In this document: positions 1 through 64,000 of the stretch, piece after piece
How the letters are laid out: each line of letters opens with the position of its first letter
Numbering within the stretch: the first letter of the stretch is position 1
Assembly: GCA_032718475.1 (NCBI GenBank)
Contig: JAUCBJ010009049.1
Span: 1 to 64,000, forward strand
Length of the DNA: 64,000 nucleotides
Direction of reading: 5' to 3'
Origin: Nemertoderma westbladi
Lineage: Eukaryota > Animalia > Xenacoelomorpha
Program-made: the position numbers and the translations under genes
Notes under the pieces: model-generated
Databases searched by the model: none
What the model was told of the DNA's origin: nothing
Seen by the model: the letters and a program-made list of their open reading frames with translations, nothing else

Positions 1-918
1 CCCCTCCCTCCATCCCTCTACTCCCTACAACCCCCCCCGCCCCCCCTCCCTCCAATCCCCTACTCCCACACGTGCTTCTTTTTTATCTAATCGATTGTCC
101 TAAAATCTAATTTTCGAAAAAAATAGTGACTTATCAAATAGACAATATCCCGTTATTTCAGCTGAATTTAGCCACATTAGGTGTGTAGAAAAATGGTGTC
201 AAGTTGAATCTTGGTTGAAAGTATAAAAATTCATTTATTACAACATGTACGTGTAGTTTTAGAACGAAGAGATGTTACGCAGCATAATAAATACATAATA
301 ACATTTCAGATATCCAAATATTAATAGCAATTTGGTCTCCGAGCAACAAGTAATCAATTATATAGATTCGACTGCAGCGATTGATGAATTACATTTAATC
401 CATAAACCACCAGGTGAGTCATGATAAAAATATACCAATATATTTAACAGTTATTAGCTGAAAATTTATTATATTAACCTGATAACTCGTAAAAACCTCA
501 ACAATCACAGAATAGTTGAATTTCGTTAAAAATTTAAATTAACTAGTAACGAAAAAGTTTCCTTTACTTTTCTTTGTAACCACATTTCTTTATCTAACTA
601 CAGTGTTTGGGTAGCCCTGGGTGTGGTGCGAGATTATGTCAATTGGTTATTTTTTTTTACTATTTTTATCGTCACGTCAAGTTTATATCGTCTGATAAAA
701 TTGTGTCGGAATATTAATTTTCACAAAGCCTGAATAAAGGAAGATATTATAGATCACACTCAAAATACCAGAGAATAAATAATGCCTAACTAATTTAATT
801 AGGGATTTATTTAGTAATTTATGGTTAACCAGTTTAATATATTACGCTCATAAGGTATAATTTAATAATGCCTTATTTCCGTTCCGTCACCAATTCACAT
901 GCTAATGTCACTTGCCCA

Positions 919-1852
919 GTCTCTATGGCTACGGCTACTTACCTCTCAGAGACACTGTCCCGTCTATATGGTCACCCGTTCATGGGTCATGGGTCAATTT
1001 CACGTCTCTATGGTTACGGCTACTCACTTTTCAGAGACACTGTCCCGTGTCCCGTCTATGGTCACCCGTTCACATCATGGGTCAATTTCACGTCTCTATG
1101 GTTACTGCTACTCACTTCTCAGAGACACTGTCCCGTGACCCGTCTATATGGTCACCCGTTCACATGGATCAATTTCACGTCTCTATGGTTACGGCTACTC
1201 ACTTCTCAGAGACACTGTCCCGTGTCCCGTCTATATGGTCACCCGTTCACATGGATCAATTTCACGTCTCTATGGTTACGGCTACTCACTTCTCAGAGAC
1301 ACTGTCCCGTGTCCCGTCTATATGGTCACCCGTTCACATGGGTCAAGTTCACGTCTCTATGGTTACGGCTACTTACTTCTCAGAGACACTGTCCCGTGAC
1401 CCGTCTATATGGTCACCCGTTCACATCATGGGTCACTTTCACGCCTCTATGGTTACGGCTTCTCACTTCTCAGAGACACTGTCCCGTGTCCCGTCTATAT
1501 GGTCACCCGTTCAAGCAAGCAAGCAAGCAAACAGTCGGCCGAAGCCGGAGGCGACCTGAAGGCTCCTCTTTCGATAGCTGCTACCCGAGGGTAGGGGTGG
1601 GCGCTACTCCTATCCCAAGATTTGCTCCCAGTTATTTAACTGGTACTCATTTTATCGACCCCAGTGGATGAAAGGCTGAGTGGACCCTGGCGGGGCTGAA
1701 CCTACAACCAATAGATTGCAGGCCCGGCGCTCAACCAAATGAGTCACCCGTTCACATGGGTCAATTTCACGTCTCTATGGTTACGGCTACTTACTTCTCA
1801 GAGACACTGTCCCGTGACCCGTCTATATGGTCACCCGTTCACATGGGTCACT
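919..1852. repeat. 87-bp minisatellite (~8 units), interrupted by a SINE
   Basis: The unit GTCTCTATGGTTACGGCTACTCACTTCTCAGAGACACTGTCCCGTGTCCCGTCTATATGGTCACCCGTTCACATGGATCAATTTCAC recurs, e.g. starting at 1179 and 1266. The unit length is a multiple of 3, which explains the repetitive ORFs at 868-1671 and 912-1559. Confidence 0.95.
1514..1742 (-). mobile_element. tRNA-derived SINE (Nin-domain-like), 5'-truncated, with (TTGC)n tail and 12-bp TSD
   Basis: Flanked by the direct repeat GTCACCCGTTCA (1502-1513, 1743-1754). (GCAA)n lies at the left end and a tRNA-like remnant at the right end. The internal CTGGTACTCATTTTATCGACCCC...GGATGAAAGGC resembles the conserved Nin-type SINE domain (recognised from memory). 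Confidence 0.75.
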
Positions 1853-2396
1853 TTCCCGTCACTATTGTTGCACTTTTTTACAATATTTCCTTAATTTCCG
1901 TATATTTTGCAGTTGATGAGGACACCTTGTTGTCATGGTGTCAGAACGTAACTGGAATATTTCTTGCTGATTTGCGTTCATCACCTATGCGTAATGGCGA
2001 CACACTGTGTGCAATACTTCATTCTATTCTTCCGGAATCTATGTAAGTGTTTTAATAATCACTAAAAATAACCTTAGATGTCAAATTTATTGCTTTATAT
2101 CTATGATAATCCAAATTTATAAAATGTATTCACCACATCCTGGAATATATTGTCTTAATTCAATGACTTGGACCCCACCCCCTAATTGTTCTACAAATCT
2201 TAATGAGATTGCATGAACTTTGGAATTAAATAGAATAAATAGCCTGCAGCGGGAGCAAATACATGTAACTTTACAACGCCCTTATAATATCAATTATTTC
2301 GCAAGAGAAATTCAGGATTTATTACATTTGAAATCCCTGTAAGCTGTAAGCCCGTTGGTACCTGTAACCTCATCTTTCCATTGCTTGGTGGAAATA

Positions 2397-3114
2397 GCTA
2401 CTTTCCAACGAACTATGGAGAAATTATTGAACGGCATTTCAACTGAAGAAGATAAACAATTCCATGTATTTATTGATGATATAGTAAAATCAATTACATT
2501 TACAGAGCACCTGATTCATCTGAAACTTGTCTTACAACGGATTAAGAAAGTAAATCTGAAGTTGAAACAAAAGAAATGTAAGTTTAGTCAGATAGAAATA
2601 AAATGTCTGGGACATGTTATTTCACGAAATGGGATTGAGTCCTGATCCAGCAATAATATCGAAAAAGTTATAAATTACCCTGAACCTCGAAATATAAAAG
2701 AAGTGTGAATCTTTCTTGGATTAACGTATTATTACCGGCGTTTTGTTGAAGGTTACGGAAAAATCGCAAAACCTTTATATAATTTACTCCAAAAAATTAC
2801 GCCTTTTGTTTGGACAAATTAAACACGGATAGGATTTTTGGGAACTAAAGAATCGACTTATCACTACACCGGTTTTACAATACCCGGACTTCAACAAAGA
2901 ATTTGTACTTGAAACTGATGCAAGTGGCAATGGTTTTGCCGCCATACTTTCACAGATTAGCACCATTGACAACAAATTACACCTCATTATTGCTTATGCA
3001 TCAAAACATATAAACAATGATCAACAGCAATATGATGCACCACACCTGGAGTTGTGGGCTCTAAACTGGGCTTGTCAACATTTCCGCCATTACTTGTATG
3101 GTCATTTGGCAACA
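2397..3114 (+). pseudogene. Ty3/Gypsy pol fragment (RT C-half and RNase H), duplicate of 4601-5312
   Basis: Reads ATFQRTM, FIDD, LK..KC.F....I..LGH and LETDAS, with stops and frameshifts. Near-identical to the copy at 4601. Confidence 0.9.
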
Positions 3115-3547
3115 ATATTACATTTTTTATAATATATTGGTTCTACAGAGTGATGCTGGGTTTTAGCATTATTAATTTGACATTTTTTTATTGCGAAATT
3201 AGATTCACTGAAAAATTCCATGAATAAACTTTGCGAGACATTCCTCAACTATTCTTTGACAACAAACTGTCTATCTATCTATCTATTTTGAGTAAGAAAT
3301 GTGAAAATTAAAATGTAAGCCTTAAAACTGAGTAAGTACTGTTATATTTATTCAAAAATATGAAATTTCTTCAGTAAATGTGAGACTGTTGTAATCAGCT
3401 ATTTTTTAGTAAAAAATAATAATCGTTTAAAACCAAACATCACCCTATAGAAACAATATTAACTTATATACTATTTACTTAAAATTCTTCACAAACTTAT
3501 TAACTGAAAACAGTATCTAGCATATAGGCAACATTAAATTTAACATT
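3115..3547. mobile_element. Truncated left part of the foldback/MITE-like element at 5313-6345
   Basis: Direct near-copy of 5313-5789. Confidence 0.7.
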
Positions 3548-3549
3548 CA

Positions 3550-3826
3550 TACCACCTGTATCAACCACCCTACGTGAACGCAGATTAAGATTCAGTGGGC
3601 ACTGCTGGCGAAGTAAAGACGAGGTCAAACCAGATCTACTTCTCTGGCAACCAACTCATGGAAAGCGTAGTCGTGGATGACCGGCCATAACATATATAGA
3701 TCAACTTGAAAGGGATACTGAACTTGGGAGAAACGAAATTGTGACAACTATGGAGAATCGGGAAGCCTGGAAGGATCTCATTTCCACGGTCCGAGTTCGC
3801 TCGACCTAGTAGTACAGTAGTAGTAT
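3550..3826 (+). mobile_element. RTE-clade LINE 3' end fragment with (TAG)n tail
   Basis: Translates to LRERRLRFSGHCWRSKDEV, then LLLWQPTHGKRSRG*PAITYIDQL, typical of RTE-like ORF C-termini. Ends in TAGTAGTACAGTAGTAGTA. Confidence 0.8.
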
Positions 3827-3829
3827 CAC

Positions 3830-5312
3830 AGATTCGGTACACGAAGCTGAAACTGATGGTTATAGCATGCTCGGTGTACTAAATTTAGATTCTTTACATA
3901 AGTCAATACCAGAGGGATTGATAATAGGCCAATGTACAAAAATTGAGAACATTGGATCTATCTTTGAATGATAACAAAAATGAAGAGGAAACAATAATTG
4001 AGATAGGAGAAAGTAATGTTTCATTGGTTACTGATGTCAATGAGAGACATAATATTATACAGGAGCAAGTTGATCTATCAGATACAGACCTAACCATAGA
4101 AGAGAAAGAAAAATTGCTTAATGTATTAAAAGAATACAATGAAGTGCTTCAACTATCAGATGATGAGCTTGGTAGAACGGAATTAGCAGAACATTCAATC
4201 GATACTGGTACTAATATTGCAATTAAGAGAACACCTCACACTCTTTAAAACAGTAATTGCCAATGAAATTGACAAAATGGTGAAATTCAGTATTATACAA
4301 CCATCACAAAGTCCGTTGTCTTCTCCTGTACTATTAGCTAAGAAGTCAGGTGGCACTCCACACTTTTGTGTCGATTACAGGAGGCTGAACAGTATCACTG
4401 TTAAGGATAACTACCCACTACCACATATTGATGATATATTAGATGATTTACAGCCCTCGAAATATATCTCAACACTTGATTTGGCTACCGGCTACAGACA
4501 GATCCCGATGTCATATAGAGACATTCCTAAACCAACATTTAATTGTTGCTCTGGATTTTATGAATTCATAGTACTTGCCTTCGGATTATGTAACGCACCA
4601 GCTACTTTCCAACGAACTATGGAGAAATTATTGAACGGCATTTCAACTGAAGAAGATAAACAATTCCATGTATTTATTGATGATATATTAGTAAAATCAA
4701 TTACATTTACAGAGCAACTGAAACTTGTCTTACAACGGATTAAGAAAGTAAATCTGAAGTTGAAACAAAAGAAATGTAAGTTTAGTCAGATAGAAATAAA
4801 ATATCTGGGACATGTTATTTCACGAAATGGGATTAGTCCTGATCCAGCAATAATATCGAAAAAGTTCTAAATTACCCTGAACCTCGAAATATAAAAGAAG
4901 AGTAAATGTTTCTTTGATTAACGTATTATTACTGGCGTTTTGTTGAAGGTTACGGAAAAATCGCAAAACCTTTATATAATTTACTCCAAAAAATTACGCC
5001 TTTTGTTTGGACAAATTAAACACGGTTAGGATTTTTGGAACTAAAGAATCGACTTATCACTACACCGGTTTTACAATACCCGGACTTCAACAATGAATTT
5101 GTACTTGAAACTGATGCAAGTGGTAATGGTTTTGCCGCCATACTTTCACAGATTAGCACCATTGACAACAAATTACACCTCATTATTGCTTATGCATCAA
5201 AACATATAAACAATGATCAACAGCAATATGATGCACCACACTTCTTGGAGTTGTGGGCTCTAAACTGGGCTTGTCAACATTTCCACCATTACTTGTATGG
5301 TCGTTTGGTAAC
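3830..5312 (+). pseudogene. Ty3/Gypsy pol fragment (pre-RT, RT, RNase H), disrupted
   Basis: ORFs 3943-4248, 4217-4870 and 5035-5427 give PSQSPLSSPV, FCVDYRRLN, YPLPHIDD, LDLATGYRQI, FGLCNAPATFQR, FIDD, ETDAS and IAYASK. Confidence 0.92.
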
Positions 5313-6345
5313 AATATTAAATTTTTTTATAATATATTGTTTCTACAGAGTGATGTTGGGTTTTAGCACTATTAATTTCACATTTTTTTATTGCGAAATT
5401 AGATTCACTGAAAAATTCCATGAATAAACTTTGCGAGACATTCCTCAACTATTCTTTGACAACAAACTGTCCATCTATCTATCTATTTTGAGTAAAAAAT
5501 TTGAAAATTAAAATGTAAGCCTTAAAACTGAGTAAGTACTACTGTTATATTTATTCAAAAATATGAAATTTCTTCAGTAAATGTGAGACTGTTGTAATCA
5601 GCTATTTTTTTTAGTAAAAACTAATAATGTTTAAAATGTTTAAAATATGTTTAAAATGTTTATGATATGTTTAAAACCAAACATCACCCTATAGAAACAA
5701 TATTAACTTTAATACTATTTACTTAAAATTCTTAACAAACTTATTAACTGAAAACAGTATCTAGCATAGGCAACATTAAATTTAACATTTTTTTTAGTCA
5801 AAGTTAGATTCATGTTCCCTTTGAAGGCGTTTCTAAATTTATTCAGGATAAAGCCACACAGCAGGAGCAGAGTGTATTTCATCTTTGATAATTGCCAAAT
5901 TATTCATTTCTCTAGGTGGTGTAAATAAAACATCTTCCTGTGTGTGGATTATTTATTTTCCACGACAAATGTAGTTAACACTTGTATTTCCAGTTGTAAC
6001 ATACTATTTGTGTATCGATTATGGAATGACCGATCTTATAACCTTATAATCTTATAATATGACTTCATAACCTTATTGAATTAATTATTATTATTAACTA
6101 TTAAAACCTTATTTTATTAACTAAACAAACAAACTAGCTTTTATAATCATTTTAATTTTCACATTTTTTACTCAAAATAGATAGATAGACAATTTGTTGT
6201 CAAAGAATAGTTAAGGAATGTCTCGCAAAGTTTATTCATGGAATTTTTCAGTGAATCTAATTTCGCAATAAAAAAATGTCAAATTAATAGTGCTAAAACC
6301 CAGCATCACTCTGTAGAACCAATATATTATAAAAAAATGTAATAT
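5313..6345. mobile_element. Non-autonomous foldback/MITE-like element with ~200-bp terminal inverted repeats
   Basis: 6148-6345 is the reverse complement of ~5313-5515 (and of 3115-3315). Gypsy homology stops where the left arm begins. No ORF; TSD not resolved. Confidence 0.7.
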
Positions 6346-6934
6346 ACTATATTAAGACTGACACATTGACTTACCTACACATAGTTGCAACACTACAGTG
6401 TATACATGAGACATTGTTTCATAATGTTACATATCGAATAACACTATTACTGCTATATCTAGCACATACTCACAACAATCAATACCCTACATCTAAACAT
6501 TAATTATCATTCCATCTTATATTCAAACGTAATTAACCTGTCAATATTGTACTGATAATGTATGTAGAACAAGTAGATTATTATTATTAGTTAGATGTAT
6601 TTCGTATTAATTAATATGCATTTTATGCTATCGAAATCATTAGAATAATTGGATCTCGTTGGTGACATATGCTATAGTATAGAATTCAATGAATAATAAT
6701 TTATAATTGATACTACCACAAGCTATTTGTAAACATCTGCGACCAGTTATGATGAATAAATCGATATTGAATAATTATTACTTGGCATTCAACAGCTATA
6801 ACTCGAATATTTATCGCCTTTTTCTCTCGTGGTTGGATGGGAGAGTGAGTGGAGAAATGTGGGGAGTTATAACGATCCTGAGTTCGAATCCGGTTGAATA
6901 TTTTGTTATCTGAAAAATTGCAAAATTAAATTTA

Positions 6935-7175
6935 GTTACTGGTGAAAAATAGTAGAAGTTACCTGTAGATACCTCTAGCGTCTGTAAAATAAAGGTTGGT
7001 GAATATGAAAAATACTGGTTGGTGAAAAATAGCGATTTGAAAAATAGTAGACGTTACCTGTAGACACCCGTACACCTGTAAAATAAAGGTTGGTGAAAAA
7101 TTGCGATTTGAAAAATAGTAGAAGTTACCTGATGCTAAGTGTAGACACCCGAACACCTGTAATATAAAGGTTGGT
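6935..7175. repeat. Short degenerate tandem repeat
   Basis: AAAATAGTAGAAGTTACCTG...GACACCCG...CTGTAAAATAAAGGTTGGTGA occurs about 3 times. Confidence 0.75.
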
Positions 7176-7410
7176 GATTGGATGCAGTACTAGCGTTTGG
7201 TGACTAATAACGCCTCTAGCGGAATAAGCGGGAACATGAGAAGTTACCATGGTTATGGATGAAATGCTGACATCTGATTGGTTGAAATAATAATGACCAC
7301 TGCTAAAGGTTGAAATGGTGGCTTCTGATTGGATGCAGTACTAGAAATATATGGTAATGATGGGCTATGGGTGACCATTATCCAGTGTCATACAAACATA
7401 TACTACTGAA

Positions 7411-10400
7411 AGGATACCTAAAGTCAAGTGCAAAGTCGATGTTCTGGAGTCTGGACTTGTGACAAAGTAAGCCCCGATAAATAATAGGACTCCAACTCAA
7501 AATCGGTGAAGACTTGATCTGTTTACCTTGGTTGATCGCTGTGAATTCTCGTGCGAAATATCGCAATTGATAATGGCGAATGATATCAACTTCACAATGA
7601 CCATACCCTCGGTATGGTATAGTCTTGTAGGAACGTCAGTTGGGCTTCCCAGTCCCTCCATTGCTCAGCTAACTTTTCTGGGATGGGGTCGTCCCATTCC
7701 AGTCCGGCTTGCCAATTGCTGCGGAGTATGATCCCAGCATGTAGGACTAATGAACTGGACTAATGAAACACAATGGGTCATACAATCGACTCATGGTCGA
7801 TAAGCAAGTCCTCTTAGTGAGAGGTCTAGTCTGGTCGTTGGACCTTACACGTACCCTAAAATTGTCGGTGTTAGGGTCCCAACTAAGTCCTAATACTTTG
7901 GTCGTCAGTAGAGGTTCTAGTTCTAAGTCCAAGTCACCTCCACTGCGATCCGTCGGGTCAAATGAGTTCACCAGTTCGGGTTTGTTGGAAGCGAACTTCG
8001 TCAGGTGAAATCCGCCCTCGTCGAGACAATCCTGGAGTTGGTGTGCTACGGTTGTAGCGCGCTCCAAGGTGTCACAACTCTTGAGGCCGTCATCCACGTA
8101 GAAGTCTCGTTCCACGGTCCAAACTACTTCTGGGTCAAATTGGTCTCGTCTGTCCAATGCGGTCTACTTTAAGGCGTACATGGTGCAGTTGGGGCTGTCC
8201 CTGGCTCCGAAAACTCTTACCTGCATTTGGTAAGTTTCTGGCGGAAGTTCTAAATTTCTGTCCGGATACCAAAGAAACCTCAAGCTGTCCCTGTCCCGCT
8301 CCAAAGCCTTAACCTGGTGAAACATGGCCTCTACGTCACAGGTGAAAGCCACTTTGCATTGTCTAAAACGCATTAGGACTCCCATGAGGTAATTATTCAT
8401 ATTCGGCCCGTCCATCAGTTCGCTGTTCATAGACATCCCTTGGTAAAGCGCGGCGCAGTCGTTGACTACACGCACCTTGCCAGGTTTGTCCGGGTGTCGA
8501 ACAAAATGATGTGGCAGGTAATATGTCTGATCTGTGGTTACCTCGGGATTTAACATCCTAATGGCGTATCCCTTTTGGAGATACGTCTGAAGTTGTGCAT
8601 TGTATTGCATATGGGCCGTCTCGTCTCGCAACAATCGCTGCCTTATTGATTTGAGTCGCCTCAAAGCAAGCGGGTAATTGTTAACGAGCTTAGGTTGTCC
8701 ATTGCGCCACAATATGCCAACCTCGTAGTGGCCATTCGCGGTCTGGCGAATGGTATCTCTCATAATATTTAATGACCGTTTTTCATGTTCTGCCATAGCG
8801 GTCTCGTAACTACCGGGTTCTGCTGAGTCCTGTTCCAACCATTGAATGGTCCGTTCAGTCAGCAGTCAGTCAAGCACTGCTTGCACTGCGCTATGGTCCT
8901 CGTCCACGTCTTCGTCCGCTGCGGTGGCTAGTGTCAATGTGTCTGGTAGGCTCGCAAGCCTTCTGGTGTCACTAGTTGGCGTCGAATCGTTGTATGGCGG
9001 TTTGACAACCTCTTGATCTGTCGGTAGGCTCGCAAGCCTTCCAAGATCAATGACCGGTGTCGAAGCCTGGTGGGTGGGGTCAATGACCTTCGGATTTTTC
9101 GGTAGGCTCGCAAGCCTTCCAAAATCCTCGTTCATCGAGTCATCCACAGCAACAACCCTTTGGTCTTCAGTAGTCAATACAACCTGGTTTACTGCAAGTA
9201 GTTGTTAAGTCAGAGGTCCGTGTGGTCGTGTCCAGATCAGTTATGTCAGTATCGGTGGCGCCTGCGTTAGCAACGCAAGTCTGTCGTAGTGCCGTCTGTA
9301 CAATTGGACCACAGGAGTGTGAAGGAGAATTATCTATCGTGTTAGTCAATAAACTACACGTACTCAAAACGTCGTCCTCCTGGTCACTTACCTCTAGTGA
9401 ACGTATTGGTGCTCTAGTATACCAACCTATGGGAGTTCTACATGCGTAGGGGTTGCCCGCTGTAATAACAGATGGGCGTGTCTCCCATACCTGATGTAAG
9501 TTAAACTGGTCTGTCACAATTAACATCGCGATGGAACGATAATTGACAGGACATTCCAGTATTCCAAGGTGTCGGAAATACTTACGATCTTCCGGTGATT
9601 GCTCTGGCACAGGGCCGAGCAAGTTACTAAAGTCCTTCATAGCTTCAAAGGTCAAATTTCTTACCGGAAGTAATGAGCGCTCCTCCTTGCTGTGTTCTGC
9701 TTTGGAAAGAAGAGTGTCTAAGGTTAGTTTTACTCTCGTCACAGGAATCGCTCTCTTACCATGCATGCTGCTTACAGTATACTGAGCAGTCTTACCTTGA
9801 CTCATGTCAGTAACCACGTCGGCTACTTGTTCGTCGACATAACTATGCGATGACGCAGAGTCTAAGATAGCGTATATACGCTTGCTCCCTCGGGTTCCAG
9901 TAATCTTTATAGGAATCACGCCAAACCCTTTCAATTGGTTCTGTGTGAGGAGTGTTATCAATGGCTGTTCCTCACCCGCATGCACGTAAAATGTGTCGTC
10001 TTCCTCCTTGTCCTCGTCCGATGATTCCGATTGATCCATACAATCCGTGTAGAAAGTACGAATCTCGCGTGACGCACGCTCCTTATAAAGCGCGTCGCAT
10101 CTAGCCGCTTTATCTGGATACTCTCGTCGAAAGCGTTTGGTCGGAGTATGACTCGTCGTGTGGAGTAACGCGTCGTGGTTGCGTCCACACTGAGGACATG
10201 TATCGTTGCTCGGGCAATCCTTCCGGACGTGTCCTGGCTTCATACATCTCCAGCAGGAATCTAACAATCGAATCTGGAGTCTCCTCTCTTCGATTCCTAA
10301 CTCCTTAAAAGCGCGACACCCACAAAGTTTATGTCCGCTATAATTTCTGCCGTTCCGCTTACAGTATGAGCATCCCACAAAGTCCGCCGGCAACTGTTGT

Positions 10401-10909
10401 CGTGGCTGTGTGGTGCCGATAGGCATCAGAACTTTAGAAGTCTCAGTAGGGGTGGCGTAGGTAACGGCTTTCGCGTTCGTCGGAAATGGTTTGGTCCGAG
10501 TCGGCGCAGAAATAGCTATCCCTTCTGCCGCGATATGGTGATCGGTATAGTTCGATCGAGTCTCAATCACGGCCTCCCGTGAAATCAGTTGGTAGACGTC
10601 GGTGAGTTTCAATAGCCCGCCGGCTTCTTCACGCTAGTACTCGATGCATCGCCATTCTCGTCGGACTCGATGGTGAAGTCGACCGATTATCCTAATAAGA
10701 ACCGTTGGTGCGTTAGCTTATTCGAGTTGTCCAATGGACCGTAAAGTCCCTATAGCGTTCTGTATTTCGTCCGCGAGTCATAAAAGGTCGATCGGTTTCG
10801 AAATATTGCCTCCTCTGCAGAGGTCTTCTATAATGGATTTAGCCATGGCCACGTTACCGCCGTAAATCGAATACAAACGGTCATACACCAACTCAAAGGC
10901 ATCTGGAAC
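7411..10909 (-). mobile_element. BEL/Pao family B copy 1 (degraded gag-protease-RT fragment with internal deletions)
   Basis: Collinear with B2 39010-42167, plus pieces of B2 37132-37320 and ~38865-39010. Motifs: Gag knuckles CWRCMKPGHVRKDC and CPQCGRNH, protease ILDSAS, RT YYLPHH..KVRVVND, DVEAMFHQV, FGARDSP, FYVDD. Confidence 0.95.
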
Positions 10910-13900
10910 TGTAAAAGCTTTTGCGGATATAATCAGTCCCTTTGCCCGCGAAGTACCGTGTAGGTGTTTTAGCGGACATAAAAGCCGTTCTTTCTGTATG
11001 TGTACTTTGGCGGACATAACAAGCCACTAATGCCGCAATATGCCAAAATCCTCTTAGCATATTGTAGCCTTGATGACTCAGATTACGACATCTACCAGCT
11101 GGTTTGCTGACATGGAAACGGCCGTTGGCCCTATGGGTTCATTGTTCGGCTTAGCAGCCAATCGGGGCGATTTTCATTTTGTGTGTGGAGATAACTCTGC
11201 AAATCGTGCTGGGCAAGATCAGTGTTGGTTTTTTCCAACTTCCTGATGCCAGAACATCGGCTGTGGAATTATTCTAAGTTTCAGACTTTAGCCAAACATT
11301 AGTAGGCTTTGATTATAGAAACGTATAACTGTTATCCTGGCACCTGGCTCAACTCAAACATATCATACCATACCATACGAGTCAACAATTGGTACCAGTA
11401 CCAGTACACACCGCATTATTTTACTGCTATTTACTGTCGGTTATTAATTGTATCAGTTGATGGAATATTGTTATATTTGGAGAATATCGATAAATAACCA
11501 TAAAACCCCAATCTTCTTGATATACTGAAGGTTAGAGACCGGTTACATATAACAATTGCGACTTACATTTTATTGGTTTGGAGTGAATCTAATGCTATTT
11601 CATAGGCACTACATGAGTCAATTGCTGTTCTCTTTATGTATGATCAAATTCAGTGACGGTCGGCAGATCAGTGTGCAGTATTGTGCGGTACCGGTAGTGT
11701 GCAGGAGTGTGACTGATAACAAAGCATCTCCTAAAGAATGCGCCTTATACGTGAATCATAAGCCATACCGTTGTGTTTATTATAAATCATAACTCTGTTT
11801 ATATATTTAGAGTGCCACGTCCTAAAGGAACTGTTAATATTTCCCGAAAGTGAATAATATTAGTCAGAGATTATATATTAACGATCAATCGAATAATACA
11901 GTAGGCTTACACCGCAATAAGGTCAAAGCATCCAAATCCAGTCTTCCGAGTATATCCAGCGGGTGAATGGTCGCGCATAGGCTGGCTTCGGCTAATGTAG
12001 TGTATCAAATACTTGTCATAGGCTAAAGTCGATTTACAAACTAAAAGACACCTGAAATTAGCGGGTTAAACTGCTAAAGGTCTAAAAGCACGAACAATAA
12101 CAGTTATTGCTTCTTTATTGCAACGTAAGCAATAAAGTCGAAAGTCCGGTCGAACGGTAACCTGTACCGGTACTGCTGTAGGCCTGTAGGCCCAACTGCC
12201 CGAACCGGTACTTATAGTACAGGTATATCAGTATTATTCGATTTTGATAATTATATACCGGTAGTTCTTGATACTTAATCAGGTACTGCAGCCCTGGTTT
12301 TTTATTGGGATTTTACTTATTTCTGTCAGTTTTATTTATTTGTAAGTTAATATTGAGCAGAAGACGTGTAAGCCTGCTCAGATTGTTCAGATAATTTGTA
12401 GGCTGGACTGTTGTCTGACTGTTGTTAGGTCTGAAGAGATTGCGGTGTGTGTAGAGTGTATGTCCGATAAAGTACCAGTTAGGAATGTAGGGGCATCTTG
12501 AGTTGTAAGGTAAATCCCCCCCGAAAGAAAAAGTCGTACTACTAGGTTAGAACTCATACTAACTAACCTTTTCGGAATCTGCATATACTGTAGTTTATTT
12601 AGGCTTGATAGTAGTCTGCCAACGTTTAGTCTGTATTTTGTTTGTGTAGTCTGTGCAGGTACCGTAATATTTATTATTCAGACAATTTGTAGGCTGGATT
12701 GTTGTCTGGCTGTTGTTAGGTCTGAAGAGATTGCGGCGTGTGTAGAGTGTCTGTCCGATAAAGTACCAGTTAGGAACGTAGGGGCATCTTGAGCTGTAAG
12801 GTAAATCCCCCCCCGAAAGAATAAGTCGTACTACTAGGTTAGAACGCATACTAACTAACCATTTCGGAATCTGCACATACTGTAGTTTATTTAGGCTTGA
12901 TAGTAGTCTGCCAGCGTTTGGTTTGTATTTTGTTTGAGTATTCTGTACGGGTAGCGTAATATTTATCATTCAGAGTTTATGCGATTATTCGTAACATTCA
13001 TATCCCCAAGTTTATTCCTACAGTAATTGTGCTTGTTATACATACCGTTATAGTTAAATTAACCCCGGTACTACATCAGGGCTGCTCGGCGTAGGTAAAG
13101 ACTGGTGATTTTGTGCTCTGGTCACTCCGGCAGATACCGTGGTTCTTTTAGCTGTACAAGTATTTTTAACTGCTGGTTATTTGTTATACAAGTACTTGTA
13201 CCTAATTTAGGGTTTAGTGTACAGTGCTTTCCGAAGGTAATTAGTGTGTAGGCAGTATATTTGTGTTATAAAGTGGTTAATAGGCACGTTGGCTCTGGTA
13301 GGCCATGGTAATTAACTTCTAGGTGGGAACACTCCGTGAAACATAACGTAGTACTTATAGCGATACGGCTATAAGTTGTCAGACGGTGGTATTTTCCTAT
13401 CTGGACAACGCAATATATTTACTACTGCATATTATTTTCAAATACCGTAGTATCCTGTCCGTTGTAATAACCAGATGTTCTAACCCTTTGTTAGGCTGGT
13501 TTGTAGATTCCCTGTAAAATTAACCCTAAAAATTCGTAAGTGTAATTTTTTGTGTTTATTTAGAGATTGTTATCTCACCCGTATTGTACGTAATCTGTAG
13601 TAATAAGTAACTTAGGCATGTATAATTATTTGTTTTAGTGTCCAACAAGTAGCACCGCACTGAGAGCATATAGCTTATGTGCAGTAACTCCTTCTCAGAA
13701 ATAATAACATTTATTTCAAATATTGTAACAAAACCCATTAAACGGGTATATATATATTATAAATCAACTCAAATAGATTTATAAAATAGTAGGCCTGTCA
13801 TACAACAATTAGGTCTTAATATCAGTTGGACTACTGCTTAAATAACGGTAATAAAGTAAAGTAAAGTAACTAAGTAACCCTTAAAATTCAGAAATTCAAT

Positions 13901-14306
13901 TATTCTAAAATAATTGACATACTGGTATTTACAATAGGCTTATTATATTTATTCTATAAATCTAAACTGAAATTATATACCGGTATTCTGTAATTAATTC
14001 TAGTCTATAATTATACTTATATATACTATAAGTGTAAGCTGTATACCGGTATTCACGATAGGCTTATTATATATTTATATATATTTGTGCTGAAATTATA
14101 TACCGGTATTCTGTGACAAACCTAGTCTGTAATAATACTTATATATACTATAAGTGTATACCGGTATTCTAAAATATTGTGTATATATATCACGTTACAC
14201 TGAGTCACAGTATCGATAATTAATTACTAGGCTAACAGTCATACTGAATTACTAGACTTGCTTTAACTGTAATTATAGCAGTAGGCATTCAACTGTACAA
14301 ACAAAC
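10910..14306 (+). promoter_or_regulatory. Family A 5' LTR plus leader (LTR/PBS boundary not determined)
   Basis: Starts with TG. Homologous to A2 45832-48871 from ~11283 onward. Contains a ~290-bp tandem duplication and TACCGGTA-rich repeats. Confidence 0.8.
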
Positions 14307-17300
14307 ATGTCTGACACAAAGCAGAACCTGTCAGACAGTCTCATAGATATAACCATCTGTGACCCAGACAGGAGTGTAGAACGTGTGAGACCAAAGTTCA
14401 ACTCACCTCCTACTGTAAGAAAGGTCATCCCTCCAGTAGTAGTATCAGACCCTAGGCTAATCCAATACCGTAGGTCTATCATAGGCACCCGGGCTCAAGT
14501 CAAGCAAGATCAAGAAGCAGAAGCAGCTGTCAAACAGCAGCAACACCCTAGCCAGGAACTTATTTCTCAGCGGCCTGACAGCTCCAGTAGTTCGGATACT
14601 GTAGAGCTGACATCCGAGCGCGGAGCAAAGATGGCAGATGCGGTTTATTCGGATTCTCTTCTCATCCTTCCTGCAGCCGTACTCACTAGGGTATTGATTG
14701 CGGTGGATGAACACCAAATTTATTGGGCAAGAGGTAGGCGATCCACCAAGGATAGTTATACGGGATACACAAGGGAGGAACTGAAGTCTATTGTCGAGTC
14801 GCAATGGAACTTCCCCGAACCCGGACTCCCATTTGACTTATCAGAAGCTGCCTGGGCAGAGCTGGCTGAGCGCACAGCCCATAGAGAATCAACAGACACT
14901 ACCCTCTCTCAAGTGGAAAGCGAAGTGACAGCAGAGAAACCGCAGACGAGGGACGCTATAGACATCTATCTGTCAGACTATCAAAGATTTCTAGGTGATG
15001 AAGAGTTGAGGAGACGGCTGGCTGGACTTCGCCCTAATAGTGAAGGAGCCAAGCTTGTGTTGGACGAAATAGATGTGTAAATGTTAGCTGCAAACCAAGC
15101 TAAATTTGATGAATGCCTCCGCATCGCTAGAGTCCAAGAAGAACAAGTGAAGAAAAAACGTATAGAAGACAGAAAGACAGCAGCAGCGGCAGAGGCAGAA
15201 GCGGAAAGAAAGGCGGCGATAGCAGCGGAGGACATAGATCTCGTCTAAGTAGGCGTAGAAGAACGTCTCACTGTCAGAAATTGCCTAATTTGCCCCCAGC
15301 TGTTAGAAGGCAAATAGCTAGCACAGACTTAGGAAGTACAGAACCCACAGACCAAATTATTAGGGCAGTAAGACTCCCTACTATAGTAGATGAGCCTGAA
15401 ATAATTAGGCCTGTTCTTGAAGCCACCCCTTCGGTGATAGAGACACATGTACTCCCCGAACCTACCTCTAAATTCCCTTTGCATAGCACTAAATTGCCTG
15501 TGCCCAGCGGAACAGCCAATGAGACAGTTCCTGTCCTGGACTCCGAGCGAAATATCCATGATTTTTCGCCTGTTGTTTCCCGTCCACCCGCTACTATGTT
15601 GGCGACACCCGCTTCAGCGGTCGAGTGGGTGGATGAGAGACGGCGGGGGATGGATCTCCTGCTCGGGCAGATGCAGGAGACTGTTCAGCAGTTCAAGGGC
15701 ACAGTAAGGGAAAGTAGGTTAGAGTTGCAAGAAGTGCAGCAAAGTATTGCGTTAGAACGCGATAAATTAGTAAATATACAAAAGGGTATACCACCACCCC
15801 CTGTAACCATGTGTCAACCTGTTAGGTCTGAAGTATTTCATGCGCAAGGTGTGGAGCCTACACGCATCTATACTGCTAGTGAATTAGAAACTCCTATAGT
15901 AAACCCTATTAAGGGTAATTATAAACCTGTTGATAATAATATTCCATATAGACCTGATGATAATCCGAGAAATTTATATACCGATAACTCGATATTAAAT
16001 AACACGATGGCCCAAGAAAGCTTTACGCGTCAAATGGCTAGAACCGAAGCCCGTCAAGCGGTCAAAGTTGGAGAGATCGTCAAGTTCAATGGAGATGAGA
16101 TGAAAAGGTTACCTTTTAATGAATATTACAAAGATAACATACAGAACTCTGTACTATCTAACGGAGAGAAACTTAGATTCCTCAGCGAGTGTTTGGAAGG
16201 ACCTCCCAAGTTAATGGCGTTAAAGTTTATTGGACATCCAGATGGATTAAAACAAGTTTGGGATACATTAAACATCAGGTATGGTAATAGGAATAACATA
16301 GCTAGGTATTTGTATGCAAAATTGGTAGCCCCCCGAAAGTTCATTAGTAGCGGGATTATAGAGTTTTCCGATGAGATTCAGGAGGTCTGTAGACAATTAG
16401 ATTGGCTAGGTAAGTCTCATGAATATCAGAGTTCCATGGTTATTGGAGCCGTGGCCTCTACTTTACCAAAGGGTGGAGTAGGTACACGCTGGGACAAGAA
16501 AGTGTTATATATGATGGAGCAAAAACGACGAGACCCTACCATGGCTGATCTCATGTCATTCTTAGATGGAGAAGTAAAATTACAACTCCTAAAGCAGTCC
16601 AGAGAGAAAACACCAGAAAATAAGGTAAGTGAGAAACCCGTTTCTAGGAGAAAGGTAACACCAGTGTGTTATATCGACAACGGCAAAAGCCAAGCTTCTC
16701 AAGAAGAGGACAGGAAAGACACTGAAAGATCTTACACCGACAGTGAGTCCCCTTAACTACTCTTGACAGACAACCATCTTGGAAAGCACCAACTTCCAAC
16801 GTATAAATCCGATAATTTCCCATAGTGCAGTTGAGAGTCCACGGTCCTGACAAAAGTTATATAGTGAACGCCCTCCTTGACTCTGGCAGCACAGGAACAT
16901 TCATCGACAAAGAACTAGCCAAAGACATCTTTGCTGGACAACCCAAGTTCCGAACTAAGTTAAACATGTCAGGAATTATGCAGGTTTGGAAATCTACAAT
17001 AATTGCAGATTATTATGTAGGTGCATTGTCCACCCCCCAGGATGAATTAGGAGAACACAGTATAAGGTCAGTAAAAATGGTGGCGATAAAGAACTTGGCT
17101 ACCAGCCAAGTGGAACCTTATAACTGGGACGAGGACGAGTGCACCCAGCAGCTTAAGATACCTAGATTCAACACAGACTACCCTGGAGTGCAAATACTCA
17201 TCAGCCAAAACGCGCATGAGGCACTAGAGACATTGGAGAAACGGCCTGCTCAACCGCAACCACTACAAACCTATGTGGGAAGAACTAGAGTAGGTTGGTA

Positions 17301-20300
17301 CTTTGCTGGCCCTTCAAAAGTTAATGCTTACTTTAACCAGCGTTTCAGACATGTCTGAAGTTATAAACTGCAAAAACTAATTTCTGCAATGCAAAGAAAT
17401 TAAAGCTTTTAATTAAATGAAAATAGCAAATATTTGTTTACCTCTTAAATTAGAAAGCTTAATTTATTAAAATTGATAAAAAAATGTCAAATATTGAAAT
17501 ATAATTAAGAAACGTCTCCATTGATCACAAAATAGTGTTTAAATAGAACCGTCACCGAATATTCTAAAAACGCGAAAATCGGAGTGGAGAGGAAGCGAGC
17601 AGAGTGGAGTAGGGGGGGCGGGCCGTACCTGAAATCGCAAAGGGCCTGAGCGCGTGGGCGCGAGGATTGAATCAAGGTAAGAACCCGGGTTTTAAATGTG
17701 CAGGAAAAGCCAAAGAACGGGTCTACCAAGTAAAGGAATGGGAAGAGGAGAGCAGTGAGGTGGACGACCCAACTGAGGGAACACCATACTCCTCAGATAA
17801 TGACGATATCCACCAACTCTTCGACGAAGAGAATGCAATCGACCTCCTTACGGAAAACGAAACTTGGCAAAACCAAGTGAACCTATGTCAACTCATTCGT
17901 CCATCAGGACAAATCAACTATAACGACGAACTGAATGACGTGATAGATCGCTACAATGCGAGGACTCGAGATGAACACGCCGTACGATTCTTTACTCAAG
18001 AGGCTGTAGAGCCCAACTCCTACGATAAGGCCCTATCGGTAGAAGAAGAAAGAGCCAAGCAGATCCAGGAGACAACTACACGTTTTCTTAAAGATCAAGG
18101 TAGATATGAAATCGGTCTACCATTTCGAAAGCGAGAACCTAAATTTATAAACAATCGACCCTTGGCAGAGAAAAGAATTGCGCAACTACATCGACGCCTT
18201 ACGGCAAATGCTTCAGCTAAAGAAATGTACAAAACTCAGTTGAAGAAATTTATTAACAAAGGATATGCGGAGCGAGTACCGGAAGAAACACCCATAACTG
18301 AGAGAACGTACTATCTAACACATCATTACGTTCCCAAACCCGGTAAACCCCATGAAGTCCGTGTCGATTTGACGGCTCCGCCCTATACATGGGCCAATCC
18401 CTCAATTCCGAGTTGTTACCAGGACCCAACTTACTCCAATCCTTGTTGGGAATACTCTTAAGATTACGACAATATTCCATCGCTTTCGCCTCCGATATAG
18501 AAGGAATGTTCTTACAAGTCAAGGCGCTGGATAGGGATTGAGACAGCCTAAGATTTCTGTGGTGGCCTGAAGGAGACCTCAACCAGAAACCGGTGGAGTA
18601 CTGGATGACCATCCAGGCTTTTGGGATCATCCCAAGCCCTTCAAACGCCTGCTCAGTAGTGCGGACCACTGCTGATGACAACCGGGACGCCTTCTCTAAA
18701 GAGGTGATTGACAACATCAAACGGGATATATACATGGACGACAATTTAAAGTCCCTCCCATCAGTAGAAGAAGCCATTGATGTCGCCAAAGGAACGGTAG
18801 AGTGCTTGAAAAGAGGTGGATTTCGATTGACTAAATTCACCAGCAACTCCCGTGAGTTTCTGGAATCGATTCCGGTAGAAGACCGAGGAGCAAAGGATCT
18901 AGACCTGATCAAGGACGATCTTCCAGAAACCAAGACGCTTGGTTTGAAATGGTACACAGAGAGAGATATCCTGTTTTTTCAGCTAAAACAGCAAGATAAT
19001 CAAGTTCGGACTAAACGGATTTGTTTAAGTATCCTGAGCACTTATTTCGATCCATTAGGATTTATTAGCCCAGTTATATTGATTGCTCGGAGTTTAGTAC
19101 AACAAATGTGGCTTGAAAACCACTCATGGGACGATCCACTTAAGGGAGAACTATTAAAGAAGTGGATGAAATGGGAAGATTCTCTACCATCAATCGAGAA
19201 CTTTATAATTTCACGTTCATATTTTGGACATGTTCTCCCTACGTATTCCTATCAACTCCATGTGTTTGGAGATGCCAGCGATATGGGAATAGGTATAGTA
19301 GCATACCTCAGAGTTGAAACTCCGGATGGAATCAAAGACGCCTTGGTTACCTCTAAGGCCTTGATTAACAACAAGTTGAAGGTTCCTCGAGCGGAGTTAA
19401 AAGCGGCTCTATACGCTACAGCCATCAGCCGGAATGTAACAGGACAGATCGATTATCCACTGGAGAAAACTGTTTATTTGACCGATGCTTTACTCGCGTT
19501 GGAGTATATAACCAATGAAGTCTCTCAGTTCAGCGTCTTTGTTACCAACAGAGTAGCCATTATTCTTAGTCGCACGAAGATAGATCAATGGAGATATTGC
19601 CCTGGTACGATTAATCCAGCCAACATCGCCTCCAGGGGAGCAACTCCACAGGAACTGATAGATACTCCAGACTGGTTCGGTGGACCCGACTTCCTGAGCA
19701 AGGAAGAGGATGAATGGCCTCCTCACCTTACTACGGCGGAGATTAGACAAGCCAAGGGAGCGGAGAAAGTCAAACCTAAAACCCGGGCGAGTAAATCAAA
19801 GTTATTTAAACCTGTGATAGATCTGTCGGTACTACACACTTCCGAAGACGACGCTTTGGATCCACAATTCCCCGCCACAAATAATAAGTCTGTTGTGGAA
19901 ATCAGAGAGAGAGATTGGAAATCTGGAACGCCAGACGTCTCGCAAGGACTCTCACCCCGGCTGCAGAGAGCGATACATCACTAGAATTCCTGGAATCGGC
20001 TCTGTAAGGCTGTTACATATTTAAAGCGATGTTTTCATCATCGCTCGCTTTGGAACTAGTAACACGATGAAATCTGATAAGGGAACAAACTTCATTGGTG
20101 CCAACAATGAAATCAAGGCTTACGTCAAAGATTGGAACCAAAGACAGGTGGACGATCAGCTAAGGGTAACAGCGTCTAGCTGGACCTTCAACGCCGCCAA
20201 TGCCCCTTGGTGGGGAGGAAGTTGGGAGAGATTAATCAGGAGCGTGAAGACCGCATTTCACTTTATAGTGCCGTGCCGCGCGTATCTCACCGACGAACTT

Positions 20301-20888
20301 TTGCGGACGTTAATGGAGGAAATCGCAGCCTATCTCAATGAGAGACCGCTTATGCCAGTCTCATCGAGTCCCGATTCCCTGGAAGTGCTAACACCCACGC
20401 ACTTCCTACTGAAAAAACCTGTAGCCATGCTCCCACGATCGGAAATCACAGACAGAGACGAATACTGCCAGCAAACTTGGCAACTTATGCAGTTGTTATC
20501 CCGTCGTTTTGCTGACCAATTCGAAAAACATTCTCTGCCCACGCTACAACTTCGAACTAAGTGGTTTGCGCAGCAAAAAAACGTCAGCGCCGGAGACATG
20601 GTCCTTATTATGGATTTAGATCTTCCACGTAAGCGGTGGCAGACAGGTCGTATTATCGAGACTCATATCTCGGATGATGGTTTAGTGCGATCGGTAGAAC
20701 TCGTCGTCATGCAACGTAACTTTAAGAAACCGGGAATTGTCTTCGAGACGCAACAGCTCAACCGCCCAATTGGTCGTTTATGTTTACTGGAAAAAAACAG
20801 AGAACTCTCCGGAAACTATGGAAGGCAAGATACTCTTCCCACGATCACTTCCCTAATCCAACCAACATCTAGGGGCTCCCCAACGTAA
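14307..20888 (+). pseudogene. A1 gag-pol (Gag, aspartic protease, RT, RNase H, partial integrase)
   Basis: Motifs KFNGD..EKLRFL..CLEG (Pao Gag), LLDSGS, YYLTHH, IYMDD, HVFGDAS, NPA.IASRG, SDKGTNF, WWGGSWERL and LTP.HFL. Relative to A2, deletions remove the Gag knuckles and the integrase N-terminus. Confidence 0.95.
17315..17717. other. Unidentified insertion in A1 pol
   Basis: Absent from A2 at ~53125-53160. AT-rich left half, GC-rich right half. Confidence 0.6.
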
Positions 20889-22593
20889 TAACGTCAAGAG
20901 TGGGTGTGTGACTATATTATTTCATCTATTTTATTATTTTATATTTATATACCGGTATGTATTATTATGTAAATTTATTATAATCGTTTTTCTTTAATTT
21001 TATTTAGTAGAATGTTATTTTAGCGATTGTTTAGTAGATTTGTGCAATATATATTAGTGTTTATTACTTAATTACTTATATATTATATATTTAGTGCGAC
21101 GGCAAGAAATAATTATTTTTCTCTTTCCTTACTGTCCGTATTATATTATAAATGCAAGACTACAGTAAGATGAAATGTCCGTACTTATTAAAGAGACAGA
21201 GAGTGAGAGTAAATAACTCAGGTAATACGCTAATTGGTGCTATTATAACTAATTTTTTAGTGAACTCTGTTCTGAGTGATCGGTGGCACAAGGTGCTTGA
21301 TCCAAGTTAAACGTAATTATTGTATTCGGAATACATTGTTAATTTTCCTTTATTTTCGTATTTGGTGTAATTCTACTTTAATGTGCTGTGCTGTATTTCT
21401 CAAATTTAGTTTAGTTAGTTATACCTTGTATGTACAATGGATCATTTGTGTCCGAGATTATAAATTAAATAAATTAAAGTACAATAAAGCTCCTACTATA
21501 TTTAAGTATTATTGGTAGGCAGAGTATTAGGAATGCAAAGTTCAGATCCTCGTGTCTCGGCTAAACCAAGCTCTGGGTAGACCTTGGAAACGACTTCCCT
21601 CTTCACACTGACATTGCTTCGTGCGATATTGCTCTCATACCGTATATTAAATAATACATATAGTAGCGTGATGTCCCTTTAATAGTAGCGTAAAACGCAA
21701 AATAAACCTGTTAAACCTTTTGACCATCTGTAATTCTAGTCGATTAAGATATCGCGGTACCCACCGCTATACTTGAAAGACAATAATTTAGAGTCAGTGG
21801 TTAACGTCCCCAGACAAGTTCTGGAATAAAATTGTGTCTATTCCAACATCAAATAATAAAATTTACGGGAATAAATTTAAATTCATCTCTTTTAATGAAT
21901 TTGATAAATTGTCATTTTATACAATTTATAACATCCCCAAAATTCCATTAATTAATAGATCATGGGAGCAGAGATTCACCCTATTAAGTGTATTAGAGTG
22001 TGAGAATCTCCAATATTGACTATATTATAGTCAATAGCCGATAAAATTCATAAAATCATGTATAAAGAGGATATTGACAATTAAAGAATTACTATTAAAT
22101 AGCAGCCCAGATCTGTATGCATGAGAATTACCCTAATTCTACTGCTAGATTTCCATAATGTCACCATAGCAACAACCACGCTAGAATTAGAAGTGAGTTA
22201 AAAGAACAATAGAAAGTTTGCCCCATTGAATAGCACAGGGAATAAATAGCACACTGTTAGTATCCAAGGATACATAATAATAACGTGGCATTCTGGAAGG
22301 CACTGACTAACGGACAAATGGCCCGTTTGTGTACAATTGGTGACAGTTGTGTGGAATTTGTGCGTTTATAGGCGAATGTTACTACTCAAGTGTGTTTACA
22401 GTAGCGAGTCGCAATTGCGAAAGTAACCCTAACTCTACCGTAAGAACCTGAAGTGAATCTAAGCCTTTGGGATGGACAGTGGAGTGACTTGTGCCGGTTA
22501 TCGTTGTCGTTGTGTAGCTACACGTTGGCGAAAACACAGCGACGACGGTACATCGGCGCTGAGGATCTTGCACTGTCCGGGGGCAGAGAGGGG

Positions 22594-23845
22594 TATTCCA
22601 CATCCTTCTTTCTTTTGCGGAGGATGTAGCAGACTTATCGGTTGCGACGGACTCCCGTCGCCCCTCTGTCCTACCAACTTTCCCCCGCCTCCCGGAACTT
22701 TCTTCAACCGACGAGACCGAATCCTCGGAGTTAACCTCAGATTCGCCCTCCTGCGGTCTCCTCCAACCCACTAATTTTACACCATGGGCATCGACTAAGT
22801 ATGGCCCTATGTACAATCTTACACCCCTACACTCCCTTAAATCTGACAGTCCGTTGGCAACCCCCCTCGCTCTCTCCTCGGCTAGTTCTCTCTGCCCAGA
22901 ACACACTAGGTGATCAAAGTATCTGTTTGACTCACCTAGTCCTTTTGTCATCTTTACCTCGTCTATCCTCGCCTCCTCCTTAGCCTCCTTTAGTAGTTCC
23001 TGGGTCGCATTGTAGGCCTGTCGAAGTCGATCGGAAACCCCGACGTCCACGTCGCCAACCTCTCCTCCATCTCTCCGGGTCCGACGTCGTACCGGCGGCC
23101 TCACCATCGCCGTTCCGGTGGGCCGTCCGTTGCCCTCGGCCTGTGGCGGGCCGGCGACATCGGTACGTCAACCGTCGTGTGTCGACTCGTCTTTCTCCTC
23201 TCCTCTCGACTCGATCTCTCTTTGTAGACGGCTCCCCTCATCTTGGATCGCCGGATCCTTCGTCGACGGATCCGGCGTCGTGGGTTGATGCCGTCTCGCC
23301 GTGGCCTCGCGGATCGTTAGATCGTCGTCCGGGGTCTGCGGCGATGTCGTCTTTCCTTCTCTACTCATCTTCGTCTTTGGTGGCTGGCAGCCACAGTCTG
23401 TCAGGGCAGTTGGTTGGATCTAGTTCTATCACTGTGACGGGATCTACGGATCCCGGTTTATCCGTTTGGGTTTTCTATCTACGTGTCCCCGCCGTGTATA
23501 TGAAAAGGTTCGTTAAGAGTTCTGATGTTCGGTAATATGTATAAAGGTATAATATAGTTGATATAGCACAGTTGAATGGATGACACGGTTACCGGTAGAT
23601 AAGTATTACATGTGATGGCGGTAGCGGACGGTGATAGAAGTCACCGTTCCACCCTACTGAACTGACTGAGTAGACTGAATGAATGCTGCATCGACCGGTA
23701 ATATATATATTGCACGGGTTTGGCCGTTGTTACTGTACCCAGTCAATGCTGTCCCCCCATTGGCTAATATCCCTGTTGGCGCCCTTTGGAGTGTTTCCGT
23801 TCACCCCAGCTATTCTCTCTCTGTCAGGGGAGTAACCCCTGACCC
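22594..23845 (-). mobile_element. Foreign segment (5' end of an unidentified element) replacing the ORF3 5' region of A1
   Basis: No similarity to A2 58640-59878. The minus strand reads a terminal hairpin, AGCCAAT, TATATATAT and CATTCAGT, then low-complexity R/D/E-rich coding-like sequence (ORF 22382-23107). Confidence 0.5.
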
Positions 23846-25486
23846 TTATTGTTTAGAGAAACGTAAATTACAGCAACAAGTCCAATCGGTGAAGGAGTTG
23901 GCCTTGCCACAGTTCAATCAAGAAATCCAAAACCTCGAGGAAGACATCGAGCTTGGACGCACGTATTCTCTACAAGAGTTTTTAGATGAACGCCTACAGC
24001 GACAAGTTGAGGAAAACCAACTCGAGGAGAAACACACTGAAATGGATGAGAGAGAAGAAGCCTCTTTAGCACAACCCCAATCGTGACGATACAACCCCAA
24101 CCGGTTGATATCAACATAAGATCACGAAATCTTATCGCTGACGCTCCTATGTTACAGCGTCCGCCAATCGAGGCCGCTCGTGTTGACGGTATACTCGTTG
24201 AACCTCCGGACAATCGAGCGGATCTTATCCGTCATATGGTGCACGATGTCAACATACGCGCTAGACCTTTACCGAACTCGTTTTATGGGATTAAAGACCA
24301 CACTTATTACGTCAATCTGACTCAATATTATATGGTAAAACCTGAAGACCCGACACATAATCTAAGGTTTCTACCGCTAATAAATCCTCTCGACCTTGTC
24401 GAACTCAAACAATTGCAGAAACATCTGGATCAGTTAGTGAAAGTAAACTCTTTCAGAAAACCATACAACGTTTCTAGAATCGAGAAGGATACAACACCTC
24501 CGTATAATCTCGATGGATTTATTAAAACTCGATTAGTCCATTGGAATCTCGACGTATTATTCGAAGAAGAGAGAATACAAAGATATGGAAATGTGGAGAC
24601 GTATACCACTCAGTACCTGAAGTATAGTGATCTCCCTGACGCTAGCCAATGCGCCACTTTGTGGCATCCAGTAGGGATGACCCTAGAGAACGCCACCAAA
24701 GAGTGGAACAAAACTCTTAATGTCATTGAAATGTATGGAGTTGTCACCTATGATAACGAAGGTAGCGTTCCGGTCGGAGAATTAGGAACTACGCGCATGA
24801 TACATATACGAGGATTAGCTGGTTCTACCCACGTGTTTACTCGAGCGTGTTCCGACGTGATTGATTATTCTTTTGAGACTCTCACCGAAATACAAAAGAA
24901 TCTCCGACATGGACAATTCGAACTCGCGCAGCGTTATGTCATTGACACCGAGCGCAAACCGGCCATGGGTATCGATGGATCGATGTTACCCCAGCCCGTG
25001 CTCGAGATGTTGTTCAACGAAAGAATCCTTAAAATCGGCTCAGCTGTTTATGGAGATCTCCAAAACGACTTTCGGAATATGGAAAATATCCCATATCCTT
25101 TCGTGGATACTCAGCTGATTGCTCCCTGGGCAGAAGGCCGAGGTTTCTTCCGCACCATGTATGCCAATACGTCCAGCAGCATCACTAAAGTACAACGAAC
25201 TTCCATCGGACATCTTGCCTTTCAGGAATACGGATGGAATTTCAAAGTCAGAAATCCTATCAACTATCAACAAGTATATGGAGACCATTATTCTCGATTA
25301 TACTTTGACGGACCATTGACCGCACCTGGTGTCGTGTATAGCTTCATGAGTGTTCCACTTCGTCCCTCCCTGGCTATATACACGATCTTTGAAAACACCG
25401 CACTTGCCGGTTGGCTAGCCGATGTGTGCAGTCGTACTATACGCGCCCATCCATTAATACTTGAAACCAAACTCGCTAAGCTAGAT
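23846..25486 (+). pseudogene. A1 ORF3 fragment: DEDDy-like 3'-5' exonuclease domain
   Basis: Motifs VVTYDNEG, LPQPVLEMLFNERILKIGSAVYGDL, FVDTQ and YTIFE. Close copy of A2 59879-61590. Confidence 0.8.
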
Positions 25487-25586
25487 NNNNNNNNNNNNNN
25501 NNNNNNNNNNNNNNNNNNNNNNNNNNNNNNNNNNNNNNNNNNNNNNNNNNNNNNNNNNNNNNNNNNNNNNNNNNNNNNNNNNNNNN
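25487..25586. other. Assembly gap (100 N)
   Basis: Run of N; the flanks belong to unrelated elements. Confidence 1.
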
Positions 25587-27470
25587 ATTGAAAATTCTAT
25601 CTAGTAAAAATAAAAAAGCATTATTTAAATACGCTAAGAGCCGTACAACAAATCGTAGCTCTATAGCCCCCTTAAAGAAAAAGGATGGTTCCCTAGCAAC
25701 CACTGACAAAGAAAAATGTGATTCAATACTCATCTGTCGGTAATGTAGATAATGGTGAATTTCTTGTATTTAACCAGCAAACTGACGAAACTTTTGACAT
25801 TCATTGCATTTCTGAATCTAAAGTTATTGATATCCTTGCTAAATTACAGTATAAATTTGGAGATACGCCAGACGACATTCCTGTTGCTACCTTAAAAATA
25901 TTTAGATTTGAATTATGTTATCCATTGTGCATATTATTTAATGAATCACTCTTAACTGGTGCATTACCGAAGTGTTGGAAACAGGCCGATATTACATCTG
26001 TCTACAAAAAAGGCGATGCGTCCATTGGTGCTAATTATCGCCCTATTTCCATCACTTCTTCAGTCTGTCGTGTTCTAGTACAAATCATAGTTCATGAAAT
26101 GTCGGGTTTTTTAAAAAGGAACAATTTAATAACAGATGAACAATACGGATTTATTAAGGGCCGTAGCACTACCACTCAACTTTTAGACTGCACCTATAAT
26201 TGGGCAACTGCCCTTAATGCAAAATGTTTTACTGATGTAGTATACACAGACTATGCCAAGGCATTTGACTCTGTTGTGCCTAGTAAATTGTTACTTAAAC
26301 TTAAATGTTATGGAATTACAGGTAATTTGCATCGCTGGTTTGCCAGCTATTTAACTGATCGTGTTCAGCGAGTGAAAATAGGTGAAAGCTTTTCTAATTT
26401 TCACAAAGTTATATCGGGTGTAGCACAGGGTTCGTGTGTCGGTCCCCTATTATTTATTATTTTCATTAATGATATGCCTACGCACCTTTCCGGTATTAAT
26501 TCCAGGCTCTTTGCTGACGATACCAAGATATTTTGTGCTTTTCGTAATATTGATAACCGTATATTACTGCAGAAAAATCTTGATATTTTTTCCAGTTGGT
26601 CTAGTGATTGGCAGTTGAATTTAGAAGAAACAAAATGTAAAAGCCTCACCCTTGGTAATGTAGCTATGCCTTCATCATATAGAATTAATGATACGCAACT
26701 TGCAAATGTTAATTCGTATCGCAATCTTGGAGTGATTGTGTATAAGGATCTTAAATTTACAGAACATGTAATGACTATTACATCCTCTGCTTATCGGTCT
26801 ATAAATAAAATATTTCGATGCTTTTTAACTTCTAACGTTCAGGCATTATTATGTGCATATACAGCGTTTGTTAGACCCATTCTAGAGTACGCTAGCTGTG
26901 TCTGGAACCCATTTTATTCTGGCGCGCCATTTCTCGGCCTTACTGACAAAATTGAAGCGACTCAACGTTATTTCACTCGTAGACTATTCTATGGGTGTAA
27001 GTTGGATTGTGACATGTGTTATGTAGATAGGCTTTCATTTTTAAATTTGCAACCGCTGGAAATACGTAGGATCCATATTGATTTGGTGTACACTTATAAA
27101 ATAATGCATAATCTTTTAGACCTTGATCCTGAAAAATACCGATGATATTGTTACCAGTATTTCTGTGGAGCAATTTAAACTAAAATTATTGAATGCGATC
27201 TCACTAAATACTGCAATTTTAATAGGAATTTGTAACTTGTTTCGTTGTAAATTTTTATTTCCTTTAAATACTTTGTGCAATGCGTTGCATATTTAATATT
27301 AATTGATATTTACTTAAGCTAGAGTATCAGTCGCCTCGTTTACCGTGTTAACCTTTTTACTTTTGTCCTGGTCGGTACATTGTGCCTTTTATTGTGATTT
27401 TTAATGTTGTCTGTGCGCTACTCTAACTGGAGTTATCTCCGAATAATATATCTTATCTTATCTTATCTTA
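25587..27470 (+). mobile_element. CR1-like LINE, 3' part (RT ORF 25718-27145) with (TCTTA)n tail
   Basis: Motifs NYRPISITS, QYGFIKGRST, YTDYAKAFDSV, SGVAQGSCVGPLLF, LFADDTK and VRPILEYASCVWNP. Tail TCTTATCTTATCTTATCTTA at 27451-27470. Confidence 0.9.
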
Positions 27471-27479
27471 AACCTATTT

Positions 27480-28010
27480 CTGAAACTCTGATGACTAAAT
27501 ACTTGGGGCTGTAGATTGATTCTGACATGTCTTGGAAAACACAAACTAACTATATAGTATATACACAAAAAAATATCAAAATCCATTGGAATATTTTACA
27601 AGTTACGTTATGTCCTTCCGCGGCAAATATTGCGTATGCTTTATTTTACATTAATCCACCCTTACATCTTTTTTATGCTCTTATAGTTTGGGGTAACACA
27701 TCATTCTTTCATTCACCCACTCAAGGTGTGTGTTAATAAAGTACTAAGAGATATATTTTCCGACTCCCGATCCTCAGCTACTCAACTTTACAAAGAACTA
27801 TGGATTCTACCAATTGAAAAGTTATACATACAGCAAGCCATGCAAGTAGCTACGGTAATGTTTGATATATCCAACAATCCCGGCAATTCAAGTCTCTCTA
27901 ATTTATTTTCAAAGGTCTCTGACATTCACCCATATAATACGAGAGCGACATGACAACATCGAAAAATTACTATCTCCCTAATGTCCGTCTCGTTGTTGCT
28001 CATCGCTCTT
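27480..28010 (+). pseudogene. Second CR1/L2-like LINE ORF2 C-terminal fragment
   Basis: Reads KYLGL*IDSDMSWK, IVWGNT and HPYNTR across frameshifts. Confidence 0.7.
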
Positions 28011-28870
28011 TACTATCTCCCTAATGTCCGTCTCGTTGTCGCTCATTGTTCTTTACTATCTCCCTAATGTCCGTCTCGTTGTTGCTCATCGCTCTTTACT
28101 ATCTCCCTAATGTCCGTCTCGTTGTTGCTCATCGCTCTTTACTATCTCCCTAATGTCCGTCTCATTGTCGCTCATCGCTCTTAACTATCTCCCTAATGTC
28201 CATCTCATTGTCGCTCATCGCTCTTTACTACCTCCCTAATGTCTGTCTCATTCTTGCTCATCGCTCTTTACTATCTCCCTAATGTCCGTCTCGTTGTCGC
28301 CCATTGCTCTTTACTATCTCCCTAATGTCCGTCTTGTTGTCGCTCATCGCTCTTTACTATCTCCCTAATGTCTGTCTCGTTGTCGCTCATCGATCTTTAC
28401 TATCTCCCTTATGTCCGTCTCGTTGTCGCTCATCGCTCTTTACTACCTCCCTAATGTCCGTCTCGTTGTCGCTCATTGCTCTTTACTATCTCCCTAATGT
28501 CTGTCTCGTTGTCGCTCATCGCTCTTTACTACCTCCCTAATGTCCGTCTCGTTGTCGCTCATCGCTCTTTACTACCTCCCTTATGTCCATCATGTTGACG
28601 CTCGTCGCTCTTTACTATCTCCCTAATGTCCGTCTCGTTGTCGCTCATTGCTCTTTACTATCTCCCTTATGTCCATCTCGTTGTCGCTCATCGCTCTTTA
28701 CTATCTCCCTTATGTCCATCTCATTGTCGCTCATCGCTCTTTACTATCTCCCTAATGTCCGTCTCATTGTCGCTCATCGCTCTTTACTATCTCCCTTATG
28801 TCCGTCTCATTGTTGCTCATCGCTCTTTACTATCTCCCTTATGTCCGTCTCATTGTCGCTCATCGCTCTT
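27968..28870. repeat. 43-bp minisatellite, 21 units
   Basis: Unit TACTATCTCCCTAATGTCCGTCTCGTTGTCGCTCATCGCTCTT; 903 bp = 21 x 43. Confidence 0.97.
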
Positions 28871-31254
28871 TGTTGTGTCCCCTACGGTAAGGACTACCCG
28901 ACAGCCTACAAATCTACTAATCAAGCTATAGGATATCTCTAACCGTAGAGTCCAGTAGTATACCGCTTACCAGATCCTAGTAACGATGTATCTTACTATG
29001 AGACTCTAGTAATGAAACGGGCTCGTACAGTATCTGACAACAAATCCCAGTCCAGGATATCTAAACAAACAGACACAATACACAAACTACTACTGGCGAG
29101 GAGCAGAGCCTGGTGTCTATTCTATGTACGCGAGTGGGTCTAATGCCTATGAACTAGACAGAAGGATACCTGTCCTCTAACCGGTATGGCAGATGTACAG
29201 TTACAGTAACAGACCAAACTCACGGGAAAACAATCCCCGCGCAGCGAATCCTAACTATCGCTGACAGTCCTAAATACCGTAACTTGCCGCGGTGTGATTT
29301 ATATGGTTTATATACGAGCTAGGTGGAACACAGCCCTAGCGTAACAATACTGATTACCCTTGTCTGAATCAGCCTAAGAATGGTCGTGCCTAAATGTCGT
29401 GCATAACTGATGCCCTGTACGAAATCAGTCTAAAAGGGTCGTGTCTAACGTACTATACTGCTGGGTAGAAAACAACAGTTTAATAACGAATAATGAAATA
29501 CAGAAAATCCTCCCCTTTTGCCGTAACTAAATATCAGATCCTAATTCTACAAATACAGATAAATTCTGCCTAAATCTAAAGTGCGCTATCTAGTAGGAAC
29601 TCTAAGGGTAAATATGTTTTAGGGCGTGTGTGTGTGGGTGTGTTACAAATAAAACAATTTTGGTGAACGTCGTTTCACTAGGTTTTAGTGATTTCCTGAC
29701 TAAAATAATACCGAGCGCTAGCTACTAAAATAAACTAGTCGCGTTTGTAGAACTTTATACTCACAAAATGACGTCAAAGCTCTTTCCTTCCTATCCACAA
29801 CTCAACTGGGCAACCACGGTGTTAGTAACTACACCCGTGATCGGCACAAATACCAGATTCTGGTTGTAAGATAAGAAATAGGGATTAATTGCTACCGTAA
29901 GTTAGCTGATCTGGTATACAAATTTGATTCTAGAATTTTGTTGCTGCGGTAGTTAGCAGCAAATACCTATCAGTACGTGGCAAGGCGCGGTAGGATATTA
30001 ATAAACCTCCCTAGGCCAAGCGGTGTGCCGGTAGCTGAAATGCTCCTTGCCTGATCAAATAACTAACTCCAGGAGGAAGGGGGGGGGGGGGGTACTAATG
30101 TATGTTCACAAAGCGAACCGGTACCAAACAGTCAGTACTAACAAATCACTAAATTATGGAACGTATGCTGTCCGTACCTAATATGTACTTGCGTACTGAC
30201 GAACGGCAATAGCTCACGTTTGTACCTGTAACGCATATAGGTGTTCCAAGGGTTTGTAGGGCTGACAAGAAAAGGGGGGGGGGGGGTTTCTGCCTGAAAT
30301 ATAATTATTTGATCCTAAATTTTGCGGCGTGCCAGAACGGCATCACGCTCACCCTGATCTATAGGTCTTACGGCGGGCAAGGGCGTCGAACAAAGTCTTA
30401 CCTTCCTCATAAAGCGGGCGCTGCATGGCAAGTCGGAGTATTTCGAAGGGCGAAGGGGGTGTGCGGTCGAACTAATGTGGGCGCTAGCGTGTTGTGGACA
30501 TCCCTTCCCTGCGTTGCTGACGGCCTAACTGTTTAGGCTGAAATCCTCCCGATGTTTGGCTGTCCCGAAGTCGGACCAAAAGAAAACATGTTCAGGAGTT
30601 TGCAGTATATTTACAGTTTAGATTCGAGCAAAGATTATCTAACAGAGTTTCAACAAGAAACCAAAAAGTAATAAAACTAAAAGAGTAACGTTAGGGATAA
30701 AGTATCCAGTCAAGAATGATAGGTGATAACCGAAGGCAAACCAGCCCTTATATACTAAATATCGCACATGGAAACCAAACAGAATTTTTCACAGCTTCAC
30801 AATTGAGCAATGAGACGCTCTGTGCCCTATGATTGGCCCAGCTCATCGTTCAATGTTAACCGGCCCTTACACTAATCTGGGACACGGAATCCTAGCAGAA
30901 ATTTTCATAGCCTCACATTTGAGCAATAAGATAATTTATGGCCTATGATTGGCCTGGCTCATCTTTTGATACGTTGTACGCATCTCATTGGTCCACCAAT
31001 TTGCTCCAAATGAAAATAAATGGCCCCAAAATACAAATTTCCCGACCGGGAATCGAACACGTAACCTATCTGTAATGCAACCAACGCCTTAACCATCTGA
31101 CCACTACGCCACGAGAGTAACTAGGGGCTTTATGTGTACAATATGAATAGGCAATATTACATTACTGTAACTTAATCAAAATGCGTCGGATTTTCGAAAG
31201 TTTTTACGTTAAAGTTAAACTACAAATGCTATCTTATAGTGAAATAATTCATCA
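28871..31254 (-). repeat. Putative family B 3' LTR (~2.4 kb; alternative end at 30589)
   Basis: On the minus strand it starts TGATGA directly after GGAGCGG and ends GGGGACACAACA at a sharp junction with the minisatellite. It has CCAAT boxes (30830-31000) and TATATAAG (30747-30754). The partner LTR is not in the window. Confidence 0.6.
31041..31110 (-). pseudogene. tRNA-like (Pol III A/B-box) cassette inside the family B LTR
   Basis: GGCGTAGTGGTCAGATGGTTAAGGCG...TTGCAT...GTGTTCGATTCCCGGTCGGG has A- and B-boxes at tRNA spacing, but the acceptor and anticodon stems pair poorly. Confidence 0.6.
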
Positions 31255-31289
31255 CCGCTCCATGAAAACAGTAAGTAGGACTGTTTTCA
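31255..31289 (-). promoter_or_regulatory. Hairpin plus short PPT (GGAGCGG) preceding the family B 3' LTR
   Basis: Minus strand TGAAAACAGT-cctactt-ACTGTTTTCA-T-GGAGCGG|TG, the same architecture as the family A PPT. Confidence 0.75.
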
Positions 31290-32116
31290 CCAATCGAAAT
31301 ACGAACTTATTTACAAATATTTCTAAATCTACTGGTAGGGCCTAAAATATAAAATAATCACTATCTAATTATTGCATACTTAATATTGCAGGTATGGCGT
31401 AAATACAATCCATCGTACATACAAAATACAAATTTTACTAATTAACTTTAGTACATAAAATGCTTTCGGTTATCAAGGTAAACAAATGAAACAAATTAGA
31501 TCAAACAAATTAGAACAAACAAACAAATAATTTCAATCTCTTGCAGTAAATCTTTATATTGTAAATATACATAATAAACTTCCACCAAATTAAATCAGTT
31601 CAAATATAAAATAAACATAATGCGCTAATAATTTCCAAATAAGTATTAAAGTGTCCTCCTGACGAGCTGAAAAGTTCGTCCTGCTGGTCTGGATGTCTTC
31701 TCCTGAGCACTAATTGCTAACGGTAGGCTCGCAAGCCTTCCTTCTCTATCTTGCTCCTCCAAACCAACGTCCAAAACATAATGTCCAATATAAATATCCA
31801 AATATAATATCCAAATATAATATCCAAATGAAACATCCGAATATAAATATCCAAATTGGTAGGCTCGCAAGCCTTCCTTCTTCTCTCTTCCTATTCCTTT
31901 GCTGAGTGGGTCGTCCACGTCCTCTAGTGCGACTGGATGGTGGTCGAGGTCGAACTGGGCTTGGACTTCGGCGTCGAGTTGTCGGTGGTTCCAAAATGCT
32001 AGGAAATGGGACGACGGGAGTTTCGCACATCCATCGTACGCTCAATCCTCTAAATCCTCGTCCGATTCCAATCGTCAATTTAACATCGGACGAGTCTCTA
32101 CAACGCTGGGAGGAAG

Positions 32117-35100
32117 TCAAAATGGTGAGACTATTCCGTCCGCTGACACCTCGCTCTCTGACGTCGTTTGAATCCTAAAGGGTTCCGGCAAAGCGTATCC
32201 TGTCCCTCCGCGTGGTTCTCTAGCAAGGGAAACTGTACCCCGAGTCATCCGGATTTGCGATTTTGATGTCATCCTCTCGGCGACATTTACTACCATCTTT
32301 ATCTCTTGTCCGGCCTTTTGGGCTTTGAGTATATGGAATTGCTGATCATCCTGTGGGTGACGTGTCCTCTCCGCTAGTGGTGTGGCCTTGAAGCCAGTCT
32401 CACGCAAAACGTCTGTCTCGTCTAGAATACACGAGGTTACGCGTTTGTGATAAAATGCGCTCCTGTATGCCCAAGCTATCGAATGCCAGGCTCCTTGATT
32501 ACGCTGTTCAACTCGCAATTTGTCGAATTCCCCGGCGGTAATCTTGTTCACCACAGTTTGAAAGTTCCAAGTGTTCTTGTTGTCGGGGTGTACCTGTAGA
32601 AAGTAGTCCCGCACAACCTTAAATCCGCTATCCAGAGGCAATATATCCAGCACCTCCAACAATTCATCATACTGAGGCATAGCCGATACGTATCCTTTGT
32701 TTGACATTATGAGAGGGTTTACGGCCCAAAATCCCAAATGTGCTCTCATAGGAAAACGGCGTCGCTGTGTAGATACATGCTCGTCTGCTAGATCCTCCCA
32801 ATGGTCGAATAGCTGTCGAACGATTTTAACTGACATGTGCTCATAGGAAACATCTCTAAGTTGACATTCAGATGCCCTATGGCCCTTAATATTACAAAAC
32901 GTGCACTGCGCCACGAAACGCCAGCAAGTGTAGAAAGTGTGCGAACGTTGATCCCCACACCAGTTACATACCAACTCCGGTAGAGATATGTGCTTCGCTC
33001 TGCATTTCTTTGCGTGGTGGCCAGTTGCCCCGCATCTGCCGCAAATAGTGTTGGCAGGGTACCAAACTTGCTCATAGATGAGATCTCCGATGGGACGAGC
33101 GCTACCGTCCACGTGATAATTCTCATCCTTCACCGAGACATAACGGATGTCGCTTTAGGGTTCTAGATACTATGTCGGCGATGAAACAAACGTTGACCGA
33201 AGATTCTATCGCTAAGTAGTATTGCAAGATTATCTGTGGAGGTGAAGTAATCGCCCAATACATGCAAACTCGCCACTTTAACTGTGACTCGAACTCGTTT
33301 ACGCCGGGGGTATCTCCCTCTCCATATACGTCTGTGTACTTGCTCCTCCTACTCTCCTTATAATCCCAACTGAACATTAGATATGAGATATAACCCGTCC
33401 CAGTTTTTAGCGTGTTATACTCCCTAAAGTATCCTTGCTCAATAGCCCAAAGCAACAATGGTCTATTATCCACGTATGGCGTAGACAGTTGATCCTCTTC
33501 CGTGGGCATTCCCGCGAAATCGCTAATAAGGTCATCCCGTACACCGGATCCGATCTTGACGATGCTCTTGTCCAACACAACGTCTCGCACGGCCTTTGGC
33601 AACATCCTAGCTTCTATGCTACAAGCCAGGTCCATGGATTTAACTATCCGTTTTATCATCGCGTGTCTTTGCGTCGTTCCTTCCGGCATAGGCATCTTTC
33701 TATCGCTCCTCTGTCGGCTGAAGACATGTAACACGCCGTCTGGTGCTCTAATCTGTATAGTTTTCGAAGTGAGGCTTTGCTGATGGCTTCCTCCTTCATT
33801 GTCGTAAAACATATAACCATTCTCCTTTAGAGATTGGCTGGTCACGTCCCAATCGTCGAGTAAATCGTCGATAGGGTTCCAAATTCTTCCAATTGACTTT
33901 TCGTCATCGAAGCTAATGGGTTTACCGGTCCAATTGGTCGCGATATCGGTGTCGGTCTCAAATGTTCCAACTCCGATCCATAATCGAATCGTTCTAGTCA
34001 GATATCCTCGTAAGATGCAAGGTGCGATATCCGTCCCCGCGCGATCCACTTCCTTAAAGTCCGTAATGTGTGGAGGCACGTTGCGTACGATTTTTTGGAC
34101 TATTATTTTATGCAACTCGGTTGACTCTAGCACATCACCGAAGGTAACCGATGGGAGGAAATCCAGGTTCGAGATGATCTCCGGGTGTTCAACTATGGGA
34201 ATCTCGTAAGTTGTCTCCTTCCGGGTCGGTACACTAATAGGAAAGCTAGTCGGTCTCGCAACTGGTACTATCGTTCCAGCAGAATGGGATTGAGGTTCTC
34301 GCGTTATCTCGACATGAGGTATCTGTAGTCTCTGCGACAAACGCTGAGCAAAGGTGATACTATCGAAGAGCTCGGGTGTCATCTCCTTGGGTTCGGTTTG
34401 ATCGTGGGATATCCAATAGAATGGTAGGCTCGCGAGCCTTCCGCCGAACTCCTCGATCTCGCCTTTCTCGTACGCCTTGTACGCCCTGTAGAGGCTCAAA
34501 GCTTCCCGTTTCTCTCTTGTCGACTTATTAGACTCGTCCACTACCATGCTGTAGACATCTGGTTCGACTAATCTAGGTTCGTTAATAACGATCTCACCCG
34601 CGTTCGGTCCACTCATTTTAAACGAATCGTACGGATTCGTCAAAGGGTATCCGCCTTCTTGGTAACGCAGACTTTGGTGGTATGAGCATCGCGCTAATAT
34701 CGGCTCGGGGTTCTCTGAGTTCAATCTCATAGGAATTGCGTTATCTTGCTCGCGCATACATGCTCCACATTTGTAAAACAGTTTGTATATGGAAAACGCG
34801 TCCTTTGTCTCTGGATCTGCTCCTCGAGCGCGTCTATAAAGATGCATTCCTTCGAATTCATCCCTGGCTGCAGGTAAGGGTTCATCTACCGTCAAATATT
34901 GCAGCGTATGATATAATCGGCGTATTTTGGTGTCTGGATCCTCGCAAATGTCGCTAGCGTCGCATAACGCATCGTAGGGATATAACGCATTGAACTCAGC
35001 GCGTATCTCTTCCGTTCTTTTGTTATATGCGTCCAACCGCTGTCGCGTAACATTCGGGTCCGCCTTGGATTTAGCGAACTTGGCTGTACTTCTGGCCATA

Positions 35101-35216
35101 CTCTCCACTCCAAACACACTAAAGTTTTTAGCTCCATATCGATTGAATGGCGCCTGGTGCTCTTGTTCTTGCGTAAACCCTTGATGTAACTCCTTATTCA
35201 TCTTCTCCGCCATCAT
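32117..35216 (-). CDS. B2 accessory ORF3 (frameshifted at ~33125): CxxC..CxxH module, DEDDy-like exonuclease, three zinc knuckles
   Basis: 33123-35216 gives CGAC..CSYH, MFYDNEG, LPKAVRDVVLDKSIVKIGSGVRDDL, YVDNR and YLAIE. 32117-33133 gives CGRCGATGHHAKKC, CNWCGDQRSHTFYTC and CTFCNIKGHRASEC. Aligns by eye with A2 ORF3. Confidence 0.8.
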
Positions 35217-35946
35217 ATACGCGTATATATGGTTACGTTGTTACGTTGCTACTAGATGAAACACAAAATAGAGGTTAGATGTGAGGTGACTTAGAATTTG
35301 TCGGCTTTTGGCTCAACTTTGCTCTAAACCCCAACCCATTTGCCTAATGACTTCGGGTTTGCGTGATTTCGCACTGGCTCCTAATCCAAAAAATTGTGCC
35401 GATAAAAAATGAATTCCGGGTAAACTAGCCGCGAGTCTAAAATACTCACCTTCAATTTCCCAAACTACATTCTTAAAGAAATAATGCAGTCGAGAATTAT
35501 TTGGTCTAAATAATAGTAGACACGACTACGTAGAACAAGGCCGATTTTCTTTTTCCAAAAGAAATTTATCGGTAGGCTCGCAAGCCTTCCATCCGCTCTT
35601 GTCCTCCCTAATTTTAATTTTTATCTAGCTGTAGTCTAGAATTCGTATTCACTGGAGAATCATTTTTCTTAAATTTAAATCCAACTAAATGGATTTGTCT
35701 AATAATTTTTGAAAAATTGTCTCTCTTGTAGGTTCCAAGTGGAATTCCATTCCTACTGTACACACAATCCCGCTCCTATGTGATACATAAGGGTACTACC
35801 CTCCATGTTCACGTATAAAGACAATGGAATTCCACCGCTGTCTCTATCTACAGTGAAGAGGATTACAAATGCACATACAGTAATACAAAATACTAAATGA
35901 CTAAAATACGGTAAGGCTATGTGGCGGCCATCAAGGGTCCCACATC

Positions 35947-38595
35947 TTATTTACTAATATTGGGTGGAGATTTGTAGTCTCCTGTCTCGTTTCTAGTCTC
36001 CTCAAGGAGTACGAGATGTTGTACAGGCCTATCTACAGTACGTCCGTCGATAGTCCGTACAGTAACTGTCCTTATTACACCAGATGTAGGGTGTGTGGTC
36101 AAAATGACTCCGGTCAGCCAAAACCGTCTTTTCAGATTGGCTTCAGCCAATAAAACATGGTCACCACGTCTCAAACATCGGGTATTATGATACCAATTTG
36201 TTCTGGACGAAATAGAGGGCAAATAATGTTTCTGCCATATTTCCCAGAATTTATTTGCAAGCAATTGAGTGATTTTCCAAGCTTTGTTGCCATATCCGTC
36301 GCTATTAACGGGTACCGAAATGGGCAACAATGTCGTCGGCGCCTGCATAAGCAGGTGCGCTGGTGTCAAGGCAAACTGTACATCGTTATTGTCTGGGATC
36401 AAAGCGATCGGTCTAGTATTTAAAGTCGCTTCGATTTCTATTAGTAACGTCGTCAGTTGGTCGTCTGTCAATATGTGTTGCGTCGGGATTACTTTAGCCA
36501 TAGCTGTTTTAATTGAGCCAATCAGCCTTTCCCAAACTCCGCCTCTCCACGGACTGTCTGGGGTATTAAAATTCCAAACAATACGGTGAGGACGTAGTTC
36601 CTCGGAAATCAGGTTTTGGTCCAACTTCCTTAAAGCTCTGGTTATTTCGTTCCGTGCACCCACAAAGTTTGTCCCTTGGTCGCAATAAATGGATTTGACC
36701 AATCCACGTCTAGCGATAAATCGCCGTAAGGCTAGGATAAAGGCATTGGTGGTCAGATCTATCACATGCTCTATATGGACAGCTCTGCTGGCCATGCAAG
36801 TGAAGATCAATCCCCAACGTTTTACCTGTACCCTTCCGCGTTTCGCGATTATGGGTCCAAAACAGTCTATCCCTGTCTCAGTGAAAGGGGGTCTAAACGC
36901 CTGTAATCTCGATAATGGTAGTTCACTCATTTCTTGGTGTCCTATCCGCGCGTGCACCTTCTTACAAATCATACAGTTCCGTGTTACCGAACTTAGTGCC
37001 TTGCTAGGCCTAATCAGTACAAACCTCGATCGTAAATGTGACAGACAGTGGTGTCTACCCACGTGTTTGAGTTGTACATGTGCGTCCAGTATCATAGCGT
37101 GCTGTAATTCATGGTGTTGCGGTATGATGATAGGATACCTAAAGTCAAGTGCAAAGTCGATGTTCTGGAGTCTGAACTTGTGACAAAGTAAGCCCCGATA
37201 AATAATCGGACTCCAACTCAAAATCGGTGAAGACTTGATCTGTTTACCTTGTTTGATCACTGTGAATTCTCGTGCGAAATATCGCAATTGATAATGGCGA
37301 ATGATATCAACTTCACAATGATCAACTTCCTCTAAGGTAAGTCTTCTAGGAAAGTCGCGTTTGCCTCTGGCATATTGTCTCAAACGTTTGAGCCATGCTA
37401 ACTTGCGGCACGCATCAGTCCATGATCTAGTTAGGTTTACTATCCGGTCAACGTGAGTGTTAGTGACGTCATCAGGTAAGGTATAGTTGTAATGTGGATA
37501 CTTGTCTGGACTTGGTAGGCCCACGGGCCTTCCGGTAGGTTTGTCTGAGTCCCCAAGTATGTCAATCTCCACGGTCTTACCTTTACCGTCCGCTCCTAGT
37601 GTGTCGACTGGCAGTAACGGTTTCAACTCTACAGTGTTAGTGTGTTCCTGTGAGCCTGTAAGCTTTCTAACCTTAGCCACACATTTACCTGTAGGTGGTA
37701 AGTTAAGTACTTTCTTTGAGCGAAGTGTAATTGCTGTGGCTACACCTTTGTCGTCCAAAGAAGTCAAATTCGGTAAATTTCTAAAAGTCCGCTCCAGTGG
37801 GTCCTTTAATGGAGTGTCTAGTAGACAGTCTGGCGAAATGTCCGGTGAACAGTCTGGTGAGACGTCTGGTGAGACATAGCGCGGAACATCCGGCGAAATG
37901 TCCTGTTGTCGGTCCCAAAAGGTGTCTGGCGTAATTTCTGTCAGAAAGTCTGGTCTAAAGTCTGGTGGACAGTCTGTCGAGATGTCTGGTGGAAAGTCTG
38001 GTGAGACGTCCGGTAGACAATCTGTCGAGAGTTCCATAAAACAATCTGGCGAGCAATCCGGAGAACAATCTAGTATTGCTTCTGGTGAATAATCTGGCGA
38101 GTAATCTGGTGAACAATCTGGCGAAATGTCTGGTGAAATCTCCTGCGGAACATCCGGTGAAAGATTCGTACAAGCGTCTGGTCGAGATTCTGGTGAGACG
38201 TCTGGCGTAATGTCAGGTCTAGCGTCCAGGTCATCAGATTTCGTCCGTCCTTGTTTCCTCTTGACCTTGGCGTTGGCTTTCGCTTTAGATTTGACAACCT
38301 TGTCGATTTTTATCTCGGCACCCTCTGGTATGGTATTGGTTGTCGCGTCAAATAACGGTGGCCATTCGTCTGATGGTCGCTGTAGGAAATCGGGTCCTTG
38401 AAACCAAAAGGATTTATTGTCCGGTTTACAAAAGTCAAGCTGTTGCATCCCCCGTGACGCGATGTCAGCTGGGTTCAGCTTCCCTGGACAGTGACGCCAA
38501 TCTTGTTTGAGCGACAAGTCTAGGATTTCAGCCCGTCTGTTGGCTACGAAAGTCTTGAACTCAAACGTCTCGTTGTTTATGTACCAAAGTACCAA
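35947..38595 (-). CDS. B2 pol C-terminal segment: RNase H end, SPD-repeat spacer, integrase
   Basis: NPADIASRG; HHCC zinc finger (H..LKH..CMIC); GIDCFGP, CDQGTNF, WRGGVWERL (DDE); C-terminal LRRGDHV..RPVQHLV. Confidence 0.95.
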   Translation of the reverse strand: MVLWYINNETFEFKTFVANRRAEILDLSLKQDWRHCPGKLNPADIASRGMQQLDFCKPDNKSFWFQGPDFLQRPSDEWPPLFDATTNTIPEGAEIKIDKVVKSKAKANAKVKRKQGRTKSDDLDARPDITPDVSPESRPDACTNLSPDVPQEISPDISPDCSPDYSPDYSPEAILDCSPDCSPDCFMELSTDCLPDVSPDFPPDISTDCPPDFRPDFLTEITPDTFWDRQQDISPDVPRYVSPDVSPDCSPDISPDCLLDTPLKDPLERTFRNLPNLTSLDDKGVATAITLRSKKVLNLPPTGKCVAKVRKLTGSQEHTNTVELKPLLPVDTLGADGKGKTVEIDILGDSDKPTGRPVGLPSPDKYPHYNYTLPDDVTNTHVDRIVNLTRSWTDACRKLAWLKRLRQYARGKRDFPRRLTLEEVDHCEVDIIRHYQLRYFAREFTVIKQGKQIKSSPILSWSPIIYRGLLCHKFRLQNIDFALDFRYPIIIPQHHELQHAMILDAHVQLKHVGRHHCLSHLRSRFVLIRPSKALSSVTRNCMICKKVHARIGHQEMSELPLSRLQAFRPPFTETGIDCFGPIIAKRGRVQVKRWGLIFTCMASRAVHIEHVIDLTTNAFILALRRFIARRGLVKSIYCDQGTNFVGARNEITRALRKLDQNLISEELRPHRIVWNFNTPDSPWRGGVWERLIGSIKTAMAKVIPTQHILTDDQLTTLLIEIEATLNTRPIALIPDNNDVQFALTPAHLLMQAPTTLLPISVPVNSDGYGNKAWKITQLLANKFWEIWQKHYLPSISSRTNWYHNTRCLRRGDHVLLAEANLKRRFWLTGVILTTHPTSGVIRTVTVRTIDGRTVDRPVQHLVLLEETRNETGDYKSPPNISK
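37815..38215 (-). repeat. In-frame 12-bp repeat encoding (x-S/P-P-D)n
   Basis: TCTGGNGAnnnn period on the + strand; the protein reads ISPDISPDCSPDYSPDYSPE... Confidence 0.9.
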
Positions 38596-41500
38596 CGTCG
38601 CGTCCGTCCTTCAAGTTAGCCTCCAGCTCGCGTTGAACTAGACTGACAATATCGGTGGATATCGTCCCGGCTTGCAGCTCTCCACGAGGTACAGTCATAT
38701 ACTTCAACGGCATTGTTGTAGCCTTTGAAGTAACGAGAGATACATTGTAGCTGTCCGATGTCACTTGTCGTCTAAGGTATAATGTAACCCCCAATCCATC
38801 CTTGCTAGCGTCACTAAAGCTGTGAAGCTCTAAATCGACAGGAAAGGTGGTCTGCAAAGGAAAATATACCCTTGGTATGGTATAGGCAAGTAGGAACGTC
38901 AGTTGGGCTTCCCAGTCCCTCCATCGCCCAGCTAACTTTTCTGGGATGGGATCGTCCCATTCCAGTCCGGCTTGCCAAATGCTGCGGAGTATAATCCTAG
39001 CATGTAGGATCACTGGACTAATGAAACACAACGGGTCGTACAATCGTCTCATGGTCGATAAGCAAGTCATCTTAGTGAGAGGTCTAGTCGGGTCGTTGGA
39101 CCTTACACGTACCCTAAAATTGTCGGTGTTAGAGTCCCAACTAAGTCCTAATACTTTAGTCGTCGGTAGAGGTTCTATGTCTAAGTCTAGGTCCCTTCCG
39201 CTGCGATCTGTTGGGTCGAATGAGTTTACCAGTTCGGGTTCGTTGGAAGCAAACTTTGTCAGGTGGAATCTGCCCTCAGCGAGACAATCCTGGAGTTGGT
39301 GTGCTACGGCGTAGCGCGCTCCAAGGTGTCACAACTCTTGAGGCCGTTATCCACGTAGAAATCTCGTTCCACGGTCCGAACTACTTCTGGGTCAAATTGG
39401 TCTCGTCTGTCTAATGCGGTCTGCTTTAAGGCATACATGGTGCAGTTGGGGCTGTCCCTGGCTCCGAAAACTCTTACCTGCATTTGGTAAGTTTCTGGCG
39501 GAAGTTCCAAATTTCCATCCGGATACCAAAGAAACCTCAAGCTGTCCCTGTCCCACTCCAAAGACTTAACCTGGTGAAACATGGCCTCTACGTCACAGGT
39601 GAAAGCCACTTTGCGTTGTCTAAAACGCATTAGGACTCCCATGAGGTAATTATTCATATTCGGCCCATCCATCAGTTCGCTGTTCATAGACATCCCTTGG
39701 TAAAGCGCGGCGCAGTCGTTGACTACACGCACCTTGCCAGGTTTGTCCGGGTGTCGAACAAAATGATGTGGCAGGTAATATGTCTGATCTGTGGTTACCT
39801 CGGGATTTAACATCCTAATGGCGTATCCATTTTGGAGATACGTCTGAAGTTGTGCATTGTATTGCATATGGGCCGTCTCGTCTCGCAACAATCACTGCCG
39901 TATTGATTTGAGTTGCCTCAAAGCAAGCGGGTAATTGTTAACGAGCTTAGGTTGTCCATTGCGCCACAACATACCAACCTCGTAGTGGCCATTCACGGTC
40001 TGGCGAATGGTATCTCTCATAATATTTAATGACCGTTTTTCCTGTTCTGACATAGCGGTCTCGTAACTACCGGGTTCTGCTGAGTCCTGTTCCAACCATT
40101 GAATGGTCCATTCAGTCAGCAGTCGGTCAAGCGCTGCTTGCACTGCGCCATGGTCCTCGTCCACGTCTTCGTCCGCTGCGGTGGCTAGTGTCAATGTGTC
40201 TGGTAGGCTCACAAGCCTTCCGGTGTCACTAGTCGGCGTCGAATCGTCATGCGGCGGTTTGATACCCTCTTGATCTGTCGGTAGGCTCGCAAGCCTTCCT
40301 AGATCAACGACCGGTGTCGAAGCCTGGTGGGTGGGGTCAATGACCTTTGGATTTTTCGGTAGGCTTGCAAGCCTTCCAAAATCCTCGTTCATCGAGTCAT
40401 CGACAGCAACAACCCTTTGGTCTTTGGCAGTCAATACAACCTGGTTTACTGCAAGTAGTTGTAAGTCAGAGGTCCGCGTGGTCGTTTCCAGATCAGTTAC
40501 GTCAGTATCGGTGGCGTCTGCGTTAGCGACGCAAGTCCGTCGTAGTCCCGTCTGTACAATTGGACCACAGGAGTGTGAAGGAGAATTATCTATCGTGTTA
40601 GTCAGTAAACTACACGTACTCAAAACGTCGTCCTCCTGGTCACTTACCTCTAGTGAACGTATTGGTGCTCTAGTATACCAACCTATGGGAGTTCTACATG
40701 CATAGGGGTTGCCCGCTGTAATAACAGATGGGCGTGTCTCCCATACCTGATGTAAGTTAAACTGGTCTGTCCCGATTAACATTGCAATTGAACGATAATT
40801 GACAGGACATTCCGGTATTCCAAGGTGTCGGAAATACTTACGATCTTCCGGTGATTGCTCTGGCACAGGGCCGAGCAAGTTACTAAAGTCCTTCGTAGTT
40901 GCAAAGGTCAAATTTCTTACCGGAAGTAATGAGCACTCCTCCTTGCTGTGTTCCGCTTTGGAAAGAAGAGTGTCTAAGGTTAGTTTTACTCTAGTCACTG
41001 GAATCGCTCTCTTACCATGCATGCTGCTTACAGTATACTGAGCAGTCTTACCTTGACTCATGTCCGTAACCACGTCGGCTACTTGTTCGTCGACATAGCT
41101 ATGCGATGACGCAGAGTCTAAGATAGCGTATATACGCTTGCTCCCTCGGGTTCCGGTAATCTTTATAGGAATCACGCTAAACCCTTTCAATTGGTTCTGA
41201 GTGAGGAGTGTTATCGATGGCTGTTCCTCACCTGCATGCACGTAAAATGTGTCGTCTTCCTCCTCGTCCTCGTCCGATGATCCCGATTGATCCATACAGT
41301 CCGTATAAAACGTACGGATCTCGCGCGGCGCACGCTCCTTATATAGCGCGTCGCATCTAGCCGCTTTATCTGGATACTCTCGTCGAAAGAGTTTGGTCGG
41401 AGTATGACTCGTCGTGTGGAGTAACGCGTCGTGGTTGCGTCCACACTGAGGACATGTATTGTCGCTCGGGCAATCCTTCCGGACGTGTCCTGGCTTCATA

Positions 41501-44500
41501 CATCTCCAGCAAGAATCTAACGATCGAATTTGGAGTCTCCTCTCTTCGATTCCTAACTCTCTAAAAGCGCGACACCCACGAAGTTTGTGTCCGCTATAGT
41601 TTCTGCCGTTCCGCTTGCAGTACGAGCATCCCACAAAGTCCGCTGGCAACTGTTGTCGTGGCTGTGTGGTGCCGATAGGCGTCAGAACTTTAGAAGTCTC
41701 AGTAGTGGTGGCGTAGGTAACGGCTTTCGCGTTCGTCGGAAATGGTTTGGTTCGAGTCGGCGCTGAAATAGCTATCCCTTCCGCCGCGATATGGTGATCA
41801 GTATAGTTCGATCGAGTCTCGATCACGGCCTCCCGTGAAATCAGTTGGTAGACGTCGGTGAGTTTTAATAGCCCGCCGGCTTCTTCACGCTGGTACTCGA
41901 TGCGTCGCCATTCTCGTCGGAGTCTATGGTGAAGTCGACCGATTATCCTAATGAGAACCGTCGGTGCGTTAGCGTATTCGAGTTGTCCTATGGACCGTAA
42001 AGTCCCTATAGCGTTTTTGATTTTGTCCGTGAGTCGTAGAAGGTCGATCGGTTTCGAAATATTGCCTCCTCTGCAGAGGTCTTCTATAATGGATTTAGCC
42101 ATGGCTACGTTACCGCCGTAAATCGAATACAAACGGTCGTACGCCAACTCAAAGGCATCTGGAACACCAATAAAGGTTTCCGCTAATCGTTTCGGCTCAC
42201 CAGACAGGACTTGGAGCAAGTAATTAAACTTCTCCGTCGAGGTGAAAGCACACTTAGCGATCTGGGACTCGACATAGTCTACCAGTGTACGCCAGTGTTT
42301 TGCGTTGCCAGAGAACTTCGGCGGTTGCTGTGCCGGTAATCCGTGTCTAGCCGCGAATTTCGCAATCTCGCTAACCAAATCCAACTGTCCGCGTCCCTGT
42401 TTGGTGGCGTCGTCCAGTCGTTCCCTTCCGTCGGTAGGAATTATTAACGGGATCTTCTTCTCGATGGGTCGGAGTCTGTCTAGTCTCCTGTTCTCTCCTC
42501 GGTGGTCGATGTTGTCTAGGTTGTTCCAATTCCACGCTGGTTCGTGATCGATCCGACGGTTGCGCTTCGAGTCGTTCCTCGGGTTGAGCTAGTCTATCTG
42601 TCATCTCGGTGAATTGTTTGGCGCTGATCGTTTCCGCTGGTCGCAATGTGGGTTTCCAAATGGGTGTTTCTCGTGGTGGGTTGTCGACGAATTGATTTGT
42701 CGATCGTTCCTCTCGTTTGTAATCTGTCGCCGCTGCTGCCGCTCCAGTACGGAATACTTCCCGTTCCGTCGACTCTGAGTCACTGGATGAGTCGCTGTCG
42801 TCCGGATAAGGTGGTTGGCGGATTCGCGTCCGGCATATTATTCTCGAGCGCGTTCGTTGCGTTCCGGGATCCACGGTTCTCCGACGTTCGGTAGGCTCAC
42901 AAGCATTCCACGAAGTCGTAGGTCTTGTCAAACATGGTTCGATCCTGTGAGTACTACCCACATCCGTCCTTCTCCGTTGTTTGGTAGGCTCACAAGCTTT
43001 CCACGAAGTCGTAGGTCGCGTCGAACTCTGTGTCAATGGTTGAGTAAAGTGGTCAGGTTTCGTAGTCGGTCTATAAATAACTGGGTTCGCGCAGCACGTC
43101 ACAGGTTTAACTGCTAACGGCTTACTTACCTGTTTAATTGACATAAATGCAGGTTCCTCCCTTCCTACAAGTAGACTACGACTTACTGTAGGTGGACTAG
43201 TTATGTTACCTGCTAAAATTGGCAATGAAGTTGCCCTAGGTTGCGGTATTTCTGTCACAACAAACCTGTTACCTTGCGTCGAGCGCACAGGCGTTATTTC
43301 TTTAAGTTTTGTGACAAAGACTGGTTTTATTCTAGTCGTGGGTTTGAGCATAGGGATAACTTGTGGAAAACGTTTACAATAATCCTCTACGAACTCCTCT
43401 CCTCTATCTATCGCTCCCACACTTCCTTCCTCAAGACGCTTCTGAATTCCGCAATATCGAGCTTCCAAACGATTCAGAGCAGACAAGTCGTGTCCGGCTC
43501 GGGATCTTACAGATCTATCTCTCGCGTCGAGTTCGAGGTCCTCTTGCGCGTTCGCTGCCTCATGCGATCTACGATTAAATTCGAACTGTAGCTGCATTTC
43601 CCTTTTGCGTCGATCCGCTACTTGTTGTTGTGCTGCTAGTTCTGCTTCCTGTATGGCTAAACGTGATTTTAATTGACGTGCCTCCAACTGAGCACGTGCG
43701 TCAGATGTCGCCTTCTGCCGTGCTAACTCGTCAGCTGCTGCAACTCGTGTTAACTCGTCAGTTGCTACCCGTCGTGCTAACTCGTCGGTAGCTGCCGCCG
43801 CGGCTGCTTCTCGCGCTAAGTCTTCCTCCAATCTTCGCATCTCCGAAGCCTCAAATTCGGCTTACGCTTTGAGTTGCGCAATTCTCGCCTTGTCTTCTCT
43901 ACGTTGTCTCTCTCCCTCGATAGCGATCGGTGTCATCTGTTGTTGCGCTTCTTCCTCGGCGACTTGTTGTCGGCGTGCGACTTCCTGTTGTTGTGAGTAA
44001 TTACGGATGCTGTTCTACTAACGTCGCCAACGTCGCTCCGCATGCTAACGAACAATCTATCCATGGGTGGAATATGGTAGGCTCACAAGCCTTCCGTAGT
44101 GAGAACTTCCGTCGTCCCTTGCGGTTCGACTTCCGGTTCTTTGATCGGTACGCCGCATCTACGAAGAAAATTGGTGAGCATCCCTAACCTCCCGTCCAGG
44201 CAGTATAGTTCTTCTTCCTCCTCGGGTTGTAACAACGCGTCCGAAACTGACTCACCTAGCATTTGGTCGAGCTGCTCCTGTTGAGCCAATCTTATTACTG
44301 ACTTAAACTGAATAATACTTTCTCTCGCACTCACTAACTTATCTATTATCTTTACCTGGGTCAAGTTGTCGCCACGCAACTCTGCGAGTTCGTGTAAACC
44401 TCTAAGTTTATCTACGGAAACATGTACCCTACTTTCTATCCTTACTTGTAAGGTGTAGAACTCGTATCTCGACATCGGGGCGGTTAACTCGCGTAAAATG

Positions 44501-44820
44501 CGAAAACCTTCTCCGAGGTTTCGAGTAATCTGGGCCATGTGTCCTCCTATACTTCTAATAACGTTCTCCTGGCTTCCAGTCGAACTTACCATGTCTGGTT
44601 CCCGCGATCTAGTCTGCGGGACGGTAAGGAAATCTTCGATTCTGCCATTGCCACGCATTGCGGCTTCCGGTATTTCCGTTCGGGGTACCGGTGACGCAAG
44701 CGGTGTGACATCGGTGGAATCTCGGGTTCTCCTTCTAGGTTCGTCTACTGTCGATCTGTCCGGGTCGCACGAGTCATAGTCGGTAGGGGGGTATCGCTTC
44801 GAATGTGGTGTGTCACTCAT
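38561..44820 (-). pseudogene. B2 gag-protease-RT-RNase H, broken by frameshifts and stops
   Basis: ORFs 44083-44820, 42371-43840, 39892-42384, 39304-39891 and 38561-39070. Motifs PPKFSGN..W, EKFNYL, three Gag knuckles, ILDSAS, YVDN (YVDD in B1) and FSDAS. Confidence 0.95.
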
Positions 44821-45410
44821 GTCTTATTATATATGTCAAGTACGGGTAATAAAATGTCAAAATGTCGAAATGTCCAAATGTCAAACTTACCTTGATATAT
44901 ATATGTCATATATATACCCTAACCGGTACAAATAAATCAACGAAATATATAATAAAATAAGTAATAATCTAGCCTACCGGCTAAATTTGTACGAATAAGT
45001 GAGATAATGGTATACGTTGCCAAAATGTAGATCAACAAGTACAAATAGTAGGCAAAACAGCAACATCTAACGGGAAAAATATGTACCAACAACACTACTA
45101 ATCAGACAGTGAAACCCACAAATTTTGAGTACTACTGTGCTTTCTAATTTTGAAATAATACGAGTCATAAAACCTACGCTCCTTTGATCCTCCAGTCGTA
45201 CAAATTCCCAAATACAAACCGGACGTGGGTCGTTCCGTTTTCGGCGGCGCGGACAAATTTTGTGTATCCCAAACATTGCGAAAAGCTGTCTGATCTTCGA
45301 AGCGGTCCAGAAATGAGTCCTTGAGTGCTGAAAAGTCGAAGGTGAGAGTTTTACTTCTACTCTACGAAAAATCTTCCTAGGTACCGATACAAATTGGTCA
45401 TTAAACCCTA

Positions 45411-46380
45411 TATAAAAGCTTTTGCGGAATTGCCCGGTTATTTTCCTTATTTTTTTCGTAAAATACTCTGTAGTTGGTTTAGTAGGCGTAAGAGGCCGTA
45501 TTATTGCTGTATCGGTGTTTTTTAGAGGACCTAAGAGCTATTTCTTCCGTATTGTGTACTTTGGAAGACATGGTTGGTGATTCTATGGCAATTCTGTGAC
45601 GCAAAATGGCTAGATACTCTTGAACAGTAGTTACTATGACGACGGTTAACAGCTGATATGCATACGTGTCGATTTTCTTTGTTCTACGGTGCCTCTTGGT
45701 TCAGTCAACCAATCAGAGCGTTTTTACTGCTCTTGTAGAGAAATTTCCTAGAAATCACGCAATGCATTATGGGCAATGTTTACATTCTGTCCTAAGCCAT
45801 GAAAGAACGGCTTTTGGAATATTTGTGCTTTTCTGCTTTTAGCCTAACACTAGTAGGCTTAATTATAAGGACATATATCCGTTATCGACTGGCAATACAC
45901 ACTGGTATCACTGGACTCAACCTGCATATATCTTATCGTACATACTTTTATATTGTTATACTGCTATTTACTGTCGGTTCTTCATTATATGGTTGATGAA
46001 ATATTATATTGAAATAACGAGAAATAATCCCAAAACCCCAATATTCTTGATATACCGAAGGTAAGAGAGACCGGTTACATATAACGATTGCAATTTATGT
46101 TAAAGTGGTTTGAAGTGAATCTAATGTTATTTGATAGACCCTACATGAGTCGGTCTGTGTTCCTTTTATATGTGACTAAAATCAGTGAAGATCGGCAGAT
46201 TAGTGTGCAGTATTGTGCAGCATTGTGTATGAGTGAGACTGATAACGAAGCATTTCCTAAAGAATGCGCCATATATGTGAATTATAACTAAGCCATATCG
46301 TTGCGTGTAGTTTAAGTCATAACTCTGTTTATATAGATAAAGCGCCACGTCCTAAAAGAACTGTTAATATTCCCCGAAGG
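45411..46380 (+). repeat. A2 5' LTR (minimum extent; the true end lies further downstream)
   Basis: Matches 63033-64000 with about 10 substitutions and 2 indels by manual count. Confidence 0.95.
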
Positions 46381-48871
46381 TGAATAATATTGTCAGAGAT
46401 TATATAATACGATCAGTCGAATAATACAGTAGGCTTACATAGCAATAAGATTAAGCCGTCAAACTCAATCTCCCGGGTATATCCAGCGGGTGAATGATCG
46501 CGCACGGTTTGGTTTCGACTAGTGTAGTGAATCAGATACTTGTCAGAGGCTAAAAGCGATTTATTATCTAGAAGACATCCTAATTTGGCGGGTTAAACTG
46601 CCAAAGGTATTAAAAGCGCGAACAATAATGGATATATAGCTTCTTTATTGCAGTAAGCAATAAAGTTGAAAGTACCGGTCGACTGGTAAATCTGAACCGG
46701 TACTGCTGTAGGTCTGTAGGCCCAACTGCCGGAACCGGTACTGCTGTAGGTCTGTAGGCCCAACTGCCTGAACCGGTACTGCTGTATAAGTACATTAGTA
46801 TTATTCGATTTGATTGTTATACCGGTAGGTCTTAGTACTTAATCGGGGAACGGCCGCCCTGGTTTTTTATTGAGATTTTACTTATTTCTGTCAGTTTTAT
46901 TTATTTGTAGGCCAATATTGAGCAGAAGGCGTGTAAGCCTGTTCAGATTGTACAGAGAATTTGTAGGCTGAGCTGTTGTCTGACTGTTGTTAAGTCTGAA
47001 AGACTGTAGTGTGTGTAGAGCGTATGTCCGAAAGAGTGCCAGTTAGTAAGTAGGGGCTTCCAGTGTTGTGAGGTAAACCCCCTCTTAAAGAATAAGTCGT
47101 ACTACTCGGTTAGCGCACATACTAACTAACCATTTTGGAGTCTGCATATACTGTGGTTTATTTAGGCTTGATAGTAGGCTGACAGCGTTTGGTCTGTACT
47201 TTGTTTGTGTAGTCTGTACGGGTAGCGTAATATCCTTATTTAGATAATCTGTAGGCTGAATTGTTGCCTAGCTGTTATTAGGTCTGAGGGATTGCGTTGT
47301 GTGTAGAGTGTATGTCCAATAAAGTGCCAGTTAGTAAGTAGGGGCTTCCAGTGTTGTGAGGTAAACCCCCTCTTAAAGAATAAGTCGTACTACTCGGTTA
47401 GCGCGCATACTAACTAACCATTTTGGAGTCTGTACATACCGTAGTTGTTTAGGCTTTATAGTAGTCTGTCAGCATTTAGTCTGCATTTTGTTTGAGTAGT
47501 TTGTACGCGTTGCTTAATATTTATTATTCAGAGTTATGCGATTATTCGCAACATTCATGTCCCCAAGTTTATTCCTACAGTAATTGTGCTTGTTATACAT
47601 ACCGCTATAGTTAAACTAACCCCAGTACTACATCAGGGCTGCTCGGCGTAGGTAAAGACTGGAGATTTTGTGCTTTGGTCACTCCGGCAGATACCGTGGT
47701 TCTTTTAGCTGTTCAAGTATTTTTAACTGCTGGTTATCTGTTTTATAAGTACTTGTACCTAATTTAGGGTTTAGTGTACAGTGCTTTCCGAAAGTAATTA
47801 GTGTGTAGGCAGTATATTTGTGTTGTAAAGTGGTTAATAGGCACGTTGGTTCTGGTAGACCGCTGTAATTAATCTCTAGGTAGGGACACTCCGTGATACA
47901 TAACGTAGTACCTATAGCGCTACGGGTATAGGTCGTCAGACGGTGGTATTTTCCTATCTGGACAGCGCAGTATATTTACTATTACTTATTATTTTCACAT
48001 ACCGTAGTATCCTGTCCGTTGTAATAACCAGAAATTCTAACCTTCTGTTAGACTGGTTTGTAGTTCCCTGTAAAATTACCCTAAAATTTCGTACGTAATA
48101 TTTTGTTGTGTTTAATTAGAGATTAAATCTCACCCGTGTCTTATCATAAGTAATTTGTAGATAAGTAACTTAGGAAGTAGAATTATTTGTTTTAGTGTCC
48201 TATAAGTAACACTTCACTGAAAGCGCACCGCTTTGTGTAGTGATTACTTCCCGGAAATAATAACATCTATTTCAATATTGTAACAAAACCCTCATACGGA
48301 TATATATATATATATTATAAAATAAAATCAATTAAATCTATTTATAAATAGTAGGCCTATTATACAACCTTTAGGTCTTAAAATCAGTTGGACTACTGCT
48401 CAAGTAACGGTAATAAAGTAAGTAAAGTAACCAAGTAACCCTAAAATTCAGGAATTCAATTATTTAAAATAATTGACATACCGGTATTTACAATAGGCTT
48501 ATTATATTTATTTCTATAAATTTAGGCTGAAATCATACCGGTATTCTGTAATTAATATAGGCCATAATTATACCTATATATACTATAAGTGTAGGCTGTA
48601 TACCGGTATTCCAGATAGGCCTATTATATACTTATATATATTTGTGCTGAAACTACATACCAGTATTCTGTAACAAATCTAGTCTGTAATAATACTTATA
48701 TATACTATAAGTGTATACCGGTATTCTACTATATTGCGTGTACATATACAGCTACACTGAGTAGCAGTATAGGTAATTGATTACTAGGATAGCAGTGATA
48801 CTGAATTACTAGACTTGCTTTAACTTTATTTATAGCAGTAGGTATTCAACTGTATAACTGTATAAACTGAA

Positions 48872-51800
48872 ATGTCTGACACGCAGCAAAACCTATCAGA
48901 CAGTCTCCTAGATACAACCATCCGCGACTCAGATAGGGGTGTTGAACCGTCGAGACCTAAGTTCAGCTCACCTCCTAGTGTAAGGAAAGTCATCCCTCCT
49001 GTAGTAATATCAGACCCTAGGCTAATCCAACACCATAGGTCTATCATCGGTACGCGGGCCCAAGTTAAGCGGGATCAAGAAGCAGCCGTCAATCAGCAGC
49101 AACCCCCTAGCCAAGAACCTAGTTCTCAGCGGCCCGATAGCTCCAGTAGTTCGGATACTGTTGAGCTAACGCCCGAACGCGGAGCAAAAATGGCGGATAC
49201 AGTTTATTCGGACCCCCTTCTTGTTCTTCCGGCAGCAGTACTAACTACGGTGTTAGTTGCGGTGGAGGAACACCAACATGATTGGGTTAGAAGTGGGCAG
49301 TCGACCAAAGATAGTTATGCGGGATACCTGAGGGAAGAACTGATGTCTATTGTCGAGTCACAGTGGAACTTCCCCGGACTCGGACTCCCGTTTGACTTAT
49401 CGGAAGCCACCTGGGATGATATACACCGGATGGGAGTGGCCAAGGACACCGTAGATCCAGCTGTTTGGAAGAGGTCAGCAGCTGGATATGTACAAGGGTT
49501 CTTCGGCTCTTTGGAGCGATTAGAAGAACAGCTGTTTCGACAACAACGAGGACCTCAAGAGCAGGAAAAGCTGCTTTATCAAGTACGTGAAAGAACTCTA
49601 CGCATTAGACTAATCCTATCGGCTTTTGAGGAAACATCCAAAAGAAAGCAGGACACGTCATTGCAAGTCGCTGTCAAGACTTGGTTCCAGCGGGTGAGCC
49701 TCAAGGTTCAAGAAACAGCCAAGTGGAAAGCTCAGTTGGCTGAGCGCCCCTACCACTATGAAGAATCAACCGACGCCACCTTTTCTCAAGGGGAAAGCGA
49801 AGTAACAGCAGCAGAGAAGCCGCGAACTAAAAACGCTATTGACATTTATCTGTCCGACTATCAGCGATTCCTAGGAGACGAAGAGTTGAGGAGACGGTTG
49901 GCTGGACTTTCCCCTAATAGTGAAGGAGCCAAGCATGTGTTGGACGCAATCGATACGGAAATGTTAGCTGAAGACCAAGCTAAATTTGATGAACGTCTCC
50001 GCATAGCTAGAGCCCAGGAAGAACAAGTAAAGAAAAGGCGGATAGAAGACAGAAAGGCAGCATCAGTAGCAGCGGCAATGGCAACAGCAGAAGCAGACAG
50101 AAAGGCGGCAGAAGCAGCGGCCGAAGCAGACAGAAAGGCAGAAAGAAAAGCGGCAGAAGCAGCAGCCGAAGCGGACAGAAAGGCAGAAAGAAAGGCGGCA
50201 GAAGCAGCAGCCGAAGTGGAAAGAAAGGCGGCGGAGGCAGTGGCCGAAGCAGAACGGAGAGCGTCTGAAGAGACCACCCAACTAGAGTTGGAAAATCTGC
50301 AAGAGACGCAAGACAACATCAATAGACAGTTAACTGATAGTCGAATGAAGATGATGAGTCGATCTACTTCCAAACGCCAAGGCTATACATCATCGGAGGA
50401 AGGGGATACCACCGACCCTGAAGGCGGAGTAAGTAGATCTCGTCTCAGTAGGCGTAGAAATACATCTCACCGTCACAAATTGCCCGATTTGCCCCCGCTG
50501 TTAGAAGACAAATAGCTAGCACAACCGTAGGTAGTATAGAACCCACAGACCAGATTACTGTAAACAGACACCCTACTATAGTAGATGAACCTGAAATAAT
50601 TAGGCCTGTTCTCGAAGCCACCCCTTTGGTGCTAGAGACACCTGTACTTCTAGAACCTACATTTAAATTCCCTTTACACAGCACCAAACTATCTGTGCCT
50701 AGAGGAACAGTTCCTGAAACAGTGTCGGTCTTGGACTCCGAGCGAAATATAAATAATATATCGCCCGTAGTCCCTCGTCTGCCCGCTACGACGTTGGCGG
50801 ATCCCGCTTCGGCGGTTAATTGGGTAGACGAGAGACGGCGGGGGATGGACATTCTCCTCGGAAAGATGGAGGAGAATCGAGTACGCTCCTCCCAACAAGT
50901 CCGAGAGTTAGAAGGGACTGTTCAACAGTTAAAAGGAACTGTAAAGGAAAGTAGGTTAGAGTTGCAAGAAGTGCAGCAAAGTATCGCATTAGAACGTGAT
51001 AAATTAGTCAATTTACAAAAAGGTATACCACTACCCCCTGTAACAATGTGTCAACCCGTTAGGTCTGAAGTATCCCATGCGCAAGGTGCGGAGCCTACAC
51101 GCATCTATACTGCTAGCAAAGTAGAAACTCCTGTAGTGAACCCTATTAAGGGTAATTATAGACCTGTTGACAATGATATCCCATCTAGACTGGATAATAA
51201 TCCGAGAAATTTATATACCGATAATTCTCTATTCAATAATACGATGGCTCAAGAAAGTTTTACGCGTCAAATGGCTAGAACCGAAGCCCGGCAAGCGGTA
51301 AAGGTTGGAGAGATCGCCAAGTTTAATGGAGATGAGATGAAATGGTTACCTTTTAATGAATATTACAAAGATAACATACAGGACTCTGTACTATCTAACG
51401 GAGAGAAACTTAGATTCCTTATTGAGTGCTTGGAAGGATCTCCCAAGTTAATGGCGTTAAAGTTTATTGAACATCCAGACGGATTAAGACAAGTTTGGGA
51501 CACACTAAACATCAGGTATGGTAATAGGAATAATATCGCTAAATATTTGTATGCAAAATTAGTAGCGCCCAGAAAGTTCATCAACAGTGGGATAATAGAG
51601 TTTTCCGATGAGATTCAAGAGATCTGTAGACAATTAGATTGGTTAGGTAAGTCTCATGAATACCAAAGTTCTATGGTCATTGGAGCTGTAGCTTCTACTT
51701 TACCGAAGGGTGGTGGGGTAGGCACACGCTGGGATAAGAAGGTACTATATATGATGGAACAACAACGACGGGACCCTACCATGGCTGATCTCATGTCATT

Positions 51801-54272
51801 CTTGGACGGAGAAGTGAAATTGCAACTCCTCTAGCAGTCCAGAGAGAAGACACTGGAAAACAAGGTAAGTGAGAAACCCCTTTCCCGGAGAAAAGTAACA
51901 CCAGTATGTTATACCGACGATGGCAAAAGCCAGACTTCTCAAGGAGAGGACAGCGGAAAAAACACTGACAGATCTTATTATGTCAATAAAATGCCTAAAG
52001 ACCAGGTAAGTAAATCCAAGTCTCGACCCAATGACAGAAGGGAACCGGTAAGAAAAACCCCTCCTATGTCTCCTAAGAGAATTCAGGTGAGAAAGTCTGA
52101 AGAAAGAACGAGTGTGCACAATGTCACCCAAAATAAGGTCAGTAACATCAAACCTAAATGTGTACTATGTGACGGGACTCACCGCTTGAATATGTGCGAT
52201 GAATTCTTAAAGAAATCATTAAAAGAGAGACGGGAAGTCATGTGGGATAAGCGGTTGTGTTACAATTGCCTCAGACAAGGACATCAACGGCGAACCTGTT
52301 ACTCTGACATAAGGTGTGCAAAGTGCGGTGCGAAGCATCACCTCTTGTTGCACACTGAATTCGAGCGAACCAACCCGAGTCAGGTAAGTGATTCCGAATT
52401 ACATGTCCAATTCAGTGATGTGAACGACACCGACCGAGGTTCTGAGATGGAAGGATTCTATACGGACAAGTTCTCCGACGAAAACGAATCCTGCTATATG
52501 ATAAATACCGCTGTGTATCGAGCGCTTATGTATGAAAAAAATACAGACAACGACCTTACCTTAACTACTTCGGATCAATAACAATCTTGGAAAGCGCCAA
52601 CTTCAAATGTAGGAATCCGAGAATTTCCTGTAGTCCAGTTGCGGGTCCACGGACCTCAGAAGAGCTATATAGTGAACGCCCTCCTCGACTCCGGTAGCAC
52701 AGGAACATTCATCGATAAAGAACTAGCCGAAGACATCTTTGCTGGACAACCCAAGTTCCGAACCAAGCTAAAAATGTCAGGAATCATGCAGGTTTGGAAA
52801 TCTACTGTAGCTGCCGACTATTATATAGGTGAGTTGTCCACTCCACAGGATAAACTAGGAGAATACAGTATAAGGTCAGTAAAAATGGTGGCAATAAAGA
52901 ACTTCGCTACCACCCAAGTGGAACCTTATAATTGGGACGAAGATGATCATGCCCAACAACTTAACATCACTAGATTCGACACCGATTATCCTGGAGTACA
53001 AATATTAATCGGTCAAAACGCGCATGAGGCGCTGAAGACATAAGAGAAACGACCTGCTCAACCGCAACCACTTCAGACCTATGCGGTAAGAACTAGAGTA
53101 GGTTGGTACCTTACTGGACCTTCCCGTAGAACACTCAGAGAAAGACTACCTCAAGATCGCGTCTGCCAAGTGAGTGAATGGGAAGATGATACTAGTGAGG
53201 AAGACGATCTAACTGAGGGAACTCCATACTCCTCAGATAACGATGACGTTCACCAACTTTTTGATGAGGAGAATACCATTGATCTCCTTAAGGAAAACGA
53301 GGCTTGGCAAAACCAAGTGAACCTATGTCAACTTCTCTATCCATCCGAAAGAGAAGCGTATAATGACAAGCTAAATGACGTCATTGAACGTTATAATGCC
53401 AAGACTCGGGATGAACATGCCGTACGATTCTTTATGCAAGAGGCGGTAGAGCCCAATTCCTACGATAAGGCCTTATCGGTGGAAGAGGAAAGGGCCAAGC
53501 AGATCCAAGAGACAACTACACGTTTCCTCAAAGATCAAGTTGGTATGAAATCGGTCTACCTTTCCGCAAGTGAGAACCGAAGTTCATCAATAACAGACCC
53601 TTGGCGGAGAAAAGAATTGCGCAACTCCATCGACACCTTACGGCAAATTCTTCAGCTAAAGAAATGTATCAAACACAGCTGAAGAAATTTATTAGTAAGG
53701 GATACGCGGAGAGAGTACCGGAAGAAACACCTGTAACTGAAAGAACGTATTACTTAACTCACCATTACGTTCCCAAACCCGGTAAACCACATGAAGTGAG
53801 AGTAGTGTTTGATGGCTCCGCTCTCTACATGGGCCAATCCCTTAACTCTGAATTGTTACCCGGACCCAACTTACTTCAATCCTTGTTGGGAATTCTTTTA
53901 AGATTAAGACAATATTCAATCGCTTTCGCCTCAGATATAGAAGGCATGTTCTTACAAGTTAAGGTGCTGGATAGGGATCGAGATAGCCTACGATTTCTAT
54001 GGTGGCCTGAAGGAGACCTCAACCAGAAACCGGTGGAGTACTGGATGACCATCCAGGCCTTTGGGATAATCTCAAGCCCTTCCAACGCCTGTTCAGTGGT
54101 GCGTACCACTGCGGATGACAACCGAGAAGCCTTCTCTAAGGAAGTGATTGACAACATCAAGCGGGACATATACATGTACGATAATCTGAAGTCCCTTCCA
54201 TCAGTTGAAGAAGCCATTGAGGTCGCTAAAGGAACGGTAGAGTGCTTAAAAAGAGGTGGATTTAGATTATAA
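48872..54272 (+). pseudogene. A2 gag, protease and RT N-part (several stops and frameshifts)
   Basis: Coiled-coil (EAAAEADRKA)n; KFNGD..W; knuckles CVLCDGTH..C, CYNCLRQGH..C and CAKCGAKHH; LLDSGS; VRVVFDG; DIEGMFLQV; YMYD (YMDD in A1). Confidence 0.95.
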
Positions 54273-57054
54273 ATTCACCAGCAATTCCCGTGAGTTTCTG
54301 GAGTCGATCCCTGCAGAAGATCGAGGGGCAAAAGATCTAGATTTGATCAAGGATGATCTTCTAGAAACCAAGACACTCGGCTTGAAATGGGACACAGAGA
54401 GAGATATCCTGTTTTTCCAACTAAAACAGCGAGATAATCCAGTTCGAACCAAACGGATTTGTTTGAGTATACTGAGCACTTATTTTGATCCATTGGGATT
54501 TATTAGCCCAGTTATATTGATTGCTCGAAGTTTGGTACAACAAATGTGGCTTGAAAACCACTCATGGGACGATCCACTTAAGGGAGAATTATTAAAGAAG
54601 TGGATGAAATGGGAAGATTCTCTGCCAGCCATCGAGGATTTTATAATTTCCCGTTCATATTTTGGTCATGTTCTCCCTACGTATTCCTATCAACTCCATG
54701 TGTTTGGAGACGCCAGCGATATGGGAATAGGTATAGTAGCCTACCTGAGAGTGGAAACTCCGGATGGAATCAAAGTCGCCTTGGTTACCTCTAAGGCATT
54801 AATCAACAACAAGTTGAAAGTTCCTCGAGCGGAGTTAAAGGCGGCGCTATACACTACAGCCATCGGCCGGAATGTAACCGAACAGATCGATTATCCATTA
54901 GAGAAAACTGTCTATTGGACCGACGCTTTACTCGTGTTAGAGTATATAACCAATGAAGTCTGTCAGTTCAGCGTCTTCGTTACCAACAGAGTAGCCATCA
55001 TACTTAGTCGCACGACGATGGATCAATGGAGACATTGCCCCGGAACGATTAATCCAGCAGACATCGCCTCCAGGGGAGCGACTCCAAAAGAATTGGTAAA
55101 TACTCCCGAATGGTTAGGTGGACCCGACTTCCTCTACAGAGAAGAAGAAGAATGGCCTCCCCATCTCACAACAGCAGAGATTAGACAGGCCAAGGGAGCG
55201 GAGAAAGTTAAACCTAAAACTCGAGCGAGTAAATCGAAATTATTTAAACCTGCGGTTGATCTATCTGTATTATTTACTTCCGGAGGTGATGCTTTGGATC
55301 AGAAACCCCCTGCCACGAATAAAGAAGTCTTGGAAATCCGTGACAAGGATTGGAAATCTGGAATACCAGATATCTCACAAGGACTCTCACCTCTCCTGCA
55401 GAGAGCGATCCATCACTACAGTTCCTGGAATCGGCTCTGTAAAGCCGTCATATATTTAAAGCGATGTTTTCATCATCATTACTCCAGGACAAAGACCAAT
55501 AGTGATGATGCTCCATCGACATCTGCACGAGTCCATGTTGTTAAAGATCTTCCCAAATACAAGATATCCGACAGGTTTCTAAAGGAGAAGATCAGTTACC
55601 AGGAGCATGATGAAACCAACAAACAGATGCTAAAACTCCTACAATGCTATGAGGATTCCGATAAGTATTTCCTGTTGTTGAGAAATCCGCAGATGCGCTT
55701 AAGGGATCGCTTCTCTAGTACAATGATAGATGGGTTAATACGTGTGGGAGGAAGGCTTACTAACGCCCCATTATCCTTTGACACTAAGTTTCCCATACTC
55801 ATTAGAAATCTTGATATACAAATCAAGATGATTGTAGATGTTCATGGTAAACTGTACCATGCTGGTAGAGAACGAGTTCTTAGCGAAATTCGAACTCGCT
55901 ACTATTTTTATAAACCCCGCAGAGCTCTGAACCAAGTTCTTAGGAACTGCATACCCTGTAGGAAAGCATTCAGTAGGCCTTTAACACAGCGAGAGGCAGA
56001 ATTACCTAGGGAACGAGTAAGCTTCTATGAACCACCCTTTACTAATACCGGTGTGGATTTATTTGGCCCTATTGAAGTATATCGTGCCCGGACTATAGTC
56101 AAGAGATGGTGTGTCATCTTCGTTTGTATGACTTGTAGAGCTATCCATCTCGTTATGGTAAACGATCTATCTACCAACAGCTTCGTGTTAAGTTTACGAC
56201 GACAGATCGCTCGCTTCGGAACTAGTAACACGATGAGATCGGATAAAGGAACGAACTTCATTGGCGCCAACAACGAAATTCAAGCTTACGTAAAGGACTG
56301 GAACCAAAGACAGGTGGACAACCAGCTAAAGGTAACAGCGTCTAGCTGGACCTTCAACGCCGCCGACGCCCCTTGGTGGGGAGGAACTTGGGAGAGATTG
56401 ATTAGGAGCGTGAAGACTGCATTCCACTTTATAGTGCCGTGTCGCGCTTATCTCACCGACGAACTATTACAGACGTTAATGGAGGAAATCGCCGCCTATC
56501 TCAACGAAAGACCGCTTATGCCAGTCTCTTCAAGTCCTGATTCCCTGGAAGCGCTAACACCCGCGCACTTTCTACTGAAGAAACCCGTAGCCATGCTCCC
56601 ACGATCGGAGATCACAGACGGAGACGAGTACTGCCGTCAAACCTGGCAACTTATGCAGTTGCTATCCCGTCGTTTCGCTGACCATTTCGAGAAACATTAT
56701 CTGCCCACTCTACAACTTCGAACTAAGTGGTTTGCGCAGCAAGAAAACGTCAGCGCTGGAGACATGGTGCTTATTGTGGACCCCGATCTCCCACGTAAGC
56801 GATGGCAAACAGGTTGTATCATCAAGACACATATCTCGAGCGATGGTTTGGTGCGATCGGTAGAACTTGTCGTCATGCGGCGTAACTTTAAGAAACCGGG
56901 GATAGTCTTTGAGACTCAACAGCTCAACCACCCAGTGGGTCGTTTATGTTTACTGGAAAGAGACAGAGAGCTCTCCGGAAACTATGGAAGGCAAGAAACT
57001 CTTCCCACGACCACCTCCCTAATCCAACCAACATCTAGGGGCTCCCCAACTTAA
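54256..57054 (+). CDS. A2 pol segment: RT C-part, RNase H, integrase (932 aa open)
   Basis: FDPLG, HVFGDAS, PRAELKAA, YWTD, NPADIASRG, H..H..CIPC, GVDLFGP, SDKGTNF, WERL. Confidence 0.95.
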   Translation: MDLDYKFTSNSREFLESIPAEDRGAKDLDLIKDDLLETKTLGLKWDTERDILFFQLKQRDNPVRTKRICLSILSTYFDPLGFISPVILIARSLVQQMWLENHSWDDPLKGELLKKWMKWEDSLPAIEDFIISRSYFGHVLPTYSYQLHVFGDASDMGIGIVAYLRVETPDGIKVALVTSKALINNKLKVPRAELKAALYTTAIGRNVTEQIDYPLEKTVYWTDALLVLEYITNEVCQFSVFVTNRVAIILSRTTMDQWRHCPGTINPADIASRGATPKELVNTPEWLGGPDFLYREEEEWPPHLTTAEIRQAKGAEKVKPKTRASKSKLFKPAVDLSVLFTSGGDALDQKPPATNKEVLEIRDKDWKSGIPDISQGLSPLLQRAIHHYSSWNRLCKAVIYLKRCFHHHYSRTKTNSDDAPSTSARVHVVKDLPKYKISDRFLKEKISYQEHDETNKQMLKLLQCYEDSDKYFLLLRNPQMRLRDRFSSTMIDGLIRVGGRLTNAPLSFDTKFPILIRNLDIQIKMIVDVHGKLYHAGRERVLSEIRTRYYFYKPRRALNQVLRNCIPCRKAFSRPLTQREAELPRERVSFYEPPFTNTGVDLFGPIEVYRARTIVKRWCVIFVCMTCRAIHLVMVNDLSTNSFVLSLRRQIARFGTSNTMRSDKGTNFIGANNEIQAYVKDWNQRQVDNQLKVTASSWTFNAADAPWWGGTWERLIRSVKTAFHFIVPCRAYLTDELLQTLMEEIAAYLNERPLMPVSSSPDSLEALTPAHFLLKKPVAMLPRSEITDGDEYCRQTWQLMQLLSRRFADHFEKHYLPTLQLRTKWFAQQENVSAGDMVLIVDPDLPRKRWQTGCIIKTHISSDGLVRSVELVVMRRNFKKPGIVFETQQLNHPVGRLCLLERDRELSGNYGRQETLPTTTSLIQPTSRGSPT

Positions 57055-58711
57055 TATCGTTCGGAGTGGGCGTGTGACTCTATTATTTTATATTATTTTA
57101 TTATTTTTATATTTCTGTATGTATTACTATGTAATTTTATTATAATCGTTTTCTTTAATTTTTATTTTAAGTAGAATATTATTAGTGATTATTTAGTAGA
57201 ATAGTGCAATATATTCGCGTTTATTGCGTACGTAATTACTTATATATTATATCTTTAGTGTGACGGCGAGAAACAATTATTTTTCTCTTTCCTTACTGTC
57301 TGTATTATATTATAAATACGTGACTACAGTAAGATGAAATGTCCGTACTTATTAAAGTACAATAAAGCCACTACTATATTCAAGTATTATTGGTAGGCAG
57401 AGTATTAGGAATGCAAAGTTCAGATCCTCGTGTCTCGGCTAAACCAAGCTCTGGGTAGACCTTGGAAACGACTTGCCTCTTCACACTGACATTGCTCCGT
57501 GCGATATTGCTCTCATACCATATATAATAATACATATAGTAGCGTGATGTCCCTATAACAGTAGCGTAAAACGCACATAAATCTGTTAAACCTTTGACCA
57601 TCTGTAATTCTAGTCGATTAAGATATCGCGGCACCCACCGATATACTTGAAAGACAAATTCTAGAATCAGTGGTTAACGTCCCCAGACTAGTTCTGGAAT
57701 AAATCGGTGCCCATCTCAAATATTAATTATTTAATATTTACAAATCTATAACTAAAATCTGTAAAATTCAGATCCTTTAACAATTCTGGTCGATTAAGAT
57801 ATCGTAGCACTTACCGATACTCTTAAAAAGACAATTTTCATAGAATTAAGGATCTCGTGTCCCCAGACATGTTCTGGAATCAAATCGTGTCAATTTTACT
57901 ATTAAATAATAAAATTCACGGGAATAAATTTAAATTCATACCTTTCAATGAATTTAATAAATTGCCATTTTTACGCAATTTATAACATTCCCAAAATTCC
58001 ATTAATTAATAGACCACGGGAGTGGAGATTTATCTTATCATGCGCATTAGTGTGCGAGAATCTCCCAAACATAGTCAATAGCCGATAAAATTCATAAAGT
58101 CATGTATAAAACGGGATATTGACCATTAAATAATTACTATTAAATAACATCCCAGATCTGTATGCATTGGAATTACCCTAATTCTACCGCTAGCTTTGCA
58201 TAATGTCACCATAGCAACAACCACGCTAGAATTAGAATTGAGTTAAAAGAACAATAGAAAGCTTGTCCCATTGAATAGCATAGGGAATAAATAGCGCAGT
58301 GCTAGTATCCAAGGATACATAATAATACAGTGACATTCTGAAAGGCACTGACTAATGGACAAATGGCCCGAATGTGCGTAGTTTGTGACAGTTGTGTGGT
58401 ATTTGTGAGTTTATAGGTGAATGTTACTGCTAAAGTGTGTTTACAGTAGCTAGTCGCAATCGTGAAAGTAGCCCTAACTCTCCAAGGATAACCTGAAGTA
58501 CATCTAAGCCTTTGGGACGGACAGTGGAGTGACTTGTGCCAGTTATCGTTGTCGTTGTGCGGCTACGTCGTTGGCGAAAGTACAGCGACAGCGGTACATC
58601 GGCGCTGAGAATCTCACACTGTCCGGGGGCAAAAGCGGGGTAGGCAGCGACGCCCGCTCGCCTAATATATACATAAACTCATTATAATATTGGTGAACTC
58701 TTATAGCAGAT

Positions 58712-61700
58712 ATGACTGAGTTGATAGAAGATGATCTTGGTATTAGGGAGCGATATACTCTACCTTTACAAGCGTTTGTCGATAGCTTGATACGCGGCGA
58801 CGCTGATCCAACTACTACGGAGGACGATGGTCGTTATATCGAACCGCCAATGTCCCAGGAGCAACTTACGCGGGAATAGGATTATAGAAGGTTCACCGCT
58901 CGCTATACGCGTCGTAATGGTACGTATATGGACTTCTTAACTACTGGTCATCCTATCGATTTACACGATACAGACGATATAGACACCGAAAGGGAAATGG
59001 TTTTATTTAAATATCATACCCAGCGGAGTCGAAACGATAAATCAAGAATAGAACACGAGAACTCTATTCGAAATAGACTCGAGAGGGAAGACGTTGAAGA
59101 ACCGGATAAACGTAGCGACTTTAACGATTATCTAGAATTCCTGAGAGAGACCTATCTCAATATTGCCAGCCAACAAAACCTCGAAACTCGATATCCTCAA
59201 GGTATACATCCAGATCCTATGATGGAACTCAAACGGCTCTATTTTACGATGATGTATCTTACCGCCGATCGACCGCTACCTGTCGTTCCAGATAGCTTCG
59301 AACAGATGGAGGAATATTGTAAAACTGGAGAGCGATCACCCGCGTTTCCCCTTCAAGACGTGCGTCTTTGGTATTACTGCGACGAATGCCCTAGACCTAA
59401 TCAGCAAATCGAAAGGCATAAACATCCGCGGAGACGTTGCGCTAAACACAGTTTTACGCGATATACTTATGGGAGTTTCGAGCGAAACCTTTTCGATGTA
59501 TCACCTACGGTCGCACGCCTTAAACGATCTTTGAATAAACCCATGATCAGAGTTCCGGAATACTTGGTCAAACCTCCTCATTCCCAAGTGAGACCTCAAA
59601 CTTTCGATCCTAATAGTATTACGGATCCTCCCGAACTGTACTCACTGTTCAAAGATCTAGTGTTACCCGAACAGTTGATTGGTGGCACTCCGGTAGTGGG
59701 TTCGTTAGATATTCGCCAACCCTACCTAGCTGGACTAGGACGCGGTCATCTAATATCACCGTTTAACCCATACAACCGTCCTGGCCTCCCTCCGATCCAA
59801 CCTGTTGCGGAAGTCGAAGAGAGCGTGATACGAAATGCATTGGACGCTATTCGGCAGAAAATCGGAAAGGGAACTTACAATTGCTTGGAAAAACGTAAAT
59901 TGCAACAACAAGTCCAAGCAGTGAAAGAACTAGCTTTACCCCAGTTTGATAGAGAAATACAAAATCTAGAGGAGGACATCGAACGTGGACGCACCTACTC
60001 TTTACAGAAATTCCTGGACGAGCGCTTGCAACAACAAGCGGAGGAAAATCAGCTTGAGGAGAGACATATAGAACTGAATGAGAGGGAAGAAGCAGCTTTA
60101 GCCCAGCCAGAAGCTCAAATTCTCATGACGGATCTCTATTCTAAAACGATCCTCCACCCCTCGATGGTTCCTCATTTCAGAGACAAGCTCTTTGCTACGG
60201 TACAGCCTCAACCGGTTAATACCGATCTTAGATCTCAAGAGCTTATTGCGGACGCTCCCATGTTACAACGTCCACCCATCGAAGCCGCTCGTGTCGATGG
60301 TGTACTCGTTGAACCTCCGTACAATAGAGCGGATCTTGTCTGTCGCATGGTGCACGATGTTAACATACGCGCTAGACCTTTACCGGACTCATTTTATGGA
60401 ATTAAGGATCACCCTTATTACGTCAACTTAACACAATATTACATGGTAAAACCGGAAGATCCTATGCATAGTCTGAGGTTTCTACCATTAATAAATCCTC
60501 TCGATCTTGTCGAACTCAAACAACTGCAGAAACATCTGGATCAGTTAGTTAAAATAAACTCATTTCGAAAACCGTATAATATTTCTAGAATAGAGAAATA
60601 AATAATACCTCCGTATAATCTTGATGGATTCATTAAAACTCGATTAGTGCACTGGAATCTTGACGTGTTATTCGAGGAGGAAAGAATAAAACGATATGGA
60701 GATGTGGAAACCTATACTACACAATGCTTAAAGTATAGAGACTTACCCAATGCTAGCGAATGCGCTACTTTGTGACATCCAGTGGGAATGACTCTCGAAA
60801 ACGCCACTAAGGAATGGAACGAGACTCTTAACGTTATCGAGATGTATGGCGTTGTTACTTATGACAACGAAGGTAGCGTTCCAGCTGGAGAACTAGGAAC
60901 TACGCAAATGATACACATACGAGGACTCGCTGGTTCTACCCACGTATTCACGCGAGCGTGTTCCGACGTGATTGATTATTCTTTTGAAACTCTTACAGAG
61001 ACACAAAAGAAACTCCGACATGGACAATTCGAGCTCGCGCAGCGTTATGTCAACAACACTGAGCGCAAACCAGCCATGGGTATCGATGGATCAATGTTAC
61101 CTCAACCCGTACTCGAAATGTTGTTTAACGAAAGAATCCTGAAAATCGGCTCAGCTGTTTATGGAGATCTCCAAAACGACTTTCGGAATATGGAAAACAT
61201 TCCATACCCTTTCGTTGATACTCAGCTGATTGCTCCTTGGGCCAAAGGCCGAGGTTTCTTTCGCACGATGTATGCCAATACACCCAGCGGCATTACTAAA
61301 GTACAACGGACCTCCATCGGACATCTTGCCTTTCAAGAATATGGATGGAATTTCAAAGTTGGAAATCCTATCAATTACCAGCAAGTATATGGAGATCATT
61401 ACTCTCGTTTGTATTTTGATGGACCATTAACTGCGCCTGGTGCCGTAAATAGCTTTATGAGTGTTCCACTTCGCCCTTCCTTAGCTATATACACGATCTT
61501 TGAGAACGCAGCACTTGCCGGTTGGCTAGTCGATGTGTGCAGTCGTACCATACGCGCCCATCCATTAATACTTGGAACCAAACTCGCCAAATTTATACGT
61601 TTCGAATGTTTCCGGCGCTTTCTGACTCCGTTCCGTAACGTCAATAGTCAGTTCAAGGACCGCGCGCTGACCAAACTCAGTCTGAGAGACTCAGCTGCGG

Positions 61701-62599
61701 AGAAACTGAGTAGCGCTGGATTTGCCATTTTTCAAGACGTTTGTATACAGAACTTACATTCATCTGTTATACAAAGACCCCGAATACCTACAGGTTATTC
61801 TGTCGTAGAAGTCCAGACAGTGGGTCCACTTACTGAGACAGACGCTCCCACATCAACTATGCAGTTGGAGGATGAGCCAGTATGCTTGGAATCAGAAGCG
61901 ATTCAGCCTACAGCTTCCCGGAGCAGCAATAATGATTACGTCTTAGAGTGGTATCAAGGTCCACAACGTCTCACAGCGTACGATTATCGACACGCGAACT
62001 ATGTTTCTCGAAAACGTTGTCGATTATGCGCATCGAGAGACCACTTCACCCCTCTAGACTCAGACGTACCCTGCTCCTATTTCCTCGAACAACTGATGAT
62101 GGAAATATATTGTGCGTATTGCAGACTTAATAACTCTCATATTTTTGACGTCTGCCCACAATTTATGACTCAATGTCACTACTGTCAACTTAAAGGACAT
62201 GACAGTTACAATTGTCCCTTTAATCGCGATTTAGAGAGCGTAGACGAGATGATCACATTGCGATACATCCGAGCTTGGGAAGCGAACGCGGATTTACATT
62301 GCGAATCCCGACATCGCTATTACCCTGGATGCGCTTACGAGGGAGTTTACGCGTTCCATCCTTATCTATTCGCGTCGATTGAACAGAAAACACGCGTACC
62401 GAGTTATGAGTTGATGAAGCGTGTTGGTGAATGTATTTCCACCAAGTTTGTTAGAAAATACCTTAGAAACGTTAACCCTAATGATATAACCTCATATCAC
62501 TTGATCAATTTTATCCGTCAAGACCCTGAGTATGGCGATATCTTTGTGAACTCGCACCCTGAACTACAGGAAGTATCTCGGCGACCCTATGAATATTGA
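58712..62599 (+). CDS. A2 accessory ORF3 (~1295 codons, three in-frame stops): CxxC..CxxH module, DEDDy-like exonuclease, zinc knuckles
   Basis: ATG 58712 and ORFs 58928-60601 and 60782-62599 share one frame. The stops at ~60599 and ~60773 are sense codons in A1. Motifs CDEC..CAKH, YDNEG, KIGSAVYGDL, VDTQ, YTIFE, CRLC..H, CAYC..H..C and CHYCQLKGHDSYNC. Confidence 0.82.
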
Positions 62600-63008
62600 A
62601 CCCGAGAACGCGAGCTGGAGAGAACCATTAAACCGAGAAAGTTTCTCACCACTCACGGTCCTCCCACCACTAGTGTCCAGACAGGCCGCGTCAGGTCCCG
62701 TCAGGGACCCGTGGGAGCTGCTGTCCTGAGACGCGCTCTAAAGGCTGTTAGACCTCGCTGAGGTTGATTTCAATCAACCAGGTACTTCGACGGGTGGGTA
62801 TACCGATCGTAACCCTACACCTTCTGATGCAATTATATTGCACCCTTCGCCTAGGAGCTACAGCCCTCCTAGTAAAGTGGCTCGCCCCAAAGAGAAAAGG
62901 ACTCTTGCTAGCCTAAAGAAACTGCATAAACGCCGTCCGCGTAAGAAAGACTAACTGTTTAGAGTATCTTTATGTTTTAGAAACTGTGATTTTTATATTT
63001 TATAGACT

Positions 63009-63032
63009 GAAAATCCCATTTTCTGGGAGCGG
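63009..63032 (+). promoter_or_regulatory. Hairpin plus PPT (GGGAGCGG) preceding the A2 3' LTR
   Basis: GAAAAT-ccc-ATTTTC-T-GGGAGCGG lies immediately before the LTR repeat start. Confidence 0.8.
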
Positions 63033-64000
63033 TATTAAAGCTTTTGCGGAATTGCCCGGTTATTTTCCTTATTTTTTCCGTAAAATACTCTGTAGTTGGT
63101 TTAGTAGGCGTAAGAGGCCTATTATTGCTGTATCGGTGTTTTTTAGAGGACCTAAGAGCTATTTCTTCCGTATGTGTACTTTGGAAGACATGGTTGGTGA
63201 TTCTATGGCAATTCTGTGACGCAAAATGGCTAGATACTCTTGAACAGTAGTTACTATGACGACGGTTAACAGCTGATATGCATACGTGTCGATTTTCTTT
63301 GTTCTACGGTGCCTCTTGGTTTAGTCAACCAATCAGAGCGTTTTTACTGCTCTTGTAGAGAAATTTCCTAGAAATCACGCAATGCATTATGGGCAATGTT
63401 TACATTCTGTCCTAAGCCAGGAAAGAACGGCTTTTGGAATATTTGTGCTTTTCTGCTTTTAGCCTAACACTAGTAGGCTTAATTATAAGGACATATATCC
63501 GTTATCGACTGGCAATACACACTGGTATCACTGGACTCAACCTGCATATATCTTATCGTACATACTTTTATATTGATATACTGCTATTTACTGTCGGTTC
63601 TTCATTATATGGTTGATGAAATATTATATTGGAATAACGAGAAATAATCCCGAAACCCCAATATTCTTGATATACCGAAGGTAAGAGAGACCGGTTACAT
63701 ATAACGATTGCGATTTATGTTAAAGTGGTTTGAAGTGAATCTAATGTTATTCGATAGACCCTACATGAGTCGGTCTGTGTTCCTTTTATATGTGACTAAA
63801 ATCAGTGAAGATCGGCAGATTAGTGTGCAGTATTGTGCAGCATTGTGTATGAGTGAGACTGATAACGAAGCATTTCCTAAAGAATGCGCCATATATGTGA
63901 ATTATAACTAAGCCATATCGTTGCGTGTAGTTTAAGTCATAACTCTGTTTATATAGATAAAGCGCCACGTCCTAAAGGAACTGTTAATATTCCCCGAAGG
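63033..64000 (+). repeat. A2 3' LTR (runs off the window)
   Basis: Direct repeat of 45411-46380. Confidence 0.95.

Follow-up and report, generated by a model that had tools for sequence, protein, structure and literature searches.

Retroviral and Ty1 signals for RNA selection and dimerization, which are among the closest described counterparts of the motif reported here, sit near the 5′ end of the genome. RSV NC's N-terminal zinc knuckle is described as binding a UGCG tetraloop (PMC8833184; PMC5035970; PMC7599994), and HIV-1 NC as contacting G2 and G4 of GGAG and GGUG tetraloops (PMC7599994). Each of these stem-loops, RSV micro-Psi SL-C and HIV-1 SL2/SL3, is one site in a folded 5′ leader. 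Other hairpins, including the HIV-1 DIS, MoMuLV DIS-1/2 and the GACG stem-loops SL-C and SL-D, and Ty1 PAL1/PAL2, are described as convertible to an extended intermolecular duplex and as present at a single site or at two, close to the 5′ end; the MoMuLV GACG tetraloops are said to kiss through their last C-G. Dispersed packaging signals have been described for single-stranded RNA (ssRNA) viruses and HBV. According to that account, MS2, STNV, and HBV pregenomic RNA carry many stem-loops along the coding strand, which share a loop on variable stems and bind with graded affinity (PMC6281560). At the DNA level, the VANC21 targets of the Arabidopsis DNA transposon VANDAL21 are reported as family-specific 9-bp motifs without dyad symmetry, gathered in tandem repeats, mainly noncoding, and in a single orientation (PMC5735166).

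The motif of the present study, a 20-nt dyad in a retrotransposon family that we call B, shares something with each of these systems. Like RSV SL-C and HIV-1 SL2/SL3, it is predicted to form a short stem-loop with G at loop positions 2 and 4 and UGCG as its commonest loop, in an element that encodes its own CCHC knuckles; unlike them, it occurs as eleven near-identical, free-standing copies from gag to the 3′ untranslated region. Its predicted stem-loops are strewn along the coding strand like the packaging signals described for MS2, STNV, and HBV (PMC6281560), but the 20-mer is nearly invariant and self-complementary. As in the DIS and PAL elements, the hairpin is computed to be convertible to an extended duplex, and UGCG also ends in the C-G described for the MoMuLV kissing loops; in contrast to the one or two sites described there, pairing is predicted here between any two of the eleven copies. 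Finally, family specificity, gathering in tandem repeats, and single orientation recall the VANC21 targets as reported (PMC5735166), whereas the motif here is a longer dyad, lies mostly in coding sequence, and belongs to an LTR retrotransposon. Among the open-licence papers listed by our searches, we found no report of a dispersed or repeated stem-loop layout in such retrotransposons, and no account of how BEL/Pao elements select and dimerize their own RNA.

The family B element and its repeated motif

Two retrotransposon families, A and B, lie in the 64-kb stretch of DNA that we analyzed (the window), and on sequence grounds both are BEL/Pao (Belpaoviridae) LTR retrotransposons. Pfam matches to DUF1759 gag, Peptidase_A17, and DUF5641 integrase (E = 1e-9, 3e-36, and 7e-19) follow the order gag-PR-RT-RH-IN, so that the domain content and order of family B are those of BEL/Pao elements. 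The copy B2 (visible span 28872..45410, minus strand) is broken by stops and frameshifts. It runs from about 45410, where the family A insertion A2 cuts its 5′ part, to about 28872, where its 3′ end (...CA) adjoins a 43-bp satellite; the 5′ end leaves the window, and for the start of the 3′ LTR a polypurine run suggests, as a guess, a place near 30540. A candidate PPT is also present. On the same strand, the gag-to-protease region (39892..44823) extends over several frames and contains DUF1759, zinc knuckles, and a protease-like region. It is followed by pol (35947..39891), with RT, RNase H (Peptidase_A17), and integrase (Integrase_H2C2 and DUF5641), again interrupted by stops and frameshifts. 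ORF3 (32117..35240, minus strand, two frames) combines an N-terminal Cys/His domain, a lead to a DEDDy-like 3′-5′ exonuclease (PF01612, feature score 0.93), and three CCHC knuckles. Family B is very abundant: every bin of 27500-45500 is covered by thousands of contigs, which come from three DNA runs on two samples, and a close relative is present in the sequencing run of a second organism. No RNA run with the element was listed among the sequencing runs, a result that bears in neither direction on its expression.

The best integrase match reached 40% and gag had one match at 22%, so close protein relatives of family B were not found, and the linker with the GRLASLP repeat had no match at E up to 1 among proteins of 98 to 314 amino acids. 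ORF3 is homologous between families A and B (28% over 267 amino acids, E = 8e-26; 34% over 103 amino acids, E = 2e-10) and had no match among 1.84 billion protein representatives. For its C-terminal part, a single-sequence AlphaFold model gave a pLDDT of 33 and a PDB sequence search gave no match. LTR elements of rotifers are known to carry exonuclease ORF3s, and with its exonuclease-like extra ORF family B resembles the bdelloid elements Juno and Vesta, which are described as LTR elements with a DEDDy ORF3 (PMC5408684).

The motif has the form GG(A/T)AGGCT-N4-AGCCT(A/T)CC. Searching the window at up to three mismatches returned 15 rows, comprising 10 of the 11 B2 copies, three copies in a second fragment, B1, and two reverse-strand self-matches of the dyad; the chance expectation was 0.00 over 100 shuffles of the window. 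A scan at up to six mismatches added the remaining B2 copy, at 37514 (4 mismatches), and all 14 starts listed in the initial annotation were thereby recovered. The copies all lie on the minus strand. In gag they occupy the N-terminal region (44076..44095, in a gag frame with an internal stop in the broken copy), a low-complexity region within a 93-bp tandem unit (42983..43002), and 42890..42909. Three more sit in the PR-RT linker (40358..40377, in a 78-bp unit; 40280..40299; and 40202..40221), to which the three B1 copies at 8945, 9023, and 9101 (8945..9120) are orthologous. The others are found in the linker before integrase (37514..37533), the noncoding pol-ORF3 spacer (35571..35590), the ORF3 linker between the N-terminal and exonuclease-like domains (34423..34442), and the 3′ untranslated region (31858..31877, after a purine-rich run, and 31722..31741).

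These 11 copies make up seven independent clusters 1.1 to 2.7 kb apart. Three groups are tandem duplications with periods of 78, 93, and 136 bp, and the identity of their flanks shows, at the level of sequence, that they arose by local duplication; single copies may have reached distant sites by template switching during reverse transcription, which is the obvious route. Eight copies are coding, in three frames (GRLASLP, WKACEPT, or EGL*, as had been proposed), and are confined to linkers or low-complexity regions, and three (35571, 31858, and 31722) are noncoding. Orientation is identical in all 14 copies, again as first described, and the seven clusters share it as well (7/7, P = 0.016). The visible 5′ leader of B2 (44830-45410) contains no motif copy, the remaining leader being outside the window. 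We rejected a role as PPT or PBS: roughly 1.2 kb separates the 3′ copies from the LTR start as guessed, and the motif matches no tRNA.

Conservation is sharply bounded. Among seven cluster representatives, identity was 0.90 in the motif versus 0.23 in the 15-nt flanks, and between neighboring 78-bp units the motif was identical at 20/20 positions versus 31/58 for the spacer (Fisher P = 6e-5). This is so despite a central CpG, a site class that mutates about fivefold faster in the host (B1 and B2 diverge by 15.0% at CpG sites versus 3.0% elsewhere). Because the motif is read in three frames and also stands in noncoding DNA, yet is about 90% identical against 23% in its flanks, conservation is at the nucleic-acid level, as initially claimed; the same three frames and noncoding copies rule out a constraint on the peptide. 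On this sequence evidence, we conclude that the motif is conserved for its own sake and is under selection. Its peptide readings were absent from all 120 integrase homologs scanned, most of which do not span those linkers.

Three departures from the common form, at 42905, 40211, and 40366, are private to B2; at these sites the common form is kept by nearly all other copies in the genome (for 42905, judged from the 40 differences listed of 1,617 against genomic contigs). The three PR-RT copies keep the common form in other genomic copies and in a contig of the second organism. The initial annotation had noted one stem mismatch in each of two gag copies and several variants that preserve symmetry. 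Both mismatches, at 42890 and 42983, are present in B2, but the former is private decay of that copy; since it is confined to B2, as are the loop variants at 40202 and 40358, none of these gives evidence of symmetry-keeping evolution, and what stands is a single compensated stem pair, in 37514. Across 40170-40410, six sites are polymorphic among other genomic copies and none of the six falls within the 60 motif bases, a depletion that is not significant (P = 0.18).

Within the 64-kb window, the motif is confined to family B, in agreement with the earlier claim. Outside the family, the scan at up to six mismatches surfaced only 55750 and 56986, each with at least 6 mismatches. Family A lacks the motif, and at up to five mismatches it occurred in 0 of 31 other BEL loci (scanned at positions 2001-16000 where longer than 16 kb; several are short fragments), which sets family B apart from family A and these loci. 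Nor did family A yield an analogous dispersed motif, a possibility that had been raised at the outset: its best candidates formed 4 to 5 clusters of mixed orientation versus 4 in one shuffled control. The two best repeat families in the other BEL loci (L002 and L032) were discarded as analogs, being located outside the element or in nonelement DNA. Viral contigs had 0 matches to the motif and 0 to the integrase. The one exact match among JGI metagenome contigs (L001) was attributed to chance, as that contig is bacterial-looking and has no other likeness to the window. Outside family B, the window is enriched in one half-site hexamer, GTAGGC, including in the family A LTR and leader, whereas neither the full dyad nor the other half-site, GAAGGC, is enriched there; the matches listed in a literature search on host-enriched short words held nothing relevant.

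Predicted folding and pairing of the motif RNA

The predicted fold of the sense-strand motif is a stem of 2 + 5 bp around an A·A mismatch, closed by a four-base YGYG loop that is mostly UGCG. The hairpin probability is 0.90 to 0.96 for 8 of the 11 B2 copies in local context (60-nt flanks), although the isolated hairpin is computed to be equally stable on the antisense strand. The computed pairing between copies differs between the strands. The predicted duplex of two UGCG copies has an energy of −30.7 kcal/mol versus 2 × −7.6 (−15.2) kcal/mol for two hairpins, and the corresponding antisense-strand duplex is computed at −22.9 kcal/mol. On the sense strand alone, G·U is computed to let every YGYG center pair with every other one, and neighboring copies are predicted to pair with each other when folded jointly. 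Rfam and ARAGORN returned no match in the window.

Covariation, which had been put forward as support, reduces to one compensated pair in one copy and two lower-stem pairs common to two tandem units. Specifically, a double change affects one of the seven core pairs, in one sequence (37514). The flanks of 40358 and 40280 are each predicted to extend the hairpin by a 6-bp lower stem, with two compensated pairs between these tandem units. Over 14 rows, 48.8% of lower-stem cells are paired, and flank pairing over the 11 copies is marginal (Fisher P = 0.039, with copies that are not independent). The loop has a pattern of its own: positions 1 and 3 vary between C and U only, and both G's are fixed except for one B2-private change. 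A purine follows the motif on its 3′ side in 11/11 copies (P ~ 0.013 for seven clusters), and in 37514 four transitions in the central six bases leave both loop G's intact and give a compensated closing pair (1 in 15 by chance), but the RNA-side statistics (orientation, loop, 3′ purine, 37514, and lower stems) are each weak and some are post hoc.

Candidate readers and roles

Taken together, the motif probably acts as an RNA signal of some kind. The initial annotation called it a distributed cis-signal, and the distribution and family specificity in that description hold. As to its nature, the best single reading is an RNA stem-loop bound by Gag knuckles; by analogy with retroviruses, we tentatively favor, at somewhat below an even chance, a distributed Gag-binding and pairing signal borne by the genomic RNA of the element. 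In this scheme, every copy would fold into the short stem with its A·A mismatch and YGYG loop, the zinc knuckles of the element's Gag would dock on the loop, and the copies could also pair with one another. The eleven sites, one every 1 to 2.7 kb, would thereby help to select, dimerize, and compact an unusually long RNA for packaging; these roles in binding, dimerization, and packaging are ones that we infer from the analogy. The loop positions contacted by HIV-1 NC, 2 and 4, are those of the fixed G's in the motif. Invariant stems, which a protein that reads the loop does not need, are needed for copy-to-copy pairing, which argues for docking and pairing combined. The candidate reader lies in the B2 gag-to-protease region, where one canonical CCHC was found by pattern (residue 360 of the 39892-ORF; Pfam E = 0.0046, below the cutoff), flanked by two Cys/His clusters recognized by eye; BEL Gag is described as having three knuckles (bioRxiv 10.64898/2026.03.22.711591).

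Several observations count against this Gag-docking reading. In RSV, altering the UGCG loop is reported to have abolished binding by NC, while the selectivity of Gag in vitro was not reduced (PMC5035970), which argues against a simple transfer of the RSV model. Four copies lie downstream of pol, so that any ORF3 transcript would share them; family A and the 31 other BEL loci manage without the motif; and no copy is present in the visible 5′ leader, the site of retroviral and Ty1 packaging signals. Known dispersed packaging signals are described as sharing a loop on stems that vary (PMC6281560), whereas the stems here are invariant in sequence and would equally fit a DNA site. A stronger version of docking and pairing, which we regard as unlikely, is an RNA zipper in which eleven interchangeable, self-complementary 20-mers would join two 16-kb genomes along their length, or fold a single one, at many points, while offering G-rich loops to Gag. 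The copies would then be held identical so that any could pair with any other through G·U-tolerant centers, and distributed dimerization and packaging would replace the single 5′ signal.

The invariant stem sequence also suits a site in double-stranded DNA, the most durable alternative but still a doubtful one. Here a dimeric protein, from the host or in the form of the ORF3 N-terminal domain, would bind the dyad at many points and keep the long integrated element transcribed or unsilenced, in the manner of VANC proteins on VANDAL transposons. Single orientation does not serve as an argument against DNA, because the VANC21 DNA motifs are reported to be one-orientation too, as well as family-specific and tandem-gathered like the motif here (PMC5735166). 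The excess divergence at CpG sites between B1 and B2 points to a host that methylates these elements, and the window, with the family A LTR and leader among the places concerned, is enriched in one of the half-site hexamers. The other half-site is not enriched outside family B, VANC motifs are short, without dyad symmetry, and mainly noncoding while 8/11 copies here are coding, and a free spacer of 4 to 6 bp would be expected to drift, yet YGYG has been kept with a strand bias. Furthermore, lower-stem compensation has no DNA rationale, and family A lacks the motif despite its homologous ORF3. That last point also weakens the ORF3 knuckles, which had been suggested as a reader.

The RNA-level evidence fits equally well a hairpin with a role other than packaging, such as nuclear export, localization, a stability tag, or a self-tag shielding the RNA from the element's own ORF3 exonuclease, a reading that we consider quite improbable. 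Any subgenomic RNA would bear copies too, since these reach over ORF3 and the 3′ region, and ORF3 has both an exonuclease lead and three knuckles; against this, the same ORF3 architecture exists in family A without the motif, no Rfam family matches the window, and the loop equals a known NC-knuckle ligand. Least probable is that the motif has no present function. Template switching and tandem duplication would then have spread a short palindrome, and recent copying or conversion would have kept its copies alike. Reverse transcriptase is known to pause and switch at palindromes, three groups are tandem (78, 93, and 136 bp), and coding copies occur only in linkers and low-complexity regions, but inverted copies are absent and the edges are sharp, with flanks down to 23% identity (31/58 within tandem units) against 90 to 100% in a motif whose central CpG mutates fast.

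Meaning for BEL/Pao elements

The layout in family B contrasts with that of retroviruses and Ty1, whose selection and dimerization signals are placed near the 5′ end. The invariant 20-mer offers a short substrate for simple binding tests that would set RNA against DNA and Gag against host proteins. If the motif is an RNA signal, dispersed-signal assembly would extend from ssRNA viruses and HBV to very long LTR retrotransposons. If it is instead a DNA site, the VANC anti-silencing targets would have a counterpart in an animal retrotransposon. Either outcome would be new for the BEL/Pao group.

Short words enriched in the window, and BEL/Pao contigs from other records

The hexamer GTAGGC, which makes up one half-site of the 20-nt dyad motif of family B, was enriched in the window and strand biased, with 48 occurrences on the forward strand versus 9 on the reverse strand, 14 being copies of the motif itself. 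Most occurrences fell in the LTR and leader of family A, the other BEL/Pao family in the window, and GTAGGC-rich stretches were located at 11302-14281, 45482-48591, and 63104-63473. The word TACCGGT was enriched as well.

BEL/Pao integrases were encoded on 31 contigs (L002-L032) from prokaryote genome records. These contigs are probably animal host DNA that was binned into prokaryote genomes. One of them, L002, carried a GC-rich palindromic repeat array (3604-4820), which lay among clustered zinc-finger genes and not in the contig's BEL element.

Features in and beside the broken family B copy

Both families encode an extra open reading frame, ORF3 (family B, 32117-35240, reverse strand; family A, 58880-62599, forward strand), and each version contained a Cys/His N-terminal domain, a candidate DEDDy-like exonuclease domain, and CCHC knuckles. 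Among 1.84 billion representatives searched, we found zero relatives of the family B ORF3.

In the 3' region of family B, a segment at about 31040-31110 (reverse strand) resembles a tRNA, contains words similar to the A and B boxes, and is possibly a SINE head; neither ARAGORN nor Rfam made a call there. Elsewhere in B2, the broken family B copy, the linker preceding the integrase contained a 12-nt tandem repeat (37805-38186) encoding (S/P)PD-rich units. A 43-bp satellite with 21 copies (27967-28871) directly adjoined the 3' end of B2.

Nesting of family A in family B

Both family A copies in the window (2/2) sit within family B copies: A1 was inserted at 10910 in gag of the fragment B1, and A2 at about 45411 in the leader of B2. 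This arrangement could reflect targeting, or it could be merely a nested cluster.

What the first reader, a model, noticed from the sequence alone, without database searches (positions are those of the whole stretch)
58712..62954. Giant BEL/Pao elements carry a large accessory exonuclease / zinc-knuckle gene in the env position
Seen: after integrase, A2 (58712-62599), A1 (23846-25486) and the divergent family B (32117-35216, minus) all encode homologous proteins. Shared blocks (A / B) are YDNEG / YDNEG, LPQPVLEMLFNERILKIGSAVYGDL / LPKAVRDVVLDKSIVKIGSGVRDDL, FVDTQ / YVDNR, CAYCRLNNSHIFDVCPQFMTQCHYCQLKGHDSYNC / CNWCGDQRSHTFYTCWRFVAQCTFCNIKGHRASEC, and WEANADLH / WEDLADEH. Basic tails follow in shifted frames (KKLHKRRPRKKD ending at 62954; RRRSPSPVRPR in B). 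Knowledge: DxE..LP..L..L....I.K.G....D..VD is the signature of DnaQ-fold DEDDy exonucleases (WRN-exo, EXD1/EXD2, MUT-7, RNase D), several of which act in small-RNA pathways. Extra ORFs in BEL/Pao are normally env-like. From memory, DEDDy ORF3s were reported in bdelloid rotifer retroelements, so the domain capture has precedent; I do not know this multi-domain BEL/Pao form. Inference: retention in two families whose nucleotide sequences no longer align implies a selected, clade-defining function. Candidates are anti-piRNA/siRNA counter-defence, RNA/cDNA end processing, or fidelity support for a ~20-kb genome (by analogy to nidovirus ExoN).
Basis: partly seen in the sequence, partly recalled or inferred. 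Interest (0 to 1): 0.92.

Follow-up and report, generated by a model that had tools for sequence, protein, structure and literature searches.

The report
BEL/Pao retrotransposons carrying an exonuclease gene
Two distantly related, very large BEL/Pao jumping genes in this animal genome carry, where an envelope gene usually sits, a long third gene kept by selection that likely encodes an RNA-trimming exonuclease joined to three zinc knuckles, which would extend to this group a kind of cargo so far described in rotifer elements, although its activity and target are untested.

Summary
Confirmed, with corrections. A2 is a BEL/Pao element of at least 18.6 kb with 99% identical LTRs. Between integrase and the 3' LTR lies a 1,295-codon third gene, broken here by three stops. 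A1 and family B (RT 44% identical, no DNA match) carry homologues; A1/A2 dN/dS in the nuclease part is 0.05.

Pfam finds no exonuclease in it and two AlphaFold runs failed. Weaker lines agree on a DnaQ-type (PF01612) domain: ESM Atlas hits for A2 and B separately, NCBIfam RNase D (E 0.01), profile-profile comparison (81-94%), and all three Exo motifs in order, reading D-E-D-(Y)-E. Three CCHC knuckles and a shared C-terminal block follow; there is no membrane segment. One outside relative (P0001, context unknown) has the same layout.

Best reading: an RNA-binding 3'-5' exonuclease accessory protein, built like trypanosome RNase D, possibly aimed at host silencing RNAs. Activity, expression and target are untested. 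DEDDy ORF3s are published for non-BEL rotifer LTR elements; ten paper searches found none for BEL/Pao. 'Clade-defining' and the basic tails are unproven. New variant of a known kind.

The parts
45411..46380 (+). 5' LTR of A2 (end not determined; at least this long)
   Evidence: 99.0% identical over 968 aligned nt to 63033-64000; start lines up with the TG start of A1 at 10910
48866..57054 (+). gag-pol of A2, broken by stops and frame changes
   Evidence: Pfam DUF1759, Peptidase_A17 (E 1e-35), Integrase_H2C2, DUF5641; ORF map
57055..58711 (+). AT-rich non-coding spacer between pol and ORF3, ending in a splice-acceptor-like TTATAGCAG just before the ATG (by eye, untested)
   Evidence: sequence; A1/A2 divergence 0.13-0.15 in two aligned stretches against dS 0.37-0.81 in coding parts
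58712..62599 (+). ORF3 of A2, 1,295 codons, in-frame stops at 58877, 60599, 60773
59204..59479 (+). N-terminal block with CxxC...CxxH (possible zinc finger), shared with B 34949-34647
   Evidence: BLASTP E 2e-10; tblastn; no Pfam hit
60806..61570 (+). DnaQ-type 3'-5' exonuclease domain; candidate catalytic codons D 60863, E 60869, D 61166, Y 61490, E 61502
62018..62215 (+). three CCHC-type zinc knuckles (first degenerate in A2), at 62018, 62111, 62174
   Evidence: Pfam zf-CCHC E 2e-4 in B, zf-CCHC_3 E 0.04 in A2
62216..62503 (+). conserved C-terminal block of unknown family (W-E-x-x-A-D-x-H region), shared with B and more weakly with P0001
62742..62954 (+). basic low-complexity tail in another frame; link to ORF3 not shown
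63025..64000 (+). purine tract (63025-63032) and 3' LTR of A2 from 63033, cut by the window end
23848..25479 (+). middle piece of ORF3 in copy A1, with the exonuclease domain (D 24752, E 24758, D 25055, Y 25379, E 25391)
33123..35240 (-). family B ORF3, N-terminal part and exonuclease domain (D 33803, E 33797, D 33533, Y 33218, E 33206)
32117..33154 (-). family B ORF3, knuckles and C-terminal block, out of frame after a probable deletion in this copy
35947..43861 (-). gag-pol of family B (BEL/Pao)
   Evidence: Pfam Peptidase_A17, DUF1759, DUF5641; 35-44% identical to A2 pol

Best explanation
These BEL/Pao elements carry a conserved third gene inside their LTRs that likely encodes an active, RNA-binding 3'-5' exonuclease, which would help the element by trimming or destroying RNA 3' ends, probably those of host silencing RNAs or of cut element transcripts. 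Shown: the gene's position, its homology across families A and B, purifying selection, and no membrane segment. Inferred from sequence: a DnaQ fold of the WRN/EXD2/RNase D kind (about 0.9), and a two-metal site D-E-D-(Y)-E that still works although its last Asp is Glu (about 0.65). Inferred by analogy: the three knuckles grip single-stranded RNA and feed it to the nuclease, as in trypanosome RNase D (about 0.7 if active); the gene is made from its own subgenomic RNA, as it lies 1.65 kb behind the pol stop. The target is the weakest step: silencing RNAs about 0.3.
For: Position between integrase and a 3' LTR 99% identical to the 5' LTR. dN/dS A1/A2 0.052 (bootstrap 0.03-0.09, 271 codons) in the nuclease domain, against RT 0.035, RNase H region 0.12, integrase 0.12, gag 0.15-0.22; wrong frames give 2.4-2.5 with 15-18 stops. 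ESM Atlas: A2 domain 24 of 30 hits in PF01612 clusters (best such row 0.91; the top three rows, 0.92-0.93, were unnamed clusters); B domain, named clusters only, 30 of 30 PF01612, top 0.93 'Werner syndrome-like exonuclease'. NCBIfam: the only 2 families hit by A2 are both RNase D (E 0.0098, 0.063). PDB search with the four-sequence profile: the only hit at E<=10 is EXD2 (E 0.63). hhalign against 28 bacterial PF01612 domains: 81.5% (E 1e-5) for A2/A1/B, 94.2% (E 1e-7) with P0001, 0 of 100 column shuffles reach either. Exo I, Exo II, the VD strand, the G-x-G helix and Exo III stand in order in A2, A1, B and P0001, and Exo III has RNase D's spacing P[LP]xxx[QL]xxYxxx[DE]. All four acids and the Tyr are kept across proteins 27-31% identical (identities). 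Three knuckles in A2, B and P0001. In TbRND the zinc-finger domain raises RNA binding and cleavage (PMC7797062, section 13). Highest 19-residue hydropathy 1.3-1.5, no signal-like start.
Against: No Pfam exonuclease hit for A2, A1 or B even at E 10; P0001 reaches only E 0.2; NCBIfam scores are far below cut-off and B has no hit. The first profile comparison gave only 22%, and A2/A1/B against the 17 WRN-like bacterial domains only 4.6%. Atlas shared-feature counts (153-168) are below the 170 typical of same-family hits. The domain has large insertions (E to second D 88-99 residues against 57-58; second D to last acid 109-112 against 69-72) and the last Asp is Glu, so it could be inactive. The copy in question is broken by three stops. 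Strong domain-wide purifying selection is not what an arms-race interface would show. Internally deleted versions that skip most of ORF3 exist in public contigs (table 5). Nothing here tests activity, substrate or target.
Confidence: 0.55

Rival explanations
1. The domain has the DnaQ fold but is a pseudo-nuclease: ORF3 binds RNA without cutting, shielding element RNA ends or escorting the unspliced genomic RNA out of the nucleus, in the manner of EXD1/Maelstrom derivatives or the Cer1 CERV protein.
For: Last catalytic Asp is Glu in all four sequences, with long insertions; three knuckles, an N-terminal Cys/His block and basic tails fit an RNA-binding nuclear protein; CERV is a precedent for an export factor made from a spliced mRNA (PMC10309623, abstract); Rodriguez et al. 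mention inactive DEDD derivatives in piRNA pathways.
Against: All four positions stay acidic and the Tyr is kept across proteins about 30% identical; rotifer ORF3s also vary the motif (DEED) and were read as possibly active.
Confidence: 0.2
2. The nuclease works inside the particle on reverse-transcription intermediates: it proofreads or trims cDNA 3' ends or primer remnants, which supports an unusually long genome.
For: Closest named relatives (WRN-exo, EXD2) include DNA exonucleases (substrate range recalled); both families are long (A2 at least 18.6 kb); dN/dS is close to that of RT.
Against: ORF3 is not fused to pol and lies 1.65 kb downstream of it; the passages read on Ogre and Burro elements of similar or larger size name no exonuclease (PMC6431247); knuckles point to single-stranded RNA, though they can also bind ssDNA.
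Confidence: 0.17
3. ORF3 is a real conserved gene but not an exonuclease; the motifs are a chance likeness, or the gene is a host passenger of no use to the element.
For: No curated-threshold hit, no confident model; the motif pattern was written after seeing the sequences.
Against: Five library searches or comparisons made without naming a family, or against shuffles, point to the same clan; selection and retention since the A/B split argue against a passenger.
Confidence: 0.08

Closest known systems
DEDDy ORF3 of bdelloid rotifer LTR retrotransposons Juno and Vesta, and of Athena/Terminon elements (PMC5408684, passages read)
   Same: A DnaQ-type exonuclease gene downstream of pol in place of env, no membrane segment, an altered last part of the acidic motif, function untested.
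   Different: Here the host element is BEL/Pao (the rotifer clades named are Juno, Vesta, TelKA and Mag); the gene is about 1,300 codons with an N-terminal Cys/His block, three CCHC knuckles and a C-terminal block ('zinc' and 'CCHC' do not occur in that paper's main text); motif D-E-D-(Y)-E rather than DEED; strong purifying selection is measured here. Direct sequence relationship to the rotifer proteins was not tested.
Trypanosoma brucei RNase D, TbRND (PMC7797062, abstract and section 13; PDB 7c42/7c45 listed as CCHC-type domain protein)
   Same: DEDD exonuclease followed by C-terminal zinc fingers; acts on small RNAs.
   Different: Cellular enzyme with four zinc fingers and a shown substrate; no direct sequence match to ORF3 was found, so this is a likeness of layout only.
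WRN-exo / EXD2 / RNase D family (Pfam PF01612)
   Same: Order and local pattern of Exo I, II, III, including K-[IV]-G-x5-D and P-L-x3-Q-x2-Y-x3-acid.
   Different: Long insertions, last Asp replaced by Glu, below all curated cut-offs.
Belpaoviridae as defined by ICTV (PMC8742986, whole text), and env-bearing members such as Atlas (PMC9094657, passages)
   Same: LTRs, gag-pol domain order, purine tract before the 3' LTR, third gene after integrase.
   Different: At least 18.6 kb against 4.2-10 kb; the third gene has no env features.

Membership tests
BEL/Pao (Belpaoviridae) | BEL-specific gag and pol domains in the order gag, PR, RT, RNase H, IN | tested here: met
   DUF1759, Peptidase_A17, Integrase_H2C2, DUF5641 in A2 and B; YVDN RT motif in B
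BEL/Pao (Belpaoviridae) | Two LTRs with a purine tract before the 3' LTR | tested here: met
   A2: 99% identical LTRs, tract at 63025-63032. B: only the tract and TG are seen; its 5' LTR is outside the window
BEL/Pao (Belpaoviridae) | tRNA-Arg or tRNA-Gly primer-binding site after the 5' LTR | tested here: inconclusive
   LTR end unknown; an inverted-repeat scan of 45400-48900 showed nothing decisive
BEL/Pao (Belpaoviridae) | Placement in an RT phylogeny | not tested
   no named BEL/Pao reference sequences could be fetched
DEDDy 3'-5' exonucleases (PF01612) | Exo I DxE, Exo II D and Exo III Y in order and context | tested here: met
   present in A2, A1, B, P0001
DEDDy 3'-5' exonucleases (PF01612) | Last catalytic residue is Asp (YxxxD) | tested here: not met
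   Glu in all four sequences, Asp in 17 of 17 bacterial WRN-like domains; so filed as a DEDDy-like variant, not a canonical member
DEDDy 3'-5' exonucleases (PF01612) | Score above the curated family cut-off | tested here: not met
   no Pfam hit for window proteins; P0001 11.9 bits against 23.6; TIGR01388 15.2 bits against 299
DEDDy 3'-5' exonucleases (PF01612) | DnaQ fold | tested here: inconclusive
   AlphaFold pLDDT 30 and 32, fold search meaningless; profile-profile 81-94% and Atlas hits support it indirectly
DEDDy 3'-5' exonucleases (PF01612) | Two-metal 3'-5' exonuclease activity | not testable with these tools
   needs an assay
Env-like third genes of BEL/Pao | Signal peptide and transmembrane anchor | tested here: not met
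   maximum 19-residue Kyte-Doolittle mean 1.32 (A2), 1.48 and 0.78 (B), and these peaks lie in the Exo III helix; polar N-termini
Rotifer DEDDy ORF3 pool (Juno, Vesta, Athena) | Sequence clustering with the rotifer ORF3s | not tested

The most novel reading that the evidence does not exclude
An old, undescribed lineage of large BEL/Pao elements has replaced env with a 1,300-residue nuclease that uses zinc knuckles to seize and destroy the host's piRNA or siRNA guides: an enzymatic suppressor of RNA silencing encoded by an animal retrotransposon, which would explain the very high repeat load of these families.
Probability: 0.2. Interest if true: 0.88.

Novelty: new variant of a known kind. Interest (0 to 1): 0.6.

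Why it matters
Extra genes of BEL/Pao elements are described as env-like. A large, selected nuclease-plus-knuckle gene shows that this group also carries enzymatic accessory genes, and that exonuclease capture by LTR elements is not limited to rotifers. Unlike the rotifer report, it comes with strong purifying selection and a naturally unbroken nuclease domain that can be assayed as it stands. This makes the open question of what retrotransposon-borne DEDDy nucleases do directly testable. If the target is small silencing RNA, it would be a rare enzymatic counter-defence of an animal transposon.

Full report
1. The elements. The window holds two BEL/Pao families. Family A has copies A1 (from 10910) and A2 (from 45411); family B lies on the minus strand, as a long copy (about 31250-45400) and a fragment (7407-10909). 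Pfam finds DUF1759, Peptidase_A17, Integrase_H2C2 and DUF5641 in both families. A2's LTRs start at 45411 and 63033 and differ by 1.0% over 968 aligned bases; a purine tract precedes the 3' LTR. A2 therefore spans at least 18.6 kb. ICTV gives 4.2-10 kb for the family (PMC8742986, whole text); an automated survey gives a median of 7.4 kb and a maximum of 22.8 kb (PMC3118150, passages and supplement 9). No genome is held for the window and the host was not identified.

2. The observation. After the pol stop (57054) and a 1.65-kb spacer, one frame runs from 58712 to 62599, 1,295 codons, with stops at 58877, 60599 and 60773. A1 is open across the latter two places, and in four public runs all contig depth listed at 60599 and 60775 differs from this copy (table 3, which shows 40 of 1,653 rows; the first stop is not among them). 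So at least two of the three breaks belong to this copy. A2 and B match in three blocks in the same order: an N-terminal Cys/His block (E 2e-10), the nuclease region (E 8e-26), and the knuckles with a C-terminal block (E 3e-17). Their RT regions are 44% identical, other pol parts 35-40%, ORF3 blocks 26-33%, and blastn finds no match. B's frame change near 33127 coincides with a point where contigs from X3, X4 and X5 stop matching from either side, which suggests a deletion in this copy. The basic tails are there, but other contigs show indels in these regions and their link to ORF3 is open. Both families are highly repeated: 632 to 48,789 contigs per run laid on the A2 stretch in three runs of organism A and 272 in one run of organism B; 146 to 3,968 on the B stretch in the three organism A runs and 9 in the fourth. 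These counts are not copy numbers.

3. Selection. Nei-Gojobori estimates for A1 against A2: ORF3 overall 0.063 (542 codons), nuclease domain 0.052 (0.03-0.09), the part before it 0.088, RT 0.035, RNase H region 0.121, integrase 0.124, gag 0.153 and 0.215. One 77-codon stretch was saturated. The two wrong frames give 2.4-2.5. This is one pair of sequences, but it shows that the nuclease domain was as constrained as the core enzymes while the A lineages diverged.

4. What the domain is. Curated libraries give no firm call: Pfam has no exonuclease hit for the window proteins, and AlphaFold failed twice. Weaker results agree with each other. The ESM Atlas placed 24 of 30 hits for the A2 domain in PF01612 clusters (0.91; three unnamed clusters ranked higher) and 30 of 30 named hits for the B domain (0.93). 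NCBIfam's only two hits among five proteins are RNase D models on A2 (E 0.0098 and 0.063). The scan of 1.84 billion representatives returned one protein, P0001 (648 aa, E 2.5e-9), a singleton on a 9.4-kb ENA contig, with a weak PF01612 hit (E 0.2), a plain IDVE Exo I motif, three knuckles and the same C-terminal block. With P0001 added, the only PDB hit is EXD2 (E 0.63). I collected bacterial PF01612 domains. Against a profile of 17 WRN-like ones, each of the four sequences scored 2.4-3.9 bits, reached by 0, 0, 1 and 1 of 250 shuffles, and hhalign gave 22%. A joint alignment with those 17 put YDNE on FDTE, the two following strands, K-x-G-x5-D, the VD strand and the next helix in register; Exo III was misaligned by an insertion and was placed by its pattern. 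The four rows taken from that alignment were then compared with a different set, 28 of the 30 loci (2 failed the extraction filter): 81.5% for the three window proteins and 94.2% with P0001, with 0 of 100 column shuffles reaching either score; against the 17 guide sequences the values were 4.6% and 90.1%. Exo III reads PLRPSLAIYTIFE (A), PPQIILQYYLAIE (B) and PLCHDQLYYIYCE (P0001), against PLTERQCEYAAAD in E. coli RNase D. The full ordered pattern matched 0 of 20,000 shuffles for each protein, but it was written after seeing the sequences. I put the DnaQ fold at about 0.9. The active site would be D-E-D-(Y)-E, with the last Asp replaced by Glu in all four and with long insertions.

5. How it most likely works. 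ORF3 has no signal peptide or membrane segment, so it is not an envelope. It lies apart from pol, behind a spacer that ends in a splice-acceptor-like sequence, so it is probably made from its own RNA (inference). Nuclease plus C-terminal CCHC fingers is the layout of trypanosome RNase D, where the fingers raise RNA binding and cutting (PMC7797062, abstract and section 13). I therefore read ORF3 as an RNA-gripping 3'-5' exonuclease that works for the element (0.55). The target I favour is host silencing RNA or sliced element RNA, but only at about 0.3. Rivals: a non-cutting RNA-binding or export factor like CERV of Cer1 (PMC10309623, abstract; 0.2), cDNA trimming or proofreading (0.17), and no nuclease at all (0.08).

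6. What is known. DEDDy ORF3s are published for the rotifer LTR elements Juno and Vesta and for Athena elements; there the motif is DEED, no function was shown, and that paper says such nucleases had not been reported before in retrotransposons (PMC5408684, passages; echoed in PMC5718144, PMC6431247 and PMC6338049, passages or first part). Ten full-text searches turned up no BEL/Pao element with an exonuclease gene. Term look-ups found no such mention in PMC3118150, PMC9094657, PMC11662393, PMC5348765, bioRxiv 10.1101/825315 and 10.1101/2023.10.26.564294 (passages only). Subscription papers on the nematode Cer elements, Repbase Reports, GyDB pages and bioRxiv supplements could not be searched, so a prior note there cannot be excluded. 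Unchecked notes from this scan describe Gypsy elements in other genomes with an Rrp6-like exonuclease plus one knuckle, or with dead exonucleases, as third genes, and none with a BEL/Pao exonuclease. If those hold, nuclease cargo is a recurring theme, which lowers the surprise but widens the question.

7. Verdict. It is a new variant of a known kind: the first case I could find in BEL/Pao, in a much larger multi-domain protein with an altered active site. Function, expression and distribution remain untested. Interest 0.6.

Noticed in passing
window 10909/10910 and 45410/45411: Both family A copies sit inside family B elements, in the opposite orientation and at different sites; could be a dense repeat region or a target preference.
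   Followed up: no
window 57060-57357, 57782-58642 and 45952-48450 against A1: Non-coding spacer and LTR/leader differ by only 0.13-0.15 between A1 and A2, while synonymous sites differ by 0.37-0.81, which hints at constrained cis-elements; only alignable stretches were measured.
   Followed up: partly
window 63019-63034 (+) and 31268-31253 (-): Families A and B share a T-run followed by GG(G)AGCGG directly before the 3' LTR start, although their DNA does not otherwise align.
   Followed up: partly
window 37793-38213 (-): Family B pol holds an in-frame 12-nt tandem repeat giving a Ser-Pro-Asp-rich linker between RNase H and integrase.
   Followed up: no
window 20040/20042: Copy A1 lacks about 730 nt of the integrase region that A2 has at 55478-56205.
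   Followed up: yes
window 22596-23847: 1.25 kb of GC-rich DNA with no other match in the window stands in A1 where the N-terminal part of ORF3 would be.
   Followed up: no
window about 31115-31040 (-): A tRNA-like stretch by eye, perhaps a SINE head, just inside B's presumed 3' LTR; not called by ARAGORN or Rfam.
   Followed up: partly
window 25697-27145 and 27838-28997: A LINE-type RT fragment (Pfam RVT_1) and a 43-nt satellite follow the N gap after A1.
   Followed up: no
window 46947-47525 and 12382-12974: About 290-nt tandem duplication in the leader of both A copies; a short hairpin with TTGGCGG/CTGCCAA arms near 46586 could mark the primer region.
   Followed up: no
table 5: Public contigs join 59079 to 61919 and about 60070 to 62810, so derivatives lacking the nuclease domain exist as DNA.
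   Followed up: no
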